NCBI GenBank assembly: GCA_039808765.1 | Contig: JBDHTQ010000004.1 | Coordinates: forward strand, 4,642-68,641 | Source of the DNA: Bdellovibrionales bacterium | GTDB taxonomy: Bacteria > Pseudomonadota > Alphaproteobacteria > UBA2400 | Direction: 5' to 3' | DNA length: 64,000 bases | In this document: one piece after another, positions 1-64,000 of the stretch | Layout of the letters: every line of letters starts with the position of its first letter | How positions within the stretch are numbered: the stretch's first letter is position 1 | Notes under the pieces: model-generated | Told to the model about the DNA's origin: nothing | The model's input: only the letters and a program-made list of their open reading frames with translations | Database searches by the model: none | Program-made: the position numbers and the translations under genes

Positions 1-413
1 GCCACAGGCGAGCGGGAAAGGTTCAGCAGTTCAGGTACATTCAAGATAACCAAAAGCTGTTCTTTTAAACGATAAATACCGCGTGATACTTCGCGCCAAC
101 GCGGATCAAGCGTTGGTGGGTTTTCCTCGTATTCTTCCTCAGAGAGATTGAGAACATCACCCACTTGGTCGATTTGCAAGCTATAAAGTTCACCATGCAA
201 GTCAACGACCACGCTCATGCCGCGCATTTCTTCGGGGCGTCTCGGTAATCCCAGGCGGGTGCGTATATCAACGGCTGTTACAATGCGTCCGCGCAAGTTC
301 AGTGAACCAGCCACTTCAGGTGGTGCGAGCGGAATACGGGTGAGGCGTTGAGGTCCCAAAACATCCTGTACATACAAAGCGGGAATGCCAAACAACTGAC
401 CAGCGATGGTCAT
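1..413 (-). CDS. cheW: CheW-like chemotaxis coupling protein; C-terminus runs off the window start
   Basis: Manual translation of the minus strand from the ATG at 413 gives MTIAGQLFGIPALYVQDVLGPQRLTRIPLAPPEVAGSLNLRGRIVTAVDIRTRLGL...VILNVPELL. This is CheW-domain-like and sits directly downstream of the CheA-like kinase. It is absent from the ORF track because it is open at the window edge. Confidence 0.7.
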   Translation of the reverse strand, partial: MTIAGQLFGIPALYVQDVLGPQRLTRIPLAPPEVAGSLNLRGRIVTAVDIRTRLGLPRRPEEMRGMSVVVDLHGELYSLQIDQVGDVLNLSEEEYEENPPTLDPRWREVSRGIYRLKEQLLVILNVPELLNLSRSPV

Positions 414-481
414 CGTGATATAACTGTGTGCTGCGGGATGGTTCGGGTCAAAACCGTCAGCGGTTAAAGATAAGTCTGCGC

Positions 482-3208
482 TCATGCGGCCCCCTTCATG
501 TGAAGTGTTTTGGAAAGTGTAGCGATCAACCCTTCACGATCGAATTTTGCGACGTGATCAGAGAACCCGGCCTTGCGTCCGCGATCCATATCCAGCGGGG
601 TGGCGTGGGAAGACAAAGCAACAACAGGGGTCTGTGCCCATTTGCTGTTGGTGCGAAGTTTTTCGACGAACTCAAAGCCGCTCATTCCGGGCATTTCAAT
701 GTCGCTGACGATGATGTCAAACGACTCACCCTCTTCACAGAGTTTGAGTGCTTCAAGCGCACTGTCTGCAGTGGTGACTTTAAAGCCTGATACAGTTAAA
801 AGTGGCGTTAGCATGTTGCGGAAGAAAGAGCTGTCATCCACGAGCAGAACACGTTCGCAGTCCTTCTTTGCATTTTGGAAAGTATCGGTGCTGCCAAACC
901 AGTCTTTAAATGCGCGTGCCAGATAGTAGCCCGCATCAATCACATCAGTGCTCCGTCCTGCAATGATGGCTGATCCCATCAATCCGAGATTATCTGTGCC
1001 AATTTGCACATCAAGACGTTCTTCCACGATGTCGAGAATTTCATCGACGATTAAGCCCATTGAGCGTTCGCGATCAGCAAAGACAAGGACCGGTTGCATT
1101 CCTTCTGTTCGAATTGTAACGTCATTTGAGGGCGCAAACAAAGGCATCAGGCGGCCGCGGTATTGCACCATGGGTTGTCCGGCTGAATACTCGATGGTGG
1201 CAACATCCACTTCTTCCAGGCGCGCAACCAGCGACAGTGGTACTGCTTTGGGAGCGTGCCCGCCTGCGCGGAACAGAAGCAATGCCAGTTTTTCTGCATC
1301 GTGTTTTTGTTGCTGTTGTGTTTCACGGTCCATTTGCTCTTGTGCACGCAGATTTTGTTCGCCTGTTGCCGAGGCAATACCGTTAGGATCTAAAATCATG
1401 ATCACACTGCCGTCCCCAAGGATGGTGTTTCCTGAGAACATATGAATGTGACGCAAGATCGGGGCGACGGGTTTTACAACAATTTCTTCTGTGTCAAAAA
1501 CCTTGTCTACAATTATGCCGAATGTGCGGTTGCCAACTTGGGTAACCACAATCGTGCTGTCGCTAATTTTTTCACTGGATTTCGGTGTTGTATTGAGTTT
1601 AAGCAGATCTTCAAGCGTTACCAATGGCAACAGGCGGTTGCGCAAGCGCATCACGCGTGCTCCGTTGATGCGCTCAATTGTGTTTTCGCTGCTCTTGCCG
1701 CCTGCACGCACCAGCTCAAGTACGCTGATTTGTGGAATGGCAAAGCGTTCGCTTGCCGCTTCAACAATCAAGGCAGACACAATTGCCAGCGTCAACGGAA
1801 TTTTGATCATAAAGGTCATGCCTTTACCATCTGTCGAGCGCATTTCGATAGTGCCACCGATTTTTTCGATATTGGTCCGTACCACATCCATTCCAACACC
1901 ACGCCCTGAAACGGACGTCACTTGCGTTGCTGTTGAGAATCCGGCGCGGAAAATAAACTGGTGAATTTGCTGATCGCTCATGCTCTTGAGTTCAGCTTCG
2001 GTCGCCAGCCCGTTTTTAAGCACTTTTTCCTTGATTTTTGCGGTGTTTAAGCCCCGACCATCATCGGATACCTCGATGATAATATGTCCGCCTTCATGGT
2101 AGGCATTAAGTGTGATGTGACCCACTTCTTTTTTGCCGCGTGCTACCCGTTCAGCTGGTTGCTCCAAACCGTGATCGGCCGAATTTCGCACCATATGGGT
2201 GAGAGGGTCCTTGATCATCTCTAGCACTTGGCGATCAAGCTCAGTATCGGCACCAAGCATTTGCAGATCAATTTTCTTATCGAGTTCGTGCGCCAAATCG
2301 CGAATGATACGCGGAAGCTTCGACCATGCATTGCCGATCGGCTGCATGCGCGTTTTCATGACCTGTTCTTGCAGATCTGACGTTACATGATTAAGCCGCT
2401 GCAGCGGTCCGGTAAATTCGGTATCTTTCTGGGTGCGCAAAATCTGCAACATTTGGTTGCGAATTAAAACCAGTTCACTCACCATTGTCATTAAACCTTC
2501 AAGCACATCCACATTAACGCGCAAGGTTTGTGCTGCGAGCGCAGACTCGGTGGTTGCCGGGGCCGCTCCTGCTTTATCGGTCGTTGCGCTTTTTTCTGCT
2601 GGAGTTGCCATGTGAGCTGTTGGTGCAGCCGTGACAGGTGGGTGATTCTCCGTAATGGAGGGGCTGCTTTGTTCGGTTTTAACGTTGCTCGCCAGTTGGG
2701 CGGCGGTCATGGGGACAAACCCGAACTCATCGGCTTCAGACTCGGCCGCATGGGCTGTGTTTTTTTCTGCGGGTTGGGGGGCAACTTCTGCACTGCTTGC
2801 TGGTGCGGGCTGCAGCACATCTTCATCGTCTTTGCCATCGGCATGCGCATTGAGCTGATCAATCAGTTCAATATCCGATCCTTCCGGCTCTTTTGCTGTT
2901 TGCTCAAGCGTTGACAACAGCATTTTGATGCGATCAAGCGAAGCTAGAATGAGGGTAACAGAGTACGGGGTAACAGGCAGAACACCATCCCGAAATTTAC
3001 CGAGAACGTTTTCTGACGCATGAGCGACTTTTTCCAGCCGTGGGAGACCTAAGAAACCACACGTTCCTTTAATGGTGTGTACCGTTCTAAAGATATTACT
3101 CAGTAATGAGGGATCGTTGGGGTTTTGCTCCAACATGATTAGTTCATTGTCTAAAACCGCCAAACTCTCGTTTGTTTCCGTAAGAAATTCTCTTAAAAGA
3201 TCATCCAT
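482..3208 (-). CDS. cheA: CheA-type histidine kinase with C-terminal receiver domain (Hpt, long Ala/Pro/Thr linker, dimerisation/HATPase, CheW-like domain, REC)
   Basis: The N-terminal Hpt motif is HTIKGTCGFLGL. The HATPase_c region includes GRGVGMDVV. A CheW-like segment precedes a C-terminal canonical receiver (LLVDDSS...IIVSDIEMPGMSG...VAKF). Total length is 908 aa. Confidence 0.85.
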   Translation of the reverse strand: MDDLLREFLTETNESLAVLDNELIMLEQNPNDPSLLSNIFRTVHTIKGTCGFLGLPRLEKVAHASENVLGKFRDGVLPVTPYSVTLILASLDRIKMLLSTLEQTAKEPEGSDIELIDQLNAHADGKDDEDVLQPAPASSAEVAPQPAEKNTAHAAESEADEFGFVPMTAAQLASNVKTEQSSPSITENHPPVTAAPTAHMATPAEKSATTDKAGAAPATTESALAAQTLRVNVDVLEGLMTMVSELVLIRNQMLQILRTQKDTEFTGPLQRLNHVTSDLQEQVMKTRMQPIGNAWSKLPRIIRDLAHELDKKIDLQMLGADTELDRQVLEMIKDPLTHMVRNSADHGLEQPAERVARGKKEVGHITLNAYHEGGHIIIEVSDDGRGLNTAKIKEKVLKNGLATEAELKSMSDQQIHQFIFRAGFSTATQVTSVSGRGVGMDVVRTNIEKIGGTIEMRSTDGKGMTFMIKIPLTLAIVSALIVEAASERFAIPQISVLELVRAGGKSSENTIERINGARVMRLRNRLLPLVTLEDLLKLNTTPKSSEKISDSTIVVTQVGNRTFGIIVDKVFDTEEIVVKPVAPILRHIHMFSGNTILGDGSVIMILDPNGIASATGEQNLRAQEQMDRETQQQQKHDAEKLALLLFRAGGHAPKAVPLSLVARLEEVDVATIEYSAGQPMVQYRGRLMPLFAPSNDVTIRTEGMQPVLVFADRERSMGLIVDEILDIVEERLDVQIGTDNLGLMGSAIIAGRSTDVIDAGYYLARAFKDWFGSTDTFQNAKKDCERVLLVDDSSFFRNMLTPLLTVSGFKVTTADSALEALKLCEEGESFDIIVSDIEMPGMSGFEFVEKLRTNSKWAQTPVVALSSHATPLDMDRGRKAGFSDHVAKFDREGLIATLSKTLHMKGAA

Positions 3209-3402
3209 AGCCCAAGCTCCCGAGACGGTGGGGTTTTCCCCCTTATGCTCGTTTATAAGGCACAGAAACTTCTTAACAATCCCTTACTGATCATCAACAT
3301 TCAAAACGATCAAGAAAGTGACATTCCTGTCCAAAACGCCACTAATGCGATCTCTCTTCCCGATTTCACAGCGTACAAAAAATTGATTTGAGGGCCCAAT
3401 GA

Positions 3403-4035
3403 TTAAGGACGCGTGTACTTAAGCGCCATCACCAGAAGGTCTTCTTGGGGCTGCTGCCACGTGATATCCACCCCATACTCTTTGGCAAAACAAGCCGTTA
3501 GATACGGATGGATGCTTTTTGCTGTGAGATCGGGGACATCAACTTCTTGGCGCAAGGGGGCCCACGCCTCATCGCGCTGACCGGCGGCGCGTCCTTCGGC
3601 CTGAATCTCAAAGCGGGCGGCATCATCAAAGCCAGTTAACGTAATTGTTCCGCCATGAACAAGTGCCTCCACAGCAATAATTGCACAGTTTAGCAATACT
3701 TTGGGGATACCGCGGACGACAGTTTGCGCGCGAAAGGCAGCGTTATCCCATTGTAAATTCACGCGACTGCCTTGCAAGTAGTCGCGTAGGGTAAGCAAAA
3801 CATCATCTGCCGTTAGGTTGGAATCCGCTCCAGCGGCGCCGTAGGATAAGCGAAAAAGACGCAAGCGGCGGGAAGCTTGTTCAGCAGAATGGCCAATTAA
3901 TTTTACGGCTTCTTCGCCGACCTGATTTCCCATTTCCTCAAGTAATTCAAGGCCATTGTTAATTGCTCCCACGGGGCTGATCAGATCATGACAGATCCGT
4001 GATGCCAAAAGCTCCATTATCCGCACATCGTGCAT
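3403..4035 (-). CDS. chpT: ChpT-family histidine phosphotransferase (cell-cycle CckA-ChpT-CtrA relay type)
   Basis: The motif LASRICHDLISPVGAINNGLELLEE matches the ChpT signature (Caulobacter ChpT has LAARLCHDFISPASAI). The likely start is MHDVRIMELL at 4035 (about 211 aa); the 270 aa ORF in the track carries an N-terminal extension. Confidence 0.7.
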   Translation of the reverse strand: MHDVRIMELLASRICHDLISPVGAINNGLELLEEMGNQVGEEAVKLIGHSAEQASRRLRLFRLSYGAAGADSNLTADDVLLTLRDYLQGSRVNLQWDNAAFRAQTVVRGIPKVLLNCAIIAVEALVHGGTITLTGFDDAARFEIQAEGRAAGQRDEAWAPLRQEVDVPDLTAKSIHPYLTACFAKEYGVDITWQQPQEDLLVMALKYTRP

Positions 4036-4198
4036 AGTTTGTATACCCTTCTTATTGTTTACAGCCTGAGCGAGGTTATGTGGGTCACAAGATTGCCGTT
4101 TTATGTGTTTCTGGCAACCCCTCACGTGAAGCGGAAGGAAATATTTACGAAATTTTGCCAGAATGTCGCATATCCTCTGATTTTGGACGGAGAAGCGG

Positions 4199-6181
4199 AT
4201 GGCCACCCCCCTCAATGATGATGAAGCAATCGACGCTGGGCGGGTTATGTTGTCTCAATTGTTTGGCCGCGACGGGCCGAGCGAGGGGGTGGTTGGACAA
4301 CTCCATGATATATTGCAGCATATGCTGGCCATATACAGCAGCGCATTTTTGCTTCTTGCGGGTTTTATCATTCTTTTTCATATTATTTTTGCTGTGGCTG
4401 AGACAGCGCAGACCGGTAAAATTATGGGTGGACGCATGGATCCAGTTTGGGGGCCGATGCGGATGGTATTGGTGATTGGGTTGCTGGTGCCTTTGGGGGG
4501 GATGAACAGCGGTCAGTATGGTATAATGTATCTTGCCGAATGGGGATCTGGAATCGCAGCTAAGCTTTGGCAGGAAACTAGAGATCAGGCGGATTTTTTA
4601 AAACCTGTCCTGAGTTTGCCCAAGCCGCCGTCAGCTTTGCCTTTGGTTCAGGCGTTGGTGATTCGCGATATTTGTGAAATTTATACCACGCGGTTGGCTC
4701 AACAAATTGAAGAGCAAAAAGCCAAGCAAGCCAAAGAGGGCCAAGCTCAACCCAATGTGCCCGTACAAAAAAACCTTATTCAAGCCGTAAAGGCGCAACC
4801 GCTTAAAAAAAATGCGGATGGTTCTGCAACGCAGTCATATGGCTGGAGTGAACGTCCGTATTTTTGCGGAGCAGTGACTTATTTTGAAAGTGATGAAGAT
4901 AAAAATCTCAATCCATATTTCTTTATCGAAAAAGCGCACTTCGACGCGTACATGTATCTGGACAGAACATTAGAGACGACGGCTGTTGACTATGTCGCCC
5001 AAATAGCCGGTCAAGCCAATCCATCGATCGGGTCATTGCAACGGGTTGCTGATCGTTATGAAGAAATTGTTCAAGAGGCTTTGAGTGAAGAGTATCAACA
5101 AATCCTCCTTTCAAAAGTGGCCACCATGCGTACGCAAGCAGCACCCGCTGGCTGGATGGCTGCGCCAAGGGTTTTGAGTGATTTAATGCAGCTTAATACG
5201 GGTGTTTTGACGGCTATTTCATCACTTCCGCTTATTGACGCGCCTGAGGTTTTGCTTGATCCACCGTTGCCGCCGAATGGTAAAAAGTCAATAGAAGAAA
5301 CCGCTGAATATTACATCTATAGCGCACTTGATCATGTGCAATCATCGTGGAAGGAAAGCGCGCCTATTACGCTAAACGCCGGACATGGGTTGAGCGATTT
5401 TACTCATGCCTTAGAGTATACAATCTCTTATGCGCGCATGACAGGAGAAGAGGGCACCACAGCGCATAAAATTCGTGCGTTGCGGGAGATGATGCCCTAC
5501 GATTTTTTTGATATCACAGTATTGCAAAAAGATAGCCCGTTGGTGTCATTGCCAAAAATTGGACTCTATTTACAAAGCAAGGCTTTGCAGTTGTTGGCCA
5601 GTGCAGGTGTTATGCGTGATATTGGCGACATCGCATCACCTTTTGCGACGTTGTTGTGTGGCTTTGGGTGGATTGCGTATGGGGTTAGTTTTATCATTAT
5701 GCTTTTGTTGCCGCTCATCCCGTTGGTGCGATTCATGATTGGCGTACTGACATGGATGTTGCAAGTTTTGGAAGGGGTAATCTCGTTGCCTCTCATTGCA
5801 ATTGCGCACCTGCGCATGAGTGATCATGGATTGATCAACCAAAGCGCATTGTGGGGGTATGTTCTAATTCTTAAAATTGTTCTGCGTCCGCCATTGATGA
5901 TCATAGGTTTTGTTGGTGGATTGATCATTTTTTTAATCGCATTAGGTCTTATCAACCCGCTTTTTGCCTTTTTGCTTACCTTGACAACAAGTTCGGGACA
6001 ATTTGCTGCTTTATGGTCGCTTGCATTGTGGGTTCTCTATGGTTTAATGGCTTTAGCTGTGGCCAATGCCTGTTTTAAACTTATTGATGTCTTGCCGGAA
6101 AAAGTTTTGATTTGGGCAGCATTTATTCCTTCGGCATTTAACAAGCCCACATCAAGCGCATCGCTTCCCGCCAATAATTGA
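4199..6181 (+). CDS. Large polytopic membrane protein, paralogue of 23568-26399; putative DotA/TraY-like (alternatively extended VirB6/TrbL-like) type IV secretion inner-membrane component
   Basis: 660 aa, with two N-terminal transmembrane segments, a hydrophilic domain of about 350 aa and a C-terminal cluster of 4-5 transmembrane segments. Motif blocks are shared with the second copy: TGKIMGGRMDPVWGPMRMVLVIGLLVPLGG and LPLIPLVRFMIGVLTWMLQVLEGVISLPLIAIAHLR. Confidence 0.4.
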   Translation: MATPLNDDEAIDAGRVMLSQLFGRDGPSEGVVGQLHDILQHMLAIYSSAFLLLAGFIILFHIIFAVAETAQTGKIMGGRMDPVWGPMRMVLVIGLLVPLGGMNSGQYGIMYLAEWGSGIAAKLWQETRDQADFLKPVLSLPKPPSALPLVQALVIRDICEIYTTRLAQQIEEQKAKQAKEGQAQPNVPVQKNLIQAVKAQPLKKNADGSATQSYGWSERPYFCGAVTYFESDEDKNLNPYFFIEKAHFDAYMYLDRTLETTAVDYVAQIAGQANPSIGSLQRVADRYEEIVQEALSEEYQQILLSKVATMRTQAAPAGWMAAPRVLSDLMQLNTGVLTAISSLPLIDAPEVLLDPPLPPNGKKSIEETAEYYIYSALDHVQSSWKESAPITLNAGHGLSDFTHALEYTISYARMTGEEGTTAHKIRALREMMPYDFFDITVLQKDSPLVSLPKIGLYLQSKALQLLASAGVMRDIGDIASPFATLLCGFGWIAYGVSFIIMLLLPLIPLVRFMIGVLTWMLQVLEGVISLPLIAIAHLRMSDHGLINQSALWGYVLILKIVLRPPLMIIGFVGGLIIFLIALGLINPLFAFLLTLTTSSGQFAALWSLALWVLYGLMALAVANACFKLIDVLPEKVLIWAAFIPSAFNKPTSSASLPANN

Positions 6182-6253
6182 GCTAATCTATGATCAGCCA
6201 TTAATTATCGCATGACGCTTGCACCTTAAGACAAGTTTTGGCAGGGTGGGGTC

Positions 6254-7408
6254 ATGTTTGATCTTTTATCGCTTTTTGGAAACCGCAATGAGATGGGATG
6301 GAAAGAAAAACTTTCCCACCTCAATTGGGGGCTGGTGTTGCTCGTTTGGTCGATTGCTGCAATTGGTATTCTTTTGCTTTTTTCGGCAGGTGGTGGGAGC
6401 TGGGACCCGTGGGCGAAAAAGCATGCTCTGCGCTTTTTTTTCGGATTAGGGGTAATGTTGGTGGTGGCGCTGATTGATCTTCGCTTCTGGTTGCGCATTG
6501 CTTACCCGCTTTATATTGCGACGATGGTCTTGCTGGTCATTGTTGAGATTATGGGCCACATTGGCATGGGGGCGCAACGCTGGATTGCGATTGGCGGTTT
6601 TGTTGTTCAGCCCTCTGAATTAATGAAAATTGCGCTCACCCTGGCTTTGGCCCGTTATTTTCACGCTGTGCCGGTTGAGCATTTACGGCGTCCACTCTAT
6701 TTAATTCCGCCGCTTGTGTTGATCCTGATGCCGGTGGGCATGGTGCTTTTGCAGCCGAACTTGGGAACGGCAATGTTGCTGATTTTGGGAGGGGCAATGT
6801 TGTTTTTTAGTGCAGGCGTACCATGGTGGTTTTTTATAGGCGGGGCCTCGCTGGCTGTAGCGGCTATTCCAGTAGTATGGAGTTTTATGCATGGTTATCA
6901 AAAAGAGCGGGTTATGACATTTCTTAATCCTGAGGCCGACCCGTTGGATGCGGGTTATAATATCATTCAATCCAAAATCGCGTTTGGATCGGGTGGGGTG
7001 TTTGGTAAGGGATTTCTGCATGGGTCGCAAAGCCAGTTGGCGTTTTTGCCTGAAAAACATACTGATTTTATTTTTGTGGTACTGGCAGAGGAGTTTGGTT
7101 TGTTTGGCGGGTTGATTTTGCTGGCGCTTTACACAGGTGTGATCGCATATGGTTTTCACATTGCACTGACATCACGCAATCAGTTTGGGCGACTGGTTGC
7201 ATTAGGGGTTAGTTGTACGTTGTTTTTATATGTTCTCGTCAACATTTCGATGATAACAGGGCTTATTCCTGTGGTGGGGATACCGCTGCCGTTGGTCTCG
7301 TATGGGGGTACTGCAACGTTGACGATGTTGATTGGTGTGGGACTTTTGTTATGCGTGGCGGTTCATCGTGAGGTGAGATTATCAAAAAGCGGCCTTTCTG
7401 AATGGTAA
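6254..7408 (+). CDS. SEDS-family peptidoglycan glycosyltransferase (RodA/FtsW family)
   Basis: 384 aa polytopic protein carrying RodA/FtsW family motifs: IGGFVVQPSELMKIAL, FIFVVLAEEFGLFGG and PLPLVSYGGT. Confidence 0.85.
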   Translation: MFDLLSLFGNRNEMGWKEKLSHLNWGLVLLVWSIAAIGILLLFSAGGGSWDPWAKKHALRFFFGLGVMLVVALIDLRFWLRIAYPLYIATMVLLVIVEIMGHIGMGAQRWIAIGGFVVQPSELMKIALTLALARYFHAVPVEHLRRPLYLIPPLVLILMPVGMVLLQPNLGTAMLLILGGAMLFFSAGVPWWFFIGGASLAVAAIPVVWSFMHGYQKERVMTFLNPEADPLDAGYNIIQSKIAFGSGGVFGKGFLHGSQSQLAFLPEKHTDFIFVVLAEEFGLFGGLILLALYTGVIAYGFHIALTSRNQFGRLVALGVSCTLFLYVLVNISMITGLIPVVGIPLPLVSYGGTATLTMLIGVGLLLCVAVHREVRLSKSGLSEW

Positions 7409-7532
7409 GTGTCTGTGTGACATGTGAACAGGAGGCCATAACGTACAAATGAGTCTCCAAACATGGCAGAACGTTAGGCGCGACGGCTTGTCCGACTAGA
7501 CAGAACGGCTAAAAAGCGGCACACTGCCGCAA

Positions 7533-8357
7533 ATGATTGACCGGCGGCTTTTGATCAAAATTATGGGCTTGGGCGTGTTGGGAGCGATGCTTCCGACCGG
7601 CTCTGTGCTGGCGGGTGTGCCGATGCCAAAAGCCAAGCCGAATTTTTCTGCTGGGGTCGATGAAAAACCGCTGGAGAAACGCCACCCCATCCTCATGCTG
7701 GATGCGGGGCATGGCGGCAAAGACCCCGGCGCAATCGGGATAAGTGGGACACATGAAAAAAATGTGACACTTGATCTTGTGAACAAAATTGCCGCCCAAT
7801 TAAAAGATCGTGTCGATGTGCGCTTAACGCGATATGATGACCGTTTTCTTGCTTTACCGGAACGTGTGGCCTTGGCACGGAATGCACAGGCAGATTTGTT
7901 TATTTCCATCCATGCAGACAGTGCCCCTGATGGGGATGCGCGTGGCCTATCGGTGTACACGCTCTCGGATCAAGCGTCAGATGGTTTGGCGAGCCGTATT
8001 GCTGAAGGAGAAAATCTTGTTGATCAGCGATACGGTGCCAACATGCATGCCAATGCGGCCATTGCTGACATTCTTTATGATTTAGCCGCACGGCAAACAA
8101 TTACTGCTTCACGGTTTGCCAAAGAAGCTTTGGTGCAAGGGGTGCACCGTGACATTCGCTTGTTACCGCAGCCTGAACGATCGGCAAATTTTGCGGTTTT
8201 ACGCGCCCCGGATGTGCCATCGCTCTTGATTGAAACCGGTTTTTTATCTAACCATGAAGATGAAAAAATCTTGGCCGATGCGGCGGCCCGGCAAAACATC
8301 GCGGCAAGTCTCGCGCGGGAAATTGACCAGATTCTGCATAGTTCTCATTTTGTGTAA
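7533..8357 (+). CDS. N-acetylmuramoyl-L-alanine amidase (Amidase_3) with twin-arginine signal peptide
   Basis: The N-terminal RRLLIK resembles a Tat motif. The catalytic region contains MLDAGHGGKDPGA and ISIHADSAPD. Length is 274 aa. Confidence 0.85.
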   Translation: MIDRRLLIKIMGLGVLGAMLPTGSVLAGVPMPKAKPNFSAGVDEKPLEKRHPILMLDAGHGGKDPGAIGISGTHEKNVTLDLVNKIAAQLKDRVDVRLTRYDDRFLALPERVALARNAQADLFISIHADSAPDGDARGLSVYTLSDQASDGLASRIAEGENLVDQRYGANMHANAAIADILYDLAARQTITASRFAKEALVQGVHRDIRLLPQPERSANFAVLRAPDVPSLLIETGFLSNHEDEKILADAAARQNIAASLAREIDQILHSSHFV

Positions 8358-8369
8358 GGAGTATCGACG

Positions 8370-8972
8370 ATGAAAAAGTACTTTGGGTTAACCCTCGTTT
8401 TATCTTCCCTGTTGGTGACGGGTTGCGTACCCGCTGCGATCGTGGGGGGCGGTGCGTATGCCGTTAGCGAGGGCACCTCTGAGCGCGGTCTTGGGGGGGC
8501 ATTTACCGATACCGAGATTCGTCTCGACATCAATAAAAAGTGGTGGAATTCAGATGCTGATATCAGCAAACGTCTTTCTTTAACTGTAACAGAAGGCCGT
8601 GTACTGATTACCGGTGTAGCGCGCAACCTTGAGCAGAAAATGATGGCCTCGAAATTAGCGTGGGAAGTAAAAGGCGTGAAGGAAGTGATCAACGAAGCGA
8701 CCGCCGATTCAACCACCATGACGACCGGCAGCTATGCCAAAGATACATGGATTACAACAAAATTACGCTCGATCATGCTATTTGATGGTGATGTGGCTGG
8801 CCGCAATTATACCATCGAAACTGTGAATGGTGTTGTTTATCTGATGGGGTATGCGCGCAATCAAACCGAGCTGGATCGCGTTACCAATCATGCTAGCACA
8901 TTGAGTGGTGTGCAGCGCGTGGTTTCATATGTGCGTGTTGGTAATGAACCGGTGGAACAAAAGAAATCGTAA
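8370..8972 (+). CDS. OsmY-like lipoprotein with two BON domains
   Basis: The lipobox LLVTGC is present and two BON-like repeats are recognisable (LTVTEGRVLITGVARN and VNGVVYLMGYARN). Confidence 0.7.
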   Translation: MKKYFGLTLVLSSLLVTGCVPAAIVGGGAYAVSEGTSERGLGGAFTDTEIRLDINKKWWNSDADISKRLSLTVTEGRVLITGVARNLEQKMMASKLAWEVKGVKEVINEATADSTTMTTGSYAKDTWITTKLRSIMLFDGDVAGRNYTIETVNGVVYLMGYARNQTELDRVTNHASTLSGVQRVVSYVRVGNEPVEQKKS

Positions 8973-9027
8973 TCATTTGCCGACATGCTGTGCACGGCGT
9001 TAACCCATTCAATGAGGGGGCTGAAGA

Positions 9028-9450
9028 ATGGCAAAAATTTTAATCGTTGAAGGGGAGGACCTTGTTCGCGAAAAGCTTACGTTTGGGCTTGAAGAACGCG
9101 GACATGAAGTAACAGGCGCGCATGATGGTCAAGAAGCGATTGATATTTTGGGAAGTCATCAGTTTAATTTGGTGGTGACTGCTGTTTTAATGGAAAGAGT
9201 GGATGGGATTCAGCTCCTTTCGTGGCTTGAAACACGAACAGATCGACCGCCTGTGATCGCAATCTCGTCGGGACATCCCGATATTCCTGCTCATATGTCA
9301 CTCTTGCTTGCAAAAACCTATACGCCAGAAACGCTGGAAAAACCGATTAATGAAGAAGCCTTTTTCGCGCTTGTCGAAAAATTGATTAACGATGAAAAAG
9401 AGAAATTAGCACAATCTGAAGCGCCGCGATCGTCCGATCTTGCGCTTTAA
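9028..9450 (+). CDS. Stand-alone atypical (pseudo-)receiver domain protein lacking the phospho-acceptor Asp
   Basis: It has a CheY-like fold signature. The position of Asp57 is Ala (NLVVTAVLMERVDG aligns to FVISDWNMPNMDG). The acidic pair is replaced by E-G (IVEGED). The conserved Lys is retained (LAKTY). Confidence 0.65.
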   Translation: MAKILIVEGEDLVREKLTFGLEERGHEVTGAHDGQEAIDILGSHQFNLVVTAVLMERVDGIQLLSWLETRTDRPPVIAISSGHPDIPAHMSLLLAKTYTPETLEKPINEEAFFALVEKLINDEKEKLAQSEAPRSSDLAL

Positions 9451-9560
9451 TCCACACCAACCATTTTGAGTTTCTCAATCTCGAGGGGGTGCGTAGCGAG
9501 CGGTGGTATGCACTCATCTTCGCTTGTTCCGCTTGATGCACATTATGTTTTATACCCTTC

Positions 9561-9659
9561 GAGCGCAAATCCCGAAAAGATGGGATCAAAAGAGACCATC
9601 TTTGACGGCGTATTTGCGTTAAAGAATAAAACGAGCGCGTCTGCCTTAGGGGGCGCGCT

Positions 9660-9660
<1 letters not shown>
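9561..9660. repeat. Dispersed intergenic repeat copy A (about 100 bp) ending in a GC-rich hairpin (GAGCGCG...CGCGCTC); the hairpin abuts the gyrB stop and acts as a likely terminator on the minus strand
   Basis: About 80 percent identical to 16275-16375 over roughly 75 bp (gcaaatccc.aaagatgg.atc...gagacc.tctttgacg..gtatt.gcgttaaa...aacgagcgcgtct), followed by a stem-loop. A T-run follows on the minus strand. Confidence 0.6.
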
Positions 9661-13269
<3,609 letters not shown>

Positions 13270-13404
13270 AAATGATGTTAACTCATGTTAAAGAAAGCTT
13301 TATTTTAATTGTACGGTTTGCTTTGCTTGAGCGGATTTTTTGATTTTGCCTGCCGCAGTATGCTAAAATTTACCCATATTTGCAAACGTTTATAAGGAGC
13401 TATA

Positions 13405-13821
13405 ATGCCAAGGTTTTTATTTAATGAGCTTTCTTTATTTGTTGGTGCTGTTGCACTCGTGCTGGGCTTTAGCCAGACCTCTCTTTTGCGAACTAAGCCC
13501 GTTTTACCCGAGGGTTTGACTCCTGTGACAATGACAGATGTGCGTGCCTTAGATGCGGGTAAATTGCCTTTTCGGACTGCAAATACAGTTAATCTTGGGC
13601 GGGTTTATCCCGATGGTAGTTTTGGTTCGATTCCCGGAGCTGCCGCAACTTTTGCAGAATGCGTAGCCCGTGAACTCAAGCGTATTGATTACTCTCCGCA
13701 TATGGGTGATTCCTATCAAGACCTCTTGTTTGCTTATTGTTCAGGTAAAAATGGAGATCGTGTTTATATAACACCTGGTGGTAGTTTATACATGCCGCCT
13801 ACAGTCAATCCGGTTTTATGA
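13405..13821 (+). CDS. Hypothetical small secreted protein
   Basis: 138 aa with an N-terminal hydrophobic signal-like segment (LSLFVGAVALVLGF). It has two Cys, a good RBS (aaggag) 7 bp upstream, and no recognisable family. Confidence 0.45.
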   Translation: MPRFLFNELSLFVGAVALVLGFSQTSLLRTKPVLPEGLTPVTMTDVRALDAGKLPFRTANTVNLGRVYPDGSFGSIPGAAATFAECVARELKRIDYSPHMGDSYQDLLFAYCSGKNGDRVYITPGGSLYMPPTVNPVL

Positions 13822-13858
13822 ACATCTTTAGATTAACACGTGCTAATTTTTTAAGTGT

Positions 13859-15136
13859 TTAGCGAGCATAAATACGCAGCAGCTCCTCCCAAGATGTGGT
13901 GTAGCTTGGCGACGTATGAGATCGGCGTGATCGCCACTGACTATTGAGGCGTTCAGACGCGAAATAAACGGTATGCGCACCAAAAGTATGGTTAAGCTGA
14001 TCGATTGTTTTCATTAATGTCGTACTGCGTGTGCACCCGGATGACGGGCTGTTGAATAGGTCAAACCGTTGAAGCGGTTTGTCATATAAATCCATGAGCA
14101 GAACGCCGGCTTTTTGGTATTGCACCCCATCTATATACAGTGTGTTTAATGTTTGTAGCGCGTGGTGTATAATCTTGCGCGTATCTTGTGTTGCTTCATC
14201 AAGCGGCACCACGACGCTTTTTGAAAAGGCTTTGTTTTTTTCCGCAAAGCGATTGGCGCTTACAAACACGCAAAGCGCTTGGGCATATAAATGCTTTTCC
14301 CGTAGTTTTTCACTCGCGCGTGTACAAAAAGCGGTAAGAGCAGAGATAAGAGCATCTTTCTTGCTTATGCGCACGCCAAAGCTTCGTGACACCATAATTT
14401 GTTGACGGGCCGGCTGAATAATTTCCAACGGAAGACATGAAATGCCTTGAAGTTCCATGACTACGCGCTCCATAACGACTGAAAAAGCACGGCGAATGCG
14501 TTTGGGATCGGCTTCGCACAGTTCACGCACCGTACCAATTCCCAATCGTCGTAAGTGCGGTCCTGCGCGGCAACCAACACCCCACACTTCTTCTACCGGG
14601 ATGTTCTCCATCACGATCAGTGGGTTTTCCAGTGCTTGCCAATCACAGAGAGAAGGCCGTGGGCTGCGTTTGTTTTTGACAAGAAAGTTGGCAAGTTTAG
14701 CCAGTGTTTTTGTGGGGCCGATACCAATCGAGAGCGGTAATCCGGTCCACTGCTTAACACGATCAATCATGTTTTGAGCTAAATCCAAACGTTGTGAAGC
14801 GTTCTTCATGTGGCGCATGTCAAAAAAACACTCATCAATTGAGTAGACTTCTTGTTCTGGAGCCATATCTGCCAGAATCATCATCACCCGGTTGGATAGA
14901 TCACCATACAAACGGTAGTTAGAAGAAAAAACATGGATTTTATGATGCTGAATCATATCTTTTATTTTAAAAAACGGTGTTCCCATTGGCACGCCCAGTG
15001 CTTTTGCTTCGTTGCTGCGTGCGATGACACATCCGTCGTTGTTGGATAAAATAACGATGGGTTTACCTTCAAGTTGTGGCGCAAAAACGCGCTCACAGCT
15101 GGCATAAAAATTGTTGCAATCAGCCAGAGCAAACAT
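13859..15136 (-). CDS. umuC: Y-family error-prone DNA polymerase subunit UmuC
   Basis: The N-terminus [18 protein letters not shown]...[21 protein letters not shown] is typical of UmuC/DinB family proteins. Length is about 425 aa. Confidence 0.85.
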
Positions 15137-15169
15137 GTGATGTTCTCCCATAAAGAGCAGGTATTTTTC

Positions 15170-15607
15170 CTAAAATGACCGGACCGAGTGTGCAACTACG
15201 CCCCAGATGGCAAGATCAGATCCTTCTTTAATTTCAATGGGGGGATAGCGGGGATTTTCAGGTAAAAGCAGAGTCTTGTTCTCGTTTTTAAACAAACGTT
15301 TAACAGTAAGCTCACCGTTGATTACGGCAATAACGATGGTGCCGCTTTTGGGTTCAAGGGCGCGGTCTACCACCAGCAAATCACCATTGTAGATGCCTGC
15401 ACCCGTCATTGAATCGCCTTGCACGCGTACAAAAAAAGTGGCGGCGGGGTGGCGAATAAGATGCTCGGTTAAATCCAGTTCTTTCTCCAGGTGATCGTCT
15501 GCGGGCGACGGAAATCCTGCTGAAATGCGGGCGGCATAAAGAGGAAAACGTCGACGCTTGATTGCGGGGGTGGGAAAGGGGATAACGGGTGCAAAGGGAT
15601 TCATCAC
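15170..15607 (-). CDS. umuD: UmuD/LexA-like S24 peptidase (SOS mutagenesis)
   Basis: The motif GDSMTGAGIYNGDLLVVDRALEPKSGTIVIAVINGELTVKRL is an S24 Ser/Lys dyad region. The gene lies directly upstream of umuC on the same strand. Confidence 0.85.
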   Translation of the reverse strand: MMNPFAPVIPFPTPAIKRRRFPLYAARISAGFPSPADDHLEKELDLTEHLIRHPAATFFVRVQGDSMTGAGIYNGDLLVVDRALEPKSGTIVIAVINGELTVKRLFKNENKTLLLPENPRYPPIEIKEGSDLAIWGVVAHSVRSF

Positions 15608-15721
15608 CAGACTCCAATGTTAGAGACACGTCGAGAAAGCCTGCAGCCGGAGTGCGTGGCTGTGGGCGTGTGCCGAGATAGAGTGTATTTTGCCATGATT
15701 TTTTTAGTAATCAAGCAAAAT

Positions 15722-15736
15722 GTTCTTGTTGTGTTC
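15722..15736. promoter_or_regulatory. Alphaproteobacterial-type LexA box GTTC-N7-GTTC in the umuD upstream region
   Basis: The exact direct repeat gttc ttgttgt gttc sits about 115 bp upstream of the umuD start, in the divergent intergenic region. A near-perfect palindrome ttcttgat-t-atcaagaa lies at about 15758-15774. Confidence 0.55.
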
Positions 15737-15840
15737 TTTTTTATTTTAACCCGTTTTAAAAAGGTTCTTGATTATCAAGAAAACCCACATACGTTGAGGA
15801 AGAGCCTGTGAAAAGTAGCTATTGTGTTAAGGAGTAAACA

Positions 15841-16260
15841 ATGATGACGCAAAATCTCCAGTCAGAAAATGAAGTACGTGAGGCTATTGCTCAATGGAGT
15901 GATGCGTTGATGCGGCAAGATGTTGACGCGATGTTGAAGGATTATGATCCCGACGTTGTGTTATACGATGTGGTAGGGCTGTATACGGGCGTGAAAGCCA
16001 TTCGTGATTTGTGGTTGGCGTGTTTTCCAAAAATGCCAAAAACATTTAAACTACAATATGATCAGATGGTTGTTCATGCGGGTGATGATACGGCGCTCAT
16101 GCATGCCTTGGCCTCTTTTTGTTCAGAAGCTGAGCCCGATCATCCTGCCTGCAAAAGCCCTGTTCGCGTTACTGTTGCGTATCGCAAAAAAGCAGGGATC
16201 TGGCATGTTGTGCATGAGCACGTTTCGGTGCCCATGATGGTTAGTGATTGCGCAGCGTAA
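15841..16260 (+). CDS. SnoaL-like/NTF2-like small protein
   Basis: 139 aa with the beginning MTQNLQSENEVREAIAQWSDALMRQDVDAMLKDYDPDVVLYD, typical of the SnoaL_2/DUF4440 fold. The RBS is ggag. Confidence 0.55.
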   Translation: MMTQNLQSENEVREAIAQWSDALMRQDVDAMLKDYDPDVVLYDVVGLYTGVKAIRDLWLACFPKMPKTFKLQYDQMVVHAGDDTALMHALASFCSEAEPDHPACKSPVRVTVAYRKKAGIWHVVHEHVSVPMMVSDCAA

Positions 16261-16274
16261 CAATGAATATTTTA

Positions 16275-16375
16275 GAGCAAATCCCAAAAGATGGAATCGG
16301 CGAGACCCTCTTTGACGATGTATTCGCGTTAAAAAAATGAAACGAGCGCGTCTATCTTCGGTAGATGCGCTCGAG
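16275..16375. repeat. Dispersed intergenic repeat copy B ending in an imperfect GC-rich stem-loop with a UUCG-type loop, followed by a T-run
   Basis: It aligns to 9561-9660. The hairpin is gagcgcgtctatcTTCGgtagatgcgctc, followed 9 nt later by tattatattttttgattt. Confidence 0.6.
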
Positions 16376-16629
16376 TCCACGAAATATTATATTTTTTGAT
16401 TTGAAGGAATAGGAAATATTATGTAGTTAACAGATGTTTTTAACGAACGTATTGCGTCCAGAGTGGCTATGATTGTTGCGGCAGGCTGTTAGCGCGCATG
16501 CCACAGACCAAATTCTAAGCTTAGAGCTGCGCCTTAAAGATGTCGCACCAGTCTTTGATGCAGCCGAGCATCATAAAAAAGGCGCACCATTTTTTAGCAT
16601 GGGGCGCCTTTTAATGTTTACATTGATGC

Positions 16630-17748
16630 TTATACCCTCATCGGCATCAGCACAAAAAGCGCAGAGCTATCGTTCGCTGCACTGATGATCGTGGGTGAGC
16701 CGCTATCCGCCAGCTTGACTTGCACTGTATCGCTGTCAACCTGCTGAATGATTTCATACAAGTAGCGACTGTTGAAACCGATATCCAAGTCGGTGGTATC
16801 GTAGCTGACTTCAATCTCTTCATCCGCGGTACCCAGAGCGTCGGGGCTATTAGCTGTTAAACGCAATGTGCCATCACGCAAAGAAAGCTTTACGATGCGG
16901 GTCTTTTCAGAAGCAATGGTTGCGACACGATCCACTGCATCTGCTAAGGCTTTGCGGTTAGCTTGCATGATTTTATCATTACCGGCCGGGATCACGCGTT
17001 CGTAGTCAGGGAATTTTCCATCAATCAGCTTGGTGGTGAGAATGGTGTTGCCAATACTGATGCGGGCTTTTGTTGCCGAGAAAGCCAGAACGACATCTTG
17101 CTCACCTTCGTCGAGCAGTTTGCGGATTTCGCCAACGGATTTGCGTGGAATGATCACGCCGGGCAGTGCCTCTCCTCCTGCAGGCAAGGGGATCTCTGTG
17201 CGAGCCAAACGATGGCCATCGGTGGCCACAGCCCGCAACAAAGGTGTTGCGCCAGAAGAGGCGGAGTGTAGATAAATTCCGTTCAGATAATAGCGCGTCT
17301 CTTCGGTTGACATGGCGAAGCGTGTGCTATCAATCAGATGAACGAGACTCTTCGAATCCAATGAGAATTGGCAGTTAAGATCAGCACCGACCATTTGCGG
17401 AAAGTCATCGACGGGCAAACAGCCGAGTTTAAAATTAGAGCGTCCAGCGCGAATGGAGAGTTGTTCTTTGCCGGTTACATACTCCAACTCAACCTCTGCT
17501 CCGTCGGGCAGTTTTCGCACAATGTCGTAGAGCATACCGGCTGGCGCTGTTGTTGCGCCTGCGAGGGCTACGTCAGCGGGGATGGTTTCAACCAGTTCAA
17601 TTTCCATATCGCTGGCGATTAAGGTGAGATGTCCTTGTTCGGCGCGTAAGAGGACATTGGAAAGAATCGGAATCGTGTTACGACGCTCAACAACACCTTG
17701 GGTATGGGCAAGGGCTTTTAGAAAGGCAGAGCGGTCAATGGTTAATTT
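16630..17748 (-). CDS. dnaN: DNA polymerase III beta sliding clamp
   Basis: MKLTIDRSAFLKALAHTQGVVERRNTIPILSNVLL is the canonical DnaN N-terminus. Length is about 372 aa, with the start at the internal Met of the 398 aa ORF. Confidence 0.9.
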   Translation of the reverse strand, partial: KLTIDRSAFLKALAHTQGVVERRNTIPILSNVLLRAEQGHLTLIASDMEIELVETIPADVALAGATTAPAGMLYDIVRKLPDGAEVELEYVTGKEQLSIRAGRSNFKLGCLPVDDFPQMVGADLNCQFSLDSKSLVHLIDSTRFAMSTEETRYYLNGIYLHSASSGATPLLRAVATDGHRLARTEIPLPAGGEALPGVIIPRKSVGEIRKLLDEGEQDVVLAFSATKARISIGNTILTTKLIDGKFPDYERVIPAGNDKIMQANRKALADAVDRVATIASEKTRIVKLSLRDGTLRLTANSPDALGTADEEIEVSYDTTDLDIGFNSRYLYEIIQQVDSDTVQVKLADSGSPTIISAANDSSALFVLMPMRV

Positions 17749-17855
17749 CATGGGCTTCCTCATGCGAAAAAGTGCGACTTTTCCTATAGCACGATTCGAT
17801 ACCAAGCAAGCATGAACTTGCAACAAAACGTCTTGAAGATCTTAATTTTTGATGA

Positions 17856-19637
17856 TTATGCAGCCAACCCGCCTGCCTGCAAGCGCCATAGGCGGGCATA
17901 AACGCCCTCAAGGGCCAGTAATTGAACATGGGAGCCTTTTTCAATGATCTGGCCTTTGTCCATGACGTAAATCAAGTCAGACTCCGCAATTGTAGAGAGG
18001 CGGTGGGCAATTGCCAACGTTGTTTTGCCTTTTTGCAACTCAGCGAGTGCCATTTGCACGGCGCGCTCCGACTCGCTGTCGAGCGCTGAGGTTGCCTCAT
18101 CCAGCAAAAGAATGGGGGCGTTCCTCAACATTGCGCGGGCAATACTGATGCGTTGACGCTGCCCGCCGGAAAGGCGGGTACCGTTTTCGCCCACAATCGT
18201 ATCGTATCCTTGGGGGAGGGAAAGAATAAAATCATGGGCATAAGCGGCTTTTGCTGCGGCTTCTACATCGATATCGCTGGCTGATTCGCTGCCATAACGA
18301 ATATTGGCGCGAATGGTATCATCAAACATCGCAACATCTTGAGACACGAGCGCAAAATATTTGCGTAGACTGGCAAAAGTGACGTCGCGCACATCAACCC
18401 CACCCACTTTTACTGCGCCCTGTTGAACGTCATACATACGCAAAATCAGGTTGAGCAAAGACGATTTACCTGCGCCAGAGGGGCCGATAACCGCAACGGC
18501 TTTTCCGGTAGGAATAGTGAAAGAAACTTCCTGTAAAACGGGCTGTTCGGGGTCGTAGCCGAACGTGACGTTGGAGAACTCCACCGTCGAATCGTGCAAA
18601 GTAAGCACCTGTGCGTCGGGTTGTTCATTGACGGTCGTAGGGTGATCAAGTACCAGAAAAACCCGCTCTGCTGCTGCCAAGCCTGCCTGAATTTGCCCGT
18701 TCAGTTTTGTAAGCTTTTTTGTGGGTTCGTAGGCCAGCAGAAAAGCTGTGATGAATGACATCAAATCTCCGGGTGTGCTATGTCCGAGCATAATTTGATG
18801 GCCGCCATAAACCATTACCATTACAATAGCTGCGCCACTCAAAATTTCATTGATTGGTGTGGTGTAGTTTGAAATACGAAAAGCTTTTACTGTGAGTTTG
18901 TAAAGGTGATCAATTTTTTTTCCTACGCGCTGCTCTTCATAGTTTTCTGTTCCATAAGCTTTGACTTGGCGTGCGGCAACAAAGGTTTGCCCCATGACGG
19001 ATGAAATATCGCCGATCGCCTCTTGTGTCTGTCGCCAGACTCGGCGGAGTTTCTTGACGATTTTTGCCACAAAATATCCTGCTAACGGAAATGCAATAAA
19101 CGAAATAATAGCGAGCTTTGGGTCGCGCCAAAACATGACACTCACCAGAATGATTAAGCTCAAGGCGCTTGAACCCACACCAATTAACGATTCGCCTACA
19201 GCTAGCCGCATAACCTGCACATCATTAATCACGCGTGAGAGAAGCTGACCCGATGCGTTGGCGTGAAGGTAGGCAAGATCAGAGCGAATGAGGCTGGAGT
19301 ACAGCTGTCGTTGCGTCGTTGCGACGATACGCTGACCAATGGTGTTGAGTTGTATGGCATTGAGGTATCCGCTGATGCCGCGCAGGGTGAAAACAATGAA
19401 GACGGCGGCTGCAACCTCCACAAGTCTTGCTTCGTTTTGGACACGAAAAACCTCATCAATGACGGGCTTCATCAGCACGGCTAAAGCGCCGGTCATGGCT
19501 GCTGAAACAGCCATGAAAAAAAACGCACTGCACAACAGCCGCCAATGGGGGCGCAAATATTCTTTTATCAATCGTTTAAGTAGAACGCGCCCCGAGAGCG
19601 TGAGTTGATAATCTTTTTGCGGCTTTGGATTTTTCAC
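17856..19637 (-). CDS. ABC transporter, fused permease/ATPase (MsbA-like exporter)
   Basis: The N-terminal half has six transmembrane segments. The C-terminal half carries Walker A GPSGAGKSS, the signature LSGGQRQR and Walker B ILLLDEATSALD. Confidence 0.85.
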   Translation of the reverse strand: MKNPKPQKDYQLTLSGRVLLKRLIKEYLRPHWRLLCSAFFFMAVSAAMTGALAVLMKPVIDEVFRVQNEARLVEVAAAVFIVFTLRGISGYLNAIQLNTIGQRIVATTQRQLYSSLIRSDLAYLHANASGQLLSRVINDVQVMRLAVGESLIGVGSSALSLIILVSVMFWRDPKLAIISFIAFPLAGYFVAKIVKKLRRVWRQTQEAIGDISSVMGQTFVAARQVKAYGTENYEEQRVGKKIDHLYKLTVKAFRISNYTTPINEILSGAAIVMVMVYGGHQIMLGHSTPGDLMSFITAFLLAYEPTKKLTKLNGQIQAGLAAAERVFLVLDHPTTVNEQPDAQVLTLHDSTVEFSNVTFGYDPEQPVLQEVSFTIPTGKAVAVIGPSGAGKSSLLNLILRMYDVQQGAVKVGGVDVRDVTFASLRKYFALVSQDVAMFDDTIRANIRYGSESASDIDVEAAAKAAYAHDFILSLPQGYDTIVGENGTRLSGGQRQRISIARAMLRNAPILLLDEATSALDSESERAVQMALAELQKGKTTLAIAHRLSTIAESDLIYVMDKGQIIEKGSHVQLLALEGVYARLWRLQAGGLAA

Positions 19638-19697
19638 ACCCGTTCTCCAGTAATTCTTACCATTCTCTATACTGGTTCTTGGGTGCTAATGCAAATC

Positions 19698-20510
19698 TCA
19701 CGGTGTTCCGGGATGGGTCAACGTATGGTTCTTGATTTTTCCGATAAGGCGTCGGGCGCATTTAGGGGGTAAATGTCCTTTCCCTTTTCCCTTGACGTCG
19801 GGAATAACAATTTGTGGGGGGCGCTTGCGTTTGTTTCGTACGTCTTTACAGTGACGCGCGGGTGTGTGTTTTCTCTTTGGCTTTGCGGCCATTCCAAATG
19901 CAGCTTCAAGGGCCTCTCTTACGGTTTGATCTTGAGAGCATTCTGTTAAGCCAGTGGTTGCTTTTGATTCTTCGGCAGCCCTTGCAAAAGCAGCTTCAAG
20001 AAGCTCTCGCATGTTCACTTCATGTGAGCCTTCTGCAATTGCACTTTTTTCGTTTTGTGGCGACGCAGGTATTTCTTCAAGAGGTTGTGTCTCTTCTAAA
20101 TCTAAGCTTTTTAGACGTTCTTTTCGGGAAATAAAACGACCATGCTCATCTTTATGCTGATGTTTTTGCAATTTTCTTCGATTTTTTTTTGTTGCGCGTG
20201 CACGTAGGGCTTGTGCAACTTCCATGAATGAACCCTCCCCATCTTGCTGGGGCGGAATAAAGACTTTACCGCCTGATTTTGTGCGTGCAGCCTGGCGCAG
20301 CAAGATTTTTGGGATATTAAATTCATGTTGCCTTTCAAGGGCGTTCAATCGGTCGATATCCTGCTCAACCGCCATTTCACGCCACCCCGCTTGCTTTAAT
20401 GCATATTCAGCGTTTTTTGCAGTAATTGGGCCTGATTTATCTCTTGGTGTGTAGTGATGTCTGCGAGGCTGTCTTTGAGAGGTATGTCTCATGGCGCGGG
20501 TCGGACGCAT
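19698..20510 (-). CDS. Hypothetical highly basic low-complexity protein
   Basis: 270 aa, rich in Lys/Arg. It contains repeated EALEAAFG and ELLEAAFARAAEE motifs. Confidence 0.4.
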   Translation of the reverse strand: MRPTRAMRHTSQRQPRRHHYTPRDKSGPITAKNAEYALKQAGWREMAVEQDIDRLNALERQHEFNIPKILLRQAARTKSGGKVFIPPQQDGEGSFMEVAQALRARATKKNRRKLQKHQHKDEHGRFISRKERLKSLDLEETQPLEEIPASPQNEKSAIAEGSHEVNMRELLEAAFARAAEESKATTGLTECSQDQTVREALEAAFGMAAKPKRKHTPARHCKDVRNKRKRPPQIVIPDVKGKGKGHLPPKCARRLIGKIKNHTLTHPGTP

Positions 20511-20613
20511 GATGATCCTTTAAAAAATTGAAAATTCCTACGCCTCTTCTCTCACAAAAAAAGAGAGAAAAGCAAGCTTTATCCCTCTCTTAAAACAAAA
20601 ATATTTTTATGTG

Positions 20614-21993
20614 TTAGTCGAACAGTCCTGCCGTAGCGACACCACTTTGTTCAAGCTGCTCAACAAGTGATTTTTTCAAAATATCTAAACCTGTTTCGGA
20701 AGATGATTCCGCGCGGGCGACCAAAACGTCCTGCGTATTGGATGCTCTTAACAGCCACCATCCTTCAGGGGTGTTGACGCGTACACCGTCTATATCAATA
20801 ACGCTAATATCTGCACGCTGGTTCAGGCGCGCTTTAATTTCCTCTACGATAGCAAACTTGCGCGGCTCATCCACCTGAAAGCGTACTTCTGGAGTGTTAA
20901 TGCCAGCGGGCAGAGCTTCACGCAGCTGTGCCAATGTTTGGGTGCACGCGCCCAAGAGATTGAGCAATTTAATGCCGCCATAAAGGGCATCATCAAAGCC
21001 ATAATTGTCAGCAAAAAAGATGTGGCCCGACATTTCTCCCGCCAAGGGAGAGCCAATCTCAGCCATTTTAGCCTTAATTAGCGAATGGCCGGTTTTCCAC
21101 ATCAGTGGTTTGCCGCCTAAGCGCGCAATTTCATCATAGAGAGTTTGGCTGGCTTTTACATCGGCAATGATGGTTGCTCCGGGCTGTTCTTTTAAAACAT
21201 CCGAGGCATAGAGTGCGAGCAACTGATCGCCCCACACCACATGTCCGGTATTATCTATCGCGCCCACGCGATCGGCATCGCCATCAAAGCCGATTCCCAC
21301 ATCGGCTTTCTGTTCTAGGACGGTTTTTTTCAAATCAACAAGATTTTTTTCAACCGTCGGATCGGGGTGGTGATTGGGAAAATTGCCATCAATATCGCCA
21401 AAAAGAATGGTGTGCTCGCCGGGCAACCGTGCGACCAGTTTTTGCAACATTTCACCGCCTGCACCGTTGCCATTGTCCCAAACAACCTTGAGCGGACGGG
21501 GTGATTTATAGCTGGCTACTAACATGTCGATATAGGCATCGCGCACATCAACGGTTTTTTCTTGCCCCTGACCCTGTTCAAGATTACCTGTTTCTGAAAG
21601 CCTGCCGATTTCTTGAATCGCCTCGCCATAGACAGGGCCTTTATGAAGCATTTTAATGCCGTTGTAGTCGGGCGGGTTGTGAGAGCCTGTGATCATCACA
21701 CCAGCATCGGCTTTAAGATGTTTGACCGAAAAATAAAGCATCGGTGTGGGGCCTAACCCGATCATCACTACATCTACACCTGATTGGCGCAATCCTTCTG
21801 ACATTGCAGCGGCAAAAGAGGGTGAGCTATGACGACCATCGTAGCCTACGCACACCATGTGTCCACCTGCACGTTTGATTATTGTGCCGAATGCGTGGCC
21901 GGTGGCTTTGACATCCAAAGCGCTCAGTGTTTTGTCAACGATACCGCGAATGTCATATTCGCGCAAAATTCCGGGGTCTAAACGATAGGCCAT
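20614..21993 (-). CDS. Phosphoglucomutase/phosphomannomutase
   Basis: The active-site region [17 protein letters not shown] and the metal-binding region GFDGDADR are present. Likely start is MAYRLDP. Confidence 0.85.
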
Positions 21994-21994
21994 T

Positions 21995-22867
21995 TTATGC
22001 TCCCTGATATTTTTTAAGAAAATCCTGCACTTCGCTGCGCATTTCCGGACGTGCGAGGGCAAAGGCCAGGTTGGCTTCAAGCCAGCCTAGTTTGTCGCCG
22101 CAATCAAAGCGGATTCCGTCAAAACGGAAGGCGTGGAAGGGCTGAGTTTTCATCAGTTTGGCCATACCATCGGTGAGTTGAATTTCACCCCCCGGTCCTT
22201 CCCCAAGATTTTCAAGAATATCGAAAATTTCGGGTTGCAAAATATAGCGACCAATAATCGCAAGATTCGATGGTGCTGTGCCTGCCTTTGGTTTCTCGAT
22301 CATTGATTTAATTTCTGTTCGTTGGCCGGTTGATTCGCCAGGAACAATAATACCGTAACGGTGTGTGTGTTGTGGCGGGACCTCCTGTACGGCCATAAAA
22401 TTACCGCCAACTTCATAATAAGAGTCGATAATTTGCTTCAGGCACGCGCGATCTGAAAGCACGACATCATCGGGGAGCAGAACCGCAAAAGGGAGATCCC
22501 CAACCAGTCGTTTGGCGCACCATATTGCGTGACCCAACCCCAGCGGCGTATGTTGACGAACCACATTTAAGTGCCCGGTCGGAATTTCTGCTGCAGTTAC
22601 CGAAGCAAGCCCTTCTGTTTTACCACGGCGTTCCAAAACGTTATTAAGCTCGTGGATGCGATCAAAATGATCTTCCATCACGGTTTTACCCGCAGAAGAA
22701 ACAAAAACAAAATTAGTGATTCCCGCTTCGCGCGCTTCTGCTACCGCATGTTCAATGAGCGGGCGATCGACAAGGGTGAGCATCTCTTTGGGAATGGCTT
22801 TGGTCGCAGGGAGAAAGCGTGTCCCCAATCCTGCAACGGGAAAAACTGCTGTTTGGACAGGGCGCAT
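21995..22867 (-). CDS. galU: UTP--glucose-1-phosphate uridylyltransferase
   Basis: [24 protein letters not shown] is the GalU N-terminal motif. Confidence 0.85.
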
Positions 22868-23079
22868 TGGGCGAGAAGATGTCATCATTCAATCCTGTGA
22901 TAAAATATACAATTGCTGCTTACTACCGTGTAAGCAACACTGCTACACCCTAGCGGCGCGCTCACCTTTGGGCAATCACAGAATATCGAAAAGAATACAC
23001 CACAACCGCGCGCATTGTCGCGGTTAGAAAATCCGGTTTTAACCTTGTTTAATGAAGCGCTGATTCGTGAGCAGAAAAA

Positions 23080-23322
23080 TCAGACGTCTGTAATTTTTCC
23101 AGATGGCTTAACGCTAATGACGCAGTCTTTGTTGATTAAACGGACAGCGCCAGCCACATCCTCAAAAGGAATAAACTTGCGGCTATCGTTTAACATATCG
23201 AGGGCTCTTTGTCCTTTTGCTAAGAAGAAATAGCCTTTCATTCCGTTTCCGGAAGACAAAAGCAGCTCAACTTCCTGCTTGTCTTTTATGATTTTCATTT
23301 CTGTTAAAACGCCAATAGACAC
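23080..23322 (-). CDS. Hypothetical small protein (80 aa)
   Basis: ORF only; no family recognised. Confidence 0.3.
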   Translation of the reverse strand: MSIGVLTEMKIIKDKQEVELLLSSGNGMKGYFFLAKGQRALDMLNDSRKFIPFEDVAGAVRLINKDCVISVKPSGKITDV

Positions 23323-23567
23323 GTCCCTACCTCCGTCTGTTTTTGATTCATGCCGACACGAATAGCCGACAGTATAATCATAATTGAATGAACCAATAGT
23401 CCCTTTTTGTGATCATTGGCTAAAAAGCTTAATAATTTTATAATGATATATTATAATGTGGTTTAATAAAAATTAATCGAAAATTATAGTTAAAATGCTG
23501 TTTTTTTTGAAGAAAATCTTCATTTTTACGGGGCCTTTAAAGCTTCCTTAGGAACACATGGGTTATC

Positions 23568-26399
23568 TTGGAAGATGATACCCTCCATCCGTGCGGACGA
23601 GGGGGATTGTGGAGAATTGAAATGAGATTTTTTAATCATTTTAAAGCGCGCATACCATCTCTGGGGGGGCAAACGTTAAGATTTCTGTTTGCACCACAAT
23701 TATCTTCAGGTTTTGGCTCAGTCAAAAAAATTGCGGCTTGTTTTGTTTTTATGCTTGCGCAAGTGCTTGGTTCTGCACGTCTTTTGCCAAAATCGCATCG
23801 TTCTCTCAATCCCACCAGCTTGCGTGATGCCCGCTTGGGAGAAATTTTATCACTCGCTTATGTGAACGCCACCAAGCGGGAAACACGCCTTGATCAACGA
23901 TTGGTCTTTGGTGCGGTTTCTACGCTGATGGCGTTGACGGTGATGATGATCGTCAAGATTTTTGTCACTCTTTACATCGGTGTTAGCCACGCGATGACGT
24001 GGACGATTAATTTTAGTTGGGGTGGCTTAAGTTCTGCCGATATTGGTTCTGGTGTCCTGGATATCGGTTCGGGGATTTCTTTAGGCTCATGCTCAGGTCT
24101 AGGGGCATCCACCAATTTGTTTGCTGCGCCGTGCGGCGCGTCCGATATGGCGCAGCAGTGGCTGGCAATGTTTTTCTTGCCCAGTACGACTGTTAGTTGG
24201 AGTAATTCTGTAATGTCCTTGCCCGTTCGTGAAGGGCTATACAGCATGTTTGCATTATATAGCACGGCCATGTTGGTGGTTGCTGGGTTTTTGGTATTGT
24301 ATCATCTGATTACCATTGTGGCGGCGACCGCTCATGAAGGTAAGCTGGGCGGGCGCCAAATGAACCAAGTATGGGCACCAATCCGGCTTGTTTTTGCGAT
24401 TGGGTTGCTGGTTCCGCTAGGGATTGGTAATGGTTTTAATTCCGGGCAAATGATGGTGCTTTATATTACGCAGTGGGGTTCGGCTTTAGCGAGCAATGTG
24501 TGGGCTACGTTTGCGGATACGTTCTCCGACCAGACTGGGGCTTTTGTTATTGCGCCTCCCATGCCGTCAATGGCTCCGGTTTTGAAAGATGCGCTTAAGA
24601 TTCTTACCTGTCAGGCTGGATATAATGTTATGGGGGCAAAATCGGGTGGGTTTGAAGTTGTTATGTCTGAGTGGGTGGCAAATGGCCCTGTCGTAACCAA
24701 ATCTTGGACATATCAGGATGGCTCTGATCGGGAAGTTGGTGTGTGTGGTATCATGGAAATGGTCAACCCTGGTTTTGGCATAAGCGGCGGTAACCTTCTT
24801 TTTCTGAGCAGTGATGGGGCGCTGACAACATCTCAGCTTTTGCGCAAGCAAATAATCGAAGCGCACTTGGCTTTAATGGATGAGGCACTGCAGTCAGGAA
24901 CTGCTGTGGCTCCGACGTGTCAGGCGGATGGCACACCGACGGGCGGAAGCGTCATGGGGGGTGGAACGCTTTGGAGTTTGGCTAACAAATTCTATTGGTC
25001 GGCTAACGGTGGCGAGACGTGTTATCGATTGACAGTGAGTGACCTCAAAGAATTTGGTGATGCGGTTGATACCTATCGTAAAGGTTTAAATGATGCCGTT
25101 GTCGGGATTCTTACCGATGCAGAGGATGAAGCTGCGAACATGGCGGTAAGTGCCCATGAGCGCGGTTGGGTATCTGCAGGTGTTTGGTTTAACTCCATTG
25201 CGCGTATTAATGGTCTTTTGATTGATTTTACGCAAGAGGTTCCGGTTTTACGTCCTACATTAAAAGATCTTTTGGGTGGGGATTTTGCCGATAAAATCAC
25301 TTTGGCACGTCAAAATGTTGATGTCAGCATTGCAGGATTGTCGACCATGGTGGGGGGTAATTACATGAACTCGAGTGAAGCTGCATATGCAACGGCATTG
25401 GGGTCTGGTAGTGCTGGCAGCAGCATGATGGATGCTTATTTGAAAATTTTGGGTATTAATTTATCTTCTGTTGCGGGGGCAACGTCGGGAAGCGACAATG
25501 AGGTGAGCAGTGGAACGACGAGCTCACCGATATTCCGTCTAAATACAGCCAATCCTTTGGCTGAGCTATCAGCCCTCGGCCACCGCGTGATTGATCTGGC
25601 TGTTAAGACAACGCGCAGTCTGACGCAGTGTATGAACACGGCCAAATCGAATCCGGCACAAACAGGCGGCTCTGTTGGTGATCAGAGTGCTTGTAGTGGC
25701 ATCTCTTCGAGTGGTAACACAGGTGAAGGGCTGATTCTGTCAGCGGTGGTTGGTGCGCTTATTTCGGGGGGGGTTACGCTGGCGTTTATGTTGCCGCTCA
25801 TTCCGTTTATTCGCTTCATGTTTGGTATACTGACATGGATATTATCAATCTTTGAAGCAATTATTGCGGTTCCAATTGTTGCTATCGCTCATATTCGCAT
25901 TGATGGTGAAGGGTTGTCTGGACCTTTGGCACGCTCTGCATACATGTTGGTTTTGCAGGTTTTCTTACGTCCCGCCATGATGATTTTTGGGATGATTGTA
26001 GCTTTGCTTATCTTCAACCTGATTGTCATGGCGCTCAATGAATTTTATAGCCTTGCGGTTCAAGGGGTTGAAAACAGCGGTAAGCTGGGCGCGATCAGTG
26101 GCGTTATCTATACAGTCATGTATGCCGCGATGGCGTATGGGTTTGCCAATGCATCCTTTAAGGCCATTGATATGATCCCAAGTCGGGCATTACAGTGGAT
26201 TGGTGGTGGGCAGCAGGCCGGTATGGAGCAGGATATGTTTGTGGTCAATAATGCGGTTTCTCGTGTTGGTGCTGTTGGTCAAAGCTTGTACAGCCCCTAT
26301 GCGGCAATGAACAAAAATCAGGCTGCTGCAATGCATCATGTAGACAGTGCAAGGAGTGGCGCGGTTGCTCCGCGTACCCCGCCGAGTGGTGCGGTTTAA
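23568..26399 (+). CDS. Large polytopic membrane protein, paralogue of 4199-6181; putative DotA/TraY-like (or VirB6/TrbL-like) component, preceded by a 245 bp AT-rich region
   Basis: 943 aa (or about 925 aa from MRFFNHF at 23623). It shares blocks with the first copy: HEGKLGGRQMNQVWAPIRLVFAIGLLVPLGIGNG and LPLIPFIRFMFGILTWILSIFEAIIAVPIVAIAHIR. It has a longer central hydrophilic domain and a C-terminal transmembrane cluster. Confidence 0.4.
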   Translation: MEDDTLHPCGRGGLWRIEMRFFNHFKARIPSLGGQTLRFLFAPQLSSGFGSVKKIAACFVFMLAQVLGSARLLPKSHRSLNPTSLRDARLGEILSLAYVNATKRETRLDQRLVFGAVSTLMALTVMMIVKIFVTLYIGVSHAMTWTINFSWGGLSSADIGSGVLDIGSGISLGSCSGLGASTNLFAAPCGASDMAQQWLAMFFLPSTTVSWSNSVMSLPVREGLYSMFALYSTAMLVVAGFLVLYHLITIVAATAHEGKLGGRQMNQVWAPIRLVFAIGLLVPLGIGNGFNSGQMMVLYITQWGSALASNVWATFADTFSDQTGAFVIAPPMPSMAPVLKDALKILTCQAGYNVMGAKSGGFEVVMSEWVANGPVVTKSWTYQDGSDREVGVCGIMEMVNPGFGISGGNLLFLSSDGALTTSQLLRKQIIEAHLALMDEALQSGTAVAPTCQADGTPTGGSVMGGGTLWSLANKFYWSANGGETCYRLTVSDLKEFGDAVDTYRKGLNDAVVGILTDAEDEAANMAVSAHERGWVSAGVWFNSIARINGLLIDFTQEVPVLRPTLKDLLGGDFADKITLARQNVDVSIAGLSTMVGGNYMNSSEAAYATALGSGSAGSSMMDAYLKILGINLSSVAGATSGSDNEVSSGTTSSPIFRLNTANPLAELSALGHRVIDLAVKTTRSLTQCMNTAKSNPAQTGGSVGDQSACSGISSSGNTGEGLILSAVVGALISGGVTLAFMLPLIPFIRFMFGILTWILSIFEAIIAVPIVAIAHIRIDGEGLSGPLARSAYMLVLQVFLRPAMMIFGMIVALLIFNLIVMALNEFYSLAVQGVENSGKLGAISGVIYTVMYAAMAYGFANASFKAIDMIPSRALQWIGGGQQAGMEQDMFVVNNAVSRVGAVGQSLYSPYAAMNKNQAAAMHHVDSARSGAVAPRTPPSGAV

Positions 26400-26492
26400 C
26401 GTTGGTGGTGCGGGATGTTTGGCTCTTCAAAGTAAAGACATCCCGTGCTAATATGGGGAACAAGACGGCCTTTGTGCGGAAATGAGGTAAAG

Positions 26493-26906
26493 ATGGGATT
26501 TTATGATCGATATAATGCACCGCAACGTCCTTCGGCGCAACGGCCTGTGGACGATGCTCATCCCAAAAGAGGACGTGGTGTTTTTGGGTTGTTTTTTAAC
26601 CCGCAGATCGGCATGAGCCTTCGTCCTTTGCGTGAGACGGGACGCATGTTTACCCACATGATTGCGCTTATTTTGGCTCAAGCAAACCTGCTTGATTCTC
26701 GCCATCCCGCTGTAACCAATGTGGGGGGTGAGCGTTATGGTTTGTTTGAAATTTTGAATATCGCCTATCAACGGATTGAGTGGCGTCAAGAAAATGTTGT
26801 CCAATGTTCAGTTTTTGTGGCCATCCTTGGAAGTATTGTCCTGTGCGGTATGGCACTGGTTTTTGCCTTGTTTACGCTATTGTTCCACGCGGGCGTACAC
26901 CGCTAA
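26493..26906 (+). CDS. Hypothetical small membrane protein immediately downstream of the second DotA-like gene
   Basis: The protein starts MGFYDRYNAPQRP and ends with the hydrophobic segment VFVAILGSIVLCGMALVFALFTLLF. Same strand, about 90 bp gap. Confidence 0.35.
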   Translation: MGFYDRYNAPQRPSAQRPVDDAHPKRGRGVFGLFFNPQIGMSLRPLRETGRMFTHMIALILAQANLLDSRHPAVTNVGGERYGLFEILNIAYQRIEWRQENVVQCSVFVAILGSIVLCGMALVFALFTLLFHAGVHR

Positions 26907-26971
26907 TTTTTCTGGCACCATAAGTTAAGCAGATCAACAGAGTAGAACGGGAATAACCCTGTTGTTTCTGT

Positions 26972-28303
26972 TTATTGTCCTGCGATGGTCAGCGATTCAA
27001 CCAACAGTGATGGGCTGTCGATCTTGTGGCGGCGCTCCAAATCGGACGCGGGCGTAATACTGTGGAATATGTCATTGAGGTTTCCAGCAATAGTAAATCC
27101 TTGCACAGGGTAAGCGATTTGTCCGTTCTCAATCCAAAATCCGGCACCACCGCGGCTGATTTCCCCAGTGATATAATTGACGCTGCTTCCCAGCATATCC
27201 GTCAAAATCAGGCCGTTTTTAAGGCTTGAAATCATCTCGTCGATTGTATTTTTGCCTTCTTCAATCCAGACGTTGCTTACAGACGGCGATGGTGTAGACG
27301 ATGTTCCGCGTGCGGCATTGCCAGTTGAATTAAGACCTAATTGCCGGGCAGAGCTGAGATCAAGGAGCCACGATTGCAGCACACCTTCTTCGACCAGTTT
27401 TTTGCTTTGTGGCCGAATTCCTTCAGCATCGAACGGGCGCGAACCAATAGCGCGGCGAATAAAGGGATCTTCATAAACATTGATGGAGGGATGAAAAATT
27501 TCTTTCCCCATCTTGTCCATTAAAAATGACGATTTACGGGCAATAGCACTGCCGTTGATTAAGGCGCAAAACATGCTGAGAAAAGTGCGCGCTTCGCGTC
27601 GATCAATAATGACAGGCACTTTCTGTGATTTAAGCGTGCGTGGATTAAGCTGGCGTACTGTGTTTTCACCAGCAATACGGCCGATATCTTTTGCTGAGCG
27701 CAGGTCTTGACGGTGGGCTGCAACGTCCATCTCAAATTCGCTCACCATATTGGTGCCATCTCCTGCAATCGCAGTCGTATAGAGGTGATGGTATGTTTTG
27801 CTATACCGACCGAGAAACCCATGTGATGTTGCAAGGGTATAATCTGAGCGCTCCCAGCCACTACTGGCATTTTTTACTTTTTCCACGCCGTTGACTGCGA
27901 GGGCCGACTCTTCAAGTGCAAGTGAGCTTTCAATCATCGTGTTGGGGTTGGGTTCTGCGGGATCGCACAAATCAAGATCATCGACTTTTTCCGCAAGCTG
28001 AAAAGGCTCTGCCAAACCACAATAGGGATCATCGGGGCTATTGCGGGCAATATCCAGCACACGATCAATGACGGTGTCAAAGCCGTTTGGATCAAGATTG
28101 GTTGTAGAGATAATTCCTTGTTTTTGTCCGATAAAAACCCGTAATCCAATCTCGGTCGATTCACTGCGTTCAAGATTGCTGACCGTCCCTTTGAGGACAT
28201 CAGCAGAGAGGCCTGTAGAATGTGCGTAAAGAGCATCAGCTGATGTTGCGCCTTTTTTGAGTGCACGCTCAATGAGGTCAGGAAGGATGGTGTCGGTTGT
28301 CAT
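26972..28303 (-). CDS. TldD/PmbA-family metalloprotease
   Basis: 443 aa with TldD/PmbA family signatures (C-terminal GGAGFWIENG). Confidence 0.8.
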   Translation of the reverse strand: MTTDTILPDLIERALKKGATSADALYAHSTGLSADVLKGTVSNLERSESTEIGLRVFIGQKQGIISTTNLDPNGFDTVIDRVLDIARNSPDDPYCGLAEPFQLAEKVDDLDLCDPAEPNPNTMIESSLALEESALAVNGVEKVKNASSGWERSDYTLATSHGFLGRYSKTYHHLYTTAIAGDGTNMVSEFEMDVAAHRQDLRSAKDIGRIAGENTVRQLNPRTLKSQKVPVIIDRREARTFLSMFCALINGSAIARKSSFLMDKMGKEIFHPSINVYEDPFIRRAIGSRPFDAEGIRPQSKKLVEEGVLQSWLLDLSSARQLGLNSTGNAARGTSSTPSPSVSNVWIEEGKNTIDEMISSLKNGLILTDMLGSSVNYITGEISRGGAGFWIENGQIAYPVQGFTIAGNLNDIFHSITPASDLERRHKIDSPSLLVESLTIAGQ

Positions 28304-28378
28304 GTTCCTGTTCTAGTCGAAGCTGTAAACTTTGCCAAGAGCACAAAAAGCGACAAATAAGCCAGAGGAGAAGGTGAG

Positions 28379-29050
28379 TTATTCTGTGGGAAGCAGATAT
28401 TTCTGCAAAAAACTTCCTGCTGCGGAGAGACAGACCTCATCAATGCTATGTTCCATGTGAGGGCGTGAGACCGTCTCAACGGAAATGCTGTTTGTGAGGA
28501 GGGCTGCCTTGGCTTGTCCCATCATTGCAAAAGGCACAATCGGGTCTTTTTCACCATGACAGAGCAAAACAGGAGGGCGAGAGTGTGTTTCGCTTTGCAG
28601 CAGTTCCGGGCCAAAGACTGCGCCTGACATACTCACAACTGCACCCACACCGTCCTCCAAGCGGGGTGCTGTATAAAGAGACATCATTCCACCTTGAGAA
28701 AACCCAAAAAGAGCAATATTTTTTGAACGCAGACCGAATTCCTTTTTCACATCATCGATCATTTGACGAACAGCGGGATAAGCCTTTTGGATGCCGCTCA
28801 GGATGAAGTCAGGCTCTCGCGACTGCAGTGAGAACCACTGTCGACCAAAAGGCGCCATGTCAAAGGCGAAAGGGGCGTTAGGAGAGATAAACGCGGTATG
28901 CGGCAGTGCTTCCTGAAGGTAAGGCGCAAGTTCGATCAGGTCGTTTGCATCCGAACCGACACCATGCAAAAGTAAAATTGCTGATGCAATCTTGCTTCGT
29001 GGCATATGTCGTCGAGCGCCTTGCCAAAGATTTTGAGGTTCAAAGGTCAT
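28379..29050 (-). CDS. Alpha/beta-hydrolase (phospholipase/carboxylesterase family)
   Basis: LLLHGVGSDANDL is present, and the nucleophile elbow is GFSQGG. Confidence 0.75.
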   Translation of the reverse strand: MTFEPQNLWQGARRHMPRSKIASAILLLHGVGSDANDLIELAPYLQEALPHTAFISPNAPFAFDMAPFGRQWFSLQSREPDFILSGIQKAYPAVRQMIDDVKKEFGLRSKNIALFGFSQGGMMSLYTAPRLEDGVGAVVSMSGAVFGPELLQSETHSRPPVLLCHGEKDPIVPFAMMGQAKAALLTNSISVETVSRPHMEHSIDEVCLSAAGSFLQKYLLPTE

Positions 29051-29273
29051 CTGTTTTTCCTAAATTCATTCTGTGCAGCAGGAATGACGGGCCTTGGTAA
29101 TTTTGTAAAGGTTTTTTATCAGGGGTAAAAAGCGGTAATCAGGGGGGCTGGCTCAAAAAAGAGTCGTCTTTGTGATAAAACTGTTGACTCCGGCGCATCA
29201 AACAGTTAAATCCCCCCAACCAGCGATGACACACAGGGTGTCGGCAAAATTAACGTTTTTCAGGTGGTTTAAT

Positions 29274-29588
29274 ATGTTTGCAGTCATCCGCACCGGCGGA
29301 AAACAATATAAAGTCGCTGAAGGCGATGTCATTTACGTTGAAACACTTGAGGGCCAAAAAGGTGATGAGCTGACCTTAAATGAGGTTTTGGCTGTCGGTC
29401 AGGGCGGACAATTGACAATGGGGTCCCCTCTTGTTCAGGGCGCGAGTGTTACCGCGACCATTCTCGGACAAGACCGTGCTGAGAAGGTGATCATCTTCAA
29501 AAAGCGTCGTCGTCACAACTATCGTCGCAAAAAAGGTCACAAGCAGCACATTACAGTGTTGAAAGTTAAGAGCATTACAGCCGCTTAA
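29274..29588 (+). CDS. rplU: 50S ribosomal protein L21
   Basis: [23 protein letters not shown] is the canonical L21 start; the ORF track carries an N-terminal extension. Confidence 0.95.
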
Positions 29589-29599
29589 GGAGATCAGTT

Positions 29600-29866
29600 A
29601 TGGCACATAAGAAAGCCGGCGGGAGTACGCGAAACGGTCGTGAGTCAGAATCGAAACGCTTAGGCGTTAAGAAATATGGCGGGCAGGAAGTTATTGCAGG
29701 CAACATCATTATCCGTCAGCGTGGCACACCCGTTCGCGCCGGTAAAAATGTTGGTACGGGCAAAGATCATACCTTGTTTGCTAAAGCAGATGGTATCGTT
29801 CATTTCCATCGCACGACGGATGACAAAAAATATGTTTCCGTCTTGCCCTTTGAAGCCGCCGAATAA
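29600..29866 (+). CDS. rpmA: 50S ribosomal protein L27
   Basis: [29 protein letters not shown] is the canonical L27 sequence. Confidence 0.95.
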
Positions 29867-29888
29867 GCGCGCTTTTCTGAACAGGTTT

Positions 29889-29926
29889 AAACGGGGAAGC
29901 GGGTATGCCGTTTCCCCGTTTTTTGT
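29889..29926 (+). terminator. Rho-independent terminator after rpmA
   Basis: A stem aaacgggga...tccccgttt is followed by the T-run ttttgttg. Confidence 0.7.
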
Positions 29927-29961
29927 TGATTTTTTGGTGTCCGAGTCGTGAGAGGGCCTGA

Positions 29962-30966
<1,005 letters not shown>

Positions 30967-31101
30967 GTGAAAATCCCTTTACAATGAAGGCTGTAGCTAT
31001 AATGTCGCGCTTTGGATTTTTGTCGCTGGAGGGGCGCGACAGAGGACCTATCGCGTGCTAATTACAATGGGGTTCTTTCACGAGTAAGCGAGAAAACCGT
31101 T

Positions 31102-32331
31102 ATGATGTTAACCGAGAATGCCATTGAAGGATCAAAAAGCGGGATGCAGGCACAGAGTTCAAGCACAGCGAAGGGATTGAGCTTGCAAGGAGCAAGGAGA
31201 GTCGTGATTAAAGTCGGCTCTGCGCTTTTGGTTGAGGATGCCACGGGTACCATTCGTACTGATTGGATGGATAAATTCGCACAAGACATTTCTCGTTTGC
31301 GTAAATCAGGGGTTGAGGTGGCTATTGTCACGTCGGGGGCAATCTCCATCGGTCGCCGTCAATTGGGTTTGGTCGGGCGTGTTTTAAAACTTGAAGAAAA
31401 GCAGGCAGCGGCAGCTGCAGGGCAAATTCGTCTGGCGCAGTCGTGGCAAGAAGCGTTATCGCATCATGCATTATCTGTCGGTCAGATTTTGGTTACATTG
31501 GATGATACCGAGGGCCGCAAGCGTCACCTGAATGCCCGTGCGACCATCAATACGCTGATGCGTCTGGGCGTGATTCCTTTGATTAATGAAAACGATACGA
31601 TTGCAACCGATGAAATTCGTTTTGGTGACAATGATCGTCTGGCTGCACGTGTTTCGCAAATGATTTCAGCGGATACTTTGGTTCTTTTGTCAGATATTGA
31701 CGGCCTTTATACGGCCGATCCGCGCAAGAATAAAGATGCGCGCCTGATTCAGGTGGTGCATCATATTACGCCCGAGATCGAAGCTATGGCGGATAAACCA
31801 CCACCGGGTTTTTCATCGGGTGGCATGATCACAAAGATTCAGGCGGCACGCATCGCTCTGGCTGCAGGGTGTCGTATGGTGATCGCTTTTGGTCGGGTTG
31901 ATCATCCGCTGGCGGGGTTGATGAAATCAGTGGAAGAGGGTGGGGCCAATTGCACTTGGTTTTTATCCACAAAAACGCCACTTAATGCGCGTAAAAAATG
32001 GATTGCCAGCCATATTGAAACGCAAGGTGTGGTGGTGATTGATGATGGGGCTTCATCAGCTTTGCTCAAGGGGAAAAGCTTGTTGCCTGCTGGTGTGACG
32101 GCCATTGAAGGTGATTTTGATCGTGGCGATATTGTGCTGATTAAATCACAGGAAGGTCACCCGCTTGCGCGTGGTTTGGCGGCATACAGCAGTGCAGAAG
32201 CGCAACTGATTCGAGGGCATCACAGTGGTGAAATAGATGCTATTCTCGGTGATTTTGGCGGTCGTGATGTGATGGTGCACCGGGATGATCTTGTGCTGTT
32301 TAATACGCACGATATTTCTGAGGAAACATGA
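31102..32331 (+). CDS. proB: Glutamate 5-kinase
   Basis: VIKVGSALLVEDATG is present, together with a C-terminal PUA domain. The exact start Met is uncertain (31012, 31102 or later). Confidence 0.85.
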   Translation: MMLTENAIEGSKSGMQAQSSSTAKGLSLQGARRVVIKVGSALLVEDATGTIRTDWMDKFAQDISRLRKSGVEVAIVTSGAISIGRRQLGLVGRVLKLEEKQAAAAAGQIRLAQSWQEALSHHALSVGQILVTLDDTEGRKRHLNARATINTLMRLGVIPLINENDTIATDEIRFGDNDRLAARVSQMISADTLVLLSDIDGLYTADPRKNKDARLIQVVHHITPEIEAMADKPPPGFSSGGMITKIQAARIALAAGCRMVIAFGRVDHPLAGLMKSVEEGGANCTWFLSTKTPLNARKKWIASHIETQGVVVIDDGASSALLKGKSLLPAGVTAIEGDFDRGDIVLIKSQEGHPLARGLAAYSSAEAQLIRGHHSGEIDAILGDFGGRDVMVHRDDLVLFNTHDISEET

Positions 32332-33602
32332 CAGGCCCGCGCTCGGACGAGGTGAGCGTAGACGATGCATTTTTGCAAGCAGCAATAACAACACGTGCGG
32401 CTAAAGAGGGGGTGGCGCAGTGCACGCCAGCGATGCGCACGCACGCATTAACGGCGATGGTTGTTGCCCTGAAACGTCACGAAGATAAAATTCTTTCAGC
32501 GAATATTGAGGATGTGGCGGCGGCGAAAAATAAAAATTTATCTGCCGCGATGATTGATCGTCTTTACCTTGATCCGGCGCGCTTTAAGGCGATCTGTGAT
32601 GGGGTGAGTGCGATTGCCGCGCAACCTGATCCTGTGGGACGTATCTTGGCGTCTTGGCAGCGGCCAAATGGGTTAAAAATAGAGCGCATTGCGGTGCCTC
32701 TTGGTGTTGTTGGGATAATTTATGAATCTCGTCCAAACGTTACGGCAGATGCTTTGGCGTTATGTGTTCGTTCGGGCAACGCCTGTATCTTACGCAGTGG
32801 TTCCGATAGTCTCCATTCTTCAGAAGCAATTTTTACAGCGATGCAAGAGGGCTTGCGCGAATCTGGGCTACCAGAGGCGGCCTACTATTTTGTGCGCTCG
32901 GCTGATCGTGATTTTGTCGGGAAAATGCTCTCCGCACGCGGCGTAATAGATGTAATTGTGCCGCGTGGCGGAAAAAGTCTGGTCGAGCGTGTGCAGCAAG
33001 AAAGTCGCGTGCCGATTTTTGCTCACCTCGAGGGCAATAATCATGTTTACGTTCATGCCAGCGCCGATACTGACATGGCCGAAAAAATTCTCATTAATGC
33101 AAAATTGCGACGTACTTCTGTTTGTGGAGCAGCTGAAACGGTTTTGATCGATCATGCATTTCCCGCTGCGCAACAGCTTGTTCGGGCGCTGTTGGACGCT
33201 GGATGTGCGGTGCGGGGTGGTGCGGGCATGCAAGCGCTTGATGCGCGTGTCGTACCTGCTTCTGAAAGCGATTGGCAAACGGAATATCTGGATGCCATTA
33301 TTGCCGCGAAATTTGTTCACAATGTTGATGAGGCGATAGATCACATTCGTTGTTATGGTTCGGGTCATACCGAGGCAATTATCACTCAGGACGAAGCAGT
33401 GTCTGAAAAGTTTTTAAAACAAGTGGATAGTGCACTTGTATTGGTGAATGCCTCAACCCAATTTGCTGATGGTGGTGAGTTTGGTTTCGGCGGCGAATTA
33501 GGCATCGCCACCGGGCGGCTACATGCCCGCGGCCCTGTGGGCGCCGAGCAATTGACAACCTTTAAGTATTGTCTTCGCGGAAATGGGCAGATTCGCGCGT
33601 AA
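32328..33602 (+). CDS. proA: Gamma-glutamyl phosphate reductase
   Basis: Aldehyde dehydrogenase-like ProA signatures are present. It overlaps the proB stop by 4 bp. Confidence 0.9.
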   Translation: MTGPRSDEVSVDDAFLQAAITTRAAKEGVAQCTPAMRTHALTAMVVALKRHEDKILSANIEDVAAAKNKNLSAAMIDRLYLDPARFKAICDGVSAIAAQPDPVGRILASWQRPNGLKIERIAVPLGVVGIIYESRPNVTADALALCVRSGNACILRSGSDSLHSSEAIFTAMQEGLRESGLPEAAYYFVRSADRDFVGKMLSARGVIDVIVPRGGKSLVERVQQESRVPIFAHLEGNNHVYVHASADTDMAEKILINAKLRRTSVCGAAETVLIDHAFPAAQQLVRALLDAGCAVRGGAGMQALDARVVPASESDWQTEYLDAIIAAKFVHNVDEAIDHIRCYGSGHTEAIITQDEAVSEKFLKQVDSALVLVNASTQFADGGEFGFGGELGIATGRLHARGPVGAEQLTTFKYCLRGNGQIRA

Positions 33603-33644
33603 TGCGTTCATGCCTTGTTCGAACAAGGCGATGAACAGGGTTGT

Positions 33645-34298
33645 TTACGCCTTGGTATCCACTTTTTTACCGTCCCCTTCAGGGGCTTTCGCCGTGCCAA
33701 CAAAAGCGGGGCGCAGCAAGCGTTCTTGAATGGTGTAGCCTGTCTGCATTTCTTGCAAAATTGTGCCCGGCGGATGTTCGCTGCTCTCGACCTCAAACAT
33801 GACCTGATGAAAGTTTGGGTCAAAAGTTTTTCCAACTGTTTCAATCGTTTTGATGCCGAAGCGATCCATTGCGCTTAACAATTGCCGTTCGGTGGCTTCA
33901 ACGCCCGTTAGCAAGGCTTTTAGTGCCTCGTTCTGCTCACGATCGGTGTTTTTTACTGCGCTTAACGCACGGCGCAGATTGTCTGCTACGGGAAGCACCT
34001 CGCGGGCAAAATTGCTTACGGCAAATTTGCGTGTATCATCCATCTCGCGCTCGGTGCGACGGCGGGTGTTCTCTGCTTCTGCGAGCGAGCGCAACAGCTG
34101 ATCTTTCAGTTTTGTATTTTCTTCTTCAAGCACTGCCTCTCGGGAAGGCTGCGCTAGCGCTTCTTGTTCTGGTTGTGTCACTTGTTCGTCCACAGCATCA
34201 GCGGGTTTATGTGTCTGGGCGTGAGAGTGTGTGTGGTGTGGGTTGTTCATCGTCTTGTCCGAAGAAGAGGTGTCGCGTGATTTAAACATACTTCTCAT
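33645..34298 (-). CDS. grpE: Nucleotide exchange factor GrpE
   Basis: LLRSLAEAENTRRRTEREMDDTRKFAVSNFAREVLPVADNLRRAL is typical GrpE core sequence. Confidence 0.85.
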   Translation of the reverse strand: MRSMFKSRDTSSSDKTMNNPHHTHSHAQTHKPADAVDEQVTQPEQEALAQPSREAVLEEENTKLKDQLLRSLAEAENTRRRTEREMDDTRKFAVSNFAREVLPVADNLRRALSAVKNTDREQNEALKALLTGVEATERQLLSAMDRFGIKTIETVGKTFDPNFHQVMFEVESSEHPPGTILQEMQTGYTIQERLLRPAFVGTAKAPEGDGKKVDTKA

Positions 34299-34424
34299 GT
34301 GGCGGATTTGTTCTAAAATTGCAAGGGGGCAGCCTATTTTTCAACAATAAAAAATAGATGGTTCATTTTTAACATTTGCTTTTCGCTGCATGCAAGACCC
34401 AGAAAAAGCCTTAATGTTTATGAT

Positions 34425-36713
34425 TTGTTTTTCATTCTTGCGTTTCTGCGGGCGATGTCGCATGAAACAGAGATGGTTTCTCCCACGGCTGTTGCTGCAA
34501 TGACTCTTCCTCATGATCCTTTACCCGACCCTTTTGCGGCGGACCACAGCTATTTAAATACTTTAAACCCCACCCAGCGGCAAGCTGTTGAAGCGTTGGA
34601 CGGGCCTGTCTTGGTTTTGGCGGGGGCGGGTACAGGTAAGACACGTGTTTTAACGACCCGATTGGCTCACTTGCTGATGAGTCGTCCGCTTTCTCCTTTT
34701 CAAGTAATGGCGGTGACGTTCACCAATAAGGCAGCACTTGAGATGCGTGAGCGCGTTGGGCGTTTGGTTGGCCAAGAGCCGCATGGATGGTGGCTTGGGA
34801 CTTTTCATGCTTTGGCGGCGCGGATATTGCGAAGACATGCACCATTGGTGGGGTTGCAAGACAATTTCACGATTCTCGATGCGGATGATCAATTGCGGTT
34901 GATAAAACAATTGATGGAGATTCATCATCTCGATCAACAGACCAATCCGGCCAAAAGTATTCTTGCTCAGGTGCAAAAATGGAAGGATCGGGGGGAAGAG
35001 CCTCACCGCGTTACGGGTGTTGGAACCGAAGATCAACGCCGTATTTTACGTCTTTACGAGGCGTATCAAGAGCGCCTTAAAAGCCTGAATGTTTGTGACT
35101 TTGGCGATTTGCTTTTGCACAACCTTACCATTTTTCGTGAACATCCAGATGTTTTGCAAGAATGGCAAAATCGTTTTCGTTATGTCTTGGTTGATGAATA
35201 TCAAGATACAAATCTTGCACAGTATTTGTGGCTGCGATTACTGGCGCAAGCACATCACAATCTTTGCTGTGTCGGCGATGATGATCAATCGATTTATGGA
35301 TGGCGCGGCGCCGAGGTGGGCAACATTTTGCGCTTTGAACAGGATTTTCCCGGCGCGCAGCTGATTCGTCTTGAGCAAAACTACCGCTCAACGGGGCATA
35401 TTCTCGGTGCTGCTTCGGGATTAATTGCCAAGAACCGTGAACGGTTAGGCAAAACGCTTTGGACTGAAGCCGACAAAGGGGAAAAAGTTGTGGTGCGTGG
35501 TTTGTGGGACAGCGAAGAAGAGGCTCGCTGGATCGGGGAAGAAATCGAGGCAGCGCAACGCAAAAAAATGTTATTGTCCGATATGGCGATTTTGGTGCGA
35601 GCGGGCTTTCAAACGCGTGAATTTGAAGAACGCTTTGCTGTGATGGGGGTTCCTTATCGTGTCATTGGCGGCGCGCGTTTTTACGAACGGGCAGAAATTC
35701 GCGATGCATTGGCGTACCTGCGTCTTTTACAGCAGCCTGCCGATGACTTGGCGTTTGAGCGGATTATTAATTTACCGGCACGCGGAGTGGGACCAGCAAA
35801 ACTTAAACTTATTCGCGACGAAAGTCAGCAGAAACACGTTTCTCTTTTTCAGGCAACCGCACAGTTGTGTGAGCGTAGAGGGTTTCCTGCTAAATTAAAC
35901 GCAACACTTACCGATCTGGTGGGCAATTTTGCCCGCTGGCGGCAAAAGCTGGAAGAGATGCCGCATCCGCAAGTGGCGTCATTGGTCTTGGATGAAACCG
36001 GTTATCTTGCGATGTGGCGGTTGGACAAATCCCCCGAAGCTCCAGGCCGAATTGAGAACTTGAAAGAGCTGATTACGGCCATGGCGGCATATGAATCCCT
36101 CGGCGCTTTTCTTGAACATGTAGCCTTGGTGATGGAGCTTTCAGAAACAGCGGGAGAAGATGCCGTTACGCTTATGACATTGCATGCCGCCAAGGGTTTG
36201 GAGTTCGATTTGGTTTTTTTACCTGGATGGGAAGAAGGGATTTTTCCGTCTTTGCGCTCATTGGAAGAGAGTGGTGAAAAGGCATTGCAAGAAGAACGAC
36301 GGCTCGCTTATGTCGGGCTCACACGTGCGCGCAAAAAAGCGGTGATTTCATACGTGGCGCGACGGCGTATACGCGGGATGTGGGAGGATGCTTTACCTTC
36401 CCGCTTTATCGGCGATTTACCCAGTGAACATATTGAGCCGTTGCAAAGTCGGGGGTTATATGCACCCCTGGCCGGGCGGCTTGATGCGCGCACAGGCTTA
36501 AGCGGGTGGTCATCTTCGGGCAGCACATTTTCTTCGCCCTCTTACCGGACGGCTGTAACGGCTCATTCCTTCTCGCGCGGGGTGCGGATTTCCCACAAGC
36601 GTTTCGGTGAGGGGCTTGTGCAAAGTGTGGAGGGCGACAAACTGACCATTGCCTTTGACGATGGAGAGGTTAAACAGATTATTGCTTCTTATGTAACGCT
36701 GGCGGATGAATGA
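34425..36713 (+). CDS. uvrD: UvrD/Rep-family DNA helicase II
   Basis: GPVLVLAGAGTGKTRVLTTRLAHL is motif I; motifs II-VI follow (VLVDEYQDTN, VGDDDQSIYGWRGA). Confidence 0.9.
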   Translation: MFFILAFLRAMSHETEMVSPTAVAAMTLPHDPLPDPFAADHSYLNTLNPTQRQAVEALDGPVLVLAGAGTGKTRVLTTRLAHLLMSRPLSPFQVMAVTFTNKAALEMRERVGRLVGQEPHGWWLGTFHALAARILRRHAPLVGLQDNFTILDADDQLRLIKQLMEIHHLDQQTNPAKSILAQVQKWKDRGEEPHRVTGVGTEDQRRILRLYEAYQERLKSLNVCDFGDLLLHNLTIFREHPDVLQEWQNRFRYVLVDEYQDTNLAQYLWLRLLAQAHHNLCCVGDDDQSIYGWRGAEVGNILRFEQDFPGAQLIRLEQNYRSTGHILGAASGLIAKNRERLGKTLWTEADKGEKVVVRGLWDSEEEARWIGEEIEAAQRKKMLLSDMAILVRAGFQTREFEERFAVMGVPYRVIGGARFYERAEIRDALAYLRLLQQPADDLAFERIINLPARGVGPAKLKLIRDESQQKHVSLFQATAQLCERRGFPAKLNATLTDLVGNFARWRQKLEEMPHPQVASLVLDETGYLAMWRLDKSPEAPGRIENLKELITAMAAYESLGAFLEHVALVMELSETAGEDAVTLMTLHAAKGLEFDLVFLPGWEEGIFPSLRSLEESGEKALQEERRLAYVGLTRARKKAVISYVARRRIRGMWEDALPSRFIGDLPSEHIEPLQSRGLYAPLAGRLDARTGLSGWSSSGSTFSSPSYRTAVTAHSFSRGVRISHKRFGEGLVQSVEGDKLTIAFDDGEVKQIIASYVTLADE

Positions 36714-37672
36714 CTTTATCTTCTCGACTTTTTTGTGCCGTTTTGCTCGTTGTAATGAGCGTTTGTCCTCTTACGGCCTTTGCTGCTGATCAGGCGTTGC
36801 CGCTCAGTCAAGCCAATTCCCGCCTTCAAGATGTGGGATCGTTGCATTTTTTGGGCGCAATCGTTGTGCCCCCCGGTCCGGGAAAACTGGGCGGTTTGTC
36901 TGGGTTGGCTTTCAACGATCAGCATGAGCTGGTGGCGTTATCAGATGATTTTCGCATTTACCAAGCTATTCCTCAATGGGTGGGGGGGCGTTTGGTGGGG
37001 TGTGCCTTTAAAATCGGGCAACGGCTGCGTGATCTTGACGGGGGGGTGCCAAAGAATCGCTTTCATGCCGACTCTGAAGGGCTCGTGCACTTAAAAGAAG
37101 GTGGCTGGTTGATCTCGCTTGAACGGGATCATCGGATTTTGCACTTTAGTGAAGATCAGGATGTGCCGAGCGGCATGCCCAGCCTTTATGCACGCCTCGC
37201 CGATTTTGCCGCTCTTTCGGTGAATGCTGGATTAGAATCAATTACCGAACTGAAAGATGGCCGTATTTTAACATTGGCCGAAGATATGAATAGCGACGGT
37301 ACGCATCCGGGATGGTTGTTGCAAAATGGCAACGGAGAGCGGCTAAGTTATGATTCACCGCTGGGCTTGGCACCTTCTGATGCAGCGACCTTGCCGAATG
37401 GCGATGTGCTTGTACTGGAGCGTGGCTTCAATCTGCTTTTTAACTTCCGCGCCCGGCTTGTACGGATTAAAAAGGAAGCGATCGAGCCTGGCAAAATACT
37501 CAAAGGAGATGTTGTTGCTGTCTTGGAAAGCCCTTTAATCACTGAAAATTTTGAAGGTTTGGCCGTTGATCCTCAAAGTGATGGGTCGGTTATTTTGTAT
37601 CTTGTATCGGATAATAACTTTAACGCCGCTCAGCGTACCATCCTTGCTGCATTCCATTATTCGTTTGAGTAA
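36710..37672 (+). CDS. Hypothetical secreted protein, translationally coupled to uvrD (ATGA overlap); possibly phytase-like esterase beta-propeller family
   Basis: Signal peptide MTLSSRLFCAVLLVVMSVCPLTAFAADQA. Length 320 aa. The family assignment is weak. Confidence 0.4.
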   Translation: MTLSSRLFCAVLLVVMSVCPLTAFAADQALPLSQANSRLQDVGSLHFLGAIVVPPGPGKLGGLSGLAFNDQHELVALSDDFRIYQAIPQWVGGRLVGCAFKIGQRLRDLDGGVPKNRFHADSEGLVHLKEGGWLISLERDHRILHFSEDQDVPSGMPSLYARLADFAALSVNAGLESITELKDGRILTLAEDMNSDGTHPGWLLQNGNGERLSYDSPLGLAPSDAATLPNGDVLVLERGFNLLFNFRARLVRIKKEAIEPGKILKGDVVAVLESPLITENFEGLAVDPQSDGSVILYLVSDNNFNAAQRTILAAFHYSFE

Positions 37673-37788
37673 GATTTTTGTAAGGCGTTTACCTCTGATA
37701 AATCTTTTGCAAGCTATTGTCTTAATTCGAAGTATCCGCTAGAAAGGATATATCTTTTTATTTTCTCATGAGGACGGCAGTTTAGACA

Positions 37789-38304
37789 ATGCGTCACATA
37801 CGATCCGCTCTTTTAGTTTCTCTCGTTTTTTTAAGCGCTTGCGCCACAAAAACGGACCTTCCGCCTGTCGATAAGACCCATGTGGAAGTCACGAATTCCG
37901 GCGCACCGAGCAGCGCTGAAGTGACAGCGCGCTTGGCAGAGGCCGCACAGAGGACCGCCGATGCGGTTGAAAGTTTGGCTTCGATTGAGCAGGCGCGTAC
38001 ACCCGAGCTTTATACGCCCATCGTGGCGGATGCTCCGGCTGAGCTACGTTTGCTGGTAACGATTCAGTGGAACGGTCCATGGGAAAATCTTCTTAAGGTG
38101 ATGGCTGAGCGCGTGAACTATGATTTCCGCATCATCGGCAAGTCGCCTCCCACACCGATTGTGGTGGTGGTTGATGCGCGCCAGCAGCCGTATGTTGATA
38201 TTATGAGAAATATTGGTTTGCAGGCGGCTGGTCGTGCTGATCTGGTTCTCGATTCACGTAACAGAGTGGTGGAAGTGCGCTATGCTCCGGATACCGGCCG
38301 TTAA
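37789..38304 (+). CDS. DotD/TraH-like lipoprotein (type IVB secretion outer-membrane lipoprotein with secretin-N0-like domain)
   Basis: Lipobox FLSAC. It is 171 aa, matching DotD in size. The C-terminal alpha/beta domain reads LLVTIQWNGPWENLLKVMAERVNYDFRIIG...VVVVDARQQPYVDIMRNIGLQAAGRADLVLD. It is the first gene of a DotD-DotC-DotB-IcmT-ordered block. Confidence 0.55.
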   Translation: MRHIRSALLVSLVFLSACATKTDLPPVDKTHVEVTNSGAPSSAEVTARLAEAAQRTADAVESLASIEQARTPELYTPIVADAPAELRLLVTIQWNGPWENLLKVMAERVNYDFRIIGKSPPTPIVVVVDARQQPYVDIMRNIGLQAAGRADLVLDSRNRVVEVRYAPDTGR

Positions 38305-39310
38305 GCGGTCTCTTTCCTTGACGGTTGAAAAAACCATTCTCACCAGCGTAATGGCCAGCGTGATGGTGACCGTGTTGTTGTGCGGTGTGCTTCCGGCCTG
38401 GGCCGATCCCAATGGCGATAAAATGGGGCGTCCTGACCAAATGCGGATGATTGATAATCATGATAGCACCACCTCGGCTGACCCCTACGATACCCCCATT
38501 TTTGTCCCGCAAACAAAGCCGGCTTATGATGAAACGACCCCGCCAGACATCAATGCAATGGTCAACGAACAGGGAAGCGGTTTAACTGAAGCGCAACGTT
38601 CGGCTATGAAAATTCGTGCCGACGCATTACATGAGGCTGCACTGTCATATGGTGCGCGGGGTGGATTGGCGCGTCGTACATGGGAAATTCGCCAAGAATT
38701 AAATCATTCTTCCAATGATTTGGATCGTACTTATAATTTTCGGCAACTTCTGATTTCAGCGCCTTCTGGTTTGTTGATTGAGCCACCGGTTGTAACTGAA
38801 GCGCAAAAGAATGTTATTGTGTCGGGTGATGGCCAGCAGGCTGCAGTTACTGATCAGCTCTTGAGCATTGGTCGCGAGGCAAGAATTGTGACGGCCGCGC
38901 GTGAGTGGCGTACCTATCTTGAGCGTGACTGGGGTCGAGTTGAGGCTCCGCCGGATGTTTTACTTCCCCGCACTGAGCAAGAGCGTTTGGCATGGGCTCA
39001 ATGGGTTGCCCAAGGGTGGGAAGCGGGTTATCATCAAGGGGATGAGATTTTTCAGTCCGACCTTGATCGGCTTGTGCGTGACTATACCGGCATGGTGCGT
39101 TATCGCTGGCTTTTGGCGCAAAACATGATTTCTCCGCCGTTTGCGCTTCAGCAAGATCGGGGCATTACAGGGGGCGGCAACGAAATGCGCATTGGCGATC
39201 GTGCCTTGTCGATCACGGGGCGCTCTCAATTGCAAGCAAAGCCTGAAGTTTGGCAAGCGGTTCCGCGCACACCGTTACGGTCTGCGTCAGGTGGGGCGAA
39301 CGGTGAGTAG
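38281..39310 (+). CDS. DotC/TraI-like protein (type IVB secretion outer-membrane component)
   Basis: WLLAQNMISPPFALQQDRGITGGGNEMRIGDRALSITG and EAALSYGARGGLARRTWEIRQELN match remembered DotC blocks (LLAMNMVSPPYV...GVTGDGSEIHIDDRVLRIT and ETALSVGAQAGLAWRAKIIDEQLN). The start overlaps the dotD-like stop. Confidence 0.7.
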
Positions 39311-40442
39311 TGCAGCTGGAACGAAGCTTCTTCAAATAGAGACGTGGCCGACTGAGCCCCCACGCATTACTGATGACCTTGTTGATGATCTCATCATGTA
39401 TTGCGTTAAAAATCAGGCCAGCGATATTTCGCTGCAGACAGACCGTCAGGCCTATGCTGAAATTTATGGTATTATTTATCCTTTAACCCAGCGCGTGTTG
39501 GATCCTGCCGATTTGAATGCATTTATGACACGCCTGTACGGGGTTGATGCTGCCGCCAAGCTGGCAGCTGCACGCGACCTTGATCTTTCTTATGAAATCA
39601 AGATCGATCGTTTTACGCGTGTGCGTTTTCGCGTCAATATGACGGCGATTCAGAGTAAAGGGCGCGACGCAGTTCAGATTACAATGCGGGTGTTACCCAG
39701 TGTGCCTCCTTCGTTGGTGGATCTTGGTATTGAATCGGAAATTGTTGACAATTTTGCTCCACGCCAGGGATTGGTTTTGGTCACAGGGCCAACAGGTTCG
39801 GGTAAAACGACGTTGCTGGCGGCGGGCATGCGTACCTTGATTGAGCGTGGGTGCGGCAAAATCCTTACCTATGAAGCGCCAATCGAATTTACTTACGATT
39901 CGGTGACCAATCCGCAAAGCTTGGTCGCGCAAACAGAAATTCCCCGGCATTTGCCGAGCTTTGCCGCAGGGGTGCGCAATGCCTTGCGCCGTAAGCCTAA
40001 CATCATTTTGGTGGGTGAATCGCGTGATCGTGAAACGGTTTCTGCGGCGATTGAGGCTGGGCAAACGGGTCATGCTGTGTACACGACCGTTCATACCCTT
40101 GGGGTTGCGGCTACATTGCGTCGTATGGTGTCTGTTTTTGACCCAAACGAGCGTGCCGAGCGCGCTGCCGCTTTGATGGAAACACTGCGCTTGGTCGTTA
40201 CGCAGGCGCTGGTTCCGCGCTTGACGGGTGGGCGCATTGCTGTACGCGAGTGGATGGTTTTTGATGATTCAGTGCGGGAAGAATTGTTGGATATGCCTCA
40301 GGAACGCTGGGCAAACCGCATTCAACAGATGTTACCGGATCGTGGACAAACGATGCAAAAATCGTCTAAAATAGCTTATGAACAAGGTCAAATTGATCGC
40401 CGTTACTACTTGATGTTGGCGCGCGGCAGTATGGATGGATAA
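39303..40442 (+). CDS. DotB/TraJ/PilT-family secretion ATPase
   Basis: Walker A GLVLVTGPTGSGKTTLLAAGMRTL; the Asp box and Walker B IILVGESRD; the His box HAVYTTVHT. The likely GTG start at 39303 overlaps the upstream stop (GTGAGTAG). Length is about 379 aa. Confidence 0.75.
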   Translation: MSSAAGTKLLQIETWPTEPPRITDDLVDDLIMYCVKNQASDISLQTDRQAYAEIYGIIYPLTQRVLDPADLNAFMTRLYGVDAAAKLAAARDLDLSYEIKIDRFTRVRFRVNMTAIQSKGRDAVQITMRVLPSVPPSLVDLGIESEIVDNFAPRQGLVLVTGPTGSGKTTLLAAGMRTLIERGCGKILTYEAPIEFTYDSVTNPQSLVAQTEIPRHLPSFAAGVRNALRRKPNIILVGESRDRETVSAAIEAGQTGHAVYTTVHTLGVAATLRRMVSVFDPNERAERAAALMETLRLVVTQALVPRLTGGRIAVREWMVFDDSVREELLDMPQERWANRIQQMLPDRGQTMQKSSKIAYEQGQIDRRYYLMLARGSMDG

Positions 40443-40481
40443 AGTATCAGTGCGCTTGTTTGATAGAAGAGGAGCTGGCTT

Positions 40482-40781
40482 ATGCAATTAGAACCAAATC
40501 GTTGGCATTGGCGTGACAGCATGCTGCCTGCCCGTTTCTTTATCTTTGACGCGCGTGCTGCTATTTTTATCGTTTTTGTGGTCTTACGTATGGTGAGCCT
40601 ATACACGTGGGGTGCTTTTTTTCTAGCGTTGGTTTTTTTCTACATTCTTGAGCGGCTTGGTTTGACATTTGAGGCTGCCTTGCGACGTATGCGTTCTCTC
40701 CTGACGGGGAAAAAACGACCTGCCTATATTTGGACGTCGACCCGTCGCATGATCGATATGGGGGCGAACCCACTCTCTTAA
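40482..40781 (+). CDS. IcmT/TraK-like small inner-membrane protein
   Basis: 99 aa with two transmembrane segments. The N-terminal WHWRDSMLPARFFIFDARAAIFIVF matches the IcmT/TraK HWRDS...PRFF..D signature. Confidence 0.6.
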   Translation: MQLEPNRWHWRDSMLPARFFIFDARAAIFIVFVVLRMVSLYTWGAFFLALVFFYILERLGLTFEAALRRMRSLLTGKKRPAYIWTSTRRMIDMGANPLS

Positions 40782-40810
40782 ATTACCGATTCGAATTGGG
40801 TAATTTTTTT
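40782..40810 (+). terminator. Candidate intrinsic terminator between the IcmT-like gene and the pil-like operon
   Basis: A stem attacc...ggtaat with an 11 nt loop, followed by tttttt. Confidence 0.4.
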
Positions 40811-40948
40811 CGCGATATCATCTTTACTCGGATTGCCAGAAGGTTAACTTTGTGGCAAACATACCTTCACCGGGGAGAGGCGCGTGTGCTGGGCTCAGTT
40901 CATGCGCACATTGCGTTATGATGTTTCTTCTATAAAAAGGGTGAAAAA

Positions 40949-43435
40949 ATGATGTTGCGCCAAGGCCTCAGAAAATTTTCGTATCAATTCTTGTTGTCGT
41001 CGGTGTTTTTTCTGGCACTTGTGCCTGGCGTTCATGCAGAAGATGCGCGTGCTCCTTTGGCGCGTGCAATTCAGAATATTGTTCCTTCTGGAACCGTGGT
41101 TGTTTATGATCCGGCTGTAAACATTGAGGCGATGGTGGTTGCCCCGGAAGGTAAGGGTGAATGGCTCGCACAGGTGCAACAGATTGCTGATCAAGCGCAT
41201 CTCTCTGTTAAGCAGGAAGATAGTATTCTTCACATTAGCAACAGCGATCAAGATGGAGCCACAGCGGCTTCGCCGGATGTCGTGACCACGCCGGTAGCGC
41301 TTTCCTCTGCAGGGGATGAAGAAGAGAAGTGGGTTGATCAAGGCAAAACGCTCCCGCAAGACACTGCGCCATTAAGCGTTGTCGATGTGCCTGAAACAGC
41401 CACAACGCAAAAGGCGACAGAACAAAAAGTTGCAATGGCTCAAGAGGCCATCACAGAGTCGGTTGGGGCTTCTGCAAACAGTGCCGTAACATCTGGAACG
41501 ATACCGGCCTCGCCGATGCTGACGGAATCTTCAACGCCGGGCGACACTTCTCATGCGAAGGGGGTTGTTCTTGCTTCTAGCAAAAACTTGCCCCAGCAAC
41601 CTGAGCCTTCAGCCGTGACGGCGACGACACCCGACAGCGCGCCAGCAGTTAGTGTGGATTCAGCGGGGGGTGTGGCGATTAACGGTCAACCTGAGACCGC
41701 GCCGATTATTGCATCACCTAACGCGTCAGAGGCGTCACCCGTTGCAACGGGAATGGCTGATACACTTCGTCAAGCCGCGCAAACAGATATTAAGCCTACA
41801 GAAACTTCACCTGTAGTCCAGCCTGTGGCAAGTAATGAAGCAGAAAGCACGCCGCGCACGACAGGGCAAAGCGAGGCAGTATCTGATTCTTCGATTATGC
41901 CGCTTACACCAGCTTCTGAAAAATCAGCCCTTGTTAAGAAAGACTGGGTTGTATCGCCTGTAAAAAAACCCGCTAAACCGACCGTTAACCCGGGCAGTGT
42001 TTCTGTTCAAGCCGCAGATGCTACCGTGAATACACCAGCCTCGGCCCGTTTGGTGAGCGGTACGGTTATGGGAACACCGCGCTGGACAGGTCACCAGGAA
42101 AATCAAGGAAAATTGCGCGATTCCTCTGTCGAAACTTTGTCAGCGGCGGCCCCTGTTCGTGCGTCTGTTGCTGTGCCAGCCCCTGCAATTGCAACCCCAC
42201 CAGCATCCCCAGTTTCATTGACTCTCGATCAAGATGCATCAATGAATGTGCCAGCTCCGATTGGTGTTCGGCAGGATCGCTTAACTGAAACCCCCCTTCC
42301 CAGTAAGGATGCCACACCTGCCCCAAAGGTGGATAAGGTCTTGAGCAAAGCCGTTGAGATTTCCGCCGCTTCAGAAAAATCGTCTACCATGATGACCAAA
42401 GAAGTTGCTCCTGCCCCTGTTGCACACAATGTGACGGGTAATTCATCGTTGGCGCAAGGTACAGTCATGGGGGTTCCGCAATATGATGCGCGTCGTGAAG
42501 CGCGACCCACCAACACCTCGGCTGGAGCAGCTTTGAATGCCGGATCAGTTGGGGGTGTATCGCTTACTTCTGTTTCATCAGCGGGATCGATGCAGGCTGT
42601 GGGCATGATGTCGTTGGGGGGGGCAATTTCAAAACTCAAACCTGCGAAATATCATGTTGTCTATGCTTCCGATGTTGATCCAAGTGTTTCTGTCAATGTT
42701 CCTATGCAGGGGACGTGGCAGGAAAAACTTTCGGCAATTGCTGTGGCCGCTTCCGTGCGGATTGAAGATTCACAAGGGACGCTGACGATTAGGCGCGCTG
42801 TTGAACAAACGAATGGTGCGCCTGTGGTTGCAGCGCCGACTGCATCCCCTGTACATGTATCTATACCCTCATCTGCACCTTTAACAAATAGTGTTCGTGC
42901 TGCGCCAGCAACAGTTGCGCCAGCTGCAGGAAACCCTACAGCGCCCGCTGAAGGGGAACATGAGACCGTGATTCAAACAACCGAAACGGTTGTTGAAGAC
43001 AATGTTTCATCGGACACAACATCTTCTTCATCCCCTCCTCCTGTTGCTCCAACGCCAGAACAGGCAGCGCAAGCAAATGCACAACCCGTTTCTCCACCAA
43101 TGAAAGAGCCTGTGGGGAGTAACTTCGATCCAAATCAGGCCGAGCGTCCTGTTGCCGCACGAGGATTGTGGCAAGCCGAACGTGGTTCGTCTTTGCGTGA
43201 TGTTTTACAATCTTGGTGTGATCGTGCCGGTGTGCAACTGGTTTGGTCGAGTCAATTCGATTTTCCGCTTCAAGCCACAGTTTCTTTGGACGATACGTTT
43301 GAAGGGGCTGTCCGTACGTTGCTGGGGGGATTTTCCTCTGCTTCGCCGCGTCCAGTTGCTCAGCTTCATCGGCAAGCAAATTTTGGCACACGTGTTTTGA
43401 TCGTTCAGACACGCGGTAATCGTTACGGGGAATAA
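40949..43435 (+). CDS. Giant PilL-like secreted protein: signal peptide, roughly 600 aa Ala/Pro/Ser/Thr/Val-rich low-complexity spacer, C-terminal TcpQ-like domain
   Basis: Signal peptide MMLRQGLRKFSYQFLLSSVFFLALVPGVHA. The C-terminal ARGLWQAERGSSLRDVLQSWCDRAGVQLVWSSQFDFPLQATVSLDDTFEGAVRTLL resembles TcpQ/PilL secretin-accessory domains. It sits immediately upstream of the secretin, 4 bp away. Confidence 0.45.
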   Translation: MMLRQGLRKFSYQFLLSSVFFLALVPGVHAEDARAPLARAIQNIVPSGTVVVYDPAVNIEAMVVAPEGKGEWLAQVQQIADQAHLSVKQEDSILHISNSDQDGATAASPDVVTTPVALSSAGDEEEKWVDQGKTLPQDTAPLSVVDVPETATTQKATEQKVAMAQEAITESVGASANSAVTSGTIPASPMLTESSTPGDTSHAKGVVLASSKNLPQQPEPSAVTATTPDSAPAVSVDSAGGVAINGQPETAPIIASPNASEASPVATGMADTLRQAAQTDIKPTETSPVVQPVASNEAESTPRTTGQSEAVSDSSIMPLTPASEKSALVKKDWVVSPVKKPAKPTVNPGSVSVQAADATVNTPASARLVSGTVMGTPRWTGHQENQGKLRDSSVETLSAAAPVRASVAVPAPAIATPPASPVSLTLDQDASMNVPAPIGVRQDRLTETPLPSKDATPAPKVDKVLSKAVEISAASEKSSTMMTKEVAPAPVAHNVTGNSSLAQGTVMGVPQYDARREARPTNTSAGAALNAGSVGGVSLTSVSSAGSMQAVGMMSLGGAISKLKPAKYHVVYASDVDPSVSVNVPMQGTWQEKLSAIAVAASVRIEDSQGTLTIRRAVEQTNGAPVVAAPTASPVHVSIPSSAPLTNSVRAAPATVAPAAGNPTAPAEGEHETVIQTTETVVEDNVSSDTTSSSSPPPVAPTPEQAAQANAQPVSPPMKEPVGSNFDPNQAERPVAARGLWQAERGSSLRDVLQSWCDRAGVQLVWSSQFDFPLQATVSLDDTFEGAVRTLLGGFSSASPRPVAQLHRQANFGTRVLIVQTRGNRYGE

Positions 43436-43439
43436 AGCC

Positions 43440-45038
43440 ATGCAGCAGGCGGTTTCGCGGTACTTTTTGTGTGGGTTGCTTCTTGTAAGCGGTTGCGCAG
43501 ATGAGGCGATAAAAAAAGAAATTGATCAACGCTACGATGTTGCCCAATCGCGCCTTGAAACGGCAAAAAGTCCTGCTGCTGATCGTCGGAGTGATCCGCT
43601 TGAAGTTTCTGACAGTGTTTGGCTTGGTGACTCCGCCATTGCTTTAAAATCCGGTGATCCTCTTCCCGCAAAATGGGTTGGCGAAGGTGCGATTGCTTTG
43701 CGGTCTGATACACCGCTTACGCTCAATCAAATTGTCAGTTTGCTTTCTACACAGACACAGATACCTTTTCGTTTGATCGCCAATGCCCAACAGATGTCGG
43801 GTGGGGCACCTGCTGCTGCAAGTCCTATTGCCAATCCTGCTTCGGGAAATGCGGCAACATCCCCTGTGGAAGATGGAATGACCTTCTCTTATGAGGGAAG
43901 TTTGTCAGGATTATTAGATCTGGTGTGCAGCTATTTTAATGTAAATTGGTATTATAAAAATGGCACGGTTAACATCAGTCGTTACGAAACTCGCACCTTT
44001 GTGCTTGATGCCTTGCCTGGTACGATCACGATGGCCGCACCAGATGACACAGCTGCAACCGGCGATGCCGCGTCTACCGCAACGGCCCAACCTTTGGCTA
44101 ATGCCAGTATTGATATCTGGGAAGATATCAACCGTATCCTGACAAACCTCGTTGGCACAGAGGGAACGTTAACCATTTCACAATCGAGCGGCACCATCGT
44201 TGTGAGCACAACACGTGATCGAATGGAACGGATCGCTGATTTTATTCAGGAAGAAAACCAGAGACTAAGCCGCCAAGTAGCTATTACGATTGAAATGTAT
44301 AATGTGACCATTACAGACCAACAAGAGTATGCACTGGATTTGCAACCGCAAATTAATACGGGGGGATGGTTTGGTAAATGGTTGAATATTTCAAACCTCA
44401 GTGGTGTCACGATCAACCAAAGTGATATTGCTGGGGCTAACTTATCGATTGGATTGATTAATCCCCCTGGTCTTTCTGGGAGTACTTCTGTTTTTCAAGC
44501 ACTAAACACGCTGGGTAAAACATCCCGCATTGCTCAAATTCCTTTGACGACGCTTAATAATCGCCCGGCCACGCAACGAATTGCAACGGATGAGGCATAT
44601 GTTTCGGGAACATCTGTCACGATTGATGCAAACTCGGGCGCAACAACAACAGAAATCACAACAGATAAAGTTGTTTCAGGTATCTCGGTGTCTGTATTGC
44701 CACGATTGATGAGCGATGGGCGTATGCTTTTGCAATATGCCTTAGCCCAAGGGGCACGCATTAAGTTTGATCCCTTTTTCTCGCCTGACGGAACGGCCTC
44801 TGTCCAGTTGCCGCAAACTCAAGGGGTGTCATTCAGTCAGCAAGTTATGATGAAAAATGGCTCGACACTGATTTTAGCCGGGTTTGATCAAAGCGACATG
44901 AATGACAGTCGAAGTTCTCCTCTTCGCGGTTTTGGCTTTTTCCTGGGCGGAACAAAAACAAACAATCAAGGGCGGAATTTGGTGGTGATTGCCATTACTC
45001 CGCGCGAAATCGTGGTCAATAATCCGGAGGCTTCGTAA
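43440..45038 (+). CDS. Type IVb pilus-type lipoprotein secretin (PilN/BfpB/TcpC-like)
   Basis: Lipobox LLLVSGC. The C-terminal secretin domain contains GSTLILAGFDQSD...RNLVVIAITPREIV. Length is 532 aa. Confidence 0.7.
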   Translation: MQQAVSRYFLCGLLLVSGCADEAIKKEIDQRYDVAQSRLETAKSPAADRRSDPLEVSDSVWLGDSAIALKSGDPLPAKWVGEGAIALRSDTPLTLNQIVSLLSTQTQIPFRLIANAQQMSGGAPAAASPIANPASGNAATSPVEDGMTFSYEGSLSGLLDLVCSYFNVNWYYKNGTVNISRYETRTFVLDALPGTITMAAPDDTAATGDAASTATAQPLANASIDIWEDINRILTNLVGTEGTLTISQSSGTIVVSTTRDRMERIADFIQEENQRLSRQVAITIEMYNVTITDQQEYALDLQPQINTGGWFGKWLNISNLSGVTINQSDIAGANLSIGLINPPGLSGSTSVFQALNTLGKTSRIAQIPLTTLNNRPATQRIATDEAYVSGTSVTIDANSGATTTEITTDKVVSGISVSVLPRLMSDGRMLLQYALAQGARIKFDPFFSPDGTASVQLPQTQGVSFSQQVMMKNGSTLILAGFDQSDMNDSRSSPLRGFGFFLGGTKTNNQGRNLVVIAITPREIVVNNPEAS

Positions 45039-45041
45039 ACC

Positions 45042-46358
45042 ATGGTGGCCGGCGTCATCTCCGTCGGCGGTAAAGGCTATGCCGTCGGGCTATACTGGCA
45101 GGTTTCAGATACTCCTAATGCTGCCAAATCAGCGCGTGTAGCTGCGCGCCAGCCTGGTGCTTTTGCTGATTTTTTCTGCGTACGTCCCGGGAATGCCAAA
45201 GGTCGTGCGCCCCAGTTTGGTTTGGGTGAGCAGCGTTTGGGCCATAAATGGAACATGCCTTCTGCCGCTGCATCGATGGCTAATGTTCAGCCGGGGTCTT
45301 GGGCTGGGGTTTTTGTTCAACCTGAGGGGGCTTGGTTTATTGAAGTCCGCGATGACTTGATTGCGCCCGAAGGAGATGTGATGTTCGCCGACGAAGCCGA
45401 GGCAATGTCAAGGCTTCAAGAAACGAGTGCGCATGGTGGTCTAGAGAGAATTTTTGCGCCTGCTGAATGGGCGATTCCCGGTGCTGAAAGCCGTTCGCTG
45501 TCTTTGCTTCTCTCTGGTAAAGCCGTCGCACGGTTGCAGCCCGTACGGTTGCCAACCAAGGTTATTAAAGGAATTGTTGGCGGTGTTGTCATTCTGGCGA
45601 TAATGATTGTTGGGCTGGTTTTTTGGCTAAACCAGCAACAAGCGGCTCGGGATCAGCTCGCTATTGAAGAAATTGAGCGGCAGGCCGCAGAGACAAAAAA
45701 GCGGCAAGAGCTTCAAAAAGCTGAAGAAGAACGTAAAAAAGCAGAAGAGGCTGAAAAAAACAGGCAGGCAGAAGAAGAAAAAAATCGCCGTGCCACGCAA
45801 GAAGCGCTGACTGCTCCGATTTATGGTCGGGTATGGGAAAATACGCCTAAGCCATTAACGTGGTTAGCGGCATGCCGAGATACCATGGATAAAGTACAAA
45901 TTTCACCTCTGGGATGGTCATTGGTGAGTGTTGTTTGCCATGGAAATCAGGTGGATGCGTCATGGTCACGGCGTAACGGTCCGGCTATGGTGCCGCGCGA
46001 TGCCTTGGTTGATGAAGCGATGAAATCGGCCACGGTTAGCTACAATCTGCCAACATTGAGTCCGCGCGGAACAGAATTGCTATGGCCTGCAGATGCTATC
46101 ATGCTTTATACTCTTAATAATGACTGGTCAGCGAGCCTCTCGTATGTCAAAGATCCAGATCTGCCGCCTCTGCCCAACGGTCAGCGCTTGCCGCCACCGC
46201 CATGGGCCAAGCGTAAGGTAGACTGGGAGGTGCCTTTGTCTCCGTGGACGATGAAGGGGCCGTTTGTTGACTTGCCGGGACTGGTACTGGACTCGTTGAC
46301 GTGGAATCAAAACGGTACATGGAAAATAGAAGGGCTGCTGTATGAACAACGCAAGTAA
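45042..46358 (+). CDS. PilO-like bitopic type IVb pilus biogenesis protein
   Basis: 438 aa. An N-terminal cytoplasmic domain of about 190 aa is followed by a single transmembrane segment (IVGGVVILAIMIVGLVFWL), a Lys/Glu-rich coiled coil (KKRQELQKAEEERKKAEEAEKNRQAEEEKNRR) and a periplasmic domain. Its position between the secretin and PilP matches R64 pilO. Confidence 0.45.
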   Translation: MVAGVISVGGKGYAVGLYWQVSDTPNAAKSARVAARQPGAFADFFCVRPGNAKGRAPQFGLGEQRLGHKWNMPSAAASMANVQPGSWAGVFVQPEGAWFIEVRDDLIAPEGDVMFADEAEAMSRLQETSAHGGLERIFAPAEWAIPGAESRSLSLLLSGKAVARLQPVRLPTKVIKGIVGGVVILAIMIVGLVFWLNQQQAARDQLAIEEIERQAAETKKRQELQKAEEERKKAEEAEKNRQAEEEKNRRATQEALTAPIYGRVWENTPKPLTWLAACRDTMDKVQISPLGWSLVSVVCHGNQVDASWSRRNGPAMVPRDALVDEAMKSATVSYNLPTLSPRGTELLWPADAIMLYTLNNDWSASLSYVKDPDLPPLPNGQRLPPPPWAKRKVDWEVPLSPWTMKGPFVDLPGLVLDSLTWNQNGTWKIEGLLYEQRK

Positions 46359-47193
46359 TGGTCAAAGAAAAGCCCGACGTGTAAGAATGGCAACACGATT
46401 CATTGCTGGTTTTGCGCTTTGGGGATTCGCCTTTGCGGGGCTGTATTCTGCGCCCACACATGCTACGTCTGTGCCCCCGCAAACCGATTCATCTGCTGTT
46501 GGTTCGCCGTTGTCCTCTCCGCCTGTGGTTGAGGTTTTGCGTGCGCCAGAGGTGACCCCGCCTCAATCTGTGGTGGCCGAGCAGCCTGGACAAAGTCTTG
46601 TAACACCTGCTGCATCCGGTACATCGACAAAAGATGAAGCGTCGTCCGAATCATCAAAAGATGCAGGATCTCAAGCTGAGGATGCTGAGAGTGCGAATGA
46701 TATTAATCCTGATAAAATTTTGAACACGTTACGTCAGTCTAATGGGCCGCCGCTCACGCTTTCACAGTTGGCTGCGATCAATGATGCACTTAAAAAGATG
46801 GAGTATGTAAAGGACATTGAAACGAAGATTCAAAGTATGCAGATGAGTGCGAACACTTCTTCCTCTGTTATTGGTCTTGGTACACCTGGGTCTTCAGTCA
46901 TCTCTCCTATGGGGGGCGCCCCTTTTCCTTCTCCTTCGGGCAATTCAGCGCCCTCTACTGATCAGCCTGTTGTTTTGCGTGTGTATGCTCTGCAAGGCGT
47001 GTTTAAAGCTGTCGTTCTCTTCAATAAACAGCAGCAAACTGTTGAGGTGGGGGATAGCATTGGGGGGCTGAAGGTAACTGATATTTCACTTGCCGGAGTT
47101 CGGGTAAATCAGGCATTGGGTGGTGTGAGCACCCTACCGTTTGCGACAGTAAATAGTTTACAAAACGTTACCGTTGCCGTTCCAAGAAAATGA
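46342..47193 (+). CDS. PilP-like protein (secretin-interacting C-terminal beta domain)
   Basis: N-terminal transmembrane/signal-like segment FIAGFALWGFAFAGLY. A Ser/Pro-rich linker follows. The C-terminal PVVLRVYALQGVFKAVVLFNKQQQTVEVGDSIGGLKVTDISLAGVRVN is a PilP/GspC-HR-like motif. Confidence 0.5.
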   Translation: MNNASNGQRKARRVRMATRFIAGFALWGFAFAGLYSAPTHATSVPPQTDSSAVGSPLSSPPVVEVLRAPEVTPPQSVVAEQPGQSLVTPAASGTSTKDEASSESSKDAGSQAEDAESANDINPDKILNTLRQSNGPPLTLSQLAAINDALKKMEYVKDIETKIQSMQMSANTSSSVIGLGTPGSSVISPMGGAPFPSPSGNSAPSTDQPVVLRVYALQGVFKAVVLFNKQQQTVEVGDSIGGLKVTDISLAGVRVNQALGGVSTLPFATVNSLQNVTVAVPRK

Positions 47194-47368
47194 TAATTGT
47201 TGTTTTATCAAACGAACAATTTAAATTATTTGAATGAGTTGCAAACATTCTTGAATCTTTTTAGTCTTCCTTAACCCTAACCAGTGTTAACTAGACCATG
47301 TGCCTTCACGCCTTGTGTTCAACTCAGAAACACATGTGAGTGGCAGGAGAGTGGATTAGGGATAGATC

Positions 47369-49084
47369 GTGGAACCTTTATCTTCAACCAGTAGCTCGGG
47401 AACTGACGCATCAAGCGGTAGACCGGGACGCATCCCTTTTAGTGGAAAAGTTTTAACCGCTGAAGATGGGCCGTTGCGTATTGCTGCTGAGTCACGAAAG
47501 TTGTGTGCGTTGTTTGATAATGGTATGTGGTTGGTTTCTGAAAGCTATAAAAACTCTCCGTTTGTGACCTCGGTGGCGGCGCAAGCGCGTCGTCAGGGGC
47601 ATAAGGTCAGTGATGCGAATTACGTCACACCGGATATTATACAACAGGCCTATAACTATGCACAGCGCGATACACAGGTTTCTGTCATTGATGAGAACGT
47701 TGTTCGTCGCCGTATTAAAGAGGTTTTTACAAAGGCGCGTGAAGTTGGTGCGAATGACGTGCATATGGAAGTGGCTAACGGCCGCACGAAAATTGAGTTT
47801 CGCATCGATGGTAGCCTTGTTGTCTCTGACACACTGACAGAAAAGGAAGGTGAAACGATGATGGCGGCCATCTGGTCGCACTCTGCAGCGCAATCCGGCG
47901 CGACGCCTAACTGGTTAGAGCCGATGGCAGCGATGTTGCGCGCAGGTCAAACCGGCAAAGATGCCATGGAGCTTCCTGAAGGATTGCTCGGTGTTCGATG
48001 TCAATGGATCCCCATTGTTGATGGGGGTCGTTATCTCGTTATGCGCATGCATTATGATAACATGCATATCCAGGGCGGTAGTCACGATATGGATGTGGAT
48101 ACGCTTGGTTTTACACCCGAGCAAACGTCATTGGTGCGCCATCTTCGTCGCCTGCCGGGCGGTATGCGCATTGTGGCGGGGCCGGTGAACCAAGGTAAAA
48201 CCACAACACTGCGCGTGATTCTTAATCGCCGTATGGCCGAGACCAACTATCGTCTTAACTGCTTGCTGATTGAAGACCCGCCTGAAGGGGGGATTATCGG
48301 AGCGAGACAAATCGGTGTGTCGGCTTCACATGATGAAGATATGCGCGAACGGGTTTTTATGGAAGTTCAGCGCTCGGCCCTTCGCCTTGACCCGGATATC
48401 ATCATGCTGGGTGAAATCCGTGACCTGCAAACTGCAGGTTTTGCTTATAAAATGGCCCTAACAGGTCGTCAGGTCTATACCACTATTCACGCTTATTCTG
48501 CTCTCGCTATTCCGCAACGTTTGCGAGATATCGGTATTCAGCCATATCTTGTTTACGATCACAATTTGTTGCGCGGGTTGGTGACACAGCGACTGGTACG
48601 TACATTATGTTCGCACTGCAAGGTGCCTTTGGTGGAGGCTATGCGCCAGCGTCCGCAACTTGCGGCGTTGACGATACGATTGCGTGCTGCGGTGGCGTTG
48701 ATGGATGCCGAAACGCGCGCCCGTCAGGACGGTGTTGGTCTTGATGAAATAAAGTTGCTAGAGCCTGATCTTTCGGATGTTTTTGTTGCAAGCGGCAAGG
48801 GATGCGAGCACTGCATCGGGGGGCATTCCGGGCGCACGGTCTTGGCTGAGGTTATTGAAACAGACAGTCGCCTGATGGCGCTTTTACGTGATGATAAGAT
48901 GGAACAAGCACGCGCCTATTGGCTTTCGCACAATGGGCTTGGGGGCATTTCGATGCTTTGGCATGCCTTGGGCAAGGTTGTTGTGGGCAAGGTGAGTCCC
49001 GAGGATGCTGAGTTTGAGCTGGGACCATTGGCCAGAGAGCGTGATCTGCGCGAGTTTGAAGAACGCTCCGGCAATAATTACTGA
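47369..49084 (+). CDS. GspE-family secretion/pilus assembly ATPase (PilQ-like of type IVb pili)
   Basis: Walker A VAGPVNQGKTTTLRV; CLLIEDPPE; His box TTIHAYSA; tetra-Cys motif CSHCK...CEHC. Length 571 aa. Confidence 0.8.
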   Translation: MEPLSSTSSSGTDASSGRPGRIPFSGKVLTAEDGPLRIAAESRKLCALFDNGMWLVSESYKNSPFVTSVAAQARRQGHKVSDANYVTPDIIQQAYNYAQRDTQVSVIDENVVRRRIKEVFTKAREVGANDVHMEVANGRTKIEFRIDGSLVVSDTLTEKEGETMMAAIWSHSAAQSGATPNWLEPMAAMLRAGQTGKDAMELPEGLLGVRCQWIPIVDGGRYLVMRMHYDNMHIQGGSHDMDVDTLGFTPEQTSLVRHLRRLPGGMRIVAGPVNQGKTTTLRVILNRRMAETNYRLNCLLIEDPPEGGIIGARQIGVSASHDEDMRERVFMEVQRSALRLDPDIIMLGEIRDLQTAGFAYKMALTGRQVYTTIHAYSALAIPQRLRDIGIQPYLVYDHNLLRGLVTQRLVRTLCSHCKVPLVEAMRQRPQLAALTIRLRAAVALMDAETRARQDGVGLDEIKLLEPDLSDVFVASGKGCEHCIGGHSGRTVLAEVIETDSRLMALLRDDKMEQARAYWLSHNGLGGISMLWHALGKVVVGKVSPEDAEFELGPLARERDLREFEERSGNNY

Positions 49085-49143
49085 TTTTTTCGCGTTGAAA
49101 TAACGTGTGTTAACAAAGTGAATGATGACAGAAAGACAAAACG

Positions 49144-50205
49144 ATGTTTGATTCATTTACACTGTCGATGGCCCAGTACAAAATGCGGCGAAGCAAAAAG
49201 CAACGCTTTCGCATTTACCGCAAACTGCAAGGCATGATGGAGATGAACGAGCCGTTACCGACGGCGTTGGATCGGTTGTGGCGTAACGTTTCGGAAGATG
49301 GGCAAAAACCAAATCGTCCTGCTGCATTGGCTGTGCAGCAATGGTTAGAGCGTAGCCGTCAGGGTAAAGAACTCGCCGACATGCTTGATGGTTGGATTCC
49401 ACAACGTGAATTAATGCTTTTGCGTGCTGGTGAAGAATCGGGAAACGTGGCCAAAGCCATTGGTTCGATTATGTCGGTGGATGAAGCCGCTGAAAAAATG
49501 CGCCGCGCGATTATGAGTGCGGTTACCTATCCGGTTTTTATTTTTCTTTTGATGTCAGGTATTATGTGGATGTTCGGTGTTAACCTGATTGAGCCGATGC
49601 GCAAAAATGCTCCCCCTGCTGTTTTTGCTAAAATGCAAGGGATTGCAGCTGTGTCCGACTTTGTTCGCCATAGTGGATTCCTGACGTTGTGCCTGATCGG
49701 TGGCTTTGTGGCGCTCATCATCTTCAGCTTGCCGCGCTGGAAAGGGAAGCTGCGCGCGCGTTTTGATATGTTTCCACCTTACGCATGGTATCGTGTTTGG
49801 CAGGGAAGTGCGTTTTTGCTCTCAATGTCGGCTTTGCTCAGTGCACAAGTGCCATTACGCAAATGTTTTGAAATTTTATTGGTTAACGCAAAGCCATGGT
49901 TAGCTGAACGACTGGAATCGGCTCGGCAGGAAATTTTGCGTGGTCGTAATCTTGGTGAAGCGTTACGCGTGCAGGGACTGAATTTTCCCGATCCGCAGCT
50001 GGCACGCGATCTTGAAATTCTTTCCGAACGATCCGATATTGCCCGCACGCTTGAGATTCTCGTGCGCGACTGGCTGGAAGAGCAAACCCGAGCCCTTAAC
50101 GGGCAGGCGGCCTTGGTTCGGACCGTTGGAATGGGGCTGGTCGGGGGCTTTATTGCGTGGGCGATGATGTCCATCGTCAGCATTAGCCAAGCCGTGGCGC
50201 AATAG
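49144..50205 (+). CDS. GspF-family inner-membrane platform protein (PilR-like)
   Basis: 353 aa. It has two GspF-like repeats with three transmembrane segments. The GspF-type N-terminus reads KKQRFRIYRKLQGMMEMNEPLPTAL. Confidence 0.75.
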   Translation: MFDSFTLSMAQYKMRRSKKQRFRIYRKLQGMMEMNEPLPTALDRLWRNVSEDGQKPNRPAALAVQQWLERSRQGKELADMLDGWIPQRELMLLRAGEESGNVAKAIGSIMSVDEAAEKMRRAIMSAVTYPVFIFLLMSGIMWMFGVNLIEPMRKNAPPAVFAKMQGIAAVSDFVRHSGFLTLCLIGGFVALIIFSLPRWKGKLRARFDMFPPYAWYRVWQGSAFLLSMSALLSAQVPLRKCFEILLVNAKPWLAERLESARQEILRGRNLGEALRVQGLNFPDPQLARDLEILSERSDIARTLEILVRDWLEEQTRALNGQAALVRTVGMGLVGGFIAWAMMSIVSISQAVAQ

Positions 50206-50279
50206 TTAATACTCAAAAGAAAGCGCTTGTGACAGCGAGTAGCCTTGACCACGGGCCATGGCTCTGCTAGGCGATAGTC

Positions 50280-50963
50280 ATGACCAATTTACTTCTCCAA
50301 GAAATCGATGAAGAGGTCCGTAGGGATCGTCTGGCCCAGATTTGGGCGCGTCACGGCCGTCTTCTGATCGGGTTGAGCATTGCTTTTGTTGTTCTTGCCG
50401 CTGCGTACAGCGTATATCTTAACAACTGGACGCAAAAACAGGAAACTGCGACAGCAGGCCTTGTCGAAATTTTGCAAAATTCGTCGCGTTTGGTTCCTGA
50501 TGAAAAAGGGGACAAAAAAAATGACGATGGTAAATTTCAAAAAGAGCTGATTGATTATGCCGGAACTGCACCGGCTGAACTCGCCATGTTGGCACGATTA
50601 TATGCTGCAAGCCAGATTGAGGGCGATGCCCAGCGTAAAAATGCTTTGGATGAATTGAACAAGATTGTAACCGCTCAAAACATTAATCCGCTTTACCAAG
50701 AGTTGGCTAAAATCCTGTCGGTGCAGATGCGCTTGGATCAAGATGATCCTGCCGCTTTGCAAGCAGAGTTAGCGCCTTTAATGAAAGATACGCAACCGTG
50801 GCGGCATTCTGCGCGTGAGCTTTCCGCACTGCTCTCCTATAAAATGGGCGATAAAGAAGCAGCAAAGAAAACAGTGGCCACACTTTTAGGCGATGAAGAT
50901 GCGCCAGAATCGCTTAAAGAACGGGCGAAAAAACTTGAATCGCTCCTTAATCGGGCGTCATAA
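50280..50963 (+). CDS. YfgM-like bitopic TPR-like protein (conserved upstream partner of bamB)
   Basis: N-terminal LQEIDEEVRRDRLAQIWARHGRLLIGLSIAFVVLAAAYSVY is YfgM-like. It sits in the yfgM-bamB-der arrangement. Confidence 0.6.
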   Translation: MTNLLLQEIDEEVRRDRLAQIWARHGRLLIGLSIAFVVLAAAYSVYLNNWTQKQETATAGLVEILQNSSRLVPDEKGDKKNDDGKFQKELIDYAGTAPAELAMLARLYAASQIEGDAQRKNALDELNKIVTAQNINPLYQELAKILSVQMRLDQDDPAALQAELAPLMKDTQPWRHSARELSALLSYKMGDKEAAKKTVATLLGDEDAPESLKERAKKLESLLNRAS

Positions 50964-50984
50964 GTTTACCGTTGCCGGTTCTTC

Positions 50985-52352
50985 ATGGAGGATAGGATGC
51001 CGTTGTTTCAATCGATAAGTAAGAAACGTTTGCATACACTTTTTCCGCTTGGAATTTTAATGTTGAGCCTTTCTGCCTGCGGTGGTTGGTGGGGTGCAGA
51101 AGATTCTACACCTCCGCTTGAGGGCAAACGTGTTCCTGTTTTGGTTTATGATCAGGGGATTAAAGTCGATGCGCAACTGGCGGCCACACCCCTTGAACTG
51201 CCGCCCGCCCAAGAAAACACGGTTTGGCCAACTTCTGGTGGTTTTGCTAGCCATGAGGGTGGACATCCCCAGTTGAATGATCAGCTTAAGAAATCGTGGC
51301 GTGTTGATGTGGGCAATTCGATCAATCGGTCTCACCCGATCATCCCAACACCGGTGGTGGCCAATGGGGTCATCTACACGATGGACAGTAGCACGCTGGT
51401 GAGCGCTTTTTCAGCCGATAAAGGCAAGGAAATTTGGAGTATTGATTTGGCACCGAAAGGGGAGAGCCACGATGCTTCAGGGGGCGGGTTAGGGCTATTG
51501 CCCGGGCGCCTGTTTGTTTCAACAGGTTATGGCGAAATCATTGCGCTTGACACAGCCAATGGCAAGGTGATCTGGCGCCAGCGGGTAGAAAGTCCCGTCC
51601 GCAGTGCACCAGCGATTGCCAAAAACATGGTTTTTGTCGTGACAATTGATAATCGGCTGGTTGCACTCTCTGCAGATACCGGTGATATTGCGTGGACGCA
51701 TAATGGTTTAAGTGAGGATGTTGGATTGCTTGGCGCACCGAGTCCAGCGGTTTATAACGACGATCTGCTGGTGGCTTATTCCTCTGGCGAATTGTTTTCG
51801 TTGCGCATTGGTAATGGGCAAGAGCAGTGGGCGGATAATTTGGCTTCTATCCGCCGTGAAGGCGGGGTAAGCAGCATTGCGGCCATTCGTGGTCAACCTG
51901 TTTTGGCTGCGGGTGGTGTGGCGGCTGTTGCGATTAGCAATTCCGGTCGTTTGGTCGCTATTGATACCCGCACAGGTCAACGCGTCTGGAGCCAACGGAT
52001 TAGCGGAACGCAAATGCCATGGATTGCTGGCTCAATGATTTTTATCGTTTCAAGTGATGCACAGCTGGTGGCGCTTGACTTGAAAGATGGTAAAATTCGT
52101 TGGGTAAAAGGATTGGCGCAATGGACGCACCCGAAAGATCGTGAAGGGGTTATCGCGTGGTATGGACCTGTTCTTGCGGGAACATCCCTTTGGTTGACCA
52201 ATAGTGAAGGACAATTGCTTCGCTTTGATCCCGCAACAGGCGAGCAAAAAGAAAAGATTGATGCCGGTAGTGCCTTCAATCGTGCTCCGATTGTGGTAGG
52301 AAAAACACTTTACACTTTAGATGACAACGCAACGCTTGCGGCGTGGCAGTAA
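50985..52352 (+). CDS. bamB: Outer-membrane assembly lipoprotein BamB (PQQ-repeat beta-propeller)
   Basis: Lipobox LSLSAC. PQQ-like repeats are present (GKEIWSIDL, GKVIWRQRV, GDIAWTHNG, GKIRWVKGL). Confidence 0.8.
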   Translation: MEDRMPLFQSISKKRLHTLFPLGILMLSLSACGGWWGAEDSTPPLEGKRVPVLVYDQGIKVDAQLAATPLELPPAQENTVWPTSGGFASHEGGHPQLNDQLKKSWRVDVGNSINRSHPIIPTPVVANGVIYTMDSSTLVSAFSADKGKEIWSIDLAPKGESHDASGGGLGLLPGRLFVSTGYGEIIALDTANGKVIWRQRVESPVRSAPAIAKNMVFVVTIDNRLVALSADTGDIAWTHNGLSEDVGLLGAPSPAVYNDDLLVAYSSGELFSLRIGNGQEQWADNLASIRREGGVSSIAAIRGQPVLAAGGVAAVAISNSGRLVAIDTRTGQRVWSQRISGTQMPWIAGSMIFIVSSDAQLVALDLKDGKIRWVKGLAQWTHPKDREGVIAWYGPVLAGTSLWLTNSEGQLLRFDPATGEQKEKIDAGSAFNRAPIVVGKTLYTLDDNATLAAWQ

Positions 52353-52360
52353 GAGATACG

Positions 52361-53800
52361 ATGATGAAAAGACTTGCGATCGTGGGCCGACCGAATGTCG
52401 GTAAGTCCACGTTGTTCAATCGATTGGTAGGAAAGCAACTTGCAATTGTTTATGATACCCCTGGCGTGACCCGTGATTGGAAAGAAAACCCGGCGCGCTT
52501 GGGTGATCTGGAGTTTTTGGCTGTTGATACCGCAGGGATTGAAAAAGCAGTTAAGGGCGACGTTATCTTAACGGGTATGAAAGAACAGACCGAAAAACTT
52601 TTACAAAAAGTGGATGCTGTTCTGTTTGTTGTTGATGGTCGTACGGGCTTAACTGAAGCCGATAAAACGATAGGCCTTATCTTGCGTAAACTTGATGTGC
52701 CTGTTGTTTTGGTCGCGAACAAATGCGAAGGCCGACAGGATTTATCCGATATTTACGGATTGGGACTGGGGGAGCCTATCCCTATTTCCGCCGCTCATGG
52801 AACCGGACTTGCTGATCTGTACGATGCATTGCAACCGCATTTGAGCCAGCCTGATGATGATCGTGGTGATGGGGTCAGCGATGCCATGCAAGAAATTGAA
52901 AGCGTGGAGGCCATCGAGGCACGGGCCGCAGCATCAAGTGATGATGATGCACCTGTTTTAACCTCGCGCCGTCCTGACAAGCCGATCCATCTGGCTTTGG
53001 TCGGGCGCCCGAATGTGGGAAAATCGACGCTGCTTAATGCCTTTCTTGGTGAAGAGCGTGTGCTGGTCAGCCCCATAGCGGGCACGACCCGTGACACGAT
53101 CAGCAGTGATTGGCAATGGAACGATCAAAGGTTTCGTTTGGTTGATACGGCGGGTTTACGTCGTAAAGCGCGCATTGATGAAAAATTAGAAAAGATGGCC
53201 ACAGCGGAGACATTGCGGGTTGTGCGTCTGGCAGAAATTGTGGTGTTGGTTTTGGATGCCAATATTGCGCTTGAACAGCAGGATCTGACCATTGCCGATT
53301 TGGTTTTGCGTGAAGGTCGTGCGCTGGTGATTGCGCTCAATAAGTGGGATACTGTGAAAGAGCAGGCTGCATTGCTGCGCGAGATTCGCTTTCGCCTTGA
53401 TGAATCATTGCAACAAGCAAAAGGCATTGCTGTTGTTCCGATTTCGGCCTTAAAAGGGCGTAAGCTTGATCAACTTTTAGCGGCGGTGATCGATACGTAT
53501 GATGTTTGGGATAAGCGCGTTTCAACAGGACAGCTTAATCGATGGTTAGACGTGATGGTCGAAAGTCATGCACCACCACTTGTCGATGGGCGACGTATAA
53601 AAATTCGTTATATGACCCAACGCAAAGGCCGCCCGCCCACCTTTGTTTTGTTTTGTGGCACACACGCCAAGCCACCTGAAAGTTATCTGCGCTATCTCAC
53701 CAATGGATTGCGTGAGCGGTTTGATTTTCCTGGTGTGCCGATCCGTTTTGAAATTAAACGCAGCAAAAACCCCTATGCAGATGATAAAAAAGAAGGATAA
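52361..53800 (+). CDS. der: GTPase Der (EngA) with two tandem G domains
   Basis: LAIVGRPNVGKSTLFNRL and LALVGRPNVGKSTLLNAF are the two G1 motifs. A KH-like C-terminus follows. Confidence 0.95.
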   Translation: MMKRLAIVGRPNVGKSTLFNRLVGKQLAIVYDTPGVTRDWKENPARLGDLEFLAVDTAGIEKAVKGDVILTGMKEQTEKLLQKVDAVLFVVDGRTGLTEADKTIGLILRKLDVPVVLVANKCEGRQDLSDIYGLGLGEPIPISAAHGTGLADLYDALQPHLSQPDDDRGDGVSDAMQEIESVEAIEARAAASSDDDAPVLTSRRPDKPIHLALVGRPNVGKSTLLNAFLGEERVLVSPIAGTTRDTISSDWQWNDQRFRLVDTAGLRRKARIDEKLEKMATAETLRVVRLAEIVVLVLDANIALEQQDLTIADLVLREGRALVIALNKWDTVKEQAALLREIRFRLDESLQQAKGIAVVPISALKGRKLDQLLAAVIDTYDVWDKRVSTGQLNRWLDVMVESHAPPLVDGRRIKIRYMTQRKGRPPTFVLFCGTHAKPPESYLRYLTNGLRERFDFPGVPIRFEIKRSKNPYADDKKEG

Positions 53801-53870
53801 TCTTTTATATCTACCACAAATGCGGCACAGAACAGCTGCATAAAAGGAGCTTTATGAGGGGGCTAGGCAA

Positions 53871-54278
53871 ATGCGATTAGGCGAACAGCTCATTAAAAAC
53901 GGTTCGTTGAAACCACACCAACTGCATGCGGCACTGTGTGTGCAAAAAAAGTATCCCTTTCGGTTAGGAAAAATTTTGCATCAACTGGGTATGATTGGAA
54001 AAGGAGCCTTATTAAAGGCTATTTTAATGCAAAAATTTTCAGGTTATTTTTCGCGTTCGCATACCCCGCCTGTCTTGAATTATGTTGCGCGGGGAGAGCT
54101 TTTGCTTGAGCAATTGAATCGCAAAAATCAAGATATTAAATGTGAGATCAAGAGCGGCAACCCACAGCATCCGCGCCAGTATCGTGGCGAGTGGTGCAGT
54201 TATAAAACGAAACATCTTGGCAAAGTGATTGATAAAGATGATGTCGTGGCGCGCAATCTGGAAACGCACAACTTTTAG
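53871..54278 (+). CDS. Hypothetical small protein with a T2SSE_N/MshEN-like N-terminal motif
   Basis: LGEQLIKNGSLKPHQLHAALCVQKKYPFRLGKILHQLGMIGKGALLKAIL follows the LGE.L...G.I...QL..AL..Q...G.RLGEIL..LG.I pattern of GspE N-terminal domains. RBS aaaggag. Confidence 0.35.
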   Translation: MRLGEQLIKNGSLKPHQLHAALCVQKKYPFRLGKILHQLGMIGKGALLKAILMQKFSGYFSRSHTPPVLNYVARGELLLEQLNRKNQDIKCEIKSGNPQHPRQYRGEWCSYKTKHLGKVIDKDDVVARNLETHNF

Positions 54279-54302
54279 CTTTTTAAAGGGCGATTAAAAA
54301 AC

Positions 54303-55274
54303 ATGACGTCTTCTCCAATTTCTGCCGATTTACGACCTGATACAACCATTGATTCACACCTTGTTTTTGATGTGCCGTTTTCTACTGCTATTCCTGCTTT
54401 TTCCATCAAAACAGACTATGTGCCGGATATTGATCCCAGTTATCACTTTGATCCGGATACCACGCGCGCCATTTTAGCCGGGTTCGCTTATAATCGTCGC
54501 GTGATGGTGCAGGGATTTCATGGAACAGGAAAATCCACGCATATTGAGCAGGTGGCCGCGCGACTTAACTGGCCATTGATGCGTATTAATTTGGATAGTC
54601 ACATCAGTCGCATTGATTTAATCGGTCGTGATGCAATTGTGATTAAGGACGGAATGCAAATCACGGAATTTAAAGAAGGGTTGCTTCCTTGGGCATTGCA
54701 GCATCCTGTGGCTTTATTGTTTGATGAGTATGATGCGGGTCGCCCTGATGTGATGTTCGTGATTCAACGGGTTCTAGAAGTTGAAGGCAAGCTTACCTTG
54801 CTTGATCAAAATCGAGTTGTGCATCCGCATTCTTCGTTTCGACTTTTTGCTACTGCCAATACGGTGGGGTTAGGTGATGCAAGTGGGCTGTATCATGGAA
54901 CGCAGCAAATCAACCAAGGTCAAATGGATCGTTGGAATATTGTGGCTTCACTAAATTATTTACCACATGATGAGGAAGTAAAAATCGTATTAGCCAAGGC
55001 GCCGATGTATGCAGCGTCGACAGAGGGGAAAAAGATTGTTGAAAATATGGTGCGGCTGGCTGATTTGACGCGCTCAGCCTTTATGAACGGTGATATTTCG
55101 ACGGTTATGTCCCCGCGTACCGTAATTGCCTGGGCGCAAAATGCTGAAATATTTGATCATGATATTGCTTATGCCTTTCGCTTGAGCTTCTTGAACAAAT
55201 GTGATGACGTCGAGCGTGATGCACTCGCTGAATTTTATCAGCGCTGTTTTGGGCAAGAATTGTTAAAAGCATAA
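54303..55274 (+). CDS. cobS: CobS-type MoxR-like AAA+ ATPase (aerobic cobaltochelatase subunit CobS homologue)
   Basis: [52 protein letters not shown]...[21 protein letters not shown] is near-identical in pattern to characterised CobS. No cobT follows. Confidence 0.85.
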
Positions 55275-55440
55275 TGATTAAAACCTAAGTTTTGCCTTCG
55301 TGCGTGCTTCAGAGGGTGTTTTTTGGTTTTGCCGCATTGTATATATGACATTGCCTGCATAGAGACTGGCCTTTTAATTTTGTTGACAATGCTTGTGGAT
55401 CTCTCTAGCTTTTGCACGTAGGATTTGAAAGGATTAAGTC

Positions 55441-55704
55441 ATGGTAGGTTTAGGTAAAAAATTTAAGAAATTAACGGACCAAACGCCTGCAGACTTGCTC
55501 CAGTTCGCATCTGGAGCTTTTGCAGCCGTTAGTGTGGCTGCTATGCTCGCTGGCCTCTTAAAGCTTTCTCCTGTAATTATTGAACGCTTAAGTCGCTCCG
55601 CAACCTCCCAAGACACAAATATACCGGCTTTTAAGTGTGTTCAATACCGATCCTCATCGCGTGGCGGTGGAAGCGACTCCCCTACTGGACCGACGAGGCG
55701 TTAA
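55441..55704 (+). CDS. Hypothetical small protein (87 aa) with one hydrophobic segment
   Basis: ORF only (GAFAAVSVAAMLAGLL); it could be non-coding. Confidence 0.2.
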   Translation: MVGLGKKFKKLTDQTPADLLQFASGAFAAVSVAAMLAGLLKLSPVIIERLSRSATSQDTNIPAFKCVQYRSSSRGGGSDSPTGPTRR

Positions 55705-55845
55705 TGTCTTAGCAAACCCAAACAATCCCCGATGAATGATTCAGTGGCACTCCTGATCTTTTCTGCTCATAATACAAACATGCTGCGCATAAAAAATGAT
55801 TGTTGTTTAAAAAAGTATATTGAGGTTTAAAGGAGAAAATTTAAG

Positions 55846-56202
55846 ATGGGTTTATATAGAAGAAGACGAGATAGATGGGAACCATCACTGAGGCATCGTA
55901 CCTCACTAACGGAAGTTTTTGTCTGTACGGCTATTGTTGGTATTATGGGGGTTATTGGCTATCAGGCTTACACTGGTGACATGTTTGGGTATACTCCAGA
56001 TGAAAGCGCTCGGATTAGGCGCGATTTTGAAAGTTGTGGCCAAAATATAAAAGACTTACAAAGTTTTCTGTTTAATCGGAATTATCGAGCTTTTGCTCAG
56101 CACTACGATGAAACTGTTATCGTCTGCAATCGCACGGGTGATTATGATTATATCAACGATGTGACAGAGCTTGGTCGTCGAGCGAGACTTGTGCATCAAT
56201 AG
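55846..56202 (+). CDS. Candidate type IV (pre)pilin-like protein with atypical leader
   Basis: Strong RBS aaaggag 8 bp upstream. A basic leader MGLYRRRRDRWEPSLRHR is followed by TSLTEVFVCTAIVGIMGVIGYQAYTGD, which resembles the pilin N-terminal alpha-1 helix ([27 protein letters not shown]; TcpA ...LEVIIVLGIMGVV). Two C-terminal Cys (ESCGQ...VCNRTG) could form a D-region disulfide. There is no Gly at -1. Confidence 0.35.
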   Translation: MGLYRRRRDRWEPSLRHRTSLTEVFVCTAIVGIMGVIGYQAYTGDMFGYTPDESARIRRDFESCGQNIKDLQSFLFNRNYRAFAQHYDETVIVCNRTGDYDYINDVTELGRRARLVHQ

Positions 56203-56359
56203 TTTTTGCTCATAAATGGTTGTGTTCAACAGAAGCCGTAACGCAGCACTGTGCGCTTTTCATTTTTTGTTGATTCTAGCCTTTAAAAATGATTGCCGTT
56301 GAAAAAAGTAAAGAAAATAGGATATAACAAACCCGCAGTTTCAAAGGGCTCGTTTTCTC

Positions 56360-57964
56360 ATGACCAGTATAGCACAGGATCAAATAGCACGTCGTCGCAC
56401 TTTTGCGATTATTGCCCATCCCGACGCGGGAAAAACGACACTCACGGAAAAGCTATTGTTGTTTGGTGGTGCAATACAAATGGCGGGTGCTGTGCGGGCA
56501 AAGGGCGATGCACGCCGAGCAAAGTCCGACTGGATGGCGATTGAGCGGGATCGTGGTATTTCGGTGGCCACTTCGGTTATGAATTTTGAATTTGCCGACC
56601 GTGTTTTTAATTTGCTTGATACACCGGGCCACCAGGATTTTTCTGAAGATACCTATCGCACGTTGACCGCGGTTGACAGTGCGGTCATGGTATTAGATGG
56701 GGCCAAAGGGATTGAAAGTCAAACGCGTAAGTTGTTTGAGGTTTGCCGTTTGCGCGACATGCCAATCATCACATTCATCAATAAATTTGACCGTGAATCC
56801 CGTGACCCACTTGAGTTGCTTGATGAAATTGAGCAAACGCTTGCCCTTACCGTTACACCGGCGAGTTGGCCCATTGGTATGGGGATCGATTTTAAAGGTT
56901 GCTATGATTTGATCAGGGATCAACTTATGCTTTTCGATCATCATGACAACAAGCGTGTTGTTGATGCCATTGTTTGCACTGGTTTGAACGATCCTAAAAT
57001 TGAAGAGCATATTGGTGCAGATGAAGCGTCTAAATTAAGGGAGCAAGTTGCGCTTGTGCGTGAAATTTGTCCACCCTTTGATCGCCAAAGCTATTTGGAA
57101 GGGCACCTAACCCCTGTCTTTTTCGGTTCAGCAATTAACAATTTTGGTGTGCGTGAACTGCTGCAAGGGTTGGCTGATTATGCGCCTTCGCCGCGTTTGG
57201 CTCCCACCAGTGCGCGTGACATTGATCCGAATGAAAAGCCGACGACAGGATTTGTGTTTAAGGTTCAAGCCAATATGGATCCCAAGCATCGCGACCGTAT
57301 CGCGTTTGTGCGACTCTGTTCGGGTCATTTTCAGCGGGGTCAGAAACTACGTCATGTGCGGGCGGGTAAGGACATTTCTGTTAACAATGCGGTGTTATTT
57401 ATGGCGCGTGATCGCGAGCTGGCGGAAGATGCATGGCCGGGTGATATTATCGGTATCCCCAATCACGGCACGTTACGCATCGGGGATGCATTAACTGAGG
57501 GTGAGATGTTACGTTTTACCGGTGTGCCATCTTTTGCGGCAGAATTACTGCAGCGTGTGCGTCCCCTTGATCCGATGCAAGCCAAGCATTTGCAAAAAGC
57601 GCTTGAGCATTTTGCCGAAGAAGGGGCAAGTCAATTTTTCAAGCCCTTCATTGGTTCTGATCTCATTGTGGGGGTTGTGGGGCAGCTTCAGTTTGATGTT
57701 TTGGCAGCGCGTATTAAAGCCGAGTATAATCTTGACGTACGGTTTGAGCCTGCACCATATGATGCCGCTCGCTGGGTTGAATGTGATGATCATAAGCAAT
57801 TGCAAGCATTTTTAGATGCAAATCGAGGTGCTTGTGGTGAAGACCATGATGGTTTTCCCGTTTTTCTTGCGCGTAACAGCTGGTCTCTTTCCCGCGCTCA
57901 GGAGGACTATCCGCATATTCGCTTCAAGATTACGCGCGAACAGGCGTTAAGTGCTACCAACTAA
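56360..57964 (+). CDS. prfC: Peptide chain release factor 3
   Basis: RRTFAIIAHPDAGKTTLTEKLLLFGGAIQMAGAVRAKG is the canonical RF3 N-terminus. Confidence 0.95.
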   Translation: MTSIAQDQIARRRTFAIIAHPDAGKTTLTEKLLLFGGAIQMAGAVRAKGDARRAKSDWMAIERDRGISVATSVMNFEFADRVFNLLDTPGHQDFSEDTYRTLTAVDSAVMVLDGAKGIESQTRKLFEVCRLRDMPIITFINKFDRESRDPLELLDEIEQTLALTVTPASWPIGMGIDFKGCYDLIRDQLMLFDHHDNKRVVDAIVCTGLNDPKIEEHIGADEASKLREQVALVREICPPFDRQSYLEGHLTPVFFGSAINNFGVRELLQGLADYAPSPRLAPTSARDIDPNEKPTTGFVFKVQANMDPKHRDRIAFVRLCSGHFQRGQKLRHVRAGKDISVNNAVLFMARDRELAEDAWPGDIIGIPNHGTLRIGDALTEGEMLRFTGVPSFAAELLQRVRPLDPMQAKHLQKALEHFAEEGASQFFKPFIGSDLIVGVVGQLQFDVLAARIKAEYNLDVRFEPAPYDAARWVECDDHKQLQAFLDANRGACGEDHDGFPVFLARNSWSLSRAQEDYPHIRFKITREQALSATN

Positions 57965-58106
57965 TTTCTTTAACTTTTTCAGTGATCCCCAATTTCATAA
58001 AAAGTGGGTTATGATTTGCCTTTAAACGTAAGGTTGATGTGTGGTAGGAAAAAATAATGAGTATTGATAATAAAAAAGCTCACCCCCTTCTAGAAGGGCT
58101 CAGCTT

Positions 58107-58457
58107 GTGAGTGGCGGTGGTGAACCACGCGCGCAACCGTCGTCTTTACTTGAAAGAGTTGAGGCGCGTGAAGCTCGTGAGGCCAGGGCACGTAAACAAC
58201 TGCAAAAACAAGGATGCAAATGTGCTTTTTGCTCAAGAGTAATAAGGCTTGATTGTAAACTGGGGGTTGGATTTTTTATGGCGCCACCCCTCAATTTGTC
58301 GGGCGGAAGCTGTAAAGTTACCTTGCTTGTTAATCGCGGTGTGGTGTGCTATAAATGCTTTAATGTGCTAAGTCTTAATTATCAAGAAGCCGGGGCCGAT
58401 GCTGCGACTAAAATGCTGAGTAAAATTAAATCGCCGGGACAATTTACACTCATCTAA
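58107..58457 (+). CDS. Hypothetical Cys-rich small protein (possible zinc-ribbon)
   Basis: CKCAFC ... CYKC pairs are present. It lies in an AT-rich islet and may not be coding. Confidence 0.25.
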   Translation: MSGGGEPRAQPSSLLERVEAREAREARARKQLQKQGCKCAFCSRVIRLDCKLGVGFFMAPPLNLSGGSCKVTLLVNRGVVCYKCFNVLSLNYQEAGADAATKMLSKIKSPGQFTLI

Positions 58458-58490
58458 AAAGAATATTTTAAAATTATTTTTTGTGTATTT

Positions 58491-58919
58491 ATGAGGAAGG
58501 TTATTATGAAGAAAGTAGTGCATCCATGGCAAGCGCTGGCAGGGGGAGCGACCGGGAGCTCAAAAAATATTCTTACCGCTTTGTGTAAACTGCAGGGGGG
58601 CGTGTGTGCCTATTGTGGTGAACCTATGGTTCCACAGCAAACAGGGCATCTTAGGAAACAAGCTTTAAGAGAATATCTGAGGGATCCACGTCGACCCACC
58701 ATTGATCATGTTATGCCAATTTCAGCTGGTGGATCTCTAACAAAAGACAATTTGGTCGCTGCGTGCCATGCCTGCAACGAATTAAAGAGTTCGCGTGACC
58801 CTGTTGAGTTCTGGCGCTGGATGACGGGGAGACCACAACATTATCCAAAAGCAGGATGGAGACCCCCACGTACGTATAAAGGGCCAGATTTAGTGATGAT
58901 GGCCAGTGGTTGTGGCTGA
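58491..58919 (+). CDS. HNH endonuclease (copy 1)
   Basis: CAYCGEPM...IDHVMPISAGGSLTKDNLVAACHACNELKSS is an HNH motif. Confidence 0.7.
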   Translation: MRKVIMKKVVHPWQALAGGATGSSKNILTALCKLQGGVCAYCGEPMVPQQTGHLRKQALREYLRDPRRPTIDHVMPISAGGSLTKDNLVAACHACNELKSSRDPVEFWRWMTGRPQHYPKAGWRPPRTYKGPDLVMMASGCG

Positions 58920-59391
58920 CAGTAATTTTTTGGTGAATTTATAAAGATTCATGAAGTTTTTTAATTTAATAGAGAGGCCCACACCTGATGGCTGATTACT
59001 CAGAGGGGAATGCTTCTCCTAATATTGTTTGAAAACATATGTAAGAACCCCCTAGAAAAGCGCTCATGCTTGTTTCCTGTGGATACGTCTAATTGTGCTG
59101 GGGCTACAAAGGGGGCGTTGTGCGAATTGCTTTCGCGTATTTCTGTACAGCTGGGGTGGTGCTTGCGCGATTTCCAGCCATTCATCACCCCTAAATACCC
59201 TTGTCTGTTGATTTCTCAACAAAAGTATGTTGTTGGGGCTGTCACACTAAGTTGAAAAAAGTTTTGCAGCATGGCGTGGTGACGACATCAGGCGTTTTTT
59301 TTGATTGACAGCTTAGGCTGCACATCTGCAATCTAAGCTTGGATTGTATTAATGAGCATACTACTTTCAGTAACTGTATGAGGTTGGTGCA

Positions 59392-59772
59392 ATGAAAGGT
59401 CAAGGACCCCAACTCCCTATTTCTGGAGGTTTTAGGTCTCAAGGTCAAGTTAACGGGCTTGCTTTTTATGTCGTGAACTGTGGCCAGGCAAGGGTTTCTC
59501 GGCAATATCTTTTTGCACTTCAGAACGGCATATGCGCTTATTGCGGCATTCAAATGACGTTAGAGAGTGATCATGATCACAGTGTTACGCGAGATCATGT
59601 TTTTCCGCGATCGCGCGGTGGCCCAACCGCGCTCTTTAATCTTGTCGGAGCGTGCCGTCACTGCAATCGATCAAAAGGAAGTTCTCTTCTCCATGATTTT
59701 CTCTGTTTTCATTCTAAAAAAGGCTACGCCGTAAACTGGCGACCCCATCGTTTCTATCGCTCATTGCATTAA
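59392..59772 (+). CDS. HNH endonuclease (copy 2), paralogous to 58491-58919
   Basis: LQNGICAYCGIQM...DHVFPRSRGGPTALFNLVGACRHCNRSKGS shares the LQ.G.CAYCG...DHV.P.S.GG...NLV.AC..CN..K.S pattern with copy 1. Confidence 0.7.
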   Translation: MKGQGPQLPISGGFRSQGQVNGLAFYVVNCGQARVSRQYLFALQNGICAYCGIQMTLESDHDHSVTRDHVFPRSRGGPTALFNLVGACRHCNRSKGSSLLHDFLCFHSKKGYAVNWRPHRFYRSLH

Positions 59773-59800
59773 TTGGCTAGATAAAGGTGAAATGATTTTA

Positions 59801-60403
59801 TCACGTGGCAAAAACACGGGAGGTGAGCAGCTTCCTAAAAGCTTGTGCGCGATGGCTTGCTTCTTCTTTTCTTTCGCGGCTCATTTCGGCGTACGTTAAA
59901 GGGGGACCGTGACCATTGTGCGGGACAAAGGTTGGATCAAAGCCGAACCCATTGTTTCCGCGTGGTGGCCATGCCCATTGACCATCAACGCGACCTTCAA
60001 AAATTTCTGTTGAGCCATGCGGATGTGCGAGGGCTAAAACACAAAAGGCTTGAGCACGATCATCACCGTTGGCTTCGGCAATTAGGCGATCATTGATTTG
60101 TGTGAGACCGATTATCCCTTGTTTGACCCAATGGGCAGTGTTAACACCCGGCCAGCCTTTTAAGCCTAAGAGGCACAATCCACTGTCATCGGCCAAGGCC
60201 ATTAGACCTGTGGCTTGCGCGGCGGCTTGGGCTTTTATTGAGGCGTTTTCAGCGAAGGTTGTCCCTGTTTCATCGGGTTCGGGTAGTCCGATTTTACCCG
60301 CGCTTAAAACCTCCCATCCCAGAGGTGCGAGCAGATTTTTCAGCTCAGTAACTTTTCCTGCATTGTGCGTTGCTAGAACCAGCGTTTTTGAATGTGCCGC
60401 CAT
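59801..60403 (-). CDS. rdgB: Non-canonical purine NTP pyrophosphatase (RdgB/Ham1 family)
   Basis: LVLATHNAGKVTELKNLL...FAENASIKA...DDSGLC are Ham1 family motifs. Confidence 0.85.
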   Translation of the reverse strand: MAAHSKTLVLATHNAGKVTELKNLLAPLGWEVLSAGKIGLPEPDETGTTFAENASIKAQAAAQATGLMALADDSGLCLLGLKGWPGVNTAHWVKQGIIGLTQINDRLIAEANGDDRAQAFCVLALAHPHGSTEIFEGRVDGQWAWPPRGNNGFGFDPTFVPHNGHGPPLTYAEMSRERKEEASHRAQAFRKLLTSRVFAT

Positions 60404-60420
60404 ATTAAATCAGAGGCGCT

Positions 60421-61287
60421 CTACGCTTCTTCTTTTGCCATTGTCTTTTTCATGTCGGCCAGTAAGTCGGCCGTAGTGCCAACCGTATTGACGTTCAGCA
60501 TACCGACAGTGTGGTATCCAGCATCGACGTGCAATACTTCGCCGGTAACGCCGCTGCCGAGCTCAGACAGCAAAAAGAGCGCCGAGCCACCGACTTCATT
60601 TTGCGTGACATTGCGATTAAGCGGTGCGTTGGCCGCATTCCACTTAAGGATATAGTTGAAGTCACCGATCCCGCTGGCGGCAAGCGTTTTGATGGGGCCA
60701 GCCGAAATAGCGTTTACGCGAATGTTGTTGGCACCCAGATCGGTTGCTAGATAACGCACGCTTGCTTCAAGTGCGGCTTTAGCAACGCCCATTACGTTGT
60801 AGTGCGGCATCACGCGTTCTGCGCCGTAATAGCTGAGTGTGATCATGCTGCCGCCATTTTTCATCAGACGGGCTGCGCGTTGGGCGACGGCGGTAAACGA
60901 GTAGCAGCTGATGTCCATCGTCTTGTTAAAATTCGCGCGGGTGGTGTTTAGGTACAAGCCATCCAGTTCGCTTTTATCAGAGAAAGCGATTGCATGAACG
61001 ATAAAGTCCAACTCGCCCCATTCTTTTTCTACAGCGGCAAAGGTCGCGTCGATTGCGGCGTCATCACAAACATCACACGGCACCACGAGGGTGCTGTTGA
61101 CCGAGGCAGCGAGTGGACGTACGCGTTTTTCTAAAGCATCTCCCTGAAAGGTAAAACCCAGTTGTGCGCCATGGAGGGCAGCTTGTTGGGCGATTCCCCA
61201 AGCAATAGAGCGATCATTGGCCACGCCCATGATCAGACCTTTTTTACCAGCAAGCAGTGACGAAACGGGAGACGTTGTAGCAGACAT
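60421..61287 (-). CDS. fabI: Enoyl-ACP reductase (NADH) FabI
   Basis: LLAGKKGLIMGVANDRSIAWGIA and the YxxxxxxK region are typical of FabI. Confidence 0.9.
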   Translation of the reverse strand: MSATTSPVSSLLAGKKGLIMGVANDRSIAWGIAQQAALHGAQLGFTFQGDALEKRVRPLAASVNSTLVVPCDVCDDAAIDATFAAVEKEWGELDFIVHAIAFSDKSELDGLYLNTTRANFNKTMDISCYSFTAVAQRAARLMKNGGSMITLSYYGAERVMPHYNVMGVAKAALEASVRYLATDLGANNIRVNAISAGPIKTLAASGIGDFNYILKWNAANAPLNRNVTQNEVGGSALFLLSELGSGVTGEVLHVDAGYHTVGMLNVNTVGTTADLLADMKKTMAKEEA

Positions 61288-61407
61288 AACACACCTTTTT
61301 GATTGAATTTGGGGTGAGATTACACAGTATCACCTATTTTTCAATGTTTTTGTGGTTTTCGTGCGTAAATTTCTTGACTTTAGGGGGCATTGCACGACAA
61401 GGTGCGC

Positions 61408-62814
61408 GCCATGAGCTTTCCTGAACTTGGTTTGAGTGAGTCCGTCTGCCGGGCGGTTGATGATGTAGGCTACCGCGAGCCCACACCCATCCAGCGTGAG
61501 TCGATCCCTATTATTTTGATGGGGCGAGACATGGTGGCTACTGCGCAAACGGGAACGGGTAAAACCGCAGCCTTTACATTACCGATGATTGATGTTTTGT
61601 CGGGGCATCGAGCGCGGGCACGCATGCCGCGATCTTTGATTCTTGAGCCCACGCGTGAGCTTGCGGCTCAGGTTGCTGATAATTTTGATCTTTATGGCAA
61701 ATACAATAAACTCTCCCACGCGCTGATCATCGGTGGTGAGAATATGGATGATCAGATCAAACTGTTAGATCGGGGCGTTGATGTTTTGATTGCCACGCCG
61801 GGCCGGTTGGTTGATCTGTTTGAGCGTGGTCGGATTTTGCTTTCTGATATCAAGGTGTTGGTCATTGATGAAGCTGACCGCATGCTGGATATGGGATTCA
61901 TTCCCGACATTGAAAAGATTTGCCGTATGCTGCCTACGATGCGGCAGACCGTGATGTTTTCAGCCACCATGGCACCAGAGATCAAGCGTTTATCGGATCA
62001 GTTTTTGCTCAATCCCAAACACGTGAATGTGGCCCCCCCTGCCTCAACGTCGGTCAATGTCGAGCAGCATCTTGTTTTAGTGCAAGAACGCGACAAGCGC
62101 GAAGCATTACGTCATCTTTTACGTACTCAAAATGTGCGTAATGCTTTTATTTTTTGCAACCGCAAGCGCGATATCGGTATTCTGCAGCGTTCGCTTGAGC
62201 GTCACGGGTTTGAGGCGCTGGCCTTGCACGGCGATATGCCTCAATCGGCGCGTACAGCAACGCTTGATGCCTTTAAGGCGGATCGGGTTAAACTGATGAT
62301 TTGCTCAGATGTGGCGGCACGCGGGATAGATATTGCTGATGTAAGCCATGTCTTTAATTTTGATGTGCCTATCCATGCCGAAGACTATGTGCACCGCATT
62401 GGTCGCACCGGACGAGCAGGTAAGCAAGGGGTTACCTTTATGTTTGCCATGCCGATGGAGCAAAAGTTTGTTGAAGCCATTCAAAAACTGATTAAAAAGC
62501 AAATTCCTGTTCTTGCGCTGGAAGGCTTTGAGAATAAAGCGAGCAAAGAATCCTCTGCGCGTACAGAGAATGAAGAAACGTCAAGAAGACCTGCGCGGCG
62601 GACAACGTCCTCAGCGCGTTCTTCCTCTGATACAGATGGGAAAAATCTCAATCAAAGCTTTGCTCAATCCCCTCGTGCGTCGTCTCATTACAAGCGATCC
62701 CGCTCTGCCCCGAGCTACGCCTGTAATGAGGATGATGCACTGCCGGAAAACACCTGCGCTTTCGGCGATGATATTCCCGCATTTTTAGCGCGGGAAACCA
62801 AGTGGGCCTCTTAG
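61408..62814 (+). CDS. DEAD-box ATP-dependent RNA helicase (RhlE-like) with basic C-terminal tail
   Basis: Q-motif PTPIQ; Walker A AQTGTGKT; VIDEADRML (DEAD); SAT; HRIGRTGR. Confidence 0.85.
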   Translation, partial: AMSFPELGLSESVCRAVDDVGYREPTPIQRESIPIILMGRDMVATAQTGTGKTAAFTLPMIDVLSGHRARARMPRSLILEPTRELAAQVADNFDLYGKYNKLSHALIIGGENMDDQIKLLDRGVDVLIATPGRLVDLFERGRILLSDIKVLVIDEADRMLDMGFIPDIEKICRMLPTMRQTVMFSATMAPEIKRLSDQFLLNPKHVNVAPPASTSVNVEQHLVLVQERDKREALRHLLRTQNVRNAFIFCNRKRDIGILQRSLERHGFEALALHGDMPQSARTATLDAFKADRVKLMICSDVAARGIDIADVSHVFNFDVPIHAEDYVHRIGRTGRAGKQGVTFMFAMPMEQKFVEAIQKLIKKQIPVLALEGFENKASKESSARTENEETSRRPARRTTSSARSSSDTDGKNLNQSFAQSPRASSHYKRSRSAPSYACNEDDALPENTCAFGDDIPAFLARETKWAS

Positions 62815-62835
62815 GTTGGGGTGTTTTTTGTTAGA

Positions 62836-63441
62836 TTACATGCCGTAGGGAAACTGCTCATAGTCAATAATTGAGCTGTTTCTAACGCACTTGAGGGCTG
62901 TGGTATACTGGTCTAGTAGCTTGAGGGTGTAATCCAGAAAACGACTATTAAAACTTGTTCCATCCGTAAGAGCCATCATATCGGCTTCAGTTGTGCCGCG
63001 CAAAATGATGTGGTCAGGAACCCAACACATATGGTTGTTTTTATAGCCGAAAGAGCGCAGTTCACTTACCGGATAGGCACCCCCGCGTGATGCGGAAACA
63101 GTTACAGCTAATGCGGGTTTGTGCCCCACTTCCTTGCCAGAGCAAAGAAGAAGAAAATTCATAAGGCGTGGGGGCACCATGCCTGCATATTCAGGAGAAA
63201 CAAAAATAAAACCGTCAGCAGCTTTAAGCTTTTCTGCAATTTCGGTCCAGACAGACCATTTTTGTGCCAGCTCTGGGTTTCCCCACATGCCCTCATCCCA
63301 GAATGGTAGCGAGTCGATTTTGATGATTTCAGTCTGACAATCAGGGAGCAATTTTGGCATGTGGCCTTCGATAATTTGGGCGACTTGATGCGAAGCACCT
63401 TTTACGCGGTGTGAGCCGGAGATAATCAGAATTTTGTTCAT
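62836..63441 (-). CDS. NAD(P)H-dependent FMN reductase family protein
   Basis: The start MNKILIISGSHRVKGASHQVA is typical of the flavodoxin-like FMN reductase family. Confidence 0.65.
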   Translation of the reverse strand: MNKILIISGSHRVKGASHQVAQIIEGHMPKLLPDCQTEIIKIDSLPFWDEGMWGNPELAQKWSVWTEIAEKLKAADGFIFVSPEYAGMVPPRLMNFLLLCSGKEVGHKPALAVTVSASRGGAYPVSELRSFGYKNNHMCWVPDHIILRGTTEADMMALTDGTSFNSRFLDYTLKLLDQYTTALKCVRNSSIIDYEQFPYGM

Positions 63442-63463
63442 TGTAGGTCTTTCTATGGGGGGG

Positions 63464-64000
63464 TTATTCTAAACCCGCATTTTTGCGTGGATTAAAGGCA
63501 AGCCCAGCTTTCCATTTTTTGAGAAAAAGAGCAAGTTCTTCATCTTTTGTATCAGGAATAGTAATTTTTAGCCGCACATATTGATCGCCCGCCGCCGACG
63601 TGGTTGATGCCGGAATTCCTTTTCCTTTTAAGCGAAGCATTGCGCCATCTTGTGTGCCTGCTGGAACTTTCATTTCAACAGATCCGCTCAACGTGGGTAC
63701 GCGAATGCTGCCGCCAATGACGGCTTCTGTCAGGCTGATTGGCACTTCACAGCGAATATCCCGGCCTTCTTTGGTAAAGAAAGTGTGAGGCTCTACATGC
63801 AGCAGAATGTAAGCATCGCCTGCGGCGTTGCCAAAGCGGGCTTTTTGACCTTTGCCTTTTAGGCGCAGTTTTGTGTTGCTCTCTGTTCCTACGGGAATGG
63901 TGATGGCAACTTCTTCATTTTCGCCCAGTTTGATCGTGCGCTTGCTACCCAGGGCTGCTTCGATAAAGGGAATGGACAACGTATAATTTATATCGCGTGT
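63464..64000 (-). CDS. DnaJ-class co-chaperone C-terminal domains (CbpA/DnaJ-like); N-terminus beyond the window end
   Basis: GRDIRCEVPISLTEAVIGGSIRVPTLSGSVEMKVPAGTQDGAMLRLKGKGIP is DnaJ C-terminal substrate-binding domain sequence. The ORF is open at the window end. Confidence 0.7.
   Translation of the reverse strand, partial: TRDINYTLSIPFIEAALGSKRTIKLGENEEVAITIPVGTESNTKLRLKGKGQKARFGNAAGDAYILLHVEPHTFFTKEGRDIRCEVPISLTEAVIGGSIRVPTLSGSVEMKVPAGTQDGAMLRLKGKGIPASTTSAAGDQYVRLKITIPDTKDEELALFLKKWKAGLAFNPRKNAGLE

Follow-up and report, generated by a model that had tools for sequence, protein, structure and literature searches.

Recent work identified the DotA protein as the protochannel that acts as gatekeeper in the Legionella Dot/Icm machine, where its extended domain docks the IcmX cap. 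To our knowledge, all well-studied type IVB secretion systems (T4BSSs) have one DotA and are directed at eukaryotic cells or serve conjugation. In the structure of Legionella DotA, a signal peptide/first transmembrane helix (SP/TM1) and a second helix (TM2) are followed by an extended domain (residues 154–685) and five hydrophobic helices (Yue et al. 2025, PMC12501162). According to a passage in PMC4416936 citing Sakuma 2013, the TraY protein of the donor interacts with ExcA of the recipient. DotA has also been treated as the equivalent of VirB6 (PMC12857230), and a statement in the same article, citing Bao et al. 2009, gives four VirB6 paralogs for Ehrlichia. A description that agrees in both the lineage and the kind of system is that of the Micavibrionales pT4SSi, a relaxase-less type-I T4SS detected in seven marine genomes using MacSyFinder (Needham et al. 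2022, PMC9418006). The report is a one-line census that does not extend to DotA paralogs, their architecture or arrays.

The analyzed window (the whole 64-kb stretch of DNA) is part of the core chromosome of an uncultured Micavibrio-related alphaproteobacterial MAG. It contains two ORFs on the plus strand, at 4199–6181 and 23568–26399, and all six peptide blocks quoted for them in the preliminary description are present in their translations. The first ORF encodes a protein of 660 aa, designated DotA-s. The second, encoding DotA-L, is indeed open from position 23568, which corresponds to the 943 aa given earlier; however, the most likely start is ATG 23622, because GGAG is located 8–11 nt upstream of it and the NCBI product of 925 aa (P0169) is identical, so that dotA-L spans 23622–26399. 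Both proteins had been called giant, which holds in a relative sense only, since Legionella DotA (1048 aa) is longer than either. BLASTP analysis found two collinear blocks shared by the two proteins, namely, an N-terminal block (DotA-s 35–175 and DotA-L 220–359, 39% identity, E 7e-27) and a C-terminal block (DotA-s 492–639 and DotA-L 732–877, 39% identity, E 3e-31). This similarity is far above chance, with hydrophobic composition allowed for.

The topology proposed earlier, with N-terminal transmembrane helices, a large hydrophilic part and a C-terminal bundle of hydrophobic helices, was recovered in both the hydropathy profiles and the AlphaFold models, the hydrophilic domain measuring 360–400 aa. 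DotA-s consists of an acidic N-tail, TM1-TM2, an extended domain of ~360 aa and the hydrophobic helix bundle, and has neither an N-terminal extension nor a C-terminal tail. DotA-L begins with an N-terminal extension of 150–200 aa that has its own transmembrane helix, followed by a G/S-rich linker, TM1-TM2, an extended domain of ~400 aa, the helix bundle and a tail of ~65 aa. The AlphaFold2 model of DotA-s (pLDDT 82.2) shows helices at 31–72, 84–96, 480–536 and 548–626; equivalent helices are present in the model of DotA-L (pLDDT 80.8).

According to the NCBIfam model TIGR04346 (DotA_TraY, curated cut-off 100 bits), both proteins are members of the DotA/TraY family, with 216.8 bits for DotA-s (in two stretches) and 312.4 bits for DotA-L (model positions 6–656). 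In the search with NF033886, the equivalog model of Legionella-type DotA (cut-off 500), they remained below the cut-off (131.5 and 203.9 bits, respectively); by these scores, they are homologs of the Legionella protein rather than its equivalogs. For both proteins, L. pneumophila DotA (9ngy/9nh0) was the one solved structure with a significant match by sequence (E 6e-26 for DotA-L; E 3.4e-42 by profile), and DotA-s matches DotA in the PDB by profile as well. In the Foldseek search of the PDB, 9ngy_FP1 was the only match with E ≤ 0.001 for both AlphaFold2 models (prob 1.00), with an E value of 4.4e-11 for DotA-s and 4.0e-13 for DotA-L. The global TM-scores (0.47 and 0.40–0.43, respectively, each for a monomer model compared with a chain of the pentamer) can be regarded as only moderate. 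The aligned blocks correspond to residues 57–163 and 734–981 of Legionella DotA. The order of elements is the same in the Legionella protein and fits the DotA/TraY family: TM1-TM2, then a large, hydrophilic extended domain in the periplasm and, at the C-terminus, long hydrophobic helices forming a bundle. The extended domains also have a GW..A....N motif and cysteines in common. In contrast, identity over the structural alignment is only 15–17%, the Legionella extended domain is longer (~530 aa versus ~360–400 aa), and the proteins analyzed here have no cleavable signal peptide, in place of which DotA-L has its N-terminal extension and DotA-s its short acidic tail. Legionella has one DotA copy, whereas at least two are present here and arrays are found in relatives.

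The source annotations of the relatives read "DotA/TraY family protein", and membership of this family in DotA/TraY was already known; a word-indexed search with alignment A1 yielded nothing beyond the six proteins already in the set. In Pfam, no family was found for either protein at E ≤ 1, TrbL/VirB6 included, and the VirB6 chains 7o3v/8rtd (TrwI) gave non-significant Foldseek matches (E 1.7–9, prob ≤ 0.35). The earlier comparison with expanded VirB6 proteins therefore holds as an analogy and not as family membership, and DotA-s and DotA-L are functional analogues of VirB6 only. The lack of a Pfam model and the position of both genes among housekeeping genes would agree with an alphaproteobacterial membrane family that has a housekeeping role and no relation to secretion, a scenario considered in the preliminary description. 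At the family level this scenario is effectively refuted and has next to no probability: the TIGR04346 scores are 2–3 times the cut-off, the sole PDB match by both sequence and fold is DotA, and the relatives carry the annotation given above. The DotA/TraY-like identity suggested for the two proteins is thereby borne out; the underlying observation was confirmed, and its interpretation is supported as essentially right.

The extended domains of DotA-s and DotA-L are homologous, with 15% identity (hhalign probability 95.6%, E 1.3e-8), whereas the channel-forming membrane helices of the two copies are 39% identical. Two cysteines of the extended domain, C159 and C223 in DotA-s numbering, are near-invariant, which fits a periplasmic and probably disulfide-bonded domain. 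In the NJ tree, all short copies linked to chpT formed one clade apart from the DotA-L clade, and the two proteins are, to judge by this tree, ancient paralogs. Both copies are functional: they are intact, have orthologs in other genomes and, in the case of DotA-s, show a dN/dS of 0.073. The pair represents a natural experiment, in which the helices of DotA are constrained and the extended domain is free to diversify.

The dotA-s gene is located next to chpT, a histidine phosphotransferase gene (3403–4035, minus strand; PF10090), and the gene call agrees with their divergent orientation as described earlier. DotA-s was always found divergent from chpT, an arrangement kept in five other genomes or contigs (among them L002, L003, L004 and L018). 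Its orthologs in other genomes show 39–88% identity and a conserved length of 655–690 aa. The dN/dS of 0.073, calculated against the L018 ortholog, indicates purifying selection and, together with the conserved length, rules out DotA-s as a pseudogene. Only three full-length-similar cluster representatives were found among 1.84 billion; the short form represented by DotA-s is rare and restricted to its lineage. Control of dotA-s by CtrA was considered and rejected: the intergenic region between chpT and dotA-s (4036–4198) contains no CtrA box (TTAA-N7-TTAA), and the sole such box of the window, at 54283, is no more than expected by chance.

DotA-L, whose orthologs in other genomes show 41–55% identity, belongs to a conserved three-gene module. 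A divergent ORF of ~80 aa (23080–23322, minus strand) shows a weak Pfam match to DUF6812 that narrowly misses the cut-off (E 4.7e-6) and 79% identity to an 81-aa ORF in the equivalent position of L019; it was also found in L005, L016, L017 and L020. Downstream of dotA-L, the ORF at 26445–26906 (plus strand, probable start ATG 26493) encodes, as a separate protein, a paralog of the N-terminal extension found in long DotA proteins, matching the A1 profile at positions 7–105 (hmmsearch E 4e-14). Its product has a cytoplasmic-looking domain and one predicted C-terminal transmembrane helix and is 46–48% identical to the products of position-matched ORFs in L005 and L017; an ORF of 154 aa occupies the matching position in L019/L020, and the L016 copy is truncated. 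It is less likely that 26445–26906 is a decaying remnant, because intact position-matched copies are present in at least three other genomes.

The preliminary description placed Dot/Icm-like genes at 37789–40781 and suggested that the two membrane proteins may be a remotely encoded DotA-type component of the same system. The region at 37789–40442 indeed contains, all on the plus strand, genes for the outer-membrane core lipoprotein DotD (37789–38304; PF16816, 109.9 bits; NF033882, 102.5 bits), a DotC/TraI homolog (38213–39310; PF16932 T4SS_TraI, 262 bits) and a DotB/TraJ-type ATPase (39141–40442; TIGR02524 DotB, 384 bits, short of the 463 bits required by the equivalog cut-off; TraJ, 246 bits). 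They are followed on the same strand by an IncI-like type IVB pilus cluster (40949–50205; PF10671, TIGR02520 with 221.6 bits, PF06864, TIGR03021, PF00437 and PF00482), which encodes a PilL-like protein with a TcpQ domain, the PilN secretin, PilO, PilP, the PilQ ATPase and the PilR platform protein. These genes lie 32 kb downstream of dotA-s. In the Micavibrio MAG L004, DotA-s is followed by pilin-like (prepilin-like) genes and then by DUF2659-bamB-der, the same block that adjoins the dotDCB-pil cluster in the window. Because of this common junction, dotA-s seems to have become remote from dotDCB when a single ancestral locus was rearranged, and the assignment to one system gains support from synteny. 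In L008, a pair of DotA genes adjoins the pilus ATPase and platform genes.

The two copies could also serve different machines, with DotA-s working in a type IVB pilus/adhesion apparatus or in a second minimal T4BSS and DotA-L in an effector-translocating T4BSS. In agreement with this, their architectures differ, since only DotA-L has the N-terminal extension and the C-tail, and so do their neighbourhoods, with chpT (and pilin-like genes in L004) next to DotA-s and the ~80-aa and N-module ORFs next to DotA-L. However, the window shows just one dotD-dotC-dotB set, and the helices that form the channel are conserved to the same degree in DotA-s and DotA-L; moreover, we know of no role of DotA/TraY in type IV pilus biogenesis. 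Separate machines thus appear unlikely.

The combination of dotD/C/B (= traH/I/J) with pilL–R is a hallmark of IncI plasmids, in which traH/I/J-like genes and a PilL–R thin-pilus cluster occur as they do here in company with DotA-s. The TraY proteins of IncI1 and IncL/M plasmids (R64, pOXA-48 type) belong to the same family and, like DotA-s, have no long extensions, and all plasmid matches of DotA-s are annotated as DotA/TraY. In addition, the variable region of TraY, the counterpart of the extended domain in IncI plasmids, is recognized by the recipient ExcA, according to a passage in PMC4416936, which parallels the hypervariable extended domain of the proteins analyzed here. The gene combination and the plasmid annotations could mean that an IncI-like conjugative element (MPF-I ICE) had integrated and left these genes behind, with one or both copies in decay, but we consider such an origin highly improbable. 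No relaxase, coupling protein (T4CP) or integrase was found among all sizeable ORFs of the 64-kb window, no oriT-type gene lies near either copy, and neither excA nor a plasmid context is present at these loci, which are surrounded by housekeeping genes. The GC content is even across the window (0.45–0.52) and resembles that of the surrounding sequence, and the positions beside housekeeping genes are kept across genomes that are only 39–55% identical in these proteins. The dN/dS of 0.073 also argues against decay, and DotA-s resembles plasmid TraY over only ~125 aa, within the C-terminal bundle (32–36% identity).

The neighbours in the window include gyrB, recF, dnaN, obg, proBA, grpE, uvrD, bamB, der and prfC, and the T4BSS belongs to the chromosomal, vertically inherited, relaxase-less kind, with its genes scattered among housekeeping genes. 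Besides DotA, three T4BSS components out of roughly 20 are visible in the window (DotD, DotC and DotB); DotG/H/F, DotO, DotL, DotM and IcmX were not seen in it or in the loci of relatives examined, and searches with Pfam and NCBIfam revealed neither IcmX nor other Dot/Icm proteins among the unannotated ORFs of the window, L004 and L008. A look-up of the protein encoded at 62836–63438 gave no record.

Tandem DotA paralogs, in 2–4 copies, were found in L005, L007, L008, L010, L012, L015 and L016. DotA has been multiplied into a gene family in the Micavibrio-related lineage, with up to four copies in the arrays, an expansion that appears to be undescribed for type IVB systems. Among T4BSSs, it forms a counterpart to the expansions of VirB6 in Rickettsiales, which are unexplained. 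As in the VirB6 arrays of Rickettsiales/Anaplasmataceae, a central-channel subunit has been multiplied into divergent, co-maintained paralogs, which are arranged in tandem or dispersed and belong to a chromosomal T4SS with scattered genes. Unlike here, those systems are of class IVA, the protein family is different, and the hosts live as obligate intracellular bacteria in eukaryotes, whereas those considered here are putative bacterial predators.

We consider it quite probable that DotA-s and DotA-L are DotA/TraY paralogs of one vertically inherited, relaxase-less T4BSS, in which they would act as alternative or co-assembling channel heads of a single machine, as may the several VirB6 paralogs in Rickettsiales. 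The DotA protochannel becomes a trans-envelope conduit upon contact with the target, and here the variety of heads would diversify interaction with partner or target cells, plausibly with prey cells, to which the machine would attach and into which it would deliver jointly with the thin pilus. The predation role of the paralogs is hypothetical, and that the source organism is itself a predator is an assumption based on how related MAGs are named ("Micavibrio sp."). A broader scenario, in our opinion rather doubtful, is that Micavibrio-type epibiotic predators, including M. aeruginosavorus, have domesticated a Dot/Icm-like T4BSS, in which DotA radiated into short forms, long forms with a new N-module and a stand-alone N-module; the extended domains would be interchangeable prey-contacting heads and, with the IncI-like thin pilus, would form a device for prey attachment, injection or "leeching". 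The named members of this lineage are predators of bacteria, and DotA, present in its chromosomal relaxase-less T4BSS as duplicated copies of different structure, is a concrete, testable candidate for the mechanism of epibiotic predation.

As for cultured M. aeruginosavorus, synteny, in terms of gene order and gene lengths only, suggests that it probably has three DotA copies. According to the genome paper of this species, evidence for a T4SS is lacking, yet its own gene table lists icmO. In strain ARL-13, synteny suggests that GMV_196–198 and the icmO-annotated GMV_383 belong to the same system, and these genes are expressed in attack-phase cells.

Two ORFs of the window, both on the forward strand, encode the short protein DotA-s (4199-6181; 660 aa) and the long protein DotA-L (23568-26399; 943 aa). 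The start codon of the latter gene is probably the ATG at 23622, since it is preceded by GGAG and the NCBI database contains an identical 925-aa product (P0169). BLASTP analysis revealed two collinear blocks, an N-terminal one (DotA-s 35-175 versus DotA-L 220-359; 39% identity, E = 7e-27) and a C-terminal one (492-639 versus 732-877; 39% identity, E = 3e-31), so the paralogy proposed in the preliminary description of this DNA is real. The ~360-400 residues between the blocks gave no BLAST alignment of DotA-s with DotA-L. According to hydropathy analysis and AlphaFold2 modeling (pLDDT 82.2 and pTM 0.77 for DotA-s; 80.8 and 0.73 for DotA-L), both proteins share the layout that had been anticipated: two N-terminal transmembrane helices, a large hydrophilic domain of mixed alpha/beta structure, and a C-terminal bundle, which consists of very long hydrophobic helices.

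The NCBIfam model TIGR04346 (DotA/TraY family protein; cut-off 100 bits) was matched by DotA-s with 216.8 bits and by DotA-L with 312.4 bits. The strict Legionella-type equivalog NF033886 was missed by both (131 and 204 bits versus a cut-off of 500). The sole match among all PDB sequences was Legionella pneumophila DotA (9ngy/9nh0; E = 6e-26 for DotA-L and 3.4e-42 for the family profile), the N-terminal block corresponding to its residues 57-163 and the C-terminal block to residues 734-845 and 894-981. A Foldseek search of the PDB with both AlphaFold2 models found the 9ngy DotA alone (E = 4e-11 and 4e-13, probability 1.00, TM 0.40-0.47). In view of these scores, the sequence and fold matches to DotA, and the source annotation of the relatives' proteins as "DotA/TraY family protein", the assignment of both proteins is secure; it is not new, as automatic annotation already contains it. 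As for the alternative first considered, an expanded VirB6 protein, no Pfam model matched either sequence, and VirB6/TrwI chains appeared in the Foldseek search with non-significant E-values only; in the 2025 nomenclature review, DotA is listed as the VirB6 equivalent (PMC12857230). An unrelated housekeeping membrane family, the other origin considered, is excluded.

In situ, Legionella DotA has a signal peptide followed by TM1 and TM2, then an extended domain (154-685) and finally five hydrophobic helices; with IcmX it forms a pentameric protochannel, which opens as a trans-envelope conduit upon host contact (PMC12501162). The hydrophilic central domain of the two paralogs corresponds to this extended domain. 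In a profile-profile alignment by hhalign (probability 95.6%, E = 1.3e-8, 287 columns), the central domain of the short clade proved homologous to that of the long clade, yet the two have diverged extremely, with 15% identity as against 39% in the helix blocks of DotA-s and DotA-L. In family alignments, the extended domain retains a GW..A...N motif, alignable with Legionella DotA 448-484 as well, and two near-invariant cysteines; the latter fit a periplasmic, disulfide-bonded domain. In Legionella, the extended domain docks IcmX (PMC12501162), and in IncI/L/M plasmids the recipient exclusion protein ExcA is the partner of donor TraY (PMC4416936). The extended domain is thus the portion of these proteins that would be expected to face a partner or target.

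When 1.84 billion cluster representatives were searched exhaustively with phmmer, 4168 family members were returned, 385 of them at E <= 1e-30. Only three representatives, P0002 (88%), P0008 (40%), and P0009 (partial), match DotA-s over its full length including the central domain, the remaining matches covering just the two helix blocks. The 90% clusters of DotA-s hold fewer than 20 sequences, all metagenomic. Among genomes, the closest relatives of its gene occur in MAGs that carry the labels Micavibrio sp., Pseudobdellovibrionaceae, or Alphaproteobacteria. DotA-s lacks both the N-terminal extension of 150-200 aa found in most of its nearest relatives and their C-terminal tail. The dN/dS ratio between DotA-s and its 88%-identical ortholog (0.073; 0.029 for the neighbouring rodA) shows purifying selection.

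Orthologs of DotA-L (41-55% identity) were found on many metagenomic contigs, where a trio recurs: a divergent ORF of ~80 aa, DotA-L, and an ORF of ~130-155 aa just downstream. The last is represented in the window by a 153-aa ORF (26445-26906, +; probable start 26493), which belongs to no Pfam or NCBIfam family, is homologous to the extension at the N-terminus of the long DotA proteins (profile E = 4e-14), and stops right after its single transmembrane helix. Copies of this stand-alone N-module at the same position are intact in the related loci L005, L017, and L019/L020 and truncated in L016. The trio is retained across differing flanks, namely, pgm-galU (window, L005, L016, L017) and hfq-hflX (L019, L020). 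Genomes with DotA-s tend to hold the N-module too (the window; MAG CAYSDE01 via L003 and L005), which raises the idea that it could supply in trans what DotA-s lacks. The ~80-aa ORF (23080-23322, -), with a weak sub-threshold match to DUF6812, always lies beside DotA-L orthologs, even where other neighbours change; its conservation, at 79% identity to the L019 counterpart, exceeds the 55% of DotA-L.

The DotA family is expanded in this lineage. According to hmmsearch on the fetched loci, L005 contains three long copies and an N-module adjoining galU, L007 four tandem copies, L010 three to four, L015 three, and L008, L012, and L016 two each; OZ251979.1 has two dispersed copies (L006, L011). A neighbour-joining tree built from the conserved blocks places the chpT-linked short copies in a single clade and DotA-L of the window with the L005 copies; tandem copies from different genomes interleave. 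This pattern marks the paralogs as old and jointly maintained, not as recent duplicates. Literature searches found no paper combining Micavibrio with DotA and no DotA paralog arrays in any type IVB secretion system (T4BSS). As far as these searches show, the expansion, the division into short and long architectures, and the N-module as a separate ORF are thus undescribed.

The window, which an exact sequence look-up assigns to MAG GCA_039808745.1, is core chromosome of even GC content (0.44-0.52), with cheA, chpT, rodA/ftsW, amidase, gyrB, recF, umuDC, dnaN, pgm, galU, pmbA, rplU, obg, proB, proA, grpE, uvrD, bamB, der, and prfC. The two functional, anciently duplicated DotA/TraY-family genes share it with genes for DotD (PF16816), DotC/TraI (PF16932), and a DotB/TraJ-type ATPase (37789-40442), followed directly by a type IVB pilus set (40949-50205, +) of PilL-like (TcpQ domain), PilN, PilO, PilP, PilQ, and PilR, the same combination as in IncI plasmids. 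A phytase-like esterase-domain protein (PF13449; 36710-37672, +) is encoded between uvrD and dotD. The pilus cluster is not followed in the window by any gene for a pilin (PilS), a prepilin peptidase (PilU), or a PilV-like adhesin.

The chpT gene is divergent from DotA-s wherever the flank is visible (window, L002, L003, L004, L018). DUF2659-bamB-der directly abuts DotA-s in L002 (9947-15388). In the Micavibrio MAG locus L004 (12093-16550), three genes lie between DotA-s and DUF2659-bamB-der, in this order: one for a prepilin-like protein (157 aa), one of 617 aa without family assignment, and one of 751 aa whose product has a prepilin N-terminus. In the window, DUF2659-bamB-der (50280-53800) directly follows the dotDCB-pil cluster, 44 kb from dotA-s. 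The most parsimonious explanation is a single ancestral locus (chpT divergent from dotA-s, then pilus/dot genes and DUF2659-bamB-der), which a rearrangement would have broken up in the window genome. This synteny supports the earlier suggestion that the paralogs may belong to the same system, encoded remotely. In L008 (1016-6493), the DotA pair is preceded by a T2SSE pilus ATPase, a T2SSF platform protein, and three family-less ORFs. That both genes are a remnant of an integrative and conjugative element is unlikely in view of the synteny, the selection, and the absence of relaxase, coupling protein, and integrase genes from the window.

Both paralogs may be channel subunits of one domesticated T4BSS, their diverged extended domains giving alternative or mixed channel heads, by analogy to the VirB6 paralogs of Rickettsiales; it is also possible that each paralog serves a separate machine. 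A single domesticated T4BSS might serve prey attachment or delivery in epibiotic predation.

Previously, a relaxase-less type-I T4SS was reported in seven marine Micavibrionales genomes (Needham et al. 2022, PMC9418006), so T4BSS in this order is already on record. For the cultured Micavibrio aeruginosavorus ARL-13, the text of the genome paper states that there is no T4SS, yet its expression table (Supplement 4) lists GMV_383 as "icmO" (PMC3189940). In the gene table, pepA, two lptF/G-sized genes, vacJ, and ttg2 are followed by three tandem genes, GMV_196-198 (2694, 2763, and 2742 bp), annotated as "putative membrane proteins"; their expression indices were 11.9, 4.8, and 3.6 in the attack phase, as against 3.9, 1.7, and 2.8 in the attachment phase (PMC3189940). 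L015 has the same gene order, its three ~900-aa genes being DotA paralogs; synteny and gene length suggest that GMV_196-198 are DotA paralogs as well, in which case this predator would share the expanded family. Additional copies may be represented by GMV_223/225 (2691 and 2715 bp).

Downstream of der in the window, the region 53871-55274 (+) encodes a 135-aa protein with an MshE-N-related c-di-GMP-binding motif (37.6 bits versus a cut-off of 38), followed by an AAA_5 (dynein-related/MoxR-like) ATPase; the 135-aa ORF is conserved after der in L004. The lowest GC content of the window (0.435-0.466) was found over 54-60 kb, a stretch holding two closely spaced small HNH-endonuclease ORFs (58491-58919 and 59392-59772, +).

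Follow-up and report, generated by a model that had tools for sequence, protein, structure and literature searches.

What could bring a set of Dot/Icm-type genes and a set of type IVb pilus genes together in a single stretch of a chromosome, surrounded by housekeeping genes? The locus occupies positions 37789-50205 (plus strand) of the window, by which we mean the whole 64-kb stretch of DNA analysed. Its ten open reading frames, all of them intact, run in the order dotD-dotC-dotB-icmT and then pilL-like-pilN-pilO2-pilP-pilQ-pilR (Table 1), with uvrD and a phytase-like gene upstream and yfgM-bamB-der downstream. We consider it probable that the ten genes make up one locus of a chromosomal, vertically inherited type IVB (Dot/Icm-like, I-type) secretion system with an accessory type IVb thin pilus, carried by an uncultured Micavibrio-like alphaproteobacterium. 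The case is built on the gene identities, the synteny, the strong conservation, a MAG that also has DotO, and the larger gene complement of relatives. That the products assemble into a single apparatus, what it does, and which cells it targets are inferred from these.

Table 1. Genes of the dot-pil locus, the hairpin within it and the two dotA paralogues of the same window.
Feature	Coordinates	Strand	Evidence	Identity to R64
DotD/TraH-family outer-membrane lipoprotein	37789..38304	+	lipobox LSAC; PF16816, 110 bits	
DotC/TraI-family protein	38282..39310	+	PF16932, 262 bits	TraI, 31%
DotB/TraJ PilT-like hexameric ATPase	39303..40442	+	TIGR02524, 384 bits; 79-89% identity to relatives	TraJ, 32%
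IcmT/TraK small inner-membrane protein	40482..40781	+	NF038220, 75 bits vs cut-off 40	
A+T-rich hairpin + T-run	40780..40811	+	in 167-nt gap 3' of icmT; RNAfold -6.8 kcal/mol	
PilL-like secretin partner, 828 aa	40949..43435	+	C-terminal TcpQ domain, PF10671, residues 741-811	
PilN/BfpB/TcpC-type lipoprotein secretin	43440..45038	+	lipobox VSGC; TIGR02520, 222 bits; PF00263	PilN, 26%
PilO2-type type IVb pilus assembly protein	45042..46358	+	PF06864 (PAP_PilO), 84 bits; 56-62% identity to relatives	
PilP-like protein, conserved domain C-terminal	46342..47193	+	TIGR03021, 26.5 bits, below cut-off	
PilQ-type GspE-family assembly ATPase	47369..49084	+	PF00437 (T2SSE), 186 bits	PilQ, 33%
PilR-type GspF-family platform protein	49144..50205	+	PF00482 (T2SSF), 92 bits	PilR, 28%
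DotA/TraY-family polytopic membrane protein, paralogue 1	4199..6181	+	TIGR04346, 217 bits vs cut-off 100	
DotA/TraY-family protein, paralogue 2	23568..26399	+	TIGR04346, 312 bits, residues 199-879	

The locus had been recognized in a first-pass annotation made from the sequence alone, and much of that description has stood. The ten gene assignments were confirmed by profile searches (PilP weakly by HMM, but rescued by hhalign), BLASTP against R64, which it had proposed, returned the matches listed in Table 1, and both the housekeeping setting (uvrD plus a coupled gene on one side, yfgM-bamB-der on the other) and a dot block directly 5' of a type IVb pil block, pilin-less in cis, are as it described them. 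Within the dot block, DotD (102 bits on NF033882, below the equivalog cut-off of that model) is 68-82% identical to its orthologues in four relatives (loci L001, L003, L007, and L008), and DotC is 41-42% identical to the DotC of Bosea and Pseudomonas aeruginosa plasmids. The start of dotC is likely the ATG at 38282, which overlaps dotD as in L001, and alignment with the same relative sets the start of dotB at the GTG at 39303. DotB scores higher on the DotB model TIGR02524 than on those for TraJ (246 bits) or PilT (232 bits), and both its Walker A (GPTGSGKT) and Walker B (ILVGESRD) motifs are readable in the translation, while the counterparts of icmT in relatives carry PF28014 (IcmT_2).

Of the features expected of a type IVb pilus, the pil block contains a lipoprotein secretin with a TcpQ partner, PilO2, PilP, an ATPase for assembly, and a platform of the GspF type. 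The PilL-like protein starts with a signal peptide, followed by a long Pro/Ala/Ser/Thr-rich linker that leads to the TcpQ domain. Its conservation in relatives, where it is 412 to 680 aa long, is confined to the C-terminus, the part that also matches R64 PilL (E 0.007). PilN scores below the 287.65-bit equivalog cut-off of TIGR02520 and is 26-30% identical to plasmid-borne PilN and BfpB. For PilP, a profile of six orthologues aligned to R64 PilP by hhalign with 91% probability (E 1e-6), and the PilQ translation has Walker A and B together with CxxC...CxxC zinc motifs.

The genes are less evenly packed than the uniform 0-5 bp spacing first reported, with distances that go from a 23-nt overlap (dotD/dotC) to a 175-nt gap (pilP to pilQ). 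In between, dotC and dotB overlap by 8 nt and pilO and pilP by 17 nt, and the remaining gaps measure 39 nt (dotB to icmT), 167 nt (icmT to pilL), 4 nt (pilL to pilN), 3 nt (pilN to pilO), and 59 nt (pilQ to pilR). A gap of 156-334 nt between icmT and pilL is kept in relatives. The terminator that had been proposed after icmT does exist as a hairpin, but a weak one that the terminator scan did not call, and it is at best a weak candidate for a terminator or operon boundary.

The locus is not the only part of the system in the window. Two DotA/TraY genes, overlooked in the first annotation, are encoded upstream of it. The first is a solitary gene just 5' of rodA, whose full-length product shares 38% identity with the DotA that adjoins the module in L003. 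The second matches Legionella DotA (PDB 9ngy, 94 bits) and also R64 TraY; its DotA core begins at about 24147, and the N-terminal extension may instead represent a small gene of its own. Other parts are missing in cis, as had been claimed. Searches with R64 TraU, TraN, TraO, TraP, TraM, TrbA-C, and NikB found no homologue in the 64-kb window, in agreement with the reported lack of DotH/TraN, DotG/TraO, DotF/TraP, and DotO/TraU and of a relaxase and coupling protein (NikB, TrbC). The lack of a major pilin and of a lytic transglycosylase was likewise supported: no homologue of the relatives' pilin (PilS) and SLT genes turned up in the window, a motif scan found no prepilin-like N-terminus in it, and PilR abuts yfgM where relatives carry PilS. 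The separate PilT-like ATPase of relatives has no counterpart in the window either. As for a prepilin peptidase, R64 PilU was unmatched in the relatives' loci and no such family appeared among the window ORFs scanned with Pfam and NCBIfam; the gene may lie elsewhere in the genome. The absence of a pilin where relatives have one means that the pilus part could be non-functional or fibre-less in this species.

Part of the remaining system was found elsewhere in the genome. MAG GCA_039808745.1 encodes a PilR (P0241) 100% identical to that of the window and reproduces the PilQ-PilR-YfgM-BamB-Der junction, and it also encodes DotO/IcmB (P0137). Each of these two proteins is recorded on a 238,603-bp contig, presumably one and the same 238.6-kb contig. 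Among DotO, DotH, DotG, DotI, DotL, pilin, and prepilin peptidase, only DotO was located in the genome of the window organism. The identification of the DotO/IcmB orthologues is supported by matches to R64 TraU with E values of 1e-104 to 1e-108, and in close relatives dotO is solitary among housekeeping genes. Of the features expected of a type IVB system, DotC, DotD, DotB, DotA, and IcmT are encoded in the window and DotO in the MAG with the identical PilR. Only in relatives were DotG, DotH, and DotI seen adjoining the module, as were a pilin and a PilT-like ATPase. Within this lineage the system is spread over the chromosome among housekeeping genes.

The relatives also show how stable the locus is. 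The same module order after uvrD and the phytase-like gene is common to the four relatives named above, with UvrD 63-72% identical to that of the window. In these four genomes the conservation of the module proteins equals or exceeds that of UvrD (DotB 79-89%, PilQ 83-87%, and PilR 80-84%). In Micavibrio sp. NAT141 the order is again the same; there an SLT gene lies upstream of the module, and genes for a PilS pilin and a PilV-like protein lie downstream. DotC and DotB are 62-63% identical to those of the window but the pil proteins only 27-32%, which suggests that a different pil lineage has been kept at the same position. The ten genes of Micavibrio sp. UBA2400 are followed by PilS, an unknown gene, and a PilT-like ATPase, beyond which lies a convergent DotO preceded by DotG (TrbI), DotH, and four DotI (PF03743, PF12293, and four copies of PF11393, respectively). 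The arrangement, presented at first as unlike the R64 and Legionella layouts, recurs in every relative examined and also on a known plasmid (see below). Nor are Dot/Icm genes unusual in Alphaproteobacteria, as had been thought: searches returned about 1,900 DotC and 2,880 IcmB homologues, alphaproteobacterial MAGs account for many of the best 120, and I-type plasmids are present in Acetobacteraceae, Roseomonas, and Bosea.

This degree of conservation bears on the idea that the locus is the decaying leftover of a plasmid or of an integrated conjugative element, the latter already raised in the first annotation. Its layout is common to an MPF_I plasmid, and the absence in cis of a pilin, of SLT and the PilT-like ATPase, and of further tra genes would fit such a decay. 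However, the ten reading frames are intact with their motifs preserved, the chromosomal position is unchanged in relatives down to 63% UvrD identity, DotB, PilQ, and PilR surpass UvrD in conservation, the module proteins as a whole being conserved at least as well, and other genes of the system are retained elsewhere. Marks of mobility are also lacking: no integrase or relaxase appeared in Pfam and NCBIfam scans of the window, which contains no tRNA (the lack of an integrase or tRNA boundary in cis had been correctly noted) and no flanking or att-like repeats, and its GC content is flat at about 0.50 with no shift at the module. A degraded element is contradicted by the conservation and the synteny, and we regard it as highly improbable.

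A second alternative is that DotD, DotC, DotB, and IcmT join directly with PilN, PilL, PilO, PilP, PilQ, and PilR in a single secretin-based apparatus that does not need the remaining type IVB secretion system; DotD might, for example, serve as a pilotin or as a secretin partner of the N0-like kind, with DotB as the retraction ATPase. The fold of DotD is like the N0 domain of secretins and DotB resembles PilT (PMC2951367), the window is without the separate PilT-like ATPase of relatives, and the dot block is joined to the pil block in every relative examined, including NAT141 with its apparently different pil lineage. On the other hand, the lineage has retained DotO, DotA, DotG, DotH, and DotI, and a minimal machine lacking DotO, DotH, and DotG, as first suggested, is hard to reconcile with DotO in the MAG with the identical PilR, with DotO, DotG, DotH, and DotI abutting the module in UBA2400, and with two DotA in the window itself. 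Besides, the same adjacency is found on a conjugative-type MPF_I plasmid with a full type IVB gene set, which indicates that it was inherited from an ordinary I-type layout, and the two blocks lie apart on a Bosea plasmid and on R64. Since known plasmids already show this gene order, it does not define a new minimal machine, and an independent hybrid seems to us unlikely. As a weaker corollary, the persistence of the dotDCB-icmT/pil fusion despite the differing pil lineage may reflect a direct physical coupling of DotC/DotD with the PilN secretin.

[quoted passage not shown] The PilN secretin, along with PilL, PilO, PilP, PilQ, and PilR, would assemble the type IVb pilus, which might hold the target cell for substrate delivery like the R64 thin pilus. 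The cargo could in principle be DNA, the system being then a chromosomal R64-like conjugative one, as the closest characterized traHIJK plus thin pilus systems are conjugative plasmids. Yet R64 TrbC (coupling protein) and NikB (relaxase) found no match in the window or in any of the relatives' loci examined, there was no oriT-type accessory gene in them either, and genes scattered singly among housekeeping genes are atypical of mobile conjugation modules. Moreover, pT4SSi were detected in seven Micavibrionales genomes, and MacSyFinder classed these Micavibrionales systems as relaxase-less pT4SSi (PMC9418006). We give DNA transfer little credence. With no relaxase seen and the genes dispersed and domesticated, the cargo is more likely protein, destined for prey bacteria or eukaryotic hosts, and the secretion system probably serves to deliver effectors, on contact, to the cells of prey or host. 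A bolder and much more tentative possibility is that the dispersed Dot/Icm-like system and the type IVb pilus are the contact-dependent attack or feeding apparatus of Micavibrio-type epibiotic predators, in which the pilus would attach to prey and draw it in and effectors would be injected by the secretion system.

Among known systems, the closest in layout is that of the MPF_I plasmid of P. aeruginosa AR_0111 (NZ_CP032256.1), with collinear DotD, DotC, DotB, IcmT, TcpQ/PilL, PilN, PilO2, PilP, PilQ, and PilR; nine of the ten window proteins match it in order at 25-43% identity. It differs in that parM and another gene intervene between icmT and pilL, and in that its pilR is still followed by genes for the pilin, the PilT-like ATPase, and PilV, whereas the window copy ends at pilR. 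Its DotI-DotH-DotG-IcmG genes are about 12 kb away, while the window copy is chromosomal with the rest of the system dispersed. The claim that plasmids do not have this layout holds for R64 but is wrong for other MPF_I plasmids. IncI1 R64 does have TraH/I/J/K, equivalent to DotD/C/B/IcmT, alongside PilL/N/O/P/Q/R, and its thin pilus serves the T4SS by stabilizing cell contact (PMC6232867). However, R64 is conjugative, its pil operon comes first, the shufflon, rci, and traEFG separate pil from traHIJK, and PilM, PilS, PilT, PilU, PilV, and the relaxase NikB are present. The Legionella Dot/Icm system shares homologues of DotA, DotB, DotC, DotD, IcmT, and DotO, a chromosomal location, and the lack of a visible relaxase, but it is organized in two compact regions and has no type IVb pilus block linked to them; in the present system single genes are dispersed, dotDCB-icmT is fused to pil, and no effectors or IcmS/W chaperones were identified. 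Finally, the kib type IVB system of Pseudomonas putida IsoF kills bacteria by contact (PMC9519443). The 67-kb genomic island on which it resides carries an integrase and has a lower GC content, no pilus genes are mentioned in its description (PMC9519443), and experiments have demonstrated what kib does whereas the function proposed here is deduced, but for a lineage named after a predatory genus kib is a plausible functional analogue.

The ten gene assignments of the dot-pil module were each upheld by profile searches (see the table), and the first-pass description of it as traHIJK-like genes joined to a pil set is correct. All ten ORFs are intact and run in one direction, with intact Walker motifs in the translations of both ATPases. 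BLASTP against the IncI1 plasmid R64 gave identities of 31% for TraI, 32% for TraJ, 26% for PilN, 33% for PilQ, and 28% for PilR, together with weak matches for PilO and the C-terminus of PilL, while a profile of six PilP orthologues aligned with R64 PilP at an hhalign probability of 91% (E 1e-6). The PilL-like protein ranges from 412 to 828 aa across the window and the relatives' loci L001, L003, and L007–L009, because a low-complexity linker rich in Pro, Ala, Ser, and Thr expands; conservation is confined to the last ~90 residues, and the Micavibrio sp. NAT141 orthologue carries an additional STN (secretin/TonB N-terminal) domain.

Features in the window, with position, strand, and supporting evidence
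Feature	Position	Strand	Evidence or description
DotA/TraY paralogue 1	4199-6181	+	TIGR04346, 217 bits
DotA/TraY paralogue 2 (dotA-2)	23568-26399	+	TIGR04346, 312 bits
dotA-2 N-terminal extension	23655-23972	+	
153-aa ORF after dotA-2	26445-26906	+	weak paralogue of the dotA-2 extension, 27% over 106 aa, E about 2e-8
Ten-gene module	37789-50205	+	
DotD		+	PF16816, 110 bits; lipobox LSAC in translation
DotC/TraI	from ATG 38282	+	PF16932, 262 bits
DotB	from GTG 39303	+	TIGR02524, 384 bits, above TraJ (246) and PilT (232)
IcmT/TraK		+	NF038220, 75 bits (cut-off 40)
PilL-like, 828 aa	40949-43435	+	C-terminal TcpQ domain the sole recognisable part
PilN-family secretin		+	TIGR02520, 222 bits; lipobox VSGC in translation
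PilO2		+	PF06864
PilP		+	weak profile score, 26.5 bits
PilQ		+	GspE-family ATPase
PilR		+	GspF-family platform protein
135-aa ORF, three genes 3' of module	53871-54278	+	MshE-type c-di-GMP-binding N-terminal motif; NF053729, 37.6 bits (cut-off 38)
142-aa HNH-endonuclease-like ORF	58491-58919	+	weak Cas9/IscB HNH-region matches, best E 2e-10

The uniform spacing of 0–5 bp described at first does not hold, as gaps of 39, 167, 175, and 59 nt follow dotB, icmT, pilP, and pilQ, respectively. The starts of dotC, which overlaps dotD by 23 nt, and of dotB were set by alignment to the closest relative. The candidate terminator 3' of icmT does consist of an A+T-rich hairpin (−6.8 kcal/mol) followed by a T-run, but it was not called by a terminator scan; a gap at this position is retained in relatives. 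The flanks are as annotated, with uvrD and a phytase-like gene on the 5' side and yfgM-bamB-der on the 3' side; obg-proB-proA and grpE lie farther upstream, and dnaN, recF, and gyrB place the window near the replication origin. The MshE-type N-terminal domain is normally carried by T2SS/T4P ATPases, and the motif in the 135-aa ORF appears free-standing.

Two DotA/TraY-family genes within the window had been overlooked, each solitary amid housekeeping genes. R64 TraY matches both, and the dotA-2 product matches Legionella DotA (PDB 9ngy). The two paralogues are ~39% identical to each other, in two blocks, and one of them lies immediately 5' of rodA, the usual site of mrdA. The 153-aa ORF following dotA-2 had no match in Pfam and NCBIfam; possibly both it and the dotA-2 extension represent small membrane proteins associated with DotA, and the extension could be a gene of its own.

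DotA aside, the first-pass list of components not present in cis stands for these 64 kb as far as the searches covered it. Neither R64 TraU, TraN, TraO, TraP, TraM, TraW, TrbA-C, NikB, nor TraE/F matched the window at E ≤ 0.01, and the relatives' pilin, SLT, PilT-like ATPase, and DotO have no counterpart in it. Of the missing I-type components, IcmB (P0137, locus L015) is encoded in MAG GCA_039808745.1. The PilR of this MAG (P0241) is 100% identical to the window PilR, and its contig (L019) has the same PilQ-PilR-YfgM-BamB-Der junction; P0241 and P0137 are each also recorded on a 238,603-bp contig. The genome of the window organism therefore has DotO, which escaped the first finding because of the window size. 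Regarding the pilus, a motif scan of the window for prepilin-like N-termini returned false positives alone, such as transmembrane segments, and pilin and prepilin peptidase genes were not found for this organism in the data scanned. PilR abuts yfgM at the spot that pilS takes up in relatives, and in the window's species the pilus part may therefore depend on genes elsewhere or be altered.

A search of the protein collection with DotC gave ~1,900 homologues, the top 120 sharing 48% identity or more, many of them from MAGs named Alphaproteobacteria, Micavibrio sp., or Rhodospirillales; a profile search of genome contigs with the PilN alignment gave three loci only. NCBI taxonomy places Micavibrio under Bdellovibrionota/Pseudobdellovibrionaceae, hence the misleading "Bdellovibrionales" names on proteins of this lineage's MAGs, the genus being alphaproteobacterial by genome phylogeny (PMC3189940). 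The synteny check showed the ten-gene order in the relatives' loci as well, following uvrD and the phytase-like gene in L001 (DotC 79% identical) and L003 (66%), and the same context recurs in L007 and L008, from MAGs named Micavibrio sp. In the latter two, pilR is followed by a PilS pilin (PF08805), one or two unknown genes, a PilT-like ATPase, and a large convergent gene, DotO/IcmB by its match to R64 TraU (tblastn, E 4e-91); the L008 homologue was missed by a PDB sequence search and gave just a faint VirB4 match with NCBIfam. When that contig is extended (L013, from the relative Micavibrio sp. UBA2400), the DotO facing the pil block is seen to be preceded by four copies of DotI/IcmL, then DotH/IcmK, DotG with a TrbI domain, and four unknowns; R64 TraM, TraN, and TraO match these genes, and the whole region in this relative is a roughly 35-kb T4BSS-plus-pilus cluster. 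Neither the L013 unknowns between DotG and DotO nor the 198-aa gene that follows the pilin gene in relatives matched Pfam or NCBIfam.

Arrangements differ among other relatives. In L014, from the L003 relative, a motA/motB (ExbB/OmpA-type) pair (6865-8578) occupies the pilQ/pilR position, with two unknowns and then DotO behind it; the explanation is either that the pil motor genes were relocated or that a proton-motive stator pair is tied to the system. DotO is solitary in L016 and L020, amid two-component, flagellar, and mre/mrdA genes, and in the latter, from a close relative, it adjoins mrdA-mreDCB. A conserved, unannotated gene of 229–232 aa lies directly 5' of DotO/IcmB (L013, 9243-9932; L014, 9247-9945; L016, 9221-9916), keeping its place even where DotO is solitary, and is probably an unrecognised T4BSS component.

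Compared with the orthologues in L001, L003, L007, and L008, the window proteins are strongly conserved, with identities of 79–89% for DotB, 83–87% for PilQ, 80–84% for PilR, 68–82% for DotD, and 66–79% for DotC, against 63–72% for UvrD and 43–54% for the phytase-like neighbour. The module therefore diverges in step with the backbone and is under strong constraint, as judged from protein identities, synonymous sites being saturated at these divergences; this is the opposite of what would be expected of a decaying element, which leaves the proposal of a degraded integrated conjugative element unsupported. No tRNA was found in the window, no GC shift across it, and no direct repeats flanking the module. 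In NAT141 (L005/L006/L009) DsbG-like, unknown, and SLT genes lie upstream of the module, and downstream of it come a PilS pilin, an unknown of 677 aa, and a PilV-like protein whose N-terminus is of prepilin type; DotC and DotB remain 62–63% identical to those of the window and PilN, PilQ, and PilR only 27–32%, pointing to a different pil lineage at the same position. This pattern is the best argument for selection on dot-pil adjacency, without demonstrating that the two sets are physically coupled.

The other proposal, a repurposed minimal envelope-spanning machine, is likewise unsupported, given that the window itself contains DotA, that the same MAG encodes DotO, and that relatives have a fuller set. 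We consider it likely that the module belongs to a T4BSS with a type IVb pilus that is dispersed over the chromosome of a Micavibrio-like alphaproteobacterium. By analogy with Dot/Icm and R64, DotC and DotD would build the outer-membrane core together with DotH and DotG, DotB would cycle on DotO, and DotA would form the central channel; a type IVb pilus securing target-cell contact would be assembled by the PilN secretin together with PilL, PilO, PilP, PilQ, and PilR. With no relaxase in the window or the relatives' loci that were read, and with the genes spread out, the system would more likely serve protein delivery to prey bacteria or a eukaryotic host than conjugation. Contact-dependent killing of bacteria by a T4BSS has been described (PMC9519443).

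A T4BSS with a linked type IVb pilus is widespread and strongly conserved in the alphaproteobacterial lineage that NCBI names Micavibrio, where it appears to be vertically inherited. The gene dispersal is unusual, with dotA (in two copies) and dotO solitary amid cell-shape, flagellar, and replication genes, and such systems look incomplete when reading is limited to one window. In the genome paper on M. aeruginosavorus (PMC3189940), no type III or IV system was reported, and a "type II" system was described as incomplete. If cultured Micavibrio has the same system, it becomes a testable candidate for the mechanism of epibiotic predation. We suspect that the incomplete "type II" system of M. 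aeruginosavorus may be the dot-pil cluster. A literature search (Micavibrio and Dot/Icm) found no description of the cluster in this lineage, the sole mention being one sentence stating that MacSyFinder detected pT4SSi in seven genomes of marine Micavibrionales (PMC9418006). The value lies in an uncharacterised, widespread system of a predatory lineage; its architecture and machine class are not new. DotD is secretin-N0-like, DotB PilT-like, and DotC/DotD pilotin-like for DotH (PMC2951367), and a pil operon plus traHIJK-type operons have been described in pYR4, pADAP, and R64 (PMC6232867).

I-type plasmids occur commonly in Acetobacteraceae, Roseomonas, and Bosea as well; in Bosea pANAM02 the dot and pil blocks are about 400 kb apart. 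The first-pass statement that the layout is not that of IncI plasmids is correct for R64, which reads, in transcription direction, pilI-V, shufflon/rci, traE-F-G, traH-I-J-K, nuc, sog, traL-Y, but the order is shared by the Pseudomonas aeruginosa MPF_I plasmid NZ_CP032256. There, DotD-DotC-DotB-IcmT-ParM-hyp-TcpQ-PilN-PilO2-PilP-ATPase-PilR-pilin-ATPase-PilV follow one another, with DotI-DotH-DotG-IcmG about 12 kb upstream, and nine of the ten window proteins match collinearly (25–43% identity), so the "hybrid" order is a normal layout in one I-type branch.
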